From Nemertoderma westbladi (Eukaryota; Animalia; Xenacoelomorpha): a stretch of DNA of 64,000 nucleotides. The DNA is taken from positions 39,264 to 103,263 of the forward strand of contig JAUCBJ010006157.1 in NCBI GenBank assembly GCA_032718475.1, read 5' to 3'. Both the position numbers and the translations under genes were made by a program. Under the pieces are notes generated by a model that saw nothing but the letters and a program-made list of their open reading frames with translations, was not told the origin of the DNA and searched no databases. Position 1 is the stretch's first letter. Each line of letters opens with the position of its first letter. Below, piece after piece: positions 1 through 64,000 of this stretch.

Positions 1-3000
1 GCTATCTGTTATCTGGTAATTCACCAGTAAGTTCCTATACTGCTATCTGTTATCTGGTAGTTCACCAGTAAGTTCCTCTACTGCTATCAGTTATCTGGTA
101 GTTCACCGGTAAGTTCCTCTACTGCTATCTGTTATCTGGTAGTTCACCAGTAACTTCCTCTACTGCTATCTGTTATCTGGTAGTTCACCAGTAACTTCCT
201 CTACTGCTATCTGTTATCTGGTAGTTCACCAGTAACTTCCTCTACTGCTATCTGTTATCTGGTAGTTCACCGGTAAGTTCCTCTACTGCTATCAGTTATC
301 TGGTAGTTCACCAGTAAGTTCCTCTACTGCTATCAGTTATCTGGTAGTTCACCGGTAAGTTCCTCTACTGCTATCTGTTATCTGGTAGTTCACCAGTAAG
401 TTCCTCTACTGCTATCAGTTATCTGGTAGTTCACCAGTAACTTCCTCTACTGCTATCTGTTATCTGGTAGTTCACCAGTAACTTCCTCTACTGCTATCTG
501 TTATCTGGTAGTTCACCAGTAACTTCCTCTACTGCTATCTGTTATCTGGTAGTTCACCGGTAAGTTCCTCTACTGCTATCAGTTATCTGGTAGTTCACCA
601 GTAACTTCCTCTACTGCTATCTGTTATCTGGTAGTTCACCAGTACGTCCCTCTACTGCTATCTGTTGTCTGGTAGTTCACCAGTAAGTTCCTCTACTGCT
701 ATCTGTTGTCTGGTAGTTCACCAGTAACTTCCTCTACTGCTATCTGTTATCTGGTAGTTCACCAGTAACTTCCTCTACTGCTATCTGTTATCTGGTAGTT
801 CACCAGTAACTTCCTCTACTGCTATCTGTTATCTGGTAGTTCACCAGTAACTTCCTCTACTGCTATCTGTTATCTGGTAGTTCACCAGTAACTTCCTCTA
901 CTGCTATCTGTTATCTGGTAGTTCACCGGTAAGTTCCTCTACTGCTATCAGTTATCTGGTAGTTCACCAGTAAGTTCCTCTACTGCTATCAGTTATCTGG
1001 TAGTTCACCGGTAAGTTCCTCTACTGCTATCTGTTATCTGGTAGTTCACCAGTAACTTCCTCTACTGCTATCTGTTATCTGATAGTTCACCAGTAAGTTC
1101 CTCTACTGCTATCTGTTATCTGGTAGTTCACCAGTAAGTTCCTCAACTGCTATCTGTTATCTGGTAATTCACCAGTAAGTTCCTCTACTGCTATCTGTTA
1201 TCTGGTAGTTCACCAGTACGTCCCTCTACTGCTATCAGTTATCTGGTAGTTCACCAGTAACTTCCTCTACTGCTATCTGTTGTCTGGTAGTTCACCAGTA
1301 ACTTCCTCTACTGCTATCTGTTGTCTGGTAGTTCACCAGTAACTTCCTCTACTGCTATCTGTTGTCTGGTAGTTCACCAGTACTTCCTCTACTGCCATCT
1401 GTTATCTGGTAGTTCACCAGTAAGTTCCTCAACTGCTATCTGTTATCTGGTAGTTCACCAGTAAGTTCCTCAACTGCTATCTGTTATCTGGTAGTTCACC
1501 AGTAAGTTCCTCAACTGCTATCTGTTATCTGGTAATTCACCAGTAAGTTCCTCAACTGCTATCAGTTATCTGGTAGTTCACCAGTAAGTTCCTCAACTGC
1601 TATCTGTTATCTGGTAGTTCACCAGTAAGTTCCTCTACTGCTATCAGTTATCTGGTAGTTCACCAGTAAGTTCCTCAACTGCTATCTGTTATCTGGTAGT
1701 TCACCAGTAAGTTCCTCAACTGCTATCTGTTATCTGGTAATTCACCAGTAAGTTCCTCAACTGCTATCTGTTATCTGGTAATTCACCAGTAAGTTCCTCT
1801 ACTGCTATCTGTTGTCTGGTAGTTCACCAGTAACTTCCTCTACTGCTATCTGTTGTCTGGTAGTTCACCAGTACTTCCTCTACTGCCATCTGTTATCTGG
1901 TAGTTCACCAGTAAGTTCCTCAACTGCTATCTGTTATCTGGTAGTTCACCAGTAAGTTCCTTAACTGCTATCTGTTATCTGGTAATTCACCAGTAAGTTC
2001 CTATACTGCTATCTGTTATCTGGTAGTTCACCAGTAAGTTCCTCTACTGCTATCAGTTATCTGGTAGTTCACCGGTAAGTTCCTCTACTGCTATCTGTTA
2101 TCTGGTAGTTCACCAGTAACTTCCTCTACTGCTATCTGTTATCTGGTAGTTCACCAGTAACTTCCTCTACTGCTATCTGTTATCTGGTAGTTCACCAGTA
2201 ACTTCCTCTACTGCTATCTGTTATCTGGTAGTTCACCGGTAAGTTCCTCTACTGCTATCAGTTATCTGGTAGTTCACCAGTAAGTTCCTCTACTGCTATC
2301 AGTTATCTGGTAGTTCACCGGTAAGTTCCTCTACTGCTATCTGTTATCTGGTAGTTCACCAGTAAGTTCCTCTACTGCTATCAGTTATCTGGTAGTTCAC
2401 CAGTAACTTCCTCTACTGCTATCTGTTATCTGGTAGTTCACCAGTAACTTCCTCTACTGCTATCTGTTATCTGGTAGTTCACCAGTAACTTCCTCTACTG
2501 CTATCTGTTATCTGGTAGTTCACCGGTAAGTTCCTCTACTGCTATCAGTTATCTGGTAGTTCACCAGTAACTTCCTCTACTGCTATCTGTTATCTGGTAG
2601 TTCACCAGTACGTCCCTCTACTGCTATCTGTTGTCTGGTAGTTCACCAGTAAGTTCCTCTACTGCTATCTGTTGTCTGGTAGTTCACCAGTAACTTCCTC
2701 TACTGCTATCTGTTATCTGGTAGTTCACCAGTAACTTCCTCTACTGCTATCTGTTATCTGGTAGTTCACCAGTAACTTCCTCTACTGCTATCTGTTATCT
2801 GGTAGTTCACCAGTAACTTCCTCTACTGCTATCTGTTATCTGGTAGTTCACCAGTAACTTCCTCTACTGCTATCTGTTATCTGGTAGTTCACCGGTAAGT
2901 TCCTCTACTGCTATCAGTTATCTGGTAGTTCACCAGTAAGTTCCTCTACTGCTATCAGTTATCTGGTAGTTCACCGGTAAGTTCCTCTACTGCTATCTGT

Positions 3001-5171
3001 TATCTGGTAGTTCACCAGTAACTTCCTCTACTGCTATCTGTTATCTGATAGTTCACCAGTAAGTTCCTCTACTGCTATCTGTTATCTGGTAGTTCACCAG
3101 TAAGTTCCTCAACTGCTATCTGTTATCTGGTAATTCACCAGTAAGTTCCTCTACTGCTATCTGTTATCTGGTAGTTCACCAGTACGTCCCTCTACTGCTA
3201 TCAGTTATCTGGTAGTTCACCAGTAACTTCCTCTACTGCTATCTGTTGTCTGGTAGTTCACCAGTAACTTCCTCTACTGCTATCTGTTGTCTGGTAGTTC
3301 ACCAGTAACTTCCTCTACTGCTATCTGTTGTCTGGTAGTTCACCAGTACTTCCTCTACTGCCATCTGTTATCTGGTAGTTCACCAGTAAGTTCCTCAACT
3401 GCTATCTGTTATCTGGTAGTTCACCAGTAAGTTCCTCAACTGCTATCTGTTATCTGGTAGTTCACCAGTAAGTTCCTCAACTGCTATCTGTTATCTGGTA
3501 ATTCACCAGTAAGTTCCTCAACTGCTATCAGTTATCTGGTAGTTCACCAGTAAGTTCCTCAACTGCTATCTGTTATCTGGTAGTTCACCAGTAAGTTCCT
3601 CTACTGCTATCAGTTATCTGGTAGTTCACCAGTAAGTTCCTCAACTGCTATCTGTTATCTGGTAGTTCACCAGTAAGTTCCTCAACTGCTATCTGTTATC
3701 TGGTAATTCACCAGTAAGTTCCTCAACTGCTATCTGTTATCTGGTAATTCACCAGTAAGTTCCTATACTGCTATCTGTTATCTGGTAGTTCACCAGTAAG
3801 TTCCTCTACTGCTATCTGTTATCTGGTAGTTCACCAGTAACTTCCTCTACTGCTATCTGTTATCTGGTAGTTCACCAGTAACTTCCTCTACTGCTATCTG
3901 TTATCTGGTAGTTCACCAGTACGTCCCTCTACTGCTATCTGTTATCTGGTAATTCACCAGTAAGTTCCTCAACTGCTATCTGTTATCTGGTAATTCACCA
4001 GTAAGTTCCTATACTGCTATCTGTTATCTGGTAGTTCACCAGTAAGTTCCTCTACTGCTATCTGTTATCTGGTAGTTCACCAGTAACTTCCTCTACTGCT
4101 ATCTGTTATCTGGTAGTTCACCAGTAACTTCCTCTACTGCTATCTGTTATCTGGTAGTTCACCAGTAACTTCCTCTACTGCTATCTGTTATCTGGTAGTT
4201 CACCAGTACGTCCCTCTACTGCTATCTGTTGTCTGGTAGTTCACCAGTAACTTCCTCTACTGCTATCTGTTATCTGGTAGTTCACCAGTAACTTCCTCTA
4301 CTGCTATCTGTTATCTGGTAGTTCACCTGTACCTTCCTCTACTGCTATCTGTTATCTGGTAGTTCACCAGTAACTTCCTCTACTGCTATCTGTTATCTGG
4401 TAGTTCACCAGTAACTTCCTCTACTGCTATCTGTTATCTGGTAGTTCACCAGTAACTTCCTCTACTGCTATCTGTTGTCTGGTAGTTCACCAGTAACTTC
4501 CTCTACTGCTATCTGTTATCTGGTAGTTCACCTGTAACTTCCTCTACTGCTATCTGTTATCTGGTAGTTCACCAGTACGTCCCTCTACTGCTATCTGTTG
4601 TCTGGTAGTTCACCAGTAACTTCCTCTACTGCTATCTGTTATCTGGTAGTTCACCAGTAACTTCCTCTACTGCTATCTGTTATCTGGTAGTTCACCAGTA
4701 ACTTCCTCTACTGCTATCTGTTGTCTGGTAGTTCACCAGTAACTTCCTCTACTGCCATCTGTTATCTGGTAGTTCACCAGTAACTTCTTCTACTGCTATC
4801 TGTTATCTGGTAGTTCACCAGTAACTTCCTCTACTGCTATCTGTTATCTGGTAGTTCACCAGTAACTTCCTCTACTGCTATCTGTTATCTGGTAGTTCAC
4901 CAGTAAGTTCCTCAACTGCTATCTGTTATCTGGTAGTTCACCAGTAACTTCCCCTACTGCTATCTGTTGTCTGGTAGTTCACCAGTAAGTTCCTCTACTG
5001 CTATCTGTTATCTGGTAGTTCACCAGTAACTTCCTCTACTGCCATCTGTTATCTGGTAGTTCACCAGTAACTTCTTCTACTGCTATCTGTTATCTGGTAG
5101 TTCACCTGTAACTTCCTCTACTGCTATCTGTTATCTGGTAATTCACCTGTAAGTCCATCTACTGCTGTCTG
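1..5171. repeat. 41-bp intronic satellite, ~126 copies (CTGCTATCTGTTATCTGGTAGTTCACCAGTAAGTTCCTCTA), truncated by window start
   Basis: GCTATCTG recurs at 1, 42, 83 etc.; variants GTAAGT/GTAACT/GTACGT; rare variants recur with a 1966-bp period (GATAG at 1081 and 3047). Confidence 0.97.
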
Positions 5172-5286
5172 GCTGTTTATTTTAAAATTTTCGTGTTAGC
5201 CGGTAATTAACTATATTATTATCAGAAAACACTTTATTTCATTGTACATTCTTCGTGTTTTGGGTTATAATTATTTTCGTTTTCAG

Positions 5287-5373
5287 GTGAAACGATACGC
5301 CAACTAGCGTCAATATCGGAATCCCTTCTCCTTCACTATGATTACATGGTGGTTATTGATGATGTTATTGGCA
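5287..5373 (+). CDS. CCDC180: CCDC180-like gene, internal exon (phase 1/1): ETIRQLASISESLLLHYDYMVVIDDVIG
   Basis: tttcag acceptor and GTAAGT donor; the peptide resembles, from memory, the LA..E..LL..D.VV.IDDV segment of the CCDC180 C-terminal region (DUF4456). Confidence 0.75.
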
Positions 5374-5402
5374 GTAAGTATAATATTATAATAAACACTA
5401 AA

Positions 5403-5524
5403 GGCGCGCTCGCACTCACCGGTGCGACAGCGGTAAACTACCCGTCGATAGGTAGTTTGGTCCCAACCCAAAGGTTCGCGGTGCCGGTAGTTTATCGCTG
5501 ACGCACCAGTGAATGTGAACGGCA
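5403..5524. mobile_element. Small palindromic MITE (Harbinger-like) in intron
   Basis: GCTCGCACTCACCGGTGCGACAGCGGTAAACTACC is an imperfect inverted repeat of GGTAGTTTATCGCTGACGCACCAGTGAATGTGAAC. Confidence 0.5.
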
Positions 5525-5671
5525 GGTTCGCTAGTTAATAATTAAAGTTTAAAATTACCAATGAATTAATGTAGACTGTAATTCAATAGTGTAATCAATA
5601 ATAAATCATGAATAATAAGTGCGGGAGTCTTATGCCTTGATATTAAAATATAAATATTACAATTAAATTAT

Positions 5672-5720
5672 TATATCCAATACGCATTTCGGGCGTCACG
5701 CCCGTCTTCAGGGCTATTTA
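5672..5720 (-). ncRNA. Degenerate minimal type I hammerhead ribozyme motif (Penelope-like element remnant)
   Basis: Minus strand reads ATAGCC-CTGAAGA-C-GGGCG-TGA-CGCCC-GAAA-TGCGTA: CUGANGA box, stem II, GAAA box and a minimal stem III ending in GUA; stem I imperfect. Confidence 0.5.
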
Positions 5721-5803
5721 AAAACACAACAGAACAAATTTAAATAGTGCCCAAATGTTTTAAGTTACAGTAATTAACTGCGATTATTTTATTTTTATTT
5801 CAG

Positions 5804-5897
5804 AAATATTAAATGTAAAATTAAAAACCGAAGAATTAGTTAGAAGGAAAACGTTAGGAGAATCTCTAACATCTACGGCGGTTCCGGTACCAATTCG
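5804..5897 (+). CDS. CCDC180: CCDC180-like gene, internal exon (phase 1/2): KILNVKLKTEELVRRKTLGESLTSTAVPVPIR
   Basis: tttcag acceptor at 5803, CG|GTTAGT donor; phases match the exons at 5287 and 14377. Confidence 0.7.
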
Positions 5898-8800
5898 GTT
5901 AGTAACTGAGATTCCTGTACCAATTCGGTTAGTAACTGAGGTTCCTGTACCAATTCGGTTAGTAACTGAGGTTCCTGTACCAATTCGGTTAGTAACTGAG
6001 GTTCCTGTACCAATTCGGTTAGTAACTGAGGTTCCTGTACCAATTCGGTTAGTAACTGAGGTTCCTGTACTAATTCGGTTAGTAACTGAGGTTCCTCTAC
6101 CAATTCGTTTAGTAACTGAGGTTCCTGTACCAATTCGTTTAGTAACTGAGGTTCCTGTACCAATTCGGTTAGTAACTGAGTTTCCTGTACCAATTCGGTT
6201 AGTAACTGAGGTTCCTGTACCAATTCGGTTAGTAACTGAGGTTCCTGTACCAATTCGGTTAGTAACTGAGGTTCCTGTACCAATTCGGTTAGTAACTGAG
6301 GTTCCTGTACCAATTCGGTTAGTAACTGAGGTTCCTGTACCAATTCGGTTAGTAACTGAGGTTCCTGTACCAATTCGGTTAGTAACTGAGGTTCCTGTAC
6401 CAATTCGGTTAGTAACTGAGGTTCCTGTACCAATTCGGTTAGTAACTGAGGTTCCTGTACCAATTCGGTTAGTAACTGAGGTTCCTCTACCAATTCGTTT
6501 AGTAACTGAGGTTCCTGTACCAATTCGGTTAGTAACTGAAGTTCCTGTACCAATTCGGTTAGTAACTGAGGTTCCTGTACCAATTCGGTTAGTAACTGAG
6601 TTTCCTGTACCAATTCGGTTAGTAACTGAGGTTCCTGTACCAATTCGGTTAGTAACTGAGGTTCCTGTACCAATTCGGTTAGTAACTGAGGTTCCTGTAC
6701 CAATTCGGTTAGTAACTGAGGTTCCTGTACCAATTCGGTTAGTAACTGAGTTTCCTGTACCAATTCGGTTAGTAACTGAGGTTCCTATCCCAATTCGGTT
6801 AGTAACTGAGGTTCCTGTACCAATTCGGTTAGTAACTGAGGTTCCTGTACCAATTCGGTTAGTAACTGAGGTTCCTGTACCAATTCGGTTCGTAACTGAG
6901 GTTCCTGTACCAATTCGGTTAGTAACTGAGGTTCCTGTACCAATTCGGTTAGTAACTGAGGTTCCTGTACCAATTCGGTTAGTAACTGAGGTTCATGTAC
7001 CAATTCGGTTAGTAACTGAGGTTCCTGTACCAATTCGGTTAGTAACTCAGGTTCCTGTACCAATTCGGATAGTAACTGAGGTTCCTGTACCAATTCGGTT
7101 AGTAACTGAGGTTCCTGTACCAATTCGGTTAGTAACTGAGGTTCCTCTACCAATTCGGTTAGTAACTGAGGTTCCTGTACCAATTCGGTTAGTAACTGAG
7201 GTTCCTCTACCAATTCGGTTAGTAACTGAGGTTCCTGTACCAATTCAGTTAGTAACTGAGGTTCCTGTACCAATTCGGTTAGTAACTGAGGTTCCTGTAC
7301 CAATTCGGTTAGTAACCTGTACCAATTCGGTTAGTAACTGAGGTTCCTGTACCAATTCGGTTAGTAACTGAGGTTCCTGTACCAATTCGGTTAGTAACTG
7401 AGGTTCCTGTACCAATTCGGTTAGTAACTGAGGTTCCTGTACCAATTCGTTTAGTAACTGAGGTTCCTGTACCAATTCGTTTAGTAACTGAGGTTCCTCT
7501 ACCAATTCGTTTAGTAACTGATGTTCCTGTACCAATTCGGTTAGTAACTGAGTTTCCTGTACCAATTCGGTCAGTAACTGAGGTTCCTGTACCAATTCGG
7601 TTAGTAACTGAGTTTCCTGTACCAATTCGGTTAGTAACTGAGGTTCCTGTACCAATTCGGTTAGTAACTGAGTTTCCTGTACCAATTCGGTTAGTAACTG
7701 AGGTTCCTGTACCAATTCGGTTAGTAACTGAGGTTCCTGTACCAATTCGGTTAGTAACTGAGGTTCCTGTACCAATTCAGTCAGTAACTGAGGTTCCTGT
7801 ACCAATTCGGTTAGTAACTGAGGTTCCTGTACCAATTCGGTTAGTAACTGAGGTTCCTGTACCAATTCGGTTAGTAACTGAGGTTCCTGTACCAATTCGG
7901 TTAGTAACTGAGGTTCCTGTACCAATTCGTTTAGTAACTGAGGTTCCTGTACCAATTCAGTTAGTAACTGAGGTTCCTCTACCAATTCGTTTAGTAACTG
8001 AGGTTCCTGTACCAATTCGGTTAGTAACTGAGGTTCCTGTACCAATTCGGTTAGTAACTGAAGTTCCTGTACCAATTCTGGTAGTAACTGGGTTCGTTCC
8101 TGTACCAATTCGGTTAAAAACTGAGGTTCCTGTACCAATTCGGTTAGTAACTGAGGTTCCTGTACCAATTCTGGTAGTAACTGGGTTCGTTCCTGTACCA
8201 ATTCGGTTAGTAACTGAGGTTCCTGTACCAATTCGGTTAGTAACTGAGGTTCCTGTACCAATTCGGTTAGTATCTGAGGTTCCTGTACCAATTCGGTTAG
8301 TAACTGAGGTTCCTGTACCAATTCGGTTAGTAACTGAGGTTCCTGTACCAATTCGGTTAGTAACTGAGGTTCCTCTACCAATTCGTTTAGTAACTGAGGT
8401 TCCTGTACCAATTCGGTTAGTAACTGAGGTTCCTGTACCAATTCGGTTAGTAACTGAGGTTCCTGTACCAATTCTGGTAGTAACTGGGTTCGTTCCTGTA
8501 CCAATTCGGTTAGTAACTCAGGTTCCTCTACCAATTCGTTTAGTAACTGAGGTTCCTGTACCAATTCGGTTAGTAACTGAGGTTCCTGTACCAATTCGGT
8601 TAGTAACTGAGGTTCCTGTACCAATTCGGTTAGTAACTGAGGTTCCTCTACCAATTCGTTTAGTAACTGAGGTTCCTGTACCAATTCAGTTAGTAACTGA
8701 GGTTCCTGTACCAATTCGGTTAGTAACTGAGGTTCCTGTACCAATTCGGTTAGTAACTGAGGTTTCTGTACCAATTCGGTTAGTAACTCAGGTTCCTCTA

Positions 8801-11731
8801 CCAATTCGTTTAGTAACTGAGGTTCCTGTACCAATTCAGTTAGTAACTGAGGTTCCTCTACCAATTCGTTTAGTAACTGAGGTTTCTGTACCAATTCGGT
8901 TAGTATCTGAGGTTCCTGTACCAATTCGGTTAGTAACTGAGGTTCCTGTACCAATTCGGATATTAACTGAGGTTCCTGTACCAATTCGGTTAGTAACTGA
9001 GGTTCCTCTACCAATTCGTTTAGTAACTGAGGTTCCTGTACCAATTCAGTTAGTAACTGAGGTTCCTCTACCAATTCGTTTAGTAACTGAGGTTTCTGTA
9101 CCAATTCGGTTAGTATCTGAGGTTCCTGTACCAATTCGGTTAGTAACTGAGGTTCCTGTACCAATTCGTTTAGTAACTGAGGTTCCTGTACCAATTCAGT
9201 TAGTAACTGAGGTTCCTGTACCAATTCGTTTAGTAACTGAGGTTCCTATCCCAATTCGGTTAGTAACTGAGGTTCCTGTACCAATTCGGTTAGTAACTGA
9301 GGTTCATGTACCAATTCGGTTAGTAACTGAGGTTCCTCTACCAATTCGGTTAGTAACTGAGGTTCCTGTATCAATTCAGTTAGTAACTGAGGTTCCTGTA
9401 CCAATTCGGTTAGTAACTGAGGTTCCTGTACCAATTCGTTTAGTAACTGAGGTTCCTCTACCAATTCGTTTAGTAACTGAGGTTCCTGTACCAATTCGGT
9501 TAGTAACTGAGGTTCCTGTACCAATTCGGTTAGTAACTGAGGTTCCTGTACCAATTCGTTTAGTAACTGAGGTTCCTGTACCAATTCAGTTAGTAACTGA
9601 GGTTCCTCTACCAATTCGTTTAGTAACTGAGGTTCCTGTACCAATTCGGTTAGTAACTGAGGTTCCTGTACCAATTCGGTTAGTAACTGAAGTTCCTGTA
9701 CCAATTCTGGTAGTAACTGGGTTCGTTCCTGTACCAATTCGGTTAAAAACTGAGGTTCCTGTACCAATTCGGTTAGTAACTGAGGTTCCTGTACCAATTC
9801 TGGTAGTAACTGGGTTCGTTCCTGTACCAATTCGGTTAGTAACTGAGGTTCCTGTACCAATTCGGTTAGTAACTGAGGTTCCTGTACCAATTCGGTTAGT
9901 ATCTGAGGTTCCTGTACCAATTCGGTTAGTAACTGAGGTTCCTGTACCAATTCGGTTAGTAACTGAGGTTCCTGTACCAATTCGGTTAGTAACTGAGGTT
10001 CCTCTACCAATTCGTTTAGTAACTGAGGTTCCTGTACCAATTCGGTTAGTAACTGAGGTTCCTGTACCAATTCGGTTAGTAACTGAGGTTCCTGTACCAA
10101 TTCTGGTAGTAACTGGGTTCGTTCCTGTACCAATTCGGTTAGTAACTCAGGTTCCTCTACCAATTCGTTTAGTAACTGAGGTTCCTGTACCAATTCGGTT
10201 AGTAACTGAGGTTCCTGTACCAATTCGGTTAGTAACTGAGGTTCCTGTACCAATTCGGTTAGTAACTGAGGTTCCTCTACCAATTCGTTTAGTAACTGAG
10301 GTTCCTGTACCAATTCAGTTAGTAACTGAGGTTCCTGTACCAATTCGGTTAGTAACTGAGGTTCCTGTACCAATTCGGTTAGTAACTGAGGTTTCTGTAC
10401 CAATTCGGTTAGTAACTCAGGTTCCTCTACCAATTCGTTTAGTAACTGAGGTTCCTGTACCAATTCAGTTAGTAACTGAGGTTCCTCTACCAATTCGTTT
10501 AGTAACTGAGGTTTCTGTACCAATTCGGTTAGTATCTGAGGTTCCTGTACCAATTCGGTTAGTAACTGAGGTTCCTGTACCAATTCGGATAGTAACTGAG
10601 GTTCCTGTACCAATTCGGTTAGTAACTGAGGTTCCTCTACCAATTCGTTTAGTAACTGAGGTTCCTGTACCAATTCAGTTAGTAACTGAGGTTCCTCTAC
10701 CAATTCGTTTAGTAACTGAGGTTTCTGTACCAATTCGGTTAATATCTGAGGTTCCTGTACCAATTCGGTTAGTAACTGAGGTTCCTGTACCAATTCGTTT
10801 AGTAACTGAGGTTCCTGTACCAATTCAGTTAGTAACTGAGGTTCCTGTACCAATTCGTTTAGTAACTGAGGTTCCTATCCCAATTCGGTTAGTAACTGAG
10901 GTTCCTGTACCAATTCGGTTAGTAACTGAGGTTCATGTACCAATTCGGTTAGTAACTGAGGTTCCTCTACCAATTCGGTTAGTAACTGAGGTTCCTGTAT
11001 CAATTCAGTTAGTAACTGAGGTTCCTGTACCAATTCGGTTAGTAACTGAGGTTCCTGTACCAATTCGTTTAGTAACTGAGGTTCCTCTACCAATTCGTTT
11101 AGTAACTGAGGTTCCTGTACCAATTCGGTTAGTAACTGAGGTTCATGTACCAATTCGGTTAGTAACTGAGGTTCCTGTACCAATTCGGTTAGTAACTGAG
11201 GTTCCTGTACCAATTCGGTTAGTAACTGAGGTTCGTGTACCAATTCGGTTAGTAACTGAGGTTCCTCTACCAATTCGGTTAGTAACTGAGGTTGCTGTAC
11301 CAATTCAGTTAGTAACTGAGGTTCTTGTACCAATTCGGTTAGTAACTGAGGTTCCTGTACCAATTCGGTTAGTAACCTGTACCAATTCGGTTAGTAACTG
11401 AGGTTCCTGTACCAATTCGGTTAGTAACTGAGGTTCCTGTACCAATTCTGGTAGTAACTGAGGTTCCTGTACCAATTCGGTTAGTAACTGAGGTTCCTGT
11501 ACCAATTCGGTTAGTAACTGAGGTTCCTGTACCAATTCGGTTAGTAACTGAGGTTCCTCTACCACTTCTGTTAGTAACTGAGGTTCCTGTACCAATTCGG
11601 TTAGTAACTGAGGTTCCTGTACCAATTCGGTTAGTAACTGAGGTTCCTGTACCAATTCGGTTAGTAACTGAGGTTCCTCTACCACTTCTGTTAGTAACTG
11701 AGGTTCCTGTACCAATTCGGTTAGTAACTGA
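5881..11731. repeat. 30-bp satellite, ~195 copies (GTTCCTGTACCAATTCG|GTTAGTAACTGAG), built from the exon end plus 5' splice site
   Basis: Unit equals the last 17 nt of exon 5804-5897 plus the first 13 nt of the intron; 33-bp and 22-bp variants; 1629-bp higher-order duplication. Confidence 0.97.
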
Positions 11732-12335
11732 AACATTATTTGTAATTGAAATGATATAGAATGATTATTGTGGCATTAAATAGTACATGGTGATAGCCGT
11801 TGTAGTTTAATGTACTTTATATCCCGAGTGTTCACAGCTTCCGCCCAATTATACTTCCAGACCCATTATTACCTTTAGTGTGATATACCTTCGAAATATA
11901 AATTTTGATTCAGCATGTAATATTCTAGATAATAAACGAAATATAAGTTTTGTGAGTTGTAATTTAAACTTATATTTCATTTTTATGTAACAGTAATAAA
12001 ATGTCAATTAATTTTTCCATTAAATTGCGTTAAATGGTTCCAAAATTAGTAATGATGTTGTTTTCGGCTATATAAACATAACAATCCTTAACATATCAAC
12101 TTTTTACCGGCCTGTGTCACACCCCCCACCCCTACCTAATAATTTTCAAGTTTCAATTAAATTCAACAAAATTTGGTATTATCAAGTTTTTATTTATTTA
12201 AAGACAACAAGGCACTAAAATTTGATATTTAGATAGAGATACCTTTTCACATATTGTTCGGCTTTATTTTTCTTCTTTGGAATTTAATGTAGAAATCATT
12301 TGAACTGAGTCGGAATTTCAAGGATTGCCTTGTAA

Positions 12336-14100
12336 ATTGTGAGCGGACTATTCAGTTGTGTGAGCGGACTATACAGTTGTGTGAGCAGTATATACAGTTA
12401 TGTGAGTGGACTATGCAGTTGTGTGAGTGGACTATACAGTTGTGTGAGCGGACTATACAGCTGTGTGAGCGGACTATACAGTTGTGTGAGCGAACTATAC
12501 AGTTGTGTGAGCGGACTATACAGTTGTGTGAGCGGACTATACAGTTGTGTGAGCAGTATATACAGTTATGTGAGTGGACTATACAGTTGCGTGAGCGGAC
12601 TATACAGTTGTGTGAGCGGACTATACAGTTGTGTGAGCGGACTATACAGTTGTGTGAGTGGACTATACAGTTGTGTGAGCGGACTATACAGTTGTGTGAG
12701 CGGACTATACAGTTGTGTGAGCGGACTATACAGTTGTGTGAGCAGTATATACAGTTATGTGAGTAGACTATACAGTTGTGTGAGTGGACTATACAGTTGT
12801 GTGAGCGAACTATACAGTTGTGTGAGCGGACTATACAGTTGTGTCAGCGGACTATACAGTTGTGTGAGCGAACTATACAGTTGTGTGAGCAGTATATACA
12901 GTTATGTGAGTGGACTATACAGTTGTGTGAGTGGACTATACAGTTGTGTGAGCGGACTATACAGTTGTGTGAGCGGACTATACCGTTGTGTGAGCGGACT
13001 ATACAGTTGTGTGAGCGGACTATACAGTTGTGTGAGCGGACTATACAGTTGTGTGAGTGGACTATACAGTTGTGTGAGCGGACTATACAGTTGTGTGGGC
13101 AGACTATTCAGTTGTGTGAGCGGACTTTACAGTTGTGTGATGGGACTGAATATAAAGTTGTGTGTTCGGACTATACAGTTGTGTGAGCGGACTATACAGT
13201 TGTGTGGGCAGACTATTCAGTTGTGTGAGCGGACTTTACAGTTGTGTGATGGGACTGAATATAAAGTTGTGTGAGCGGACTATACAGTTGTGTGAACGGT
13301 ATATACAGTTGTGTGAGCGGACTATACAGTTGTGTGTTGGGACTGAATATAAACTTGTGTGAGCGGTATATACAGTTGTATGAGCGGTATATACCGTTGT
13401 GTGAGCGGTCTATACAGTTGTGTAAGCGGACTATACAGTTGTGTGAGCGGACTATACAGTTGTGTGAGCGAACTATATAGTTGTGTGAGCGGACTATACA
13501 GTTGTGTGAGCGGACTATACAGTTGTGTGATGGGACTGAATATAAAGTTGTGTGTTCAGACTATACAGTTGTGTGAGCGGACTATACAGTTGTGTGAGCA
13601 GACTATTCAGTTGACTACGGCGGATTCAGCGGACTATACAGTTGTGTGATGTGACTGAATATAAAGTGTGTGAGTGGTCTATACAGTTGTGTGAGCGGAC
13701 TATACAGTTGTGTGATGGGACTGAACATAAAGTTGTGTGAGCGGACTATAAAGTTGTGTGAGCGGACTATACAGTTGTGTGAGCGGACTATACAGTTCTG
13801 TGAGCGGACTATACAGTTGTGTGAGCGGACTATAAAGTTGCGTGAGCGGATTATAATGTGCTGGTGATCTGACTATAAAGTTATGGTGAGAGCTCTATCT
13901 ATTTCTGGTGAGCGGAATATAAAGTTCGGGTGAGCGGACTATAAAGTTCTTGTGGACTGACTATAAAGTTTTGGTGAGCGGACTGTGAAGTTGTGTGAGC
14001 GGACTATAATGTTGTGTAAGCGGACTATAAATTTGTGTGAGCGGACTATAAAGTTGTGTGAGCGGACTATAAAGTTGTGTGAGTGGACCATAAAGTTCTG
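12336..14100. repeat. 21-bp intronic minisatellite, ~80 copies (GTGAGCGGACTATACAGTTGT)
   Basis: Direct 21-bp periodicity, degenerating towards 14100. Confidence 0.95.
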
Positions 14101-14376
14101 GTTAGGGGACTGTTCTTTTATGTAGGTCAACTTGAAAGGGGATACTGTTGCCGAAAATTAAACTAATTTATATGGCCAGTATATGTTTTATTTTTTTTAT
14201 TACAACAAAAGGTTGACATGCGCTGGAAGCCTTTCCGCCTATTGGGGCGTCTCCAAATTCCATGATGACGGATTGAAAGTTAATTAATATAAAACTAAAA
14301 GTGTTTAAATTTTACAAGAAAATTAAATAGTGAATGATAAATTAACAACATTTACATATATATTATCTTTGTTTAG

Positions 14377-14635
14377 GGGGCGTGGTACTTGGGAAGGCAT
14401 TCTTCTTAATTCAATAAAGATTCAGCGAAATTCCTTACAAACTGAATTAATCGTAGAATCCAAATCAAAATCCGAAATAAAAACTCCGAAATCGAAATCG
14501 CTGCAGTCTGGTGTTACTGAATCACAAGAACCATCGGTTGACTCATCTGAGAGCATCAGATCGCCCGAACTGCACACAATGAAGCAAACAAAAGCACACG
14601 AAGCAGTAGTCAAAGCCAGGGAATCGGCGTTACAG
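14377..14635 (+). CDS. CCDC180: CCDC180-like gene, penultimate exon (phase 2/0): GRGTWEGILL...TMKQTKAHEAVVKARESALQ
   Basis: gtttag acceptor, CAG|GTAAG donor; RGRGTWEGI and TKAHEAVVKARE resemble the CCDC180 C-terminal motifs RG.R.W.GI and T..H.A.V.AR. Confidence 0.75.
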
Positions 14636-14639
14636 GTAA

Positions 14640-15375
14640 GACTGACTACTGATCAGTTAGTAGCAAGGCCTACTGTACTGTAGGCCTACTGTTAGTACAG
14701 TAGGCCTTGGTTAGTAGTGAGGGACGCATTGGTTCTACAGTAGGACTGACTACTGATCAGTTAGTAGTGAGGGACGCATTGGTTCTAGGACTGACTACTG
14801 ATCAGTTAGTAGTGAGGGACGCATTGGTTCTAGGACTGACTACTGATCAGTTAGTAGTGAGGGACGCATTGGTTCTAGGACTGACTACTGATCAGTTAGT
14901 AGTGAGGGACGCATTGGTTCTAGGACTGACTACTGATCAGTTAGTAGTGAGGGACGCATTGGTTCTAGGACTGACTACTGATCAGTTAGTAGTGAGGGAC
15001 GCATTGGTTCTAGGACTGACTACTGATCAGTTAGTAGTGAGGGACGCATTGGTTCTAGGACTGACTACTGATCAGTTAGTAGTGAGGGACGCATTGGTTC
15101 TAGGACTGACTACTGATCAGTTAGTAGTGAGGGACGCATTGGTTCTAGGACTGACTACTGATCAGTTAGTAGTGAGGGACGCATTGGTTCTAGGACTGAC
15201 TACTGATCAGTTAGTAGTGAGGGACGCATTGGTTCTAGGACTGACTACTGATCAGTTAGTAGTGAGGGACGCATTGGTTCTAGGACTGACTACTGATCAG
15301 TTAGTAGTGAGGGACGCATTGGTTCTAGGACTGACTACTGACCAGTTAGTAGTGAGGGACGCATTGGTTCTAGGA
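14640..15375. repeat. 45-bp intronic minisatellite, ~15 near-identical copies (GGACTGACTACTGATCAGTTAGTAGTGAGGGACGCATTGGTTCTA)
   Basis: 45-bp periodicity beginning immediately after the donor at 14636. Confidence 0.96.
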
Positions 15376-15492
15376 TTGGCCTCTGATGTAATCACCTAGC
15401 CTATAGTTTCTGTGGTTTGGTGATGGTTCTGGTTGGGTTGTATCGAGTTTGGGATAATGTGTTTCAACTATTTAATCGTTTTCTTTTTTTAG

Positions 15493-15627
15493 GATTTCAA
15501 CTCTTTGTTCAAGAAATTAACGCAACCGATAACAAAGACTCATGACATCGAACTTTTAGAAGAGAAACGATGGAGCGACAATTGGGACATAACGATTTCT
15601 GAAATACGGGCCATTTATTCAAAATAA
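15493..15627 (+). CDS. CCDC180: CCDC180-like gene, terminal exon: DFNSLFKK...EEKRWSDNWDITISEIRAIYSK*
   Basis: Polypyrimidine tract plus AG at 15492; E..RW...W......I...Y* ending characteristic of CCDC180; AATAAA at 15787. Confidence 0.75.
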   Translation, partial: DFNSLFKKLTQPITKTHDIELLEEKRWSDNWDITISEIRAIYSK

Positions 15628-16485
15628 ATACTAACATAGATGACAAATACTCGCAGAGAACTTTCAAAACTATTGTCGTCATAGTTTTGTTTATGTAGTT
15701 CTCAACTTACTTAATAATTTTATATGTAGCCGAATTCTTGTAAACATTTATGTAATTCTTGTAAATATGTAAATCTTATATTTCGTAATAAATTTTGCCG
15801 GTGTGTAATTTGGTGGAATAATTATACCAGAATACTGTAAGAACCTGAACGTCTAAATGGTTAAACACCCATACAGTAATCTAAATGGTTAAACACCCAT
15901 ACAGTAATCTAAATGGTTAAACACCCACCAAATTTATGTACTTGAGTATATTGAGTGATTGACTATAATTAAATTTGACTTAATTAAATGTATATTGTCA
16001 GATAGTCCTAGAGTTGGAGTGCAGCTCCTACATATTTCACACAGCTCTACGGATGTACAGAACTCAAATCCTAAGAATTTTTTGTAAATGAGTGACGAGT
16101 GAGGGCGAATTTTACTGTTATTACACCACCTGACTTCATGAAATCCCACTCTTATCCTCAACCAAACCGATCCGATATATACATACAGTAGTCATATTCA
16201 ACGTGTGAAGAGACCGCCATTTGAAGGGCATTGACACCATTATTGATTATCGCCGATTAATAGCTTCCTTTTAAGAAGTAAATGAATAACAAACAATTTT
16301 ATGTTGATAATAATGTTTGTGACACCATTAACGATTAAAAGTCGATAAATGATTAAAAATAATTTATGTTGATAATTTTGTTTGAATTAAGTGGAAGGGT
16401 TTGTTTTTGTCATGTATAATTACATGGATGTTTGGTTAATTTTGTTAAATAATAAGACCTGTTTATATAGTTTGAGTACTGTAGC

Positions 16486-16526
16486 TAGATAAAGATATAT
16501 CTATTTCTTTGCAAATTGTATAAATA
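16486..16526 (+). promoter_or_regulatory. Tandem GATA motifs and TATA box of the serine protease gene
   Basis: AGATAAAGATA near 16486-16497 and TATAAATA at 16519-16526, ~80 bp upstream of ATG 16608. Confidence 0.5.
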
Positions 16527-16607
16527 GGTGACAGATTTCATCCTGCCACATAGCTTCTAGAGCCACCTACTAAATTCATCAGAGTATTTCGTATAACTGT
16601 AATCAAC

Positions 16608-17915
16608 ATGATTCCTTTCTTCTTTGTGTTACTGGCCACATCGGCCCTGGGCCAACAGCAATGCGGACAGAAATCGTCTAAAATAGTAGGTGGTGATGAA
16701 GCTCAAAAAAACAGTTGGCCGTGGCAGGTAAGAAGGAATTCAAGGACTTCTGGAAGGTCTACAACTGGTAATGGTCATGTAAATCTATTGGTCTACGTAG
16801 CACAATTACTTGTATTAGTAGTATCAATTTTAATTTTTAGCCGTGTTCAAGTTCCAATGAAAGGGAAAAATAACTATTTAGAATCTTATAGTTGACCCAC
16901 TAACCGTAACCTAAAAATACTGAGAGTAAATAAGTGTTATATCGGCAATGTATACATATTTTCCTAGGTGTCACTGCAAGGCTGGAACGGTCATTTTTGT
17001 GGTGGAAGTATTATAAATGAGAATTGGATTGTCACTGCCAGTCACTGCATCCAGAACCAAATGGCGTGGGGCGTTACTGTTGTAGCTGGGGAACATAGTC
17101 TACGCTACAGTGATGGAACTGAGGTAAAGTAACTTTATATTCCTTTAACTTTATATAATAATTAGTATATTTAGTATTACCATTAATTCAAGATACTGTT
17201 ATTAGTAACTCTTTCGTTACTAAAAACGAATTGTGAAGAGGTTAGGCTTTCATCTACAATACTTGAGATAAATTTTATAATCAACCCAAATTTTATTGTT
17301 TTAAGGCGCGACATAGTGCCAGTAAACTTATCCAACACGAGAGATTTGATTCCTACAACCTTGTCAACGACATCGCTCTCATAAAACTGCAGTCACCACT
17401 GCGATTCAACAACGCAATCAGTCCTATCTGTCTACCTGAGCAAGGGTTCACAGCACCTCATCATCATCCCGAGTGCTACGCTACTGGGTGGGGCGAGAGC
17501 ATGGGAACCGGTGACAGCTCAGTACTACGTCAGGTGGTGCTACCTCCTTGGGATAAACAGAAGTAAGTTGACTCAAGTTACTTAAATAACTAATAATTTT
17601 TTGGGGTAACAAATAATTATTCCTTGTTCTGAGCCTGTAATAATTAAGGTTCTGATTTTTAGATGCGTTCAGCAAACCGGATGGGGTAGTGCTGTTTCTC
17701 ACCCTGGTATGGTCTGCACTGGTTTACCGGATGGCTCTTCGGCTTGCTTTGGTGACTCTGGCGGACCCCTGAGCTGCAACCTGGGTGGTCGATGGGTTCT
17801 CATTGGAGCAACTAGTTATGGTAGAAGACATTGCTACGATCCCCAATATCCCAGCATTTACGCAAATGTTGCCAACTACAGAGATTGGATTGATCAAAAG
17901 ATCCAATCAAATTAA
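16608..17915 (+). CDS. Secreted S1A chymotrypsin-like serine protease, ~261 aa; exons 16608-16727, 16968-17123, 17306-17562, 17663-17915
   Basis: Signal peptide, K|IVGG activation site, WPWQ, TASHC (His57), NDIAL (Asp102), GDSGGP (Ser195); Ser at position 189; all introns GT-AG and phase-consistent. Confidence 0.95.
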
Positions 17916-19099
17916 ACTCCAAAAATATAGGTTTATTTAGGTGATGGTTGATCTAATTCTGGTTCCTGGCGAAAATTGTTATCTATTTTAATTTGTGACT
18001 TTGTTATAATATGAATATGATGCATAATGATCAGATATTATAGGCCATACCCATTTCTATCGAAGGCACCGAAATTATTTATTCTCCCTTTCACACCTAT
18101 AAAAGTTGTTCAAAATGATGAATGTTAATAATTCTTAGTTCATCGTTCATGACTAAGGAGCAGTGACAGGATACGATACGAAGCGAAAACGGATTTTCAT
18201 ATTGGAGTATTTTTTCGTATCGAATTTTGTATCGTATCATAAAAATTGACTTCGTATCGTGTAATACGAATAAATATTTTTCGTATTTCGTATCGTATTT
18301 TCGTATCTTATTATTTTGTAAATATTAGTATTTTCTGTTTTCAACAGTAAAGCCAAAAATCACACCACTTATTTATTTAGGGTTTTTTTCAAAATTAGAT
18401 AGTAAATTAAGTTACAGGTTAGAATTTCATTATGTCAATAAAATGTAAACAGGATCGTTAATCAAATTGTAATTAACTGTAGAGATAAAAAGACCACTGA
18501 AATATAATCTAATTATAGTTTAAATAAAGTTATAAAAAATGTAGAGTTGTCTCGTGTCCATCTCGTTATCTAGCTGGCCAATCTCTCTACCTGCCGTGTG
18601 GTTAGTTACATACAACCCCCCCCCCTCCACTCGCATTCCCAGCAACTGGCTGCCTTACACACACATCCTTCCCATCTACAGTATGTACCAGCCAACTTGC
18701 ATGTCGACAAATAAATGAGGCAGCATTATTAATGAGAATCAATTTTTATGCCGTTTTAATTACTTTAGATCAATTAAAGTTAAAGACACAATTATTAAAG
18801 AAAATCACTTGAAATAATAAAAAACGTTATTGGAATGGGGTATGTGGAATACAGTTATATAATTTTGAAGTATAATTATTTAAATCTTATACTAGAAATT
18901 AATTAATATCCTTCAAGAGGCAGGTTGTAATTTCTGTTTTTACTCTAATCAACTTAATTAACTAATTAACTGCTCTTATCTTATCTTCTCGAAGGCCACA
19001 CGGATATTCAACTTGGAACATTTCTAAACTTTGGCCAGACTACATGTGTACCAAGTTTGGTTAAATTTCATTAACATTTAAAACGTTATTAACGTTTAA

Positions 19100-19297
19100 A
19101 ATTGAACACAACAGAACGACAGAACAAAAGAGCAATAAAACAACAAAACAGCAGAACAACAAAACAACAAAACAACAAAACAGCAGAACAACAGAACAAC
19201 AGAACAACAAAACAACAGAACAACAGAACAACAGAACAACAGAACAACAGAACAACAGAACAACAGAACAACAGAACAACATAACAACATAACAACA
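19100..19297. repeat. (AACAACAG)n simple repeat; second block at ~20011-20098
   Basis: 8-bp periodicity; explains the LLFCCSVV ORFs. Confidence 0.9.
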
Positions 19298-20126
19298 TAC
19301 AGTACAGGCCACCAGAAAACGCAGATTTGTACAATTGCGAACACATTTTATCAAATGTGTACCAGTGTAATGTAATGTTGTTGAACGGGACAATTGAACA
19401 TAATTGAACATAATTGAATTGGCAACAACCAAAATTTTTTCTCCAAAGGATACAATTGAATACTTTTGAAACGCTTAGTAAGCTGGAAACTCTCTGTAGT
19501 TTGCCGCGAACTGTCACTCACTGCAGCTGGAAATGCGATAAGGATTTTGTTTACCTTTATAGTGTGCGGTTAATAGTGTCTAGTAGGCAGGCCTATAGTT
19601 AGTGATGTTAAGGCATCTTCTGGTGTTTCTCTGTGCCCTCTCGGTGTCAGACTAATGGCGCGACATCTCCCTGCACTAAATTAATTATTCAATGGTCTAG
19701 GTTCCTCAATCCATATACCCATCCGCACTCCCATACACTCCATGAACCGCCATGTGGTCTTGTATGTAGTTCTCTCTCTACCAATACAGCCCATGTCCGC
19801 AATGTTACGTCCTGGGGGCTCTCTCATCTACCTGATATCAGACATACAGGCGCACCACACACAAAGCCTTTGTCGGTCCCAGCAAGTTAGCCTCCTGCTG
19901 TGTGATCTAGAAGATAACTCGCCATAACCTGCCAATCAGATGACTTGAACAAATGTGTTCACATGTGATCACATTGGATGAAATCTGCTTTTTCTGGTGG
20001 CCTGTACTGTAACAACAGAACAACAGAACAACATAACAACAGAACAACAGAACAACAGAACAACAGAACAACAGATCAACAGAACAACAGAGCAACAGAC
20101 ACACCGATTGAGTTGGGGTTGGGAGT

Positions 20127-20367
20127 GTCGCAGTGTCCGAGTGGATATGGCGCCTGAACTGCTTACACAATAGTGTATGGTGGCGCAGGTTCGAATCCGA
20201 CTAAAGGCTGTAGAAATTTCGCACTGTTGTGTGCCTAGGCAAGACACTTTAGACATTAGTGCCTACGTCAACCCAGCGGTATAATGGGAACCTGGCTTTG
20301 CTGGGGTAATGATAATAAAAGCGCTTTGAGTATGCCGAGCATAATAAAGCGCTATATAAATAACCAA

Positions 20368-20398
<31 letters not shown>

Positions 20399-20402
20399 TA
20401 TT
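20127..20402 (+). mobile_element. tRNA-derived SINE with conserved central domain and L2-like 3' tail
   Basis: Head GTCGCAGTGTCCGAGTGG (A box) and GGTTCGAATCC (B box); central TTGTGTGCCTAGGCAAGACACTTT..ACCCAGCGGTATAATGGGAACC (Meta/CORE-like); tail AAGCGCTTTGAG..AAAGCGCTATATAAAT followed by (TAT)n. Confidence 0.8.
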
Positions 20403-20666
20403 ACCTGTATGCTAAGCTCGCTTACTTTCGTCGCTCGCCCCACAGGGCAACAGATAGATTGAGAGAGGCTAATGGTTTCTGCCCTGACCAATCGGTGGCA
20501 GGAGCAGCTGTTTTGCTATTGGCTGGTGTCATTTGATTAATCGGTTGTTCTTCTTAATTAATTATCTTTCCTATCTATTGGTGGTGACATAATGTTAGGA
20601 TGCCGTCACCTACAGTAGTAGGTTAGTCTGCTATCCACTGTACCAATAAATATATACTAAACAATA

Positions 20667-21745
20667 CTGCCGTGCAATGTAAAAAGACCGCAAGTCACAA
20701 AAAGTCATTTCGAGTAAAACGCAAATTAGTGTTTGCCTTCAGATTGTTGGTTTAAAATGTCCGTAAATTACTAATTTTTTATTAACCCTACGCAATTGGG
20801 GGTGGGAAATTTTTCTACGTGAATTAATTTTCACTTTCCATTAATATTTTGACTTCAGGGTAATTTTTTGTACTTACGGTATTTTTGCATTGTACGTACT
20901 GTACAACCTATGTAAATACATATTTTAAGACATATATTTCAAAAAAACCGTATGTGCGTTTTCTTATTATCTATGCAATGACAAAACACCGCAAGTCTTG
21001 TTGACTTACGGTTTTTTGGCATAAATTTAAGTGACTGACGGTCTTTTAACATTGTGGGGCGAGCCACGAAGTTGGCGGAGCCTTAGCGAATTGACACTGT
21101 TAGGGGGTGGGTCAATTTATGCAAATAGTTGTCGTCGTCGTCGTCGTCGTCGTTGTCGTCGTCGTCGTCGTCGTTGTCGTCGTCGTCGTTACGATTTTGA
21201 CATGCTAATAACTTTGTCGGATTTAAAGCTGCCAAGTTGAAAATTTGTAGGTATCAATATGAGCAAAAGTTGAGATTTTTGAGAGACTTTCAGACACCAT
21301 CAGTGCAATGGTCTCCCGCTAGAGGGCCACATGTCTAAACATTAAATGCCCTCCCATTTCTTTGCTTTTAATCCGTTTAAGCTGAAACTTGGCAGATATG
21401 TATTAGACCATTAGCTGTGACTTTCAAAGGAGGCGAATCCATCTGCAGTTCTCCAGTCTGCCGCTAGAGGGCCAACGTGACAACGACAACTATTTGCATA
21501 AATTGACCCACCCCGTAACAGTGTCAATTCGCTAAGGCTTCGCCAACTTCGTGCTGCGCGAAGTCCCCACTTCGTGTAACACTATACATATGTTTTGACT
21601 TACAGCCTTTCTACATTGCATATCTCGAGAACTAGATTAGATACGGTGTTCTCGATTATACCATTAGATAGAGCGCATTTTTTAGACCCAGAAAAAGTGA
21701 ATTTTGGAAAAATGCGACTTACGATCTTTTTACATTGCACGGCAG
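20667..21745. mobile_element. Non-autonomous TIR DNA transposon with 4-bp TSD AATA (Sola-like)
   Basis: TIR CTGCCGTGCAATGTAAAAAGA.CG.AAGTC at 20667 and its inverse ending at 21745; AATA at 20663-20666 and 21746-21749. Confidence 0.75.
21052..21570. mobile_element. Nested element with ~80-bp inverted repeats and internal (GTC)n, possibly Helentron/HINE-like
   Basis: CACGAAGTTGGCG..TTAGCGAATTGACACTGTTA..GGGTCAATTTATGCAAATAGTTGTCGT at 21065-21135 is inverted at 21483-21553; (GTC)n at 21131-21189. Confidence 0.6.
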
Positions 21746-22021
21746 AATAGCTCTACATTAATATACGGAGAAGATAGCGCGGTCATGTGACATGCAATTT
21801 GGTTCTATTGGCAAGGCTCCATGCTTGTAAGTTGACCTTTGGGGTCCTTAGAAGCCGGGGTGTTAATTGTTTCCCATTTCGGTTAATAACTGTTTCAGGT
21901 GGCATATGAAATATTGACTTTCTGGGTGGGGAAGTGCCTCAGTGATCGTTCCCGTAACACTGTATATTTTGGGTAACTTGACAGGTTTTCTTCATCAATT
22001 GTTATTTATTAACTCTATTAA

Positions 22022-22052
<31 letters not shown>

Positions 22053-22425
22053 TGTCAATTTAACCCTCCCTTGGTTTTTTATTATGATTCTGAAACAAAC
22101 GCAGTTGAGAATCTGAAATTTTATGACTTTTCCTCAAAATCTATTGTCTTCCTAGTAGTGAAAACCGTTTTTAAAAATATTGGGTAGTTTTCGAGTTATC
22201 GCACCATTTTTTAACCCTACTTTTGGCACTTTTTTTGAGACGTTTTTTGAAAATTACATTTCATTAAATATGAATTGTATCATCTCTATTTTTGATTTAC
22301 ACCGTTTTTTTTGGTGTTAGCAATTGGATGGAATTCATATAAATTGATTTAGAAATGTCAAACATGTTTTTTTCGGCGGGTGCCAGCACCAAATTTTGAA
22401 ATATGTAAATATTGTAAATTGATTG

Positions 22426-23598
22426 TGTTCGCGCTTTTGAAGACCTTTAGCAGTTTAACCTGCCAAAATTTATATGTCTTTTAGTTAATTAACACACCTT
22501 TAGCATACGACAATATTTTATGCTAATAGACAAAACATTAGCCGAAGCCAGCCCATGCGCGATCATTCACCCGATGGATCTACACCCGGGAGGCTGAATT
22601 CGGATGCTTAAATTATTATTATTGCAGTGTAAGGTTGCAGCGTAAACCTACTGTATTATTCGATTGATCACTAATATGTAATTTCTGACAGATATTATTC
22701 ACTTTCGGGAAATATTAACAGTTCCTTTAGGACGTGGCGCTCTATTTATTTAAACAGAGCTAGGACTTATACTAGACGCAACGATAATGCTTATGATTAA
22801 AGTATAAGGCGCATTCTTTAGGAAATGCTTTGTTACCAGTCACAGACATACACACTATTCTGCCGACCGTCAGTAAATTTGATCACACATAAAAAGAACA
22901 GCAATTGACTCAGGTAGTGTCTACTAAATAACATTAGATTCAATACACACCACATTGATATAAATCGCAATTGTTATATGTAGCCGGTCTCTCTAACCTG
23001 TAGTGTATCAAGAAAATTGGGCAATCTGGGTGATTTATCAATATTCTCCAAATAACAATATTTCATCAACAAATCGATACAATTAATAACTGACGGTAAA
23101 TAGCAGTACAAACAGTTAAGTTAAGTTAGTGAAAGTCCGTGACGTTAAGATTAGTTAAGACTCGATTAGATTAGGTTAGGTAACAGTTATACTTTCTATA
23201 ATTTAAGCGGTTGTATAAATATCAAACATCGCGTTCTTCCAAAAGGCCGATGTTCTGGCAAAAATTGGGAACACAACAACCGAATCATATGACTACGACT
23301 ACTACTCTATACGAGGATACCAACTACCCTTATTCCACGAAGCTCCCGTCCAACACAGAGGATGAGCAGTGAGATAGGAAAAATTCAGTTCAGTAGCTCT
23401 GGGATAGGTCAAAATCAACGCCAACTCAAATTCTATTGGCCGATCGAACAGAGCCCAGATCCTCTCGCACAGCAAATTAGCCAATCAGCCGGTAGCTTAC
23501 ACTATTCTAGCTAGGTATCCCTTTTTAGAGTATTCAGCGACTGGGGGGGATCTGGTTGGCAAGGCAAACGAATCAGTTATCCCACAAAAGCTTTTACA
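22426..23598 (-). repeat. Candidate 3' LTR (~1.17 kb)
   Basis: Minus strand: purine tract GGGAGCGG followed by TGTAAAAG ... CGCGAACA; CCAAT boxes near 23435 and 23481; AATAAA (minus) near 22745. No second copy found, so the boundaries are inferred. Confidence 0.45.
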
Positions 23599-23676
23599 CC
23601 GCTCCCAGAAAATGGGATTTAAGTCTATAAAATATACAAAATCACAGTTTCTAAAATATAAAAATACTCTAAACAG

Positions 23677-26076
23677 TTAGTCTTTCTTGCGCGGACGGCG
23701 TTTACGCAGTTTTTTAAAGCTAGCAAGAGTCTTTTTCTCTTTGGGGCGAGCCACTTTACAAGGAGGGCTATAACTCCTGGGTGAAGGGTGCAATATGATT
23801 GCATCAGAAGGTATGGGATTACGATCGGTATATCCGCCGGTCGAAGTGCCGGGTTGGTTGACTTCAACTTCGGTGGAGAGGGGTCTAACGACCTTTAGAG
23901 CACGTTTTAAGACGGCCGTTCTTACGGGTCCTTTAAGAGTGGTCTGAACGAGAGCCGTAGGTGGACCATAGGCAGTCAGAAACTTCCTTGGTTTAATGGT
24001 TCTTTCCAACTCGCGTTCGCGGGCTTGGTACTCGTAAGGCCGTCGATATACTTCCTGTAACTCGGGGTGCGAGTTGACAAATAAGTCTCCATAATCAGGG
24101 TCTTGACGGATAAAGTTTATTAAGTTGTAAGAATGGATGTCACTAGGGTTAATGCTCCTGAGAAATTTGCGTACATATTTGGTTGAAATACATTCTCCGA
24201 CGCGCTTCAGTAGTTCGTAACTTGATATACGTGATTTCTGCTCGACGGAGGCAAATAAATAAGGATGGAACGCATAAACTCCTTCGTAAGCGCGTCCAGG
24301 GTAATAGCGATGGCGTGAATCACAATGCAAATCAGCGTTCGCTTCCCAAGCTCTGATATAACGTAGTACAATCATTTCATCTACGCTCTCTAAATCATGA
24401 TTAAAGGGACAATCAAAGCTGGTGTGTCCTTTTAATTGACAATGATGGCATTGAGTCATAAATTGGGGGCAGACAGCAAAAATGTGCAAATTATTAAGCC
24501 GGCAATATGCACAATAGATTTCCATCGACGGTTGCTCGTGGAAATAGGAACAGAGATCGTTTGTGTCCATAGACGTAATATGGTCTCTCGACGCGCACAG
24601 CCGACAACGTTGTCGAGAAACATAATTGGCATGGCGATAATCATACGCAGTGAGACACTGTGGACCTTGATACCATTCCAAAATGTAATCGCTGTCGCTA
24701 CTCCGAGGCGTGGGAGGCTGAATCTCTTCGGATTCTAAGCATATGGGTTCGTCTTCTCCTTGTATAGTTGAGGTAGGCATGGCTGTCTCTTCAAGTGGAC
24801 CTACCGTCTGAATTTCCACGACAGAATAACCTGTGGGGATTCGAGGTCTTTGGATAACAGAGGAGTGCAGGTTTGTTATACAAATGTCTTTGAAAATAGC
24901 AAATCCAGCGCTATCTAACTTCTCCGCAGCTGAGTCTCTTAAGCTGAGCTTGGTCAAAGCGCGGTCTTTGAATTGGCTATCCATGTTGCGAAACGGGGTT
25001 AAGAATCGCCGGAAACATTCAAAGCGGATGAATTTATTATGTTCATCTAGCTTAGCGAGTTTGGTCCCAAGGATTAATGGATGGGCGCGTATAGTACGAC
25101 TGCACACATCGGCTAGCCAACCGGAAAGTGCGGTGTTTTCAAAAATCGTGTAGATAGCTAAGGAGGGGCGGAGTGGAACACTCATGAAGCTATACACGGC
25201 GCCAGGTGCGGTCAAAGGTCCGTTAAAGTATAATCGAGAATAATGGTCTCCGTATACTTGTTGATAGTTGATGGGATTTCCGACCTTGAAATTCCATCCG
25301 TATTCTTGAAAAGCAAGATGTCCGATGGAAGTTCGTTGCACCTTTGTAATGTTGCTAGACGTATTGGCATACATGGTGTGAAAGAAACCTCGGCCTTCGG
25401 CCCAGGAAGCAATCAGCTGAGTCTCAACGAAAGGGTATGGAATGTTCTCCATATTCCAGTCGTATGCCTAATATGTCTTCCATTGTTCAAAGCTGTCTGG
25501 GACAACAGGCAGTGGACGATCTGCGGTAAGATACATCATGGTGAAATAGAGTCGTTTGAGTTCTACCATGGGATCATGATGTATACCTTGGGGATATCTA
25601 GTCTCTAGGTTCTGTTGACTGGCAATATTGAGATAGGTTTCTCTCAAAAATTCCAAGTAGTCGATGGAGTTGATGCGCTTATCGGGTTCTTCAACGCTTT
25701 CTCTGTCGAGTAGATTGCGAATAGAGTTCTCGTGTTCTATTCTCGGTTTATCATTACGACTCCGCTGGGTATGATATTTAAAGAGAACCATTTCCCTTTC
25801 GGTGTCTACATCGTCCGTATCATGTAAATCGGTAGGATGGCCGGTAGTCAAGAAGTCCATATACGTACCGTTACGATTCGTATAGCGAGCGGTGAATTTT
25901 CTATAGTCCAATTCACGCGTAAGTTGTTCCTGGGACATCGGCGGTTCGATATAACGACCATCGTCCTCCGTAATAGTCGGATCGGCTTCACCGCGTATCA
26001 AGCTATCCACAAACGCTTGTAAAGGTAGGGTATATCGTTCTCTAATACCAAGGTCATCTTCTATTAATTCCGTCAT
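23677..26076 (-). CDS. Accessory ORF of the BEL element, 800 codons with one in-frame TAG (25468-25470); three zinc-knuckle motifs and a basic C-terminus
   Basis: The 202-aa and 591-aa ORFs share a frame (..KTY*AYDWNMENI..); motifs CRLCASRDH, CAYCRLNNLHIFAVC, CHHCQLKGHTSFDC; ends KKLRKRRPRKKD. Confidence 0.7.
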
Positions 26077-26889
26077 ATCTGCTATCGGAGTTTATTAATA
26101 TTAGTATGAGTCAGTATTTAGGCAAGCGGGCGTCGCTGCCTACTATTCTTTGCCCCCGGACAGTGGGTTTCTCAGCGCCGATGTACCGTTGTCGCGGTGT
26201 TTACGCCAACATGTAGCAACAGCACGACAACGATAATCGACACAAGTCCCACCACTGTCCGTCCCAAAGGCTTGAATCCACTTGAGGTTATCTCGGTAGA
26301 GTTAGGCTACTTTACAATTGCGATTAGCTACTGTAAACACACTTTAGTAGTATCATTCACCTATAAACGCACAAATTCCATACAATCATTACTTACTGCA
26401 CACATGCAGGCCATTTTGTCCGTTAGTCAGTGTCTTCCAGAATGTCACGTTATTACTATGTATCCTTGGATACTAATAGTGCGCTATGTATTCTCTTATG
26501 CTACGCAATGGGGCAAGCTTTTATTGTTCCTTTAACTTGCTTCTAATTCTAGCGTGGGTGTTGCCATGGTGACATTATGGAAAACTAGCGGTAGAATTAG
26601 GGTAATTCTCATGCATACAGATCTGGGATGCTATTTAATAGTAATTCTTTAATTGTCAATATCCTCTTTATGCATGATTTTATAAATTTTATCGGCTATT
26701 GACTATATGTTGGAGATTCTCGCACACTAATACACTCAATAAGATGAATCTCCGCTCCCATGATCTATTAATTAATGGAATTTTGGGAATGTTATAAATT
26801 GTACAAAATGACAATTTATGAAATTCATTTAAAATATGAATTTAAATTTATTCCCGTGAATTTTATTATTTGATGTTAAAATTGACACA

Positions 26890-27185
26890 ATTTGATTCCA
26901 GAGCAGGTCTGGGGACATAGGATCCTTAATTCTATGAAATTTGTCTTTTAAGAGTATCGGTAAGGGCTACGATATCTTAATCGACTAGAATTGTTAACGG
27001 ATCTGAATTTTACAGATTTTAATAAATATTAAATTAATATTTAAGATGGGCACCGATTTATTCCAGAACTTGTCTGGGGACGTTAACCACTGATTCTAGA
27101 ATTTGTCTTTCAAGTATATCGGTGGGTGCCACGATATCTTAATCGACTAGAATTACAGATGGTCAAAAGGTTTAACAGATTTATT
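26890..27185. repeat. Diverged ~165-bp direct duplication in the BEL inter-ORF region
   Basis: GTCTGGGGAC..ATTTGTCTTT..ACGATATCTTAATCGACTAGAATT present twice. Confidence 0.75.
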
Positions 27186-27704
27186 TGCGTTTTACGCTAC
27201 TGTTAGAGGGACATCACGCTACTATATGTATTATTTGAAATAAGGTAGAAGAGCAATATCGCACGAAGCAATGTCAGTGTGAAGAGGCAAGTCGTTTCCA
27301 AGGTCTACCCAGAGCTTGGTTTAGCCGAGACACGAGGATCTGAACTTTGCATTCCTAATACTCTGCCTACCAATAATACTTAAATATAGTAGTGGCTTTA
27401 TTGTACTTTAATAAGTACTGACATGTCATCTTACTATAGTCACGTATTTATAATATGATACGGACAGTAAGGAAAGAGAAAAAATAATTATTTCTCGCCG
27501 TCGCACTAAATATATATTATAAATAATTACATACGTAATAAACACTAATATATTGCACTAATCTACTAAATAATCCCTAAAATAACATTCTACTAAATAA
27601 AATTAAAGAAAACGATTATAATAAAATTACATAATAATACATACATAAATATAAAATAAAAACAAATATAAAATGATATAGTCACACGCCCACTCCACAT
27701 GCTA

Positions 27705-30700
27705 TCATGTTATGGAGTCCCTAGATATTTGTCGGATTAGGGAAGTAGTCGTAGGAAGAGTATCTTGCCTTCCATAGTTTCCGGACAGTTTTCGGTCTCT
27801 TTCCAGTAAACATAAACGACTAGCTGGGCGATTGAGTTGTTGTGTTACTTTCTCCGCTCCCTTGGCCTGTCTAACCTCCGCCGTGGTAAGATGAGGAGGC
27901 CATTCTTCTTCTTCTTTACTTAAGAAGTCGGATCCACCTAACCAGCCTGGAGTATCTATTAGTTCTTGAGGAGTTGCTCCTCTGGAAGCGATGTCGGCTG
28001 GATTAATCGTCCCAAGGCAATGTCTCCATTGATCTACATTGGAGTTAATATCGTCATTATCTGAGGAGTATGGTGTTCCCTCAGTTGGATCGTCCACATC
28101 ACTGCTCTCCACTTCCCTATCGTTGACTTGATATATTTGTTCGTGTGGCATTCTCTCTTCGAGAGTTCTACGGGAAGGGCCAGTAAAGTACCAACCTACT
28201 CTAGTTCTTACCGCATAGGTTTGCAGTGGCTGTGGTTGAGCAGGCCGTTTCTCCAATGTCTCAAGCGCCTCGTGCGCGTTTTGGCCGATGAGTATTTGCA
28301 CTCCAGGATAATCTGTCTGGAATCGAGGTATCTTAAGATGTTGGATGCTCTCATTCTCGTCCCAATTATAAAGGTCTGCTTGAGTAGTAGCGAAGTTCTT
28401 TATAGCCACCATTTTTACTGACCTTATACCTTGTGTTCCTAACTTATCCTGGGGGGTGGACAACACACCTACATAGTAATCTGCCGTCAGGGTAGATTTC
28501 CAAACCTGCATAATTCCTGACATATTCAATTTAGTCCGGAACTTGGGTTGTCCAGTAAAGATATCTTCGGCTAGTTCTTGATCGATGAATGTTCCTGTGC
28601 TGCCGGAGTCCAGGAGGGCGTTCACTATGTAACTTTTGTTAAGACCATGAACTCTTACCTGCACTACAGGAAATTCTCTGATTCCTACGTTGGAAGTTGG
28701 AGCTTTCCAAGATGGTTGTTTGGCGAAAGTAGTTGGGGGAAACTCATCGTTGATGTCCTTTTCGTAAGTAAGTGCTCGATACACTGCGGTATTTATTAGA
28801 TAACAGGATTCATTGGCGTCGGAGAATTCGTCAGTATAGAATCCTTCCATCTCAGACTCCTGATCAGTGTCATTTACATCACTGAATTGGACATGTAGTT
28901 CGGGCTCACTTACCTGACTCTGTTTGTCTCGTTCGAACTCACTGTGTAACAAGATGTGATGTTTCACGCCACACTTTGCACACTTTATGTCGGAGTAACA
29001 GGTTCGCCGTTGGTGTCCTGGTCTGAGGCAATTATAGCATAACCGCTTGTCCTACACGACTGTACGTCTGTCTACCAGGGATTTCTTTAGAAATTCAGCA
29101 CACGCACTCAAACGGTGGGTCCCGTCGCACAGCGCACAGTTAGGTTTTATGTTACTCACTTTACCTTGGGTAGCTTGATGCACTCTCGTTTTTTCTTCGG
29201 GTTTTCTTCGGTGCATTCTGTTAGGAGACTGAGGAGGGGTCTTGGCAACCTGTTCTCTCCTATCGTTGTTTCGAGCCTTGTATTTACTTAAGTCCTTTGA
29301 GGTTTTGTCAACGTAGTAAGATCGTTCTGTATCCTTTCCGCTGTCCTCTTCTTGAGAAGCTTGGCTTTCGCCGTCGTCAGTGTAACACACCGGTGTTACT
29401 CTTCTCCTAGAAGCGGGTTTCTCACTTACCTTATTTTCCGATGTTTTCTCTCTGGACTGCTTGATGAGTTGTAGTTTTACTTCACCATCTAAGAAAGACA
29501 TGAGATCAGCCATGGTAGGACTTCGTCGTTGTTGTTCATTCATGTACAACACTTTCTTGTCCCAGCGTGTACATACTCCGCCTTTTGGTAAAGTAGAGAC
29601 TACGGCTCCAATAACCATGGAACTCTGATATTCATGCGACTTACCTAACCAGTCCAGTTGTCTACAGATCTCTTGAATTTCATCGGAAAACTCTATAATC
29701 CCGCTACTAAGGAAGTGTCGGGGGGCTACTAATTTTGCATACAAATACTTAGCTATGTTATCCTTGTTACCATACCTGATATTTAATGTATCCCAAACTT
29801 GTCTTAATCCATCTGGATGTCCAATAAACTTTAACGCCATTAACTTGGGAGGTCCTTCCAAGCACTTGATGAGGAATCTAAGTTTCTCTCCGTTAGATAG
29901 TACAGAGTTCTGTATGCTATCTTTGTAATATTCGTTGAAAGGTAACCATTTCATCTCATCTCCATTGAATTTGACGATCTCTCCCACTTTGACCGCTTGG
30001 CGGGCTTCTGTTCTAGCCATCTGACGCGTAAAGCTTTCTTGGGCCATCGTGTTATTTAATATCGAATTATCGGTATATAAATTTCCTGGATTATTATCAG
30101 GTCTATAGGGAATATCATTAACAATAGGTTTATAATCACCCTTAATAGGGTTTGCTATAGGAGTTCCTACTTCACTAGCAGTATAGATGCGTGTAGGCTC
30201 CACACCTTGCGCATGTAATACTTCAGACCTAACAGGTTGACACAAGGTTACAGGGGGTATTGGTATGCCCTTTTGTATATTGACTAATTTGTCGCGTTCC
30301 AGTGCGATACTTTGCTGCACTTCTTGCAACTCTGCTCTACTTTCCCTTACTGTTCCCTTAAGCTGGTGGACAGTCTCCTGCATCTGTCCGAGCAGGAGAT
30401 TCATCCCCCGCCGTCCCTCCTCTACCCACTCAACCGCCGAAGCGGGAGTCGCCAACATAGTAGCGGGCTGACGCGGGACGACGGGAGACAAATCTTTGAT
30501 TTCTCTCTCTGCTATCCGGACAGGGATATTCTCTTGGACTGTTCTACCGGGTACAGGGAGTGTAGTACTATGTAAAGGGAATTTAGAGTTAAGCTCTGGA
30601 AGTACAGGGGTCTCTAATACAGGGGTGACTTTTGGAACGACAGGCCTAATTATTTCAGGCTCATCAACTATAGTAGGGAGTCTTTTGACCTTAATAATTT

Positions 30701-32342
30701 GGTCTGTAGGTTCTATACTACTCAAGTCTGTGCTAGCTAGCTGTCTTCTGACAGCTGGGGGCAAATCAGGCAATTTGCGACGGTAAGATGTTTTTCTACG
30801 CCTGCTTAGATGAGATCTATTTCCTCCGCCTTCAGGATCGGTGGTCTCGCCTTCCTCCGAGGATGTGTATCCCTGGCGCTTGGGAGTAGATTTTCTCATC
30901 ATCTGCATTTGATTAGCGTTAAACTGTTTATTTATGCTGTCTTGCGTCTCTTGCAGATTTTCCAACTCCAGTTGGATAGTCTCCTCAGAAGCTCTCCGTT
31001 CTGCTTCTGCCACTGCTGCTTTTCTTTCTGCTTCTGCTTCTGCCGCCTTTCTTTCGGCTTCTGCTTTTGCCGCTTTTCTTTCGGCTTCTGCTTCTGCCGC
31101 CTTTCTTTCGGCTTCGGCTTCTGCCGCTTTTCTTTCGGCTTCTGCTTCTGCCGCCGCTGCTGCTGCCACCTTTCTTTTCTCTATCCGTTCTTTCTTTACT
31201 TGTTCTTCTCGGACTCTAGTGAGGCGGAGTTTTTCATCAAATTCAGCTTGGTTTGCAGCTAACATTTCCGCATCGATTGAGTCCAACACAAGCTTAGTTC
31301 CTTCACTATTAGGGGAAAGCCCAGACAGCCGTCTCCTCAACTCATCGTCTCCTAGAAATCGCTGATAGTCGGACAGATAAATGTCGATAGTGTCTCTAGT
31401 TCGCGGTTTCTCTGCGGTCTCTTCGCTTTCCGCTTGAGAAAGGGTGGCATAAGTTGGTTCTTCATAGGTTGATCTCTCAGCCAGCTGGGATTTCCACTGG
31501 GCCGTTTCCTGTACTTTGAGACCTACCCGATGGAACCAAGTTTTGACAGCAACCTGCAGCGACGTGTCCTGTTTTCTTTTGGAAGTTTCCTCAAAGGCTG
31601 ATAGGATTAGTCGAATGCGTAGGGTTCTTTCACGTACTTGGTATAGCAGCTCTTCCTGCTCTTGAGGTCCTTGGGGTTGTCGAAACAGTTGTTCTTCCAA
31701 TCTCTCCAAGGAGCTGAAGAATCCCTGCACATATCCTGCTGCCGACCTCTTCCAAACAGCTGGATCCATTGTATCTTTAGCCACTCCCATCCTGTGTATA
31801 TCTTCCCAAGTAGCCTCGGACAGATCCAACGGGAGTCCGAGTCCGGGAAAGTTCCATTGTGACTCGACAATAGACATCAATTCTTCCCTGGCGTATCCCG
31901 CATGATTATCTTGGGTTGCTCGCTTATTTCTCGCCCAGTCGGCTTGATGTTCCTCCACCGCAATGAATATGGTAGTTAGCACTGCAGCAGGAAGGGTGAG
32001 AAGGGGGTCCGAGTAGACTGTAGTAGTCATCTGCACTCCACGTTCGGGGGTCAGCTCTACAGTATCCGAACTACTGGAGCTATCGGGTCGCTGGGAACTA
32101 GGTTCGTGAACAAGATGTTGCTGCGATAGGACAGCTGCCTCTTGGTTCCGTTTGACCTGGGCCCGAGTGCCTATGATGGACCTATGGTGGATTAGCCTAG
32201 GGTCTGATACTACTGGAGGGATGACCTTTCTTACAGTAGGAGGTGAACTGAACTCTTTTCTTAATCGCTCCACACTCCTATCTGTGTCACAGATGGTTGT
32301 ATCGATTAGACTGTCTGACAGGTTTTTCTGAGTGTCAGACAT
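27705..32342 (-). CDS. BEL/Pao gag-protease polyprotein, 1546 codons with in-frame TAG at 29052-29054; RT and integrase core deleted
   Basis: DUF1759-type FNGDEMKWLPF..LSNGEKLRFL; knuckles CALCDGTHRLSAC * CYNCLRPGHQRRTC and CAKCGVKHHILLH; NALLDSGS protease; RTRVGW; WRHCLGTINPADIASRG (RNase H end); LNRPASRLCLLE (pol C-terminus). Confidence 0.85.
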
Positions 32343-32419
32343 GTTTAGCTATACAGTTGAATGCTTACTGCTATAGTTACAGTTAAAGCAAGTCTAGTAA
32401 TTCAGTATGACCGTTGGCC

Positions 32420-32700
32420 TAGTACCGGTAATTTATTGCAGTATATTAGAATACCGGCATACACTTATAGTATATATAAGTATTGTAAACTAGGTTTGTC
32501 ACAGAGTACCGGTATATAAATTTAGCACAAATATATAAATATATAATAGGCCTATCGTGAATACCGGTATACAGCTTACACTTATAATATATATAAGTAT
32601 AATTATGAACTAGAATTAATTACAGAGTACCGGTATGATTTCAGCTCAAATTTATAGAAATAAATATAATAAGCCTATGGTAAATACCGGTATGTCAATT
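32420..32700. repeat. Diverged ~120-bp tandem repeat with TACCGGTA cores in the BEL leader
   Basis: ACAGAGTACCGGTAT and AATACCGG blocks recur at ~120-bp spacing. Confidence 0.6.
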
Positions 32701-33654
32701 ATTTTAGAATAATTGAATTTCTGAATATTTTAGGGTTACTTGGTTACTTTAACTTACTTTGTTACTGTTATTTAAGCAGTAGTCCAACTGATATTGAGAC
32801 CTAGTTGTTGTATGGCAGGCCTACTATTTATAAATCGTTTGAGTTGATTTATAATATTTATATACCCGTTTAAAAGGGTTTTTTCAATATTTGAAATAAA
32901 TGTTATTATTTCTGGGGTCACTACACAGAAGCTGTGCGCTCTCAGTGAAGTGCTATTTATTTGACACTAAAACTGATAATTCTAATTTACTTAAGTTACT
33001 TAATACTACAAATTACTTACGATATGGGTGAGATTAAATCTCTAATTAAACACAACAAAAATATTACGTACGAAATTTTAGGGTAATTTTACAGGGAAAC
33101 TACAAACCAGTCTAACAAAGGGTTAGAACTTCTGGTTATTACAACGGACAGGGTAATACGGTATTTGAAATAATAAGTAGTAGTAAATATATTGCACTGT
33201 CCAGATAGGAAAATACCACCGCCTGACGACCTATAGCCGTTTCGCTATAGGTACTACGTTATGTATCACGGAATGTTCCTACCCAGAAGTTAATAGAGCT
33301 AACGAATGTGCCTATCAACCACTTTACAACACAAATATACTGCCTACACACTAATTACTTTCGGAAAGCACTGTACACTAAACCCTAAATTAGGTACAAG
33401 TACTCGTACAACAAATAATCAGTAGTTAAATATACTTGAACAGTTAAAAGAACCACGGCATCTGCTGGAGTGACCAGAGCACAAAGTCACCAGTCTTGTC
33501 CTACGCCAAGCAGCCCGTGTAGTACCGGGGTTAATTTAACTATAACGGTATGTGTAACAAACACAATTACTGTAGGAATAAACTTGGGGACATGAATGTT
33601 GCGAATAATCGCATAAACTCTGAATAATAAATATTACGCTACCCGTACAGAATA

Positions 33655-34147
33655 CTCAAACAAATACAAACCAAAGCGCTGGCAGACTACCACCAAGCCT
33701 AAATAAACTACCGTACGTGTAGATTCTGAAATGGTTAGTTAGTATGCGTTCTAACACGGTAGTACGACTTATTCTTTAAGAGGGGATTGACCTTACAGCA
33801 TATGGCTGCCCCAACTTACTAACCGCACTTTATCAGACAAACTCCACACACGCAGCAATCTCTTCAGACCTAATAATAGCTAGACAACAATCCAGTCTAC
33901 AAATATCTGAGTAATAACTATTACGGTACCTGAACAGATCACACAAACAAACACAGACCAAAACGCTGGCAGAATACTGTCAAGCCTAAATAAACTACAG
34001 TATGTGCAGATTCCAAAATAGTTAGTTAGTATGCGTTCTAACACGGTAGTACGACTTATTCTTTAAGAGGGGATTGACCTTACAGCATATGGCTGCCCCA
34101 ACTTACTAACGGCACTTTATCAGACAAACTCTACACACGCCGTAATC
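33655..34147. repeat. ~200-bp direct duplication (period ~290-300 bp) in the BEL leader
   Basis: GTTAGTTAGTATGCGTTCTAACACGG...CCCCAACTTACTAAC identical at ~33733 and ~34021. Confidence 0.85.
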
Positions 34148-35727
34148 TTTCCAAAAAGGTTTTTCTGGGTTTCTGGTTTCAATGAAATATATACGAGTTG
34201 CTACAAGCGTATCGAACTTGTATTTTTCGGTGCTGTGTGCAAATTTTGGTGCTAGCATGAAATTTTGAAAATCCATTCAATAAATAAAATTGCTTGTGAC
34301 AATTAATTTCTTGCGTTTTAGAAGTTTAAGGCTGTTCTGAATTCAATGGAATATATAATACTCGAACTAGACATCTGAAACTTGTATTTTTCGGAAGTGG
34401 GTGCAAAATATGGTGCTACTGTGTAGCACCAAATCTTGAAAACCATCAAATATATAAATAGATTGTGTCACCTTGTTTCTTGCGTTATACGGTTTTGTGA
34501 GGGTTCCGAATTCAATGGAATCAGTAAAAATTTCATAAGAGTTTTCAAACTTGTATTTTTCGCTGGGGGTGAAAATTGTTGTGCCAGCACCAAATTTTGG
34601 AAAATAGGCAAATTGATCAGTAGATAGTATCATCTTGTTTCCTGCGTTATACGGGTTTATGAGGGTCCTGAATCCGATGGAATCAATAAAAACAGCACTG
34701 GACATCGTAAATTTGTACTTTTTGGTGATGGGTACGAAATTTGGTGCTAGCACCAAAATTTGCCAAATCACGCCGAAAAATACAAGTAGCAACGATCTGG
34801 CATATTATAAATGTATTCCATTAGAATCAGCGCCCTACAAAAACCTGAAAATGTGAATTTATAGCATCGTATAAGTGAATTAAAACTGTTGTGTTCTAAC
34901 TGAAAAGTGCTGGTTATTTGTTTTTTTCATTTTTTTCCTACGCAGAGAGGACTAAACAGCCATTTATAGTAATCATATCATTTTTAAATATTTTCCAATG
35001 TATTTTGCACCCCAGAAAACCTGTATTGAAAAACAATTAGCCGAAAAATGTAACTTTCAAATTTTGTGAAAATTGTGCACTACTTGTAATTTTGGTGCTG
35101 CAATATAACCACCCCAGTACATTTTTTCGAAATTTTTTTTTTCGGTCGGATCCAGGCTAGTGTTACCTACGTACAAACAAAAAATCAGACCTTTTTGTAA
35201 AAATTTGTAGATTTTAGGGGGGGGGGGGGGGGGGTCGGTCTATATGACCCCCTCCCCCCGGTATTTGTACAACATTTTATAGCCCGGTACTAATAGGGTT
35301 AATACTGTTGGTTTTCCCAATCTACAATTTTTATTGACAAACCCCAGGACGCGTCTTTGAAATGAGGAATAACAACACTAATTGTCTCCGATGCGCGAAA
35401 TACAGACCATATTTGTCTGCTTTTACAGCATTTAGCCATATTCTCAGAGAAGACGATTGTGGGAATCGTCTACTTTTCGGGTTCTCCATAATTCTTAACC
35501 CTTTTCGTAACCTTCAACTAAATAACAATGGTGTGTTGATTGAGGGGGGGGGGGGGGGGGGGGGGGGTATGCCAATATGCTACCAGCTGATGGGTCACCA
35601 CGTCCTGTGAATAGAACCAGAAAATTACGTTAGTGAGACTTTTTTACAGTATATTTTGTTTATAAAATAATAATTGAATCGGTTGTAACAACTTTTTGGA
35701 TTTTGTCAGGGATGCAAAAGGTCATGA

Positions 35728-36423
35728 TTGACATCTACAAAGGTTGAGACTACACTCAAAACCGGTCTAACAGCGATTAACAACGAAATAGTTGGTTGGC
35801 GACAGGAGAGAGTTATCGAGGATTCCTCCGCAAACCCTTGTGAGTGGTCACAAGTGGTGGGGAAGAAGAAACGACTCCACTCCGACTCCTCACATGCAGA
35901 TAAACTCACTGCTGAAGACGTTGAGAAAGAGGTAAAGGAACAACGGGAAAAGGAGCGAAATATAATAATAAACGGTCTCGCGGTACCAGATTCAAGATTG
36001 GATGACCTTGAAACTGTCAACAAATTCCTAATCGAAGGTTTCCAACTTCACTCGGAGCAGCCAGCTGTTGAAGTTCTGTTCAGACGACCCCAGCGCGGTA
36101 CGAGGTCATCAATGTATATTGTTAAACTATCGTCAACTGACTGTAGAGCTAAGATTATTAAAACGAAGAACAAACTCCGGGAATCTTCCCAGCACGCTAA
36201 TGTCTATGTCTCGCTAGACTTGACAAAGCTACAGTCGAGTCAGGCATTCATTAAACGACAGACACGGCGCGAATCTGGCAGATACGGATCTGAATACAGA
36301 CGTGGCAGGCCGACAAGTAACGAACAACCGTCGGACACAGCAACGTATTTACGTGGATCGGTTGGTAGTGCTGGTACCTCTACTCTCCAGGCGGGATCAA
36401 CATCCATCCAGGAAAACGAATAG
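35728..36423 (+). CDS. LINE ORF1 (probably 5'-truncated)
   Basis: WSQVVGKKK, EKERNIIINGL, MYIVKL, VYVSLDLT are typical of CR1-group ORF1p. Confidence 0.75.
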   Translation: MTSTKVETTLKTGLTAINNEIVGWRQERVIEDSSANPCEWSQVVGKKKRLHSDSSHADKLTAEDVEKEVKEQREKERNIIINGLAVPDSRLDDLETVNKFLIEGFQLHSEQPAVEVLFRRPQRGTRSSMYIVKLSSTDCRAKIIKTKNKLRESSQHANVYVSLDLTKLQSSQAFIKRQTRRESGRYGSEYRRGRPTSNEQPSDTATYLRGSVGSAGTSTLQAGSTSIQENE

Positions 36424-38748
36424 GGGGGGAACATTCTCAAACAGACATCACCATCGAGGATAACCCGTTTCTAGAATGTTGCTGCTTTAATGCCCAATCT
36501 CTGGGCAATAAATTACCAGATTTAGATTCTTTTTTATCTACGCACCGTTTGGATATTGTAGGAATTACAGAAAGTTGGTTGACAGACTCAATTGCCGATG
36601 GAATGGTCAATGGTTCTGGGAGATACAACATTTATCGTAAGGATCGGTCATCCTCATCAGTTGGAGGTGGGGTTGCCATTTTAGTTAAGAAACATTTGCA
36701 ATGCTTGCCGGTTTGTTTAAAAACTGATAATATGACGGATGATTTAGAATTGGTTGCAGTGGATCTTATTGGAGAAACACGCTGTAGACTTATATGTGTC
36801 TATCGCCCCCCATCACAATCGATCGATAAGGATGAACGTTTGTGTGCCTATTTATCTAAGCTTTGTGACGTTGACTGCCCGGTATCTATTTTTGGTGATT
36901 TTAACCTTCCTTATTACGACTGGGGAACTCATAGCCACCCCGATAATATTCTTTATAATTTATTTTCGACCTTTATTTTAGAAAACGGTTTAAACCAGTT
37001 ACAACTAAAGCCAACACGTATGGGTCATGTACTGGATTTAGTATTTACATCTGAGGACTTTTTTGTATCTAATGTTAACACAAGCACCACTTTTTGTACT
37101 AGTGATCATGATAGCGTTGTTTTTAGCATTCTAGCACCTAAACATGTTTTCAGTTCCAAAAATGAAAGTACAGGTTTCTATGATTTTAAAAAAGCTAATT
37201 ATCAGGATTTTTCTGTTTTTATTCAGAGCCAAAACTGGGTTGATATATTCGAAAGCTGTGTAAACGTAGACAATTATTGGGATGCTTTTCTTGGTGTATT
37301 AAAAACGGGCATAGATCAATTTGTGCCTTTCATAACCTTTAGTAAAAAAAAGTCACATCCGTTTTTTGTTACTGATTTACAAAGAAAGAAAAAATTATTG
37401 TGGCGGAGACGTCACACAGATGTTGGCAGACAAGAATACAATAAGTGCGCCCAGGCTTTAAAGAAGGCTCTATATAGGGCCGCTTGCATTCGAGAAAATA
37501 AAATTCTGTCCTCAGACAGTTCTGAGGGAATGTTCAAATATGTAAACTCAAAACGGAAAGTTAAATCTGGTATATCCGCTCTTAAGATAAATGGCAAAAT
37601 TATTATCGATGATGTAACGAGAGCAAATATATTTTCTAGCATTTTTTCAGAAAATTTCACAAAAGATAATAATACAGTGCCTTCCATTCCCAGAAGAGTT
37701 CCACATAATGTTAATAAATGTACTATTGATTTTTCTCCAGATGCTATTTATTCTGTGCTTAGAAAACTAGATGGGAAATTGAGTAGAACTCCAGATGGAG
37801 TACCCAGTTATATTTTTTCGAAACTTCCAAGGTGCTTATCTATTCCATTATCAGTTATTTTTAATGTATCTTTCTGTTCAAGTGCATTGCCTACAGTTTG
37901 GCGCACAGCCTTAATTATACCGTTGTTTAAAAAAGATGATCATACTAATCCTTATAATTATAGACCGGTCTCTCTCACATGTGTCAGTTGTAAGATTATG
38001 GAGATTTGCATAAAAAATGAAATCTTAGATTATCTACGTGCAAATAATATCATAAGTAGGGCACAGCATGGTTTTGTAAAACGTCGTAGCACATGTACAC
38101 AACTGTTAGAGTGCACCAATAATTGGTTCAAATTATTAGATGATCGTAAGGATGTAGATATAATATACGTTGACTGTGCAAAGGCATTCGACTCTGTAGT
38201 TCATTCTAAGTTAATTTGTAAACTTTTAAGTTACGGTATTAGTGGTAATTTATTACTTTGGATCAGTGCTTTCTTATCAAATCGTACGCAAAGTGTGATT
38301 GTAGGTACATCTATTTCGGTTCAAACTAATGTCCTATCTGGTACTGTGCAAGGAAGTGTTTTGGGGCCATTATTATTTTTACTTTACGTAAACGAATTAC
38401 CAGAAATATTAGGCAGCAATTACGTTAGTTGTAAATTATTTGCTGACGATCTGAAATTATACTGTAACTCATCTACGAGTCACCTATTGAATCTAGCTCT
38501 TAAGGATCTGGAATTCTGGACTCAGCAGTGGCAGATTAAAATAGCGGCTCATAAATGCTCTGTGCTTCATATCAGTACAGGTAGAATAGATTGTAATTAC
38601 AGTAATGAATACCATCTATGTGGTTCAAAATTGAGATATGATACATCTTGTAGGGATCTGGGTATAACTATAAGTAGTGATTTAAAGTTTAACTTATACT
38701 TTAGGGAGCAGGTGAAGAAGGCGTATAAAATAGTTAATATGATATTCA
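36369..38748 (+). pseudogene. LINE ORF2, 5' part (APE endonuclease and reverse transcriptase)
   Basis: FNAQSL, GITESW, YRPP, GDFN, LDL, SDH; YRPVSLT, DCAKAFD, GTVQGSVLGP, FADD; cut at the transposon insertion. Confidence 0.92.
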
Positions 38749-38835
38749 TACGGTGGTGAGTTGCGGCCAATTATTGCATTTTTTTTTTAAACGTTTAAAA
38801 AAAGTTATTTAAGTTTGTAAAAAAAAAATAATGTT

Positions 38836-39045
38836 TAAATTAATGTTTTGCTAAAAAAAATTAATGTTTTGCTAAAAAAAAGTTAATGTTTTGTTAAAAA
38901 AAATTAATGTTTTGCTAAAAAAAAATTAATGTTTTGCTAAAAAAAATTAATGTTTTGCTAAAAAAAAATTAATGTTTTGCTAAAAAAAATTAATGTTTTG
39001 CTAAAAAAAAATTAATGTTTTGCTAAAAAAAATTAATGTTTTATA
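38836..39045. repeat. Left subterminal array of ~22-bp units (AATTAATGTTTTGCTAAAAAAA); inverted counterpart at ~42705-42985
   Basis: About 9 copies on the left and ~12 inverted copies on the right. Confidence 0.9.
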
Positions 39046-39449
39046 AAGTATAATTTGAATTTCCCGCTTTCTTCTGGCTTGTTGAAGTGAAGACAGAAGG
39101 CCTATCGAAAGATTTTAACTTTCAGTCTCCCCTTCAGTTGTTGTATTATAATATTAGCTGTAGGTAGATACCGGTACGGTTGGTATGTGTAGGGAAGGGA
39201 AGAAAGGCCTATTATCATATTGGACTATACAAACCTGACACCAACTGCAAGAGTAAGAGTCTTTCACGGATGCTAACTGTACTGTGGATGAGGGTGTGTT
39301 TAGTGTAACGCAGTAAAGTAAAGTAGTGCGCTACATACCGGTACATGCTGTACAGTATATGTACTTTAAGTGCAGTATCAGTACATATATACTGTATAAT
39401 CAATAGCAATAGAGCCTACACGCATGTTATTGTAGTATTGGGCGGCGTC

Positions 39450-41075
39450 ATGGATAATGAGCGACGGCGGCTTTATACTGCCTTACGGCATGAACTAAAC
39501 AATCTTATTTCCGATACAGAAAGACCAACCAGCGGTGGGACAAGTGTGCCGAGTTGTACGTCTTCAGGTTCCTTAGAAAAGGTTCCTTCGGGTTCCTCAG
39601 AAAACACTGTAGATTCGAATTTTATGAGTTGTGACGAGTCTGTCTCTAGGCCTATGTATTCATGTAAAGCAAAAGGTACAGGAAGTTCAAGGTTGCGTTC
39701 CTTACAGCGGGGGCGCCCAAAGTTAAAAGATAAAGCCATTCTGTTCAAATGTTTAGTCGACACAGGTAGGGGCACTGCGGTAATTAAAAAACCCCTTGGT
39801 GCCTCAACTACACTTAGGATTATGGTACCACTGCGACAACCCATTATAAGTGTAAAAAATCTTATCATTGATAAACTCTTTCCTAATGGGAAAAATAGGA
39901 CATTGTTAGCGAAGAAATTACCTTCAGCTCCAAGTGAATACGATTTCACTTTAGTCGATGCGAATAACGATTCCATTGAGAGCTACAAATGTTTAGATGA
40001 ATATTGTGTTGCAAATTGTGTTGTTGGAGTACCACGTATTGACATCTTATGTTGTAAGCTATCGGTAGTTGAAGACTCAACTATAGATCAAAATGTTATT
40101 GACTCAACTATAAATCAAGATGTTATTGACACAGGGGGGCCATTTCGAGAACTCTTATCGTTATTTTTTTTGCATCAACCGCCATCCCTTTTCAGAGGAC
40201 AGTATCCACATTTTACCTTCCGTCACAATTTGGAATTATTAACCAATTTCAAAAACTTAGGTAAAATTGTAGCATTGGGTCTTATTAACGGCGCCGCAGG
40301 TCCACATTTCCTCACCCATTCTCTGGCATGTGCAGTATTAGATATTCCATTTAAAACCGCTCTAGAAGAAGTCCCCCTTGACGAAGAATATCGCGAGAAA
40401 CTAATTTCAATTAAACAATCAATCGATGAGACTACATTTCAGGAATGCATGGGGTCATTCACAGAGCGTTTTGATATGGGGGTGGTAAAGGGTTCCCTAA
40501 GCATAGACGAAAAGGATAGTTTATTGAGTTTATTGTGTCGCCATATTGTTGTTAGCTCAGTTGGGGAAGAGATATATAATTTTAAAGAAGGCCTTAACAT
40601 CTTTGGTGTTTATGATATTATGAGAGAGTATCCTGAGGAGAGTTACAAAGCGTTGACTTTTGTAGAAGTTACTTACGAAGAGGCCAAAATGTGTTTTAAT
40701 CCCATATATGAATCTGGAGAAAAGACAAGACAGCGTGAAAAGGAAATAGAAATAACTTTCAAATTTCATAATTTCATGAAGAAAGCTAGCAAAGGATTAC
40801 TATCAATGGAGATCATTACTAATGATGATACAGTTAGAAAGTTCTTATCACTTGGTGACATTATTCAGTTTGGAAGTGGCTCCCGCTATCCAAACTTTGA
40901 AGGAGAACTTAGATTTTTCCAAACTGAGGACAAGCAAAGACGACTTGTTGGAGATACTTGCGGAAAAGTAATACGATTTCCTATAAATGATCGTTACTTG
41001 TTGGGTTCAAGCGATCAATTTTCGAGGCGTCTGCTGACTGATATGTTTGATGATCTGGGTTTTGGACTTCAGTAG
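39450..41075 (+). CDS. Transposon-encoded HECT-domain E3 ubiquitin ligase-like protein (~541 aa; ORF open from 39345)
   Basis: DTGGPFRE (HECT N-lobe motif), LGKIVALGLING, FKEGL, GDTCGKVIRFP (catalytic Cys), C-terminal GFGLQ* with Phe at -4. Confidence 0.8.
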   Translation: MDNERRRLYTALRHELNNLISDTERPTSGGTSVPSCTSSGSLEKVPSGSSENTVDSNFMSCDESVSRPMYSCKAKGTGSSRLRSLQRGRPKLKDKAILFKCLVDTGRGTAVIKKPLGASTTLRIMVPLRQPIISVKNLIIDKLFPNGKNRTLLAKKLPSAPSEYDFTLVDANNDSIESYKCLDEYCVANCVVGVPRIDILCCKLSVVEDSTIDQNVIDSTINQDVIDTGGPFRELLSLFFLHQPPSLFRGQYPHFTFRHNLELLTNFKNLGKIVALGLINGAAGPHFLTHSLACAVLDIPFKTALEEVPLDEEYREKLISIKQSIDETTFQECMGSFTERFDMGVVKGSLSIDEKDSLLSLLCRHIVVSSVGEEIYNFKEGLNIFGVYDIMREYPEESYKALTFVEVTYEEAKMCFNPIYESGEKTRQREKEIEITFKFHNFMKKASKGLLSMEIITNDDTVRKFLSLGDIIQFGSGSRYPNFEGELRFFQTEDKQRRLVGDTCGKVIRFPINDRYLLGSSDQFSRRLLTDMFDDLGFGLQ

Positions 41076-41080
41076 ATTTT

Positions 41081-41238
41081 TGAGACGGGTTACGGGACTT
41101 CTGCGGGTTTCCCGTCGATTATTGAGACAGGTTATGGGAATTCTGCGGGTTTCCCGTCGATTATTGAGACGGGTTATGGGACTTCTGCGGGTTTCCCGTC
41201 GATTATTGAGACGGGTTATGGGACTTCTGCGGGTTTAC
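41081..41238. repeat. 42-bp tandem repeat (~3.7 copies) between the convergent ORF ends
   Basis: TGAGACGGGTTATGGGACTTCTGCGGGTTTCCCGTCGATTAT repeated from 41081. Confidence 0.9.
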
Positions 41239-41434
41239 TGTCTGTGTGTCTATTATTAATAATTGGTTTAATCAATCATTTAAAATGTTTTTAATAATTA
41301 TAAATCATATGTTCAGTAATTGTTACCTATACTTATTTATTGACAACTATATACAAGTTGGGGAACAAAAAATGCACTTCAAATACAATTGAAATAAATA
41401 CATACAGTAGTAATGCAAATGTGTTTGTATCTTA

Positions 41435-42583
41435 CTAAATATATGAATCAATTTCCTTCATAATAATATTAATTAAGTACAGCGCCGTCGCTTTACAATC
41501 CCCAAGATTTACACATTCTGATGGTTGTTTAAATGATAATTCATTATTTAATAAATAATGACTAAGGTTTTTCACTGATTCTATACAGTTTGGCACATCA
41601 TACGCAAAACATTTCACCTGCTCAATTGAAGAAGCACCTACTGGTCTAAGATAGTTTGGTTTGTCGAGATACAGTATACTTGGCTTTCCACCCTTCGATA
41701 TAATCCCACTCTTCCTCAAACGGTGTGCGTTCCATACCAGGAGCACATTTTCTAGAGTCCTTTGCAGCAAATCCAGGTAAACATAGCGTATTATCTCTAT
41801 ATGTAGGACGTTAGATGTATCAATTAATCCCTCGTAATCTAGCACCATGAAATGGTCCATCCAAAGTTGCAATCCGAGTTGGGGAAATTTCGACCACCAG
41901 GCCTCGATTCTTTGGTTTCGGGAACTTTTCCCATATAAGAAAACTTTCCCGGTCAAAGCACAATTGTCACGGTGTGGAAAGCGTAGAAAACGTTGAATGG
42001 TTTCCACATTCACGTTTTCGGTTCCTCGATCTGAACGTATCAAATTTGGCACGCCCCCCATTGCGCAGACAACTTCTAAAAAATATTGACCTATGATAAA
42101 GGGATCATTATTAGTGGATGCACTCTTCAGCCAAATTAATTTGCGGCTATAACCGTCGATGCAGCCATGGATGGCTAAGCCAAACGGCTTTAGCTTATCC
42201 CATCCGTCCATATGGAATATAAAGTTTGGCCCCTTTGCTATGTAGGTTCGTCTCACAAGTTTATTCCCCAGGCGTTGTTTTACTAGGTCGGGATTTAAGA
42301 CTTTCTGAATGAAGGCCACAATTTCCTCACGGACAAAGAGGCCATACTTGAACAGCAGTATTTTCTTCATATGTCTATAGCCAGAAGAAGGCTCCGCAAG
42401 AATTGCACTAACTATTTCGGGTAACCGTTCGATTTGAAACCTCTTATGCAATTCCATATCGCCCAATCGTCGACGAATTGTTCGTATAGAAATATCCTCA
42501 AAGTGCTCTTCACGCAGTAAGCAAGAGATTTCCTTGTATGTAAATCCCTTCTTAAAGTATTCTAGCAACACGCGGTTGTCCAT
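41435..42583 (-). CDS. DDE transposase (IS3/integrase-like core), 382 aa
   Basis: N-terminal HTH (GFTYKEI..ISIRTIRRRL); HMDGWDKL..GCIDGYSRK, RSDRGTEN and NQRIEAWW give the D-D-E triad; uninterrupted ORF. Confidence 0.92.
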   Translation of the reverse strand: MDNRVLLEYFKKGFTYKEISCLLREEHFEDISIRTIRRRLGDMELHKRFQIERLPEIVSAILAEPSSGYRHMKKILLFKYGLFVREEIVAFIQKVLNPDLVKQRLGNKLVRRTYIAKGPNFIFHMDGWDKLKPFGLAIHGCIDGYSRKLIWLKSASTNNDPFIIGQYFLEVVCAMGGVPNLIRSDRGTENVNVETIQRFLRFPHRDNCALTGKVFLYGKSSRNQRIEAWWSKFPQLGLQLWMDHFMVLDYEGLIDTSNVLHIEIIRYVYLDLLQRTLENVLLVWNAHRLRKSGIISKGGKPSILYLDKPNYLRPVGASSIEQVKCFAYDVPNCIESVKNLSHYLLNNELSFKQPSECVNLGDCKATALYLINIIMKEIDSYI

Positions 42584-43059
42584 GTCCGTACGAAATAATT
42601 AATCGGATAGCTTACCGGTATCGCGTACAATAAGACTACAGTCTAATCGTATTGCACACAATTAACAACCAAGAATGAAGTACCTAAGCCTATGTAGGTC
42701 TACTTATCAAAACATTAATTTTTTTTATCAAAATATAAATTTTTTTTTATCAAAACATTAATTTTTTTTATCAAAACATTATTTTTTTTTTTATCAAAAC
42801 ATTATTTTTTTTAACAAAACATTAATTTTTTTTTATCAAAACATTAATTTTTTTTTATCAAAACATTATTTTTTTAACAAAACATTAATTTTTTTTTATC
42901 AAAACATTAATTTTTTTTTATCAAAACATTATTTTTTTTTAACAAAACATTAATTTTTTTTTAGCAAAACATTAATTTTTTTTTTCAAACTTAAATAACT
43001 TTTTTTAAACGTTTAAAAAAAAATGCAATAATTGGCCGCAACTCACCACCGTATATTCA

Positions 43060-43592
43060 GATGTTTTCATACTGGTAATTTAAACGCAATTCTTACTGCC
43101 TATAAGTCCTACGTGCGACCTATTCTAGAATACTGTACTCCGGTTAGCTCACCCTTTTACTTTGGTACAATTGATTTAATTGAGCGTCTCCAACGGTACT
43201 TTACTCGTAGACTTTTTGCCCGTTGTAACTTAGGCCGTACAAGTTATCTAAACAGGCTGAGAATCTTAGAACTACAGCCTTTAGAAGTACGAAGACATAT
43301 TTTTGATCTTACAATGACTTACAACATTATACATCAACTTGTTGATCTACCACAAGAAATTTTTTTTACTTTTGCAAATACGGTGCGGTGCAATCGAGGA
43401 CATTCTTATAAACTTTTTAAACGTTTTACTAGATTAGAGATAACTAAGTATTCCTATTCAAACCGTGTAGTAAGTGTATGGAACGATTTACCGTCAGACG
43501 TAGTTATGGCAGTCAATATTAATGTTTTTAAGAACTTGTTAAAAAAAGTAGATCTTTTACCTTATTGTAGTTTTGATAGATTTTTGGATTAG
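43060..43592 (+). pseudogene. LINE ORF2, 3' part
   Basis: Removing the transposon plus one TSD restores KIVNMIF-RCFHTG..YKSYVRPILEYC..RGHSYKL..SNRVVSVWNDLP in a single 971-codon frame. Confidence 0.92.
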
Positions 43593-44085
43593 TAATTTTT
43601 ACAATATATAAGAAACATGTATTTAGTATTTTAAATTAACGATATTTTTAAGTGCAATTGTTGCCCGTAAGTGTCCATGTAACCTGGGTGATGTTCTCCC
43701 TTTTAATTAATTTTTTATATGTTAATGATTAATAAAAGAGTGTATTATTATTATATTATATTATTATCTACATACAATATTGTAATAAAAAGATTTATGA
43801 ACTGTGAAAGATTGTTTCATCCCATCAGGTAGAGAAAAGATTGGATAATTTTTTCTGCTATATGAGTTCACTAAATTTATAAAAAATATCATATCTGAAG
43901 TTACGGCTCGGCTGTTCATTCTGTCATTCGGCGTGTTCATATTCGGGCAGTGAGGGTATAGGTAGGCCAGAACCTACAGACATATCCGTTTATACTGTCG
44001 TACTGTCGTATATAGCAGTATAGCAGTATACAGGTATAGGCTTAGCCTAGGCGTTTCTGGTACCGGTAATTTTTTTATTAGCACA

Positions 44086-46557
44086 ATGGCAGATAAGCGA
44101 AAGATGAATGACAGTCAACAGGACGAGTATAACAATATGCCGCCTTCAAAAGTTGTTATAATTGAAGATATAGAATGCAATAATTACCAAAGCACTCCTG
44201 TGAAACCAAAGCCAGTTGATATTTCCGCCATAATGGATGTTAGTACACCAATGTCATCTCCGAAACCGGAGTGTATTCTGATTTCTCCAGCTGAGGATGT
44301 GATTAATGTCCACAACGATACAGGTAGTACCATACCTGAAGCGAATCTCGTCCACGGAGGATGTAGTATGGCGGAAGATGACAGCGGCGATATTATATTT
44401 GTTAAAGAAGTAAGTTTTAATTCATCGAACAATTCGTCTTTTGGAATAACACCGAGAAAATCCCCCTCCACATGGCGGTTGAGCTCCAGTGCCAGGAAAA
44501 AAACTCCAGTTCGGGAGCCGCTTAAAGAAAATTATAGCGGCGCGCATGAAAATACAGACTCGTATCAATGTAAGCCTACCGCTAGCTGCAGTAAATATTC
44601 CAACCCCGAGCAGAAACGAATATCAGACTATTTCGTTCCAATTTCCTCAAATTTAAAAATTAAATCTACTCCTCAAACGGCCGATAACTATTGTTCCACT
44701 AATGTAAAAGACGGAGTCGGTTTAGCAAAGAGAAGTTTAACGTTCCCTGATGCAGAGGAATCCTGGTGGCCAGACATTTCAGCGTCGATAGATACCTGTA
44801 CACAGTTGGTCTCCAACAGCGATATCCAACAGACCTCGCCAGCAGGTCCATCGATAACAAAGGGACAGACGATACCGTCTGCAGGTCCAACTTTGCCGCC
44901 AGCCAGTGCAGCGGTATCGCCAGCCAGTGCAGCGGCACCGCCAGCCAGTGCAGCGGCACCGCCAGCCAGTGCAGCGGCACCGGCAGTTGGTACGGCGGTA
45001 CCGGCAGTTGGTCCGGTGGTACCTGCAGCCGGTCTGGTGGTACCGGCAGGCGGTCCGGCGGTACCGGCAGGCGGTCCGGCGGTACCGGCAGGCGGTCCGG
45101 CGGTACCGGCAGGCGGTCCGGCGGTACCGGCAGTTGGTCCGGTGGTACCTGCAGCCGGTCTGGTGGTACCGGCAGGCGGTCCGGCGGTACCGGCAGGCGG
45201 TCCGGCGGTACCGGCAGGCGGTCCGGCGGTACCGGCAGGCGGTCCGGCGGTACCGGCAGGCGGTCCGGCGGTACCGGCAGGCGGTCCGGCGGTACCGGCA
45301 GGCGGTCCGCCGGTACCGGCAGCCGGTCCAGTGGTACCGGTACCTGTTGTACTGGAAATCTTGAACTTAGTACCGGCATGCGGTCCAGAGGTACCGTCTG
45401 GAGGGCTATCGGTACCGGCTGGACCAACCTCTCGTGAATGTCTAACAATACCGATTCGTGCATTTTACCGGGGAACAAGGAAGAAACGGGTTAGTTTGGA
45501 CGTTACAGCGCGTAACGCTGGCGTATCGCGTAACGCATTGCCCGTCTCGGATTGGGACAGCCAGTCCACCTCGAGCTGCGAGTCTACGTGTAGCCAATCG
45601 GTGACGGATCAGTGTCGGATAAGCCTGAAGAGATGGTCAGACGCCGATATCGAGAGGAAGAAGAAGCAATTAAAAAGTTTGAAGGCTTGGGAGAACCTGA
45701 TAAGGGCACAGAAGGGCGAGCGGGGGTCCATTACAATCGAGAACTATGTTGATTTCGACGGACCTGTTGAGGGTTTTAATTATATAAAAGATTATATGCA
45801 GGGCGCTCAGGTTAATCTACCCCCACCGTCCAGTACTCCTGGGTGTCATTGTCAGGGCGGGTGTACCGTGGACACTAAGGCCAAGCCGTCCACCTGTTGT
45901 TGCTCGTTCTTCGACGCTCCCTTCCCCTACCTTCGGGACGGGAGGGTGCGCGTTCAACCGAAAGAGTGGCCGATTTACGAGTGCAACTCGCAATGTACAT
46001 GCCCCGCGAGCTGCCCCACGCGGGTCGTACAACGCGGCAGTAAAGTGGACCTGGTCCTCTTCAAAACCCGAGATAAGGGTTGGGGGGTGCGAGCCAACCA
46101 GCTGATCAAGAAGGATGTGTTTGTCTGCGAGTACCTCGGGGAACTGATTACCTTCGAAGAGGGGTCAGAACGACCGGGAACTACCCGCGACACATATCTG
46201 TACGATCTCGATTATTTTAGCGAACGGGTTAATGGCGTTACCACCAACTCTTTATACACAGTGGACGCCCGTAACCACGGGAATATCTCCCACTTTATCA
46301 ACCACGGTTGCAGCCCAAACCTTGACATTTATTGCGTGATGATCGAATCGCGTTTCAAACCTCTCCATCGAGTCGCCTTCTTTGCGTCTCGCATTATTAA
46401 TAAAGGCGAGGAGTTAACAATCGATTACGGGTTTAAGATTACAGAGGAGACCTGCGACACTTCGACCTCTCAAGGCTCTAGCTCTACCGATAGTGCGCCG
46501 GTCACGGAAAAAATGCCATGCAAATGTGGAGCGAAAAAGTGTAGGAAATTTATGTAA
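44086..46557 (+). CDS. SUV39H: SUV39H/Su(var)3-9-family histone H3K9 methyltransferase-like protein, intronless, no recognisable chromodomain, 823 aa
   Basis: LKAWE..ITIENYVDFDGP (SUV39H-type), pre-SET Cys cluster, GWGVR, FVCEYLGE, YLYDLDY, GNISHFINHGCSPN, GEELTIDY, post-SET CKCGAKKCR. Confidence 0.88.
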   Translation: MADKRKMNDSQQDEYNNMPPSKVVIIEDIECNNYQSTPVKPKPVDISAIMDVSTPMSSPKPECILISPAEDVINVHNDTGSTIPEANLVHGGCSMAEDDSGDIIFVKEVSFNSSNNSSFGITPRKSPSTWRLSSSARKKTPVREPLKENYSGAHENTDSYQCKPTASCSKYSNPEQKRISDYFVPISSNLKIKSTPQTADNYCSTNVKDGVGLAKRSLTFPDAEESWWPDISASIDTCTQLVSNSDIQQTSPAGPSITKGQTIPSAGPTLPPASAAVSPASAAAPPASAAAPPASAAAPAVGTAVPAVGPVVPAAGLVVPAGGPAVPAGGPAVPAGGPAVPAGGPAVPAVGPVVPAAGLVVPAGGPAVPAGGPAVPAGGPAVPAGGPAVPAGGPAVPAGGPAVPAGGPPVPAAGPVVPVPVVLEILNLVPACGPEVPSGGLSVPAGPTSRECLTIPIRAFYRGTRKKRVSLDVTARNAGVSRNALPVSDWDSQSTSSCESTCSQSVTDQCRISLKRWSDADIERKKKQLKSLKAWENLIRAQKGERGSITIENYVDFDGPVEGFNYIKDYMQGAQVNLPPPSSTPGCHCQGGCTVDTKAKPSTCCCSFFDAPFPYLRDGRVRVQPKEWPIYECNSQCTCPASCPTRVVQRGSKVDLVLFKTRDKGWGVRANQLIKKDVFVCEYLGELITFEEGSERPGTTRDTYLYDLDYFSERVNGVTTNSLYTVDARNHGNISHFINHGCSPNLDIYCVMIESRFKPLHRVAFFASRIINKGEELTIDYGFKITEETCDTSTSQGSSSTDSAPVTEKMPCKCGAKKCRKFM
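44897..45340 (+). repeat. 21-bp coding minisatellite encoding PASAAAP / PAGGPAV heptads
   Basis: CCGGCAGGCGGTCCGGCGGTA repeated about 20 times in frame. Confidence 0.92.
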
Positions 46558-48380
46558 GGGGACCAAATGCGATATTAATTACAATTAGTATATAATGTGG
46601 TTTGTAGGATTACATCACAAGTGGTCTCTGTTTCTCCTTTACAGGTTTTCTGATTGAATAATTATTAAAAATAAACTTTGATTATAACTTATTTATTATA
46701 CTACATAACGTCATAGTGTCTCAATTCAGTAACGCGCTCAAAATATTTAAGTATATGGCACGTAACAGAATAACGGAATTAAAAGTCTGTAAAATTTGAA
46801 CCGCTAAACGGATTTCTGCCATTCAAGTATCGTACGAAAGCTAATTTTTTGCTCTTTAACATATATAAATTGTAAAATTGTAGCACAAATTTAATTATAC
46901 ACAACATGAGGAAGTAAATCCCAAAATACATAAAAACGTAGACTTGTCAATAAAATTTGTGTTGTTTTGAAAGAGGTGGCTTCTCGAAAATGAAGAATTA
47001 AAAACAAGTTTATGCAAATATATTACACACCTATGTGATTCTCATATAATTTACAGTTCAGTAAAACTACTTGCAGTACATTAGCATCGATTTTATCGCG
47101 ACAGGAAACCCAAGTATAAAGTGTAAGGAGATTCTACTTCTTTGCGTAAAAAAATTATATCTTGAAATTTCAGTATTATATTTCATAGTAAATTTTCTAT
47201 ACCAAAATTTTATGTTCTATTCGGTGGAACCATCCAAAATATCGTATCTATTAGCGGTTTGAAATTGGGATAAAGTTTATTACAACTACGCGAAATATAG
47301 AGACAAGCTGTTCCTTGGAAATCAAAATTCAAGGCTGTAAAAAAAATACAGAGACTATCCTTAAAAATCACCGGTTATGCTTCCAAGACTACCTAAAGTG
47401 TTAGGGTTCATATGCATTAAGTGTCATATTTTTAATGAACTTTCGCCCCCCACCCCCACCCCACCCCTCCCAGTGGAAATGGTTCCCGTACGCTTATGAA
47501 TAGTCCCGTAGAGCCTTGTCCACCGATAATTAATAATAATTACATGGTTGTATAATGTAGGCATATTATACATTAAGTTATCCATTACATGTGTTACGTG
47601 CCATATTATTATCGAAGTGTAAAGATAACAGATTATATTATGAGAATCTTGTTAAAAATTATAAATTATTGTATCATTGGAAATATGTTTGTATCCCTAA
47701 CTACCTCACTACGTGACTTTGTTTTCGGGTTATTATGTAAATACAAGAAATATTGATATTGACTGTTATAAGATAAGTGGCTAATAATATTTGTGCGTCT
47801 CAAAGATGACTGGTTAAATTATTAAGTTCGTTTTAATGATAATTTATAAATTTTTAATCTAATTAAAAAATAATCAACCCAACGTAATTACATAATTAAT
47901 AGTTGTATATAAGTTGTATTTGTGCTATGCAGTTTTCCCATTAGTGGAGTGTCTTTATAACTAAAATTATTACCAAAGTACCAAAAGCATTATGTGAGTA
48001 GCTCACGAACGAATATCTCATGCTCCAAAAAATATGTTAAGTTGATTATAAATTGTGTTTATTGTTGGAAATTTGGATAATCCAAAATCCAAGCCAAACA
48101 AAAGGTAGATTAGTGGAGTAAATATCATAATAGTGAAGTTCCTGAATAATTTAATTAACTTTGAAATAAGCAGTGATCCAATGGGAATGTAATACAATAT
48201 ACATTGACTTGTCGCATATTAATTGCTACAACTCGGTAACTAGTAGTAGCAATGTAAAATCCATTTTGCTAATGAAAGAAACTAAACACGCAATTGAAAG
48301 TGTTAATAATATGCTTCTATTTTGGAGCATGGAATTTTTGTAATCTATAATCATCCACAGATAGTCACAAAAAATCAGAT

Positions 48381-49746
48381 AGGGGGGAAACTGGACGCAA
48401 TAAAAATTCATCCCTCTCCAGGGGAAATTCGACGCAAATAACAGCTGATTACTCTCAAAAATGAAATTGTAACCTGTTGTGTTTAGTTTATTGTTTTGAT
48501 TAAATTAACGTGCCACTGTAACCTGCTCCTTTCCCTAGATTGAGAATTTAACATTGAGGCGGGATATTAATTCGCCAAGGCGGGATTTGCGTCCAGTTTC
48601 CCCCCCCTGTCTCCAAAAAAATAGGTCCCCTTTTATGTCACTAAGCCAATCCACTACCGGTACATCTTTATTTGATTGTAAATTTATGATTTAATGACTT
48701 TTTACAGTGTTCTGTTTGTGGTGGTTGGTGGTATTATTGCGTTATTTTTTTTATATTCCATCCAAAATATAAATTGTTATCATTCATTTACTATACTACA
48801 TAATTAATATGACTTTATTTAATATGCATTATGTGAGCTTAATAAATAATATTATGGTTCTAACAAATAGTACTAATTAATAATAGCAATTATTATTTTC
48901 ATATCGCCCATAATCTCGTTTCTTATCAATCAATAAATTGATTGTTCACTTTTTAGCTTAATTCGTCATTATCGTGACCTTCTCCATATAGAGCCAGAAT
49001 AATGACCGTAACCATAGAGACAGAACAATGACCGTGACCATAGAGACAGAACAACAACACACACCAAAAACTGTCGTTTCGAAACCGTCTCATTTGGCTC
49101 AGTGAGGTGATGATCCCATTTTTTGTACAGAGGTTGTTATATATGGGATGTTCTGGTTCTCATATTATCTCAATATCTAAATGGACAAATATAAATTTTA
49201 ACATAATGATGCATAACGTCCACTTGCGTCATTTTGGTGAAAATTTTTTTTTTAAATTGTGATGTGTACTGATGAGCTCTTCTGTAACGGTTTCTTCTCC
49301 ACAAGGCAGTGTTGAGGAGGCCGAAATGTCCAATGAATCCTAGAACCCGCTTAATAAATCCCGACTTTCAGAAAAGGCTGTATGAGAGAAAAGCGTTAGA
49401 ATAGTTATATACAAGCGATCTTCGCGTTATATATTTTCATGCAGGTTTCAATCGAGAGTAATCGGTTTCAATCGAGAGTAATCGGTAATCGGTTTCAATC
49501 GAGAGTATGGGGAGCCTTGTCAAAAATTTAATAATATAAATAAAAATAACCGTAATGTATCTTTATTTTTCTCAAAGCAAAGTTTCCTTTGCCGTGTAAT
49601 TCCCAGTTACTCATTCGTTTACAATTTTAATGGGGTTATCACAGTAGGCCTAGGCAAATGGAGAGGGGGGGGGGGGGGGGGGGGGAGCAGGTTACAGTTT
49701 TATTTTTGAGAATAATCAGCTGTTATTTGCGTCCAATTTTCCCCCT
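48381..49746. mobile_element. Cluster of inverted termini of a non-autonomous DNA transposon family
   Basis: GGGGAAA(C/T)TGGACGCAA at 48383 and 48421, inverted at ~48586-48608 and ~49686-49746; TSD unresolved. Confidence 0.45.
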
Positions 49747-52714
49747 ATGTGGGCAAATGAGTCTGCAGCCAAATTTAAATTAATTGATTAATCAATTTAA
49801 CCATTATTCCGTTCTTGGAGCTCCAGCATCCAGGAGGATAGAACATTGAGAGCCAGTTGTAATAATATATCACAAGGTCGTCCGCATATGGCGGCTGATG
49901 CTTGTTCTTTAAGTGGTGAGGCGAGATCTCTAATGAAGATAATAAAAAAATATGACGTAAATCCCTGTAGAACATTATTTTAACTATATTTTCCAAGCGT
50001 AGCGAGGTTAATAAAGAATAGAGTAGAGAATAGAGAGCATATGAAATTAATGCACCACGTTATTTTACATGCAATACTTACTGTAGTTTTATTTCTAAAT
50101 AGAACATTCTTTTCTCAACTTTAATTACCCGGTATGTTAATTTCATTTAGTGAAAGGCATTAGGTATATTTCTAAAGCAATATTGTTCAAAACGAATTGT
50201 TTATAAATAGCTTATCCATAGGTTAAGATATTAAATAGCTACATTTGGAGCTAAAATAAAATAATCACTGGAGCTCAGCTCGAGTTCCTGCAGCTATTAA
50301 TTAGTTGCTGGGTTTAATAAACATTAAACCCAGCCACAAACAAACAAACTAATACAGTTTGAACCTAGTCGGTCAATCATGGATGAAATGGAACCAAACT
50401 TGGTACACATGTAGTCTATCAAAAGAGTTGAAATTCTACACACAGATATATTTCTATAGATCCTCTGTCTGTCGCTGGGGGGCGCATTGACAGAAACGTA
50501 ACATTAGCTGTAACCTGTAAAATTATAGAACCAACCATCAGATTGAACTGAAATTTGGTAGTAGTAACCTACGAGCATTGCTTAATTAGAAATTCTCCAC
50601 ACTGACCGACTTTTACAGTTTCTCTGTCTGCCGCTAGGGGGCGAATTGTCGGAGCTCCAGTTCATTATGCTTAGAACTGTTTAATGTATTATTAATTATT
50701 CATCAATTTGGAAAAAGTAGAACTTTTTCACTATTAATTATCGAGGCATTTTATTTACCGAGCGCCAGCGAGGTTAATAAAGGGTCGAGAGACTCCGTTT
50801 TCTCCCGATTTTAGGGTATATTCGAGCGAAAAAGTAACAATTTAAGAATAAAATATGTTGGAATAATGTTGTAGATTGTTTAACGCCTTTTTATACGAGT
50901 TATAATAATGTCCTATTTAAAAAAATATCAAATCGCTTTAAAGGGACCAGCCAGGGCGCATCTCTGCCTTGAATCCTTAAGTGGTAGCTAATTGAGTACT
51001 GGAGTTTCCTCTGGGGAGTAAAGTTCTGGGGGGACCGCACTGGAAATAAGTCGTCAGAATTTGTGCGTAATCCCTGGCCTAGCGGCCGAAGAAAATTTAC
51101 TTGGATTTGATAGACAATGGTTATTGATACATAATAGATATGCTGAGATAAATTAATATTACGACTTCAATATAATGAGGAACTGATATTATTTAGGGGA
51201 TTTATTATTAACTATCCTGGAATCTAGTGTCGTTTAATGATTTGATGAACTGATAATACTTTATTTTACTCTACTCTACTATTGTCAAACTATTTTCAAA
51301 CTAAAACAGTTTGTGTTTGGTTTGATAATTCTGAACGTATATGGGTTTTCGAGGTCGCTGATCACGATGAAAGTAGTTATAAATATTTCTGGTATGTGCA
51401 AATCCAATTTTGGTGCCATTCTAGTGACCCAGAACGAAAAGTACAAGTAGCAAAAATTTCAAACAGTTAAATTTTGCCTTTGGTTTAGTAATTCTGAAGC
51501 TATACTGGTTTTCAAAGCCGCTGATAACGATACAATTCGTGGAAACGCAACTATCGTTTCTGGTGTTTGTCTGGTGGGACGAAAAATACAAGTAGCATAA
51601 AATTTCAAACGGCAAAAATCAAATTTGGTTGGATAAAACGATATTTATGAATGTCATATTCGTGATCTGCGTCCCAGAAAACCCATAAATGTCATAAAAT
51701 CAGGTTGTTTCGGTAATGAATTATGAATATCAAATTTGTGCTACACTTTTATTTTTCGTGCCGCACATTAAGCCGTAATTAACAAGGTAGGATATTTTTC
51801 AGTGTCATATTCGTGATCAGCATCCCAAAAAACCACATGGTCATAAAATCAATTTGTTTTCGTGGTGATTTTTCATTATCATATTTTCAATACTTGTTTT
51901 TTTTCGCGCTCCAGGGGCACAAATAACTGTCTAATAACTAAATATAACAACATGCCTATGTTGTTATATTACACAACTCTTCGATATGTTTGATGTAGAG
52001 GAATAAACCTTCCTAATGAAATCAGCACATTCTAAAACCTTAGTAGCAAAACTGTAGGCCTATGGCCAATTTACCACGTTTCAAAAAAGTGCTACTTGCA
52101 CTTTTGGTGCTCTTTTACAATCTATTGATAAAAAAATGAAAATGTTGCTTCTAATCGTGCTTTCGATTACTAATAATGAATTCAACAAACACAAAAAAGC
52201 CTAGTATGGTTTCCTGGTTATAAGTCTTTGAAGGGTGATGTATTTTGAGTAATTTTATCAATTCCGAAAGGTCGTTCATATGGTATGGGTGCCAGGAAGG
52301 CCTCATATTTCGACAACTACTGGAGCTACAACAATTTGTATTTGTCTCATCTGAAAGAGGACATACTTTTAGTTAGAGACAAGTACTTTCGACTCGCCTA
52401 ACATATAGTTTTAGGGTTAAATATCTATCAAAGAGAAATAACTGGCCCACTAAATTTAGGGGCTTTGCAGCAGCTTGGCGGGTCGTATCTATAGAAGCGT
52501 CATGATTACTTTAAGTGTGCCCCATACGTATTACTCTATAAGCACTTCTGATTTGAAGATCTCATTTTTATTCAACAGATTATCCTCAATAAACGTACGG
52601 GCGGATATCTGATAACTTGATAGGAGTATTTTGAAGCATTTTATGGCATCGTAACAGCTTCTAGAAATATGTTGCCTTCAAATTCAACAATTTCCAAAGT
52701 TCTGTGAAGGCATA

Positions 52715-52781
52715 CCGTATTTACTCGAATAAGGGCCTGGGCGTTTAAGTTTATAAATTGCCAATTGGGGAGGCGTTTATT

Positions 52782-52812
<31 letters not shown>

Positions 52813-52882
52813 CGTTTATTCGGGGAAGGCGTTCAAGTTGCTAATTTGATGGTAAGGGGGGCTCTTATTCGAGTAAATAAGT
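52715..52882. mobile_element. Tc1/mariner(pogo)-type MITE with TA flanks
   Basis: TA|CCGTATTTACTCGAATAAG ... CTTATTCGAGTAAATAAGT|TA. Confidence 0.7.
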
Positions 52883-53185
52883 TATGTTACTGCCGGCGCA
52901 ATATTCCAGTGTTGACCTCGGCGTATTGAGGAGTACAATTAGTAAGTATACCAACAAGATAAAACGATAAAATAAAATATTAATTGGATTCGGTATCGAT
53001 TATATTATAAATATAATAATTATTATAATAAATAAGGCAATATTTTAGTTCAATAAAAATAAATATCAAATAAGTAATTAATAATAATATTAATCAAAAT
53101 TGCATCGTTATCCGCATCCACGATTGCACTCGCTGCCCAAATTGGGTTGGATTTATTGAAATTAATTGATAAATTAATTAATTGT

Positions 53186-55597
53186 TTACGCCAGTAATCG
53201 AATAGGTCCCTTGTCTGAACCCAAGATGAGCATTTGGTTTAGTGGGAGCGAAGCGAGCGAGGAAACTGTCCCTTTGTACACATCGCTAGTGAGTTTAGTT
53301 ACCGAGGACAACCCCAAATCGTACTGGGGCCCCGTTACCAACACGTTATTGGACGAGGTAACGCCGACCAACTGGTTGCTACCGGCAACCACCGAGAGAC
53401 ACTGAACGTCGCCCCCGACGGCGCATCGCGAGACCACACGCGCGTTGTCCGGTTGCCAGGTAACCACCCCGCCGTCCGTCCCGGAGCTCGCGAAGGTGGC
53501 CACGTCCCCGGGGATCGCGGCTAGTTGGAGGATCTCCCCGTCGTGGACGCGCCACCGCGCCACCAACGAGCCCGCGCCGCCGCGCGCGTCCACCGCGCAG
53601 ACGATCCCCGCGCCCAGGGCCACGCACACGGTCCGTCGGTTGGCCGCCACGCAACGGGGCGGCCCCGGGGGACTGGACGCGACGCGCCACTCTGCGACCC
53701 AACCCTGCGTCACCCTGCAGTCGTAGAGCCGGAGCGACGAGTCGGACGCTACGGCGGCGATCAGCGGCGACGGCCCCGGGAGCGGGGCCGCGGCCACCAA
53801 CGACTTCCCGCCGCCATGGGGCGCAACCGCCACGCAGACACCCACGAACGGGTCCCACAGATGGAGCGAACCGTCGCACGAGTAAGCGAGACGCGAGTGC
53901 GACAGAAAGCCGACGTCGCTAACGGAACGCTTGTGTCGGGAGTAGATTGAACGGGAGCGGGCGTGGAACCGCCCGGAACCGGCGTTCCTCACGGACCACA
54001 GCCGCACCGTGCGGTCCTTCCCGCCGCTAAGGAACGAGGTCTCGTTGTCCAACGCCGCCACGCATCGCACCGCCCCAACGTGGCCCACGAACGTCTGCAG
54101 TTTGAGTCGACGGAAGGCGAACGCGTCTCCGTCCCGATTGGTCGACTGGTTCAACCAATGGGCCTCCCAGTTGCCCCGCAGTACCCGCTCCCCCCGGTTG
54201 ATGGCGCTGTTTATCCGCCCCAGCGGTAGGCCCCCCGTCTCTTCGCGCGACGCCCCCAAGAGGGACTCGGCGGCTACGTGTATCCGATTCCCGGAGAGCC
54301 GCACGGGGGCGCCCAACTCGACGAACCAACTGGCCCGGATCCGGGATTCCGGTTCGGCGAACAACGACTCGGCGTCGCGCCATCTAGCGTGCACCCCCTG
54401 CACCGCGCCTCTCCCGCCCGCGGCGTCCTCTTGCTGCGTGCTGAGCGCTCGCTCATGCGAGTTGCACATGTCCCAGACGAGATCGTGATTGGGTAGGATC
54501 TTCTCCATGTGGATGTCGCCCATCAGCCGACAGAGCGGCACGTAGGCCGAGTGCGCCATCTCGGAGGAGAAGACGGCGGAGAGTTGCTCCAACGCGATCT
54601 CGTTCCAGGACGCCCGCCGCTCGGCCCGGGACGCCGCCAACGGGGGAGACAGTTCGTTACCTTCCGCTGGGAGACGCGACAGACGCACCGGGGAGCCGGC
54701 GGTCGGCTGCTCCGTATCCGGGTCCACCTTGATGTCGATGAACTCCGCGGAGTCCTCCCCCAGCGAGGAGTGGTACAACTCCTCGCGACGACGTCCCGGC
54801 CAGGTGCGTCGCATCCGCTCCTCCACGCCGCCCAGGTTGGGGTCGTTGTGGACCCAACTGAACCAGTAGAACAGCGTCTGGAGCAGCGAGGTCAGGTGCT
54901 CGCGGGCCATGTCGCGCCCGATACGGAAACCCAACTCGTTTATCGCGAGGATCACCTTGCGACACGCCGCTATTCGGGATGAAACACCGCTCGCGAAGAC
55001 GTGACGATGCGACGCGACCAGCGATATAGACGCGGATAACATCGTCTTAAAGATGTCTTTTATGTGATTCATTAAGGCGGAGTCGTTAACAAGAGGGAGA
55101 CACTCGTATAGCAAGGAGAGCGCAGCGATTAGGGCGGCTTCGTTTCGGGGAGTTATTCGAAGCAACGCGGATTGGATCTGTTGGCGGATCCACGGGAACA
55201 TTCCCCGCAGTACCAGCGAGTCGCCGTAATGGACCGCGATCTTGGACATGGTCTCTATAACCTGGGCGGCGTGGAGATCCCCCACTACGTGTACCGCCTC
55301 GGTACGGGACTCCACTAGGTCCATCAACCCGGGACCCAGGTAACAGTCTACCAGCGTCCGCTGCAGACAGCCCACTATGTACCGCGAGGTGAGTATCGGG
55401 CCCAGTTTCATCGAGAGGTTTACTGTCGTCTCCATGGCGATGTCAGGTATCTTTATGTTCTCTGGGATGTCGTCTAGGATGGATACGTCTAGACGTTGGG
55501 AGCCGACTGGTGGGGAGGCGGGGGTATCAGAGTCCTCCTCGGTAGAGCTGCCGTCCTCCGGAACAACCTGGTCGTCGTCCTCGGTTAACTCGTCATT
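53186..55597 (-). CDS. WDR81: WDR81 exon 2 (acidic linker, helical region, WD40 repeats)
   Basis: ttctcag acceptor at 55598; 54 codons lead in frame into the 749-aa ORF; LRGNW..HW, KLQTFVGHVGAVR, FLSGGKDRTVRLW, C-terminal GSDKGPIRLLA*. Confidence 0.9.
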   Translation of the reverse strand, partial: NDELTEDDDQVVPEDGSSTEEDSDTPASPPVGSQRLDVSILDDIPENIKIPDIAMETTVNLSMKLGPILTSRYIVGCLQRTLVDCYLGPGLMDLVESRTEAVHVVGDLHAAQVIETMSKIAVHYGDSLVLRGMFPWIRQQIQSALLRITPRNEAALIAALSLLYECLPLVNDSALMNHIKDIFKTMLSASISLVASHRHVFASGVSSRIAACRKVILAINELGFRIGRDMAREHLTSLLQTLFYWFSWVHNDPNLGGVEERMRRTWPGRRREELYHSSLGEDSAEFIDIKVDPDTEQPTAGSPVRLSRLPAEGNELSPPLAASRAERRASWNEIALEQLSAVFSSEMAHSAYVPLCRLMGDIHMEKILPNHDLVWDMCNSHERALSTQQEDAAGGRGAVQGVHARWRDAESLFAEPESRIRASWFVELGAPVRLSGNRIHVAAESLLGASREETGGLPLGRINSAINRGERVLRGNWEAHWLNQSTNRDGDAFAFRRLKLQTFVGHVGAVRCVAALDNETSFLSGGKDRTVRLWSVRNAGSGRFHARSRSIYSRHKRSVSDVGFLSHSRLAYSCDGSLHLWDPFVGVCVAVAPHGGGKSLVAAAPLPGPSPLIAAVASDSSLRLYDCRVTQGWVAEWRVASSPPGPPRCVAANRRTVCVALGAGIVCAVDARGGAGSLVARWRVHDGEILQLAAIPGDVATFASSGTDGGVVTWQPDNARVVSRCAVGGDVQCLSVVAGSNQLVGVTSSNNVLVTGPQYDLGLSSVTKLTSDVYKGTVSSLASLPLNQMLILGSDKGPIRLLA

Positions 55598-56290
55598 CTG
55601 AGAAATAATATAAAATCACTAATGGCAACCAATACAGAAAGAACAAAAAAAACGCGAATTGTACCACATGTATAATAATTACCAATTTATAGATTATACT
55701 TTCAGTTTTAAATCTTTGGCAATTAAGTGCTAGTTCCAGTTCCAGAATTCCACGATATAGAGTTTCAGTTCAAGTTTCAGTTTTAAAAAATGTCAGTTTC
55801 AGTTCCAGTTCGCAGCCCAAAAAATAACAAATAATATCACTAATTTTGTTAATTGTGTAAAATTTTTGAAAAGTTAAATACGTGAAAGATAATTGCATTA
55901 AAAGGTAAATCCGTTCCAAAATACGTTATCAGTTAAACTTCAATAATAAAGAAATGCGGGGCGATGTATATGGGTGGACAGCATGGACACGTTAACGTGG
56001 GAGGGGTGTATATGTGTTTGGACGAGCGATGAAAGAAGCGAGCTTAGCATACGGGTGCCGCTGTTTCAACCGTTGTATGTCGTTCAGTCGGTCTGTCACA
56101 TAATGCACATCAAAAGTCTAAAATAGTTATTTAGTGTATGATAAGCTTGTCTTCCCGTCCCACGAACTTGTTAATTTCTAAATATTAGTTTGTAAATAAT
56201 TTAATAGCCTTTATAACAGAGGGCTGGTAGGTCTCAGTCTCAGTAGTACTATGAATCAGAGTTTATTATAGAGCACAACTTAGAGCTAAC

Positions 56291-59200
56291 CTTTGGAGGT
56301 AATTCGGCGTCATCTTCGGATTGTACAGGAGAATCATCAACATCCAATGAGTTAATGGAGCCTCTCATTGAGTTGAGTAACCTCTGGGTCATGGAGGTTA
56401 TAGACCCGTCCCCTATAGTGGTTATAGAGCCCTCCCCCTCCTCTATAGTGTTTATAGTACACTCATCAGCAAGTTCATAAGCGGAATCAGCAGCTTCCTC
56501 CGGTAACATCACAGAACCATCATCAGCATCGCCATCAGCTGAATCGGTTCGAGTTGCCGAACAAACGACACCGGAAATCACCTCGGGTGGACTGACAACA
56601 ATGACCGTGGGTTCGCCCACCGGTGGAACGGAGGACGAGCTAGACAGCGAGGTTGACGAAGCGGTGAGCAAGGAAGTTTGCAACCCCGCGATGGCGTTAA
56701 CGATGTACTGGAGGAAGTAGAGGAGGAAATTCTGAGTGCCGCAACGTATTGACAACTGCGTTATAAACGAATCGAAATAGACGCGTTTAACGTCTACGGA
56801 ATGGATCTGTCGGCTGTATAAATCGGAGATGTGCGAACGGAATGTGGACATGACGTCTTCTACACTCATATAGGCGGTAATATCGTAGAACAATAGAAGG
56901 AAAGCGTAGAGACGGGAGGATGGGTTGGAGAAGAGTTCCAGTAGACAGGGGAACAGCAACTCTAAGCCTTCCTCGTTCAGCTCGGGTAACAGATTGGGCA
57001 TAAGTCGCGCCGCGTAACAAACCTTAGAGTTACCGATGGATCTACTTACTAAACCAACCGACTGAATCAGTTCGAATTCCTCCATCACCTTAACGAAATC
57101 GACAAGAGTTCTGAAGTATTTCGGGAAGGGGAGTATGGAGTTGTTCGGGTCCAGTAGCAGATCCGTGGAGAAGTTCGAAGAATTATTAATTAATAACAAT
57201 TGATTAATTGCGTGGCGAATGAGTGAAGGAAATTCGTGGATTTGTATCAAACATAATTTCTTAATAAATTCCCGCCTTTCATTAATTCCAATTTCATGAG
57301 GAATTATGTTGGTTCTTTTAGTTTTACTAAGAAATATTTCTGCTAACATAATAACGAAATCAATTAAATCTTCTTCCACAGGGTCAGTAGATTCACTGAA
57401 ACAGTCGACATTATTTACGTCCTCAGGGAGAGTTTGGAAATGTTTCATATTGAATTGACAACGAGCTTCTAAAGCCTCGAGTGCGGCTAATGGATTGTAG
57501 TTGCGTGGTAGGATGATAGGTTGTTCTAGAACTTTGCAGCTCGCTATCTTCTCGTCGGGAAGCCATTTCTGCCGCAATATTTTACGAACGCTGAAGCCCT
57601 GAGTGACCGCGTCGATGTATCCGGTGGTTGATTCGGTCGCCAAGTCAACGGGTCCGCTGTAACTCGCCGAGAGGAGAGACACCGACCGCAATCTAATCTC
57701 CTCCTGGAGGGAGTTAGTTAGACTGGAGGAATCCCTGGAGTCGGGGAGTCTGGGGTCGCCTAGACGGTGCTGCAACGGACTGGTGAGTCGCATCGGGGAG
57801 ACCAGCCGTCTGGGGTGCTCGCAGACAAACAGCTGCACAATCCCGTGGGTCTGCAGGTTGCGGTGTCCATCTACGAGACTCAAACAGACGTTCTTCGCCT
57901 TGATGGCGTCGCGCCCGGTGAGTTTGTAACCCCAGGTGAGATCAATCCATGTAGACAGCATGGCGGAGACGCGTGCGCCCTCCAGCGCCTCCCGATGGAA
58001 TCGGATAAAGTCCTCGGGGGTTTCGGTCCACGCCGGTATCTCTAGGTCGGGCAAATCGGCATGGATGGAGCGAAATATCCGCGGGTCTGTGTAAAACTCT
58101 GGGATGCATTCGTCCGGAGTCCAGCGGTACATCCGCTCCATCGAGTGAGGGTACTCCCCCGGCACGAACACCGGTCGCACATACCGTCGCAGCGTCGCTT
58201 GCTGCGTGCGTCGCGCCTTGTACGTGTAATACGTTATCTCCGATAGCATATCGGATATGTGATGGGGAATACTGTCGCCTCCAGTGTGGTTGTAGGTTAA
58301 ATCTAATTGGATATCGCCTTTAGCTAAACGGTATTTGGACTTTGTGAGATCGCGGAAACTGTTTATTGAGGAGAAACTGTGGACCCAAGGGATTATTGGG
58401 TGGTTGTTTGGTTCGTTGGATCTGCGACCCGCCAACCGGTTCAATATCATTAGATAGTCCAGGTTGGAGACTCTGCCGTGGACCCACTCGCCACAGATTC
58501 GCGGCAAATCGGACACATTAACGTTCGTATAATCAGCTGCTGTCGTTAGATCATTTGATAGTGTGGTTCCGGAGAGAAGCTCATCTGTTTGCGTAGCTAT
58601 GGATCCAGGCCCTAATGATACCGTATCGGTGGATCCAGGCTCGCCCTCGCCCGACGTTGCACCAGTGGATCGATACTCACAAGATGGTGCACCGCTACAT
58701 CCATTCCCACCCGATGGTGCATCAGTAGATCCATATTTACTGAATCCAGGATCACTCGATGGTACAACGTTAGATCCAGGTTCACCTGGTGATGGTGTAC
58801 CGGTACCATTGGATCCAGGTTCAACAGATTGTGTATCAGTGGAACCAGGTTCCCCTGATGATGGTGGAACAGTGGGTACAGATCCAGGTTCCACTGATGA
58901 TGGTGGAACAGTGGGTACAGATCCAGGTTCACCTGATGATTGTGCACCAGTGGATACAGATCCAGGTTCACCCAGTGGTGTAGATCCCAATTGTGTCACC
59001 TCAGTTGATCCTCCAACATAATGAACTCCGAAAAAATCGTCGATGAAGTAATCCTTTAGAGTCGATGGCCCACAACGTAAACCGATCTTATGGTATCCGT
59101 GGATAACCAATAGTATCTGGTACAAAATAAACAGCGGTTTGGCCATTGAGTCATCCAGCTTTGCCGGGCTATAACGAAGGCATTCCTGAATGGATACGGG

Positions 59201-59842
59201 GTAATACGGTTGTAGCACATAGCAGGTGGAGGGCGTTTCTATGATACAGTATCCCATGGATATGGCACTCTGTTTGATAAGGATTTCACTGCCATTCGCC
59301 GTTATCTGCATAGCTGCAGGTGTTTCGGACTGATTGAACGATTCCATAGAGGGGGTCCGAATGACGGGGATGTTGTATATCTTCTTGAGATATTGTAACA
59401 TACAGTTTTGCGAATTCTTTCTGGTTTTCTGAGCAACATTGTTACGCGCATACGGGAATTTATTGACACAATTTGTCCAGTGCTTTTCTATATTAGTTAC
59501 GTGTAATAATTGGTTATACTGAGATAGACTTGAATTTTCCAGATTGTACTTCTGCTCCTCTTTCTGGACTTGTTTAAATGTGGATGATTTCGAATATTCT
59601 AGAACAATAATCTTTTGGAAAGGCGCATAAGGTTTAGAATCCGTTTGAAGGATCTCCGTTAAATCTGAATTATGTACCAAATCCAGTAACTGTGAAGGCG
59701 GAGGTACACATTTGTTCGTAAGTAATTGTTGCAGCCAACAATCATCTACGATCGCGACCCATTGTACTGCGCTGCCCAAACGGCGTAAAGGTCCACGCAA
59801 AATCTTCGCTGGTAAATTCAAAGTTTCACAAACACTATTCAT
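56291..59842 (-). CDS. WDR81: WDR81 exon 1 (kinase-like N-terminus and BEACH domain); spliced protein ~1987 aa
   Basis: YSPAKL..KPLFILYQIL, SNLDYLMILNRLAGR, HPIIPWV, RDLTKSKYRLAKGD.QLD, WTPDECIPEFY, WIDLTWGYKL.G; AAG|GTTAG donor at 56291/56290, phase 0. Confidence 0.92.
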
Positions 59843-60048
59843 TAGGCTGGACAGCTAGATGACTGCAACTGGCCACTGCCAGTATGTAGGCCTATTTGTA
59901 ATTCACAAAAAACATAAATAATAACTTGACCGACACAGCAAACTACCTACTGCAAGGTAATCCATTATAATCTAATCATATTTATATTAAAGTCTAAAAC
60001 TAACCGTTCAGAGTTAGCCGGGGTTGTCGGCTCCGAAAGTTGTGTTAA

Positions 60049-60272
60049 GGCCCGTTTCCGCGCTGCTTTTTTATGAGCTTTATTTCAAGCTTTTTTTAGT
60101 TAAAACAATTTCTATATTATATCTTAATTTGAACTTAACGTTTGAAAAGGCATAACAAGCTTGAAAAAAAGCTCAAAAAACGCTTGAAAAAGCTCAAAAA
60201 AGCTAGAAAAACAGCTTAAAATAAGCTCAGAATACCCCGCACATAAAAAAAAAAGCAGCGCGGAAACGGGCC
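60049..60272. mobile_element. PIF/Harbinger-like MITE just upstream of WDR81
   Basis: TIR GGCCCGTTTCCGCGCTGCTTTTTT at both ends; AT-rich 3-bp flanks (TAA/TAT). Confidence 0.7.
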
Positions 60273-61049
60273 TATACTAAAACTTTGCCTACAGCACAGG
60301 AACAGGACTATGCATGAAGCTACGCGCTACGGGATATCAGTAAATTTAATCTCAATGCCTGAATGCTGTCTGGCTCTGGCTGTGGCCTACCTAATTGCAT
60401 TGTATTAAATTTCAAAATTCCGCTAGGAATTGAAATAATTTTAAGAATTGCCGTAATTGGTAATCGGGGGCTACTTTAATTTTTAATTTAATTTTTAATT
60501 TCTGAACAATTTACTACATTTCTACATACAATGTAGAATGTAGACGGTGGTTGGACGGGTAGACCCATTACACCAGCCACCGTTAGCACTCAACAATTGT
60601 AGCTGCACTAAGAAACGCATTACAAAAACAAATAACCGACAAATCTACTGTACGATCGAGTATCATAGTATTCAAGCGTAAGTAATTGCAACTATAAAAC
60701 AACCAACCTACTGTAGTTATGATTATACTGCATTATACTGCAATAATTATATAAGTGCACTTTTAATTATAGAGGAATAATTCTAAACAATACATATCTA
60801 ATTAGTTGGTGTGGAAACAAAAATAGAAAACTGAATTTGGATACAAACCTAAAATTGAAATATAAAACAAAGTTCTAACTAAGATAATATCTATGCAACA
60901 ACAATACGGTACTCTATATACAGTGATCTGTATTGTAAGCATCTATCTAACAATACGGTACGTAATCTAATATATTTGTAACAATAGAAAGTGTAACAGT
61001 TTTGTTTAGCGTGTACATGTAAAATAGAAAATACATAAACAATAATAAA

Positions 61050-61690
61050 ATGCATGTAGAAAACACAGTGTTATTGCTCTGAAGCGAGCAGTTTAGTTAT
61101 GGCGTTTTTAAATAAATTTACTGAATTAGCGGTCCGTAAAGAAGAAGGCAGGGTGTTCCAGACCTCTGGTGCGCGCACTCTGATTGATTGTCTAGCAATC
61201 TCAAGGCGTGTGCGTGGTACCATATAGTTATTATTGGCTGCCGATCGCGTTTGGTGTTCATGTGTTGTTGATATGAGGGTGAGTAGAGAAGGGAATATGT
61301 CAGCTGGTAATAGTTTATGTATGTAGCTGTAGCTTAGTATTGTTATCTGTTTTATATAAATAGATCGTATTGTAAGTGGAGTGAAGTCTGTGTTGCCTTT
61401 TGATCGACAATATTCTGGGCTCTCTGTTGCAGTTTGTGCAAGGTTGAAACATTAGTAGTGAGTTTGTCTGTTGGTTTTCGTCGCTTATGTCGATGTCTGT
61501 AGTGTTTGTGTTTAGGTCTGTTGGTGTCGGTGTTTATGGTTTTATACGATTTTGCTGCCCACACAGTATTGCAGTACATCAGATACGGAGCTATCATCGT
61601 ATTGTATAATACTATTAATGTTTTTGATGTGACAAAATTTTTTATTTTATTTATTATGCCAATATTACGACTGATTTTGATACGTAGATA
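61050..61690 (-). mobile_element. 5'-truncated, degenerate L2/CR1-group LINE 3' fragment
   Basis: KISRNIGII.KIK..LIVLYNTMIAPYLMYCNTVW, followed by SIRVRAPEVWNTLPSSLR..FK. Confidence 0.7.
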
Positions 61691-62000
61691 GTCACTTTGA
61701 GCCATGGGGTAACAATGATCGGGTGGGCTAACTTTGATCACCTATTTTTTTGTAAATTTGTTACTTATATTTGTTGATGCATTATTAGGCCTATAACAAA
61801 GGCCTACTCTATATCATTCATATATTACTGTATTACACCAGTCTGCCAGTAGGCTTTCCAGAGACCTATTCAATACCAAAATACCTATAGGCCCATATTT
61901 GATTATATGGTTATTATTTGATTTTGAATGATTGCTACCTACACCTACAATGGTTTGGAATTACAAAAAGTCACTGGGTTCACGTTCCTACTGACTGACC

Positions 62001-62200
62001 TATGGAAAATTCACAAATGAAACGTTAAAGAAAGCTGTTTCAGCTGTAGGAAGCGGTTCTTCAATACGTGAAGCTTCTAAGAAGTTCAAAGTATCATTGG
62101 GACGATTTGGAATAGAATGAAGAAAGTTCATAACGCAACGGCAGTGTTGGGCATCCCGTAGCATAAGAGCCTGGAGAAGAGAAGTGCCTTTTAGATATGT
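62001..62200 (+). pseudogene. Frameshifted pipsqueak-type HTH (pogo/Fot1-like transposase N-terminal remnant)
   Basis: YGKFTNETLKKAVSAVGSGSSIREASKKFKVS / TIWNR / GHPVA*EPGEE spread across frameshifts. Confidence 0.5.
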
Positions 62201-62230
62201 GGGTATGTATGTGGTATGTATGTGGATATA

Positions 62231-63170
62231 TAGGTGTAGGTGTAGGTGTAGGTGTAGGTGTAGGTGTAGGTGTAGGTGTAGGTGTAGGTGTAGGTGTAGG
62301 TGTAGGTGTAGGTGTAGGTGTAGGTGTAGGTGTAGGTGTAGGTGTAGGTGTAGGTGTAGGTGTAGGTGTAGGTGTAGGTGTAGGTGTAGGTGTAGGTGTA
62401 GGTGTAGGTGTAGGTGTAGGTGTAGGTGTAGGTGTAGGTGTAGGTGTAGGTGTAGGTGTAGGTGTAGGTGTAGGTGTAGGTGTAGGTGTAGGTGTAGGTG
62501 TAGGTGTAGGTGTAGGTGTAGGTGTAGGTGTAGGTGTAGGTGTAGGTGTAGGTGTAGGTGTAGGTGTAGGTGTAGGTGTAGGTGTAGGTGTAGGTGTAGG
62601 TGTAGGTGTAGGTGTAGGTGTAGGAGTAGGTGTAGGTGTAGGTGTAGGTGTAGGTGTAGGTGTAGGTGTAGGTGTAGGTGTAGGTGTAGGTGTAGGTGTA
62701 GGTGTAGGTGTAGGTATAGGTGTAGGTGTAGGAGTAGGTGTAGGTGTAGGTGTAGGTGTAGGTGTAGGTGTAGGTGTAGGTGTAGGTGTAGGTGTAGGTG
62801 TAGGAGTAGGTGTAGGTGTAGGTGTAGGTGTAGGTGTAGGTGTAGGTGTAGGTGTAGGTGTATGTGTAGGTGTAGGTGTAGGTGTAAGTGTAGGTGTAGG
62901 TGTAGGTGTATGTGTAGGTGTAGGTGTAGGAGTAGGTGTAGGTGTAGGTGTAGGAGTAGGTGTAGGTGTAGGTGTAGGCGTAGGCGTAGGTGTAGGTAGG
63001 CGTATGCGTAGGTGTAGGTGTAGGTATAGGTATAGGTATATTTGTAGGTGTAGGCGTAAGTGTAGGCGTAGGTGTAGGTGTAGGCGTAGGTGTAGGTTTT
63101 GGCGTAGGTGTAGACGTAGGTGTAGGCGTAGGTGTGGGAGTAGCGTGTAGGCGTAGGTGTAGGTGTAGTC
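62231..63170. repeat. (TAGGTG)n microsatellite, ~150 copies, degenerating at its 3' end
   Basis: 6-bp periodicity. Confidence 0.97.
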
Positions 63171-63519
63171 GTAGCGTTTACACCCTACATAGTAAGGTAA
63201 TTATTGTATACAATGCAATTTGTATAAAAGGGAGTGGATATAACTTTATGTTACATAAGACAGTGAATTTCGATATTCCGAGTTACTAATGAACATACCC
63301 TACGGTCTCCTTTTTGCGTAGGCGAGAATACAACTAATTTGAATCTATGTACGGGGGGAATATAGCGGAAACAACTATGTACGAGATACTTCTACGACTA
63401 CTGGAACAATTCAATATATAGAACTACATTTACTAACTATAAAACCAATTAAGTATAATTAAACATAATAATAATAATAATAACGCCTATAATAATTAAT
63501 CTATAATGATCAAGAAAAA

Positions 63520-63868
63520 ATGATAAATAAACTACCATAACTGGAATACCGGTGTATTCCGGGTAGCTATGATAAATAAACTACCATAACTGGATTACCG
63601 GTATATTCCGGGTAGCTATGATAAATAAACTACCATAACTGGATTACCGATATATTCCGGGTAGCTATGATAAATAAACTACCATAACTGGATTACCGGT
63701 ATATTCCGGGTAGCTATGATAAATAAACTACCATAACTGGATTACCGGTATATTCCGGGTAGCTATGATAAATAAACTACCATAACTGGATTACCGGTAT
63801 ATTCCGGGTAGCTATGATAAATAAACTACCATAACTGGATTACCGGTATATTCCGGGTAGCTATGATA
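63520..63868. repeat. 49-bp tandem repeat, ~7 copies, with internal hairpin
   Basis: ATGATAAATAAACTACCATAACTGGATTACCGGTATATTCCGGGTAGCT with period 49. Confidence 0.95.
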
Positions 63869-64000
63869 TATATGAGATTTGCTATTTTTATTAGATTATT
63901 TTAACTGAACTTAACATCGAATTAATACGTACGTAAAAATTAATTTTAGTGCGCAAATTATAGTTATTACTCGCAAAAAATAATTATATTCTTCATAGAA

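Follow-up and report, generated by a model that had tools for sequence, protein, structure and literature searches.

The element and its insertion site

At positions 38749-43053 of the window (the whole 64,000-nucleotide stretch of DNA that was analysed) lies a Nemertoderma westbladi IS3EU/GingerRoot DNA transposon nested in a LINE gene. It is flanked by identical 6-bp target-site duplications (TSDs), TATTCA (38743..38748 on the left and 43054..43059 on the right, plus strand), a match expected by chance at about 4e-4, and is bounded by terminal inverted repeats (TIRs) with the termini TAC..GTA. The left TIR (38749..38817, plus strand), which starts TACGGTGG, pairs with the right one (42986..43053, minus strand) in 68 of 69 columns, with 39 bp perfect; both TIRs and TSD are exactly where the earlier note had placed them. 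The LINE reading frame is split into a 5' part encoding endonuclease and reverse transcriptase (36369..38748, plus strand) and a 3' part in frame with it (43060..43592, plus strand), and removal of the element with one TSD copy leaves 971 codons open. Contigs from runs X1-X4 fall into several likeness classes and include a number of internal deletions of the element, which points to many copies.

The transposase gene (41435..42583, minus strand) is an open frame of 382 aa that matches PF24764 at E 2.6e-32 with the triad D126/D185/E227, in agreement with the uninterrupted DDE transposase that had been read from the sequence beforehand. Its core, with motifs compared by eye, is of the DGYDKLKP...NQRIEAWW type, like that of IS3EU-4_CGi, IS3EU-1_DR, and AD_GR-003. 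The published definition of IS3EU/GingerRoot includes TA..TA termini with TIRs (PMC10045372), and the present element resembles the described members in its TA..TA ends, 6-bp TSD, TIRs, and type of transposase core; its ends, TSD, and PF24764 transposase together support the proposed IS3EU membership. A search of viral contigs for relatives of the transposase found none. Against other copies, at least 24 coding single-base differences occur, counted in 40 of 176 rows; of those counted, 4 of 9 in the second gene (ORF2) and 8 of 15 in the transposase change a residue, numbers too small for a selection test. One of the transposase differences is a stop codon in other copies.

Subterminal arrays of a 21-22-bp unit lie at either end, the left (38837..39042, plus strand) with 9.6 copies and inverted relative to the right (42704..42989, minus strand) with 13.4; these are likely to be transposase-binding sites. 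Between the two convergent genes stands a 42-bp tandem array of 3.9 copies (41075..41236).

A HECT-like companion gene with an internal deletion

ORF2 (39450..41075, plus strand), convergent to the transposase, encodes a G2E3-like HECT protein of 541 aa with an in-frame internal deletion; the longest stop-free run in 1000 shuffles was 197. On its own it matched nothing in Pfam, the PDB, or the word index, and relatives were retrieved only by HMMER over all representatives, yielding a family profile that matches E6AP at E 1.7e-22. An exact 30-base ORF2 pattern was absent from the metagenome contigs searched. The remaining HECT domain (aa 227-539; 40128..41066, plus strand) carries the hallmarks that the earlier note had recognized: the DxGGPxRE motif, as DTGGPFRE at residue 227; Cys504 (codon 40959-40961, plus strand), the predicted catalytic residue, aligned in the profile alignment with the TC of E6AP; and Phe538 (codon 41061-41063, plus strand) at position -4 from the C-terminus. 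Structure prediction, proposed as a check on the HECT fold, gave a positive answer, since the best Foldseek and VIA matches of the model (pLDDT >90 for 279 residues) are all HECT domains, with Z up to 19.6 and an rmsd of 4.2 over 332 residues against Rsp5, HUWE1, and UBR5; a single-sequence fold was uninformative (pLDDT 33). The nearest Atlas neighbours are named G2E3-like. Judged by sequence and predicted structure, ORF2 is a divergent HECT-fold protein retaining the predicted catalytic cysteine.

The N-terminal domain (approximately aa 96-205; 39735..40064, plus strand) is uncharacterised. It aligns weakly with a GGxR..FFPNG domain of relatives (hhalign probability 4%, P 0.009), and the relatives' profile for this domain gave no hmmsearch match to the window's ORF2. 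The LFPNG..FTLVD segment, considered for a ubiquitin-like (beta-grasp) fold, matched nothing in Pfam or the PDB, the Atlas match of the domain is an unnamed cluster, and pLDDT stays below 50 across the region in both models.

The element had been described as intact, a description that fails for ORF2. The protein covers positions 37-365 of the 367-position HECT family profile, lacking the first ~36, and the 50 residues preceding DxGG score at most 1.6 bits against a profile that gives at least 10 bits for 63 of 66 held-out homologues (median 39.7). The strand-helix-strand that precedes DxGG in a complete N-lobe is missing, and neither a frame shift of the HECT start nor an intron artefact explains this, as such a segment is absent from every frame. 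At 40128..40129 (plus strand) lies a deletion join with a 2-base overlap, where at least 460 bases of other copies are missing, the beginning of the HECT N-lobe among them; the acidic linker contains a tandem duplication of 27 bp (40074..40130, plus strand) that ends there. Contigs of runs X1, X2, and X3 diverge from the window at precisely this point, extending by 177 further letters to one side of it and by as many as 460 to the other, and the last 30 extra letters encode TVKFMGEDAV, the motif missing from the window's ORF2. With the missing motif standing at the end of 460 or more additional bases in other copies of the organism, the sequence comparison identifies the window's ORF2 as an in-frame deletion derivative, and the deletion likely cripples the ligase of this copy.

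That the short ORF2 is instead functional as it stands, or results from a slip in assembly, is very improbable. In favour of this, the deletion is in frame, the frame is open, the cysteine and tail are retained, and no contig of the three runs bridges the join, although rare variants are dropped from contigs and a deletion at a single locus need not appear there. In the predicted model, residues from further upstream (aligned from ~147) take the place of the absent N-lobe elements, but these parts have pLDDT <50 (161-195, 214-225) and the replacement is probably alignment-driven. The reading is countered by the presence of the segment in 63 of 66 homologues and by the further internal deletions observed in the element family.

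Pairing of transposase and HECT genes across the family

Eighty loci were chosen by transposase alone and then scanned for HECT genes, with a transposase tree of loci built with FastTree; the HECT alignment was too diverse to serve for locus search. A HECT gene is present in 27 of the 80, always convergent (none on the same strand, none upstream of the transposase), and in 15 of the 17 loci with at least 3 kb downstream of the transposase. With a HECT profile built without these loci, the figures are 23 of 80 overall and, where at least 3 kb lie downstream, 12 of 17. Nine loci (L081-L089), which probably represent host DNA that ended up in metagenome bins or else prokaryotic relatives, were excluded from the counts; one of them, L082, also has convergent HECT exons. 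Elements L042 and L062 are complete, their TIRs enclosing the two genes and being flanked by a 6-bp TSD, which answers positively the proposed check for co-occurrence within the same TIRs in other genomes and, with the 27 loci, led to rejection of a one-off gene capture; L014 has TIRs and TSD, the marks of mobilisation, and no HECT match. As far as genomic arrangement can tell, the convergent transposase-HECT pair is family-wide. Of the 27 HECT-bearing loci, 19 have arrays 5' of the transposase; those between the two genes occur in only 2 of 27, and a conserved minisatellite at that place was rejected.

No HECT annotation was located in the IS3EU literature, Repbase entries lying outside that search, and the words "HECT" and "ubiquitin" are absent from the main text of both published IS3EU/GingerRoot descriptions. 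Repbase IS3EU labels ending in _1p and _2p imply two proteins.

A HECT domain that is catalytically dead, its protein serving as a scaffold or decoy for E2, ubiquitin, or p97 or persisting as an old captured passenger, seems improbable. In its favour, ORF2 is too divergent for any Pfam match and deletion derivatives are common; moreover, the available part of PMC3673628 presents the HECT domains of G2E3 and G2E3-like proteins as highly divergent, suggesting lack of constraint as the reason, and that of mammalian G2E3 as non-functional beside PHD/RING-like fingers. Unlike the latter, the HECTs found here keep the cysteine (in 45 of 51 homologues and in 25 of the 27 HECT-bearing loci), as well as DxGG (approximately 41 of 43 ungapped rows) and Phe or Tyr at -4 (44 of 51 homologues), and dN/dS is low in two close pairs (0.07 and 0.08), with 0.46 in the close pair L070/L074. 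Divergence is what the element's HECT shares with the class IV ligases G2E3 and GL-Metazoa; these differ in being treated as host genes, with transposons unmentioned in that part of the paper, whereas here the HECT lies inside TIRs.

Median identity across loci is 23% for HECT domains versus 51% for transposases, and the window's HECT is nearest to that of L051 (44%) while their transposases, at 33%, are among the most distant; by these comparisons, HECT domains are exchanged between element lineages. In six loci, rho between N-domain and transposase is 0.58 (p 0.031), and that between HECT domain and transposase is -0.01; the N-domain correlation, as one of nine tests on six loci, would fail correction, and linkage to the right TIR accounts for it just as well.

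In 8 of the 27 loci, and 8 of the 13 HECT loci with at least 900 bases upstream of HECT, a FAF1-like helix followed by UBX precedes HECT in the same orientation; UBX is found in 11 of 27 members. The helix-UBX profile, which five of the eight loci had seeded, matches FAF1 at E 1e-10, and in L013 the N-domain, helix, UBX, and HECT start all fall within one ORF. The FPR loop of FAF1 takes part in p97 binding, and L013 is alone among the UBX loci in having FP at its place. Equivalents of FAF1 V507, Y515, S518, and L519, required to boost p97 according to the available parts of PMC12630741 and PMC13356908, are retained in 22-24 of 24 ungapped rows. These relatives thereby have the key-residue helix and subsequent UBX of FAF1/FAF2-type UBH-UBX adaptors, and differ from FAF1 and FAF2 in that the module is linked to a transposon-borne HECT gene and mostly lacks the FP loop. 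The UBX module is predicted to recruit p97; none was seen in the window's copy or in L051, its closest HECT relative.

Possible functions

The preferred reading, held tentatively and at somewhat less than even probability, is that full-length ORF2 ubiquitinates the element's own transposase complex for removal by p97, the window's copy likely being crippled by its deletion. It is favoured by the convergent gene pair, the retained cysteine, the low HECT dN/dS of two close pairs, and the helix-UBX module of some relatives. Full-length HECT ORF2 would tag the transposase complex, and host p97, recruited through UBX where present, would strip that complex off DNA after the jump. The window's copy would have been mobilised by its own open transposase, with ORF2 function either supplied by other copies or dispensable for some jumps. 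Since an additional module with predicted p97 recruitment occurs in some relatives, the elements likely tag and extract a protein that hinders their movement. The proposed process would have an analogue in phage Mu, where ClpX strips MuA from the finished complex: in both, an ATP-driven unfoldase would remove a transposase from a stable product complex, with no homology between them and with the tagging enzyme and adaptor here encoded by the element itself. Against the preferred reading, the UBX module is seen neither in the window's copy nor in L051, five of the eight UBX loci seeded the profile, the HECT of mammalian G2E3 is non-functional, the pair L070/L074 has a HECT dN/dS of 0.46, and L014 was mobilised with no HECT match. 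A broader statement, according to which animal IS3EU elements use a fused HECT ligase and FAF1-type p97 adaptor to clear from DNA either the transposase or some host block, with element lineages trading the HECT module, is possible but held with less conviction.

HECT divergence and swapping between lineages are such that a host-directed role fits as well. The companion may be a counter-defence ligase that tags a host silencing or restriction factor, which p97 would extract from chromatin where UBX is present, a possibility that deserves serious attention while falling below the preferred reading. It is favoured by the rapid divergence of the HECT domain and its exchange between lineages, as well as by the variety of extra domains borne by homologues (RING, CUE, SAM, CARD plus caspase, zinc ribbon). 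Fungal TET+ IS3EU elements offer a parallel in the available text of PMC12730594, sharing the superfamily, TAYGG..CCRTA ends, and a second enzyme gene opposite to the transposase; the fungal companion is an alpha-kinase with adjoining TET/JBP, for which escape from methylation silencing is proposed, rather than a HECT ligase. Nevertheless, near-fixed presence and orientation across transposases 33-78% identical suit a step in transposition, the N-domain weakly tracks the transposase, and neither dN/dS >1 nor a host target was found, most pairs being saturated.

Implications

The window's copy, with its ligase gene clipped, is the wrong template for bench work. Caution is also warranted for expansions of "G2E3-like" genes, which may be copies of transposons; if the tag-and-extract reading is true, a large share of the multi-copy "G2E3-like" HECT genes annotated for marine animals would be transposon genes, and the elements would encode a eukaryotic counterpart of ClpX in Mu transposition. 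Both the removal of eukaryotic DDE transposases from product complexes and the counter-measures of transposons to host silencing in animals are open questions, which become directly testable in a two-gene element this compact that encodes a ligase and, for some families, also a p97 adaptor. In animal IS3EU elements the second gene, so far poorly described, gains an identity and a function that can be tested.

The element and its insertion site

The element lies at window positions 38749–43053, where the earlier note had placed it, and its ends, terminal inverted repeats (TIRs) and target-site duplication (TSD) were all found there. It starts with TACGG and ends with CCGTA. Its TIRs match perfectly over 39 bp and agree in 68 of 69 columns overall, and each side carries the 6-bp TSD TATTCA (a random 6-base match has a probability of about 4e-4). 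Arrays of 21–22-bp units, mutually inverted, sit just inside both ends. The insertion target was a LINE endonuclease/reverse-transcriptase gene whose frame, read with the element and one TSD copy taken out, stays open over 971 codons, and this open frame, with the perfect element ends, points to a recent insertion. The LINE (35728–43592, plus strand), has a 231-aa ORF upstream of that frame; the frame is stop-free barring the insertion, and so the LINE is itself young. No second copy of the element was found elsewhere within the 64-kb window.

Some 500 bases past the LINE is an intronless Pre-SET/SET ORF (44089–46557, plus strand), SUV39-like by domain order, with a 21-bp tandem repeat encoding an Ala/Gly/Pro-rich stretch; it may be a retrocopied gene, a passenger of a transposon or a host gene with few introns. 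The minus strand holds the remains of a BEL/Pao-type LTR retrotransposon (23677–32348; DUF1759 gag region, protease-like ORF, and a 596-aa ORF without a Pfam match) and, at 53186–59854, BEACH and WD40 ORFs with very long exons, which by domain order we take to be WDR81-like. Four large minisatellite arrays at 1–15375 (41-, 30-, 21- and 45-bp units; up to 195 copies) produce long spurious ORFs.

The transposase gene (41435–42583, minus strand; 382 aa) matches PF24764 at E 2.6e-32 and has 491 relatives among 2383 candidates, those named coming from a brachiopod, a limpet, corals, a hydrozoan, an anemone and an acorn worm. In a full-length alignment with 32 of these relatives it keeps D126, D185 and E227 and has two short gaps of about 6–7 residues. 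Compared by eye, its core matches the DGYDKLKP..NQRIEAWW group (Repbase IS3EU, coral GingerRoot). IS3EU is defined, in the accessible text of PMC10045372, by TA..TA ends and 6-bp TSDs; judged by its sequence, the element belongs to IS3EU.

ORF2 as a HECT protein

Alone, ORF2 (39450–41075, plus strand; 541 aa) matches nothing in Pfam, the PDB or a word-index search. The HECT fold that the earlier note had proposed for it is nevertheless supported by its family. HMMER over 1.84 billion representatives gave 269 relatives; PF00632 was found at E 0.01 or better in 39 of the 48 scanned (from 150 matches listed), and a 52-sequence family profile matches 65 solved sequences, E6AP best at E 1.7e-22, HECT ligases being all 60 solved sequences among the matches listed. 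A model from the family alignment (mean pLDDT 71.9, above 90 over most of 231–530) matches HUWE1, Smurf2, Rsp5 and UBR5 in structure (Z 19.6, rmsd 4.2, 332 aligned). The catalytic Cys504 is present in 45 of 51 homologues (four have gaps) and Phe or Tyr at position -4 in 44 of 51. Those relatives that carry names are uncharacterised proteins of corals and hydrozoans and often have numerous near-identical members; Atlas neighbours are labelled 'G2E3-like'. One HECT homologue, P0102, carries fused CARD and caspase domains, and others have RING, CUE, SAM or zinc-ribbon domains.

A deletion in the window copy

Contrary to the earlier note, the element is not intact: ORF2 lacks the start of the HECT domain through an in-frame deletion relative to other copies. 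In homologues a strand-helix-strand segment (L.VRR..W.D....V.F.GE.A) directly precedes DxGG; a 27-bp duplicated acidic linker occupies that place in the window, and the segment is absent from every other frame of this copy. ORF2 spans positions 37–365 of the 367-position family profile. The 50 residues that precede its DxGG reach no more than 1.6 bits, against at least 10 bits in 63 of 66 held-out homologues.

Contigs covering the site came from three public sequencing runs of the same organism, X1, X2 and X3 (two samples, two studies); a fourth, X4, contributed none. One contig per run matches the window up to 40129 and then has 177 unlike letters, which keep the reading frame over the 30 displayed. 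A second contig type has up to 460 unlike letters before window sequence resumes from 40128, the final 30 encoding TVKFMGEDAV, the motif missing from ORF2. It follows that at least 460 bases were deleted in frame; the deletion would be 609 bases (203 codons) if the two contigs of X2 adjoin, overlapping by 30 bases. As no contig of runs X1, X2 and X3 bridges the 40128/40129 join, an assembly slip is formally possible; a further point against a deletion is that the ORF2 model puts residues from upstream in place of the missing segment, with low confidence. We read the window copy as a deletion derivative of a real element with a family-wide HECT companion. The runs hold element copies in all likeness classes, several further internal deletions, and some copies with a stop or frameshift inside the transposase. 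In these further deletions ORF2 loses 636–1403 bases or the transposase 252 bases, and in an X1 contig the sequence passes from 40016 in ORF2 directly into the 42-bp array (41147), a derivative in which the whole HECT domain is missing.

The transposase-HECT pair across the family

From 576 confirmed metagenome loci the best 80 were retrieved by transposase alignment, and thus regardless of HECT. A HECT profile built without them matches 23 of 80, and 12 of the 17 whose downstream sequence is 3 kb or longer; iterated with locus matches included, it finds 27 of 80, 22 of 31 with 2 kb and 15 of 17 with 3 kb downstream. In all 27 the HECT gene is downstream of the transposase on the opposite strand; in none of the 80 does it lie upstream of the transposase or share its strand, and a reversed-segment control gave 0 matches in 10252. 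Pfam assigns HECT in 25 of these 27 loci (18 above its cut-off), the catalytic Cys is present in 25, and they form 22 groups at 80% transposase identity. Named protein relatives are from marine invertebrates.

The pairing of both genes between the same TIRs, on which the earlier note had built, recurs in loci L042 (5.1 kb) and L062 (9.4 kb), both flanked by perfect 6-bp TSDs. TIRs are also present in L051, which lacks a TSD, and in L014, which has a TSD but gave no HECT match. Of the 80 loci, 17 show a terminus of the TACGG type. The long HECT-less loci are L034, where a LINE adjoins the transposase, and L039, with nothing recognisable. Most locus pairs are saturated for HECT dN/dS; values are 0.07 for L036/L041 (90 codons), 0.08 for L009/L015 (49 codons) and 0.46 for L070/L074 (253 codons, dS 0.04).

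In L052 (2956–4352, minus strand) a convergent gene for a conventional protein kinase (PF00069, E 2.6e-41, spread over two frames) stands some 1 kb from the transposase, in HECT's usual slot; it may be cargo of another kind or a host gene from the flanking DNA. Four extra contig loci (L081, L082, L085, L086) hold an intron-broken IS3EU transposase in a bacterial metagenome bin, L082 with HECT exons too, and are probably host animal DNA inside the bin.

Exchange of HECT and additional modules

Across 18 representatives the correlation between transposase and HECT distances is modest (Spearman 0.41, p 0.011), and median identity is 51% for transposases versus 23% for HECT. The window HECT clusters with that of L051 (100/98; tree of 20 of the 28 element rows and 17 proteins), whereas the deepest split of the transposase tree separates their transposases; L008/L009 and L055/L068 show the reverse of this pattern of close HECT and distant transposases. 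On these sequence comparisons the HECT module is traded between element lineages, and part of the discordance could be chimeric assembly of repeats.

A helix and then UBX, together a putative p97-adaptor module, are encoded 5' of HECT on the same strand in 8 of 27 loci, or 8 of the 13 with at least 900 bases there (profile seeded by 5 of the 8), and in none without HECT. The alignment (27 rows: 5 loci and 22 relatives of L020) matches FAF1 at E 1e-10, with Pfam UBX in 11 rows; a single ORF of L013 matches FAF1 at 8e-4 and continues into the HECT start, and in L062 the module lies within the TIRs. FAF1's helix and UBX boost p97-UFD1-NPL4, with V507, Y515, S518 and L519 named in the accessible parts of PMC12630741 and PMC13356908. 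With numbers placed on the printed FAF1 chain, the 24 ungapped rows, which are related and not independent, have L/I for V507 (24/24), Y/F for Y515, S for S518 and L for L519 (22/24 each). Unlike FAF1, most module-bearing loci lack the FP loop. The module was not found in the window copy or L051.

ORF2 residues 96–205, within the N-terminal part that the earlier note thought possibly ubiquitin-like, look by eye like the GGxR..FFPNG domain of six related loci, a weak match (hhalign 4%); hmmsearch found no match, a PDB search was empty, and the Atlas match is an unnamed cluster. This domain correlates with the transposase (rho 0.58, p 0.031; six loci, one of nine tests), and HECT does not.

Proposed function

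No literature report of HECT genes in IS3EU/GingerRoot was found, although Repbase entries, supplements or subscription papers may already name the domain. 'HECT' and 'ubiquitin' are absent from the accessible main text of PMC10045372, PMC12730594 and PMC6839031, as is 'transpos' from that of PMC3673628; the accessible part of PMC5638112 lists, for a fish, a G2E3 match within its unclassified repeats, and those of PMC6431247 and PMC9603942 give context only.

Full-length ORF2 would be an active ligase that marks a protein at the element so that p97 extracts it. Ranked third, and improbable, is a HECT that is dead or a scaffold, for which mammalian G2E3, with its non-functional HECT, speaks (PMC3673628, accessible part). 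Ranked second, and a serious contender, is a host silencing factor as target: in fungal elements the slot of HECT is taken by kinase and TET genes (PMC12730594, accessible part). The fast divergence and swapping of HECT and the varied extra domains of homologues also favour it. We tentatively rank first the transposase product complex, given the near-fixed presence of HECT, the adaptor module, the weak tracking of transposase by the N-terminal domain and the analogy with ClpX-MuA, in which transposase is removed from its product complex; the ligase would then act on the element's own transposase.
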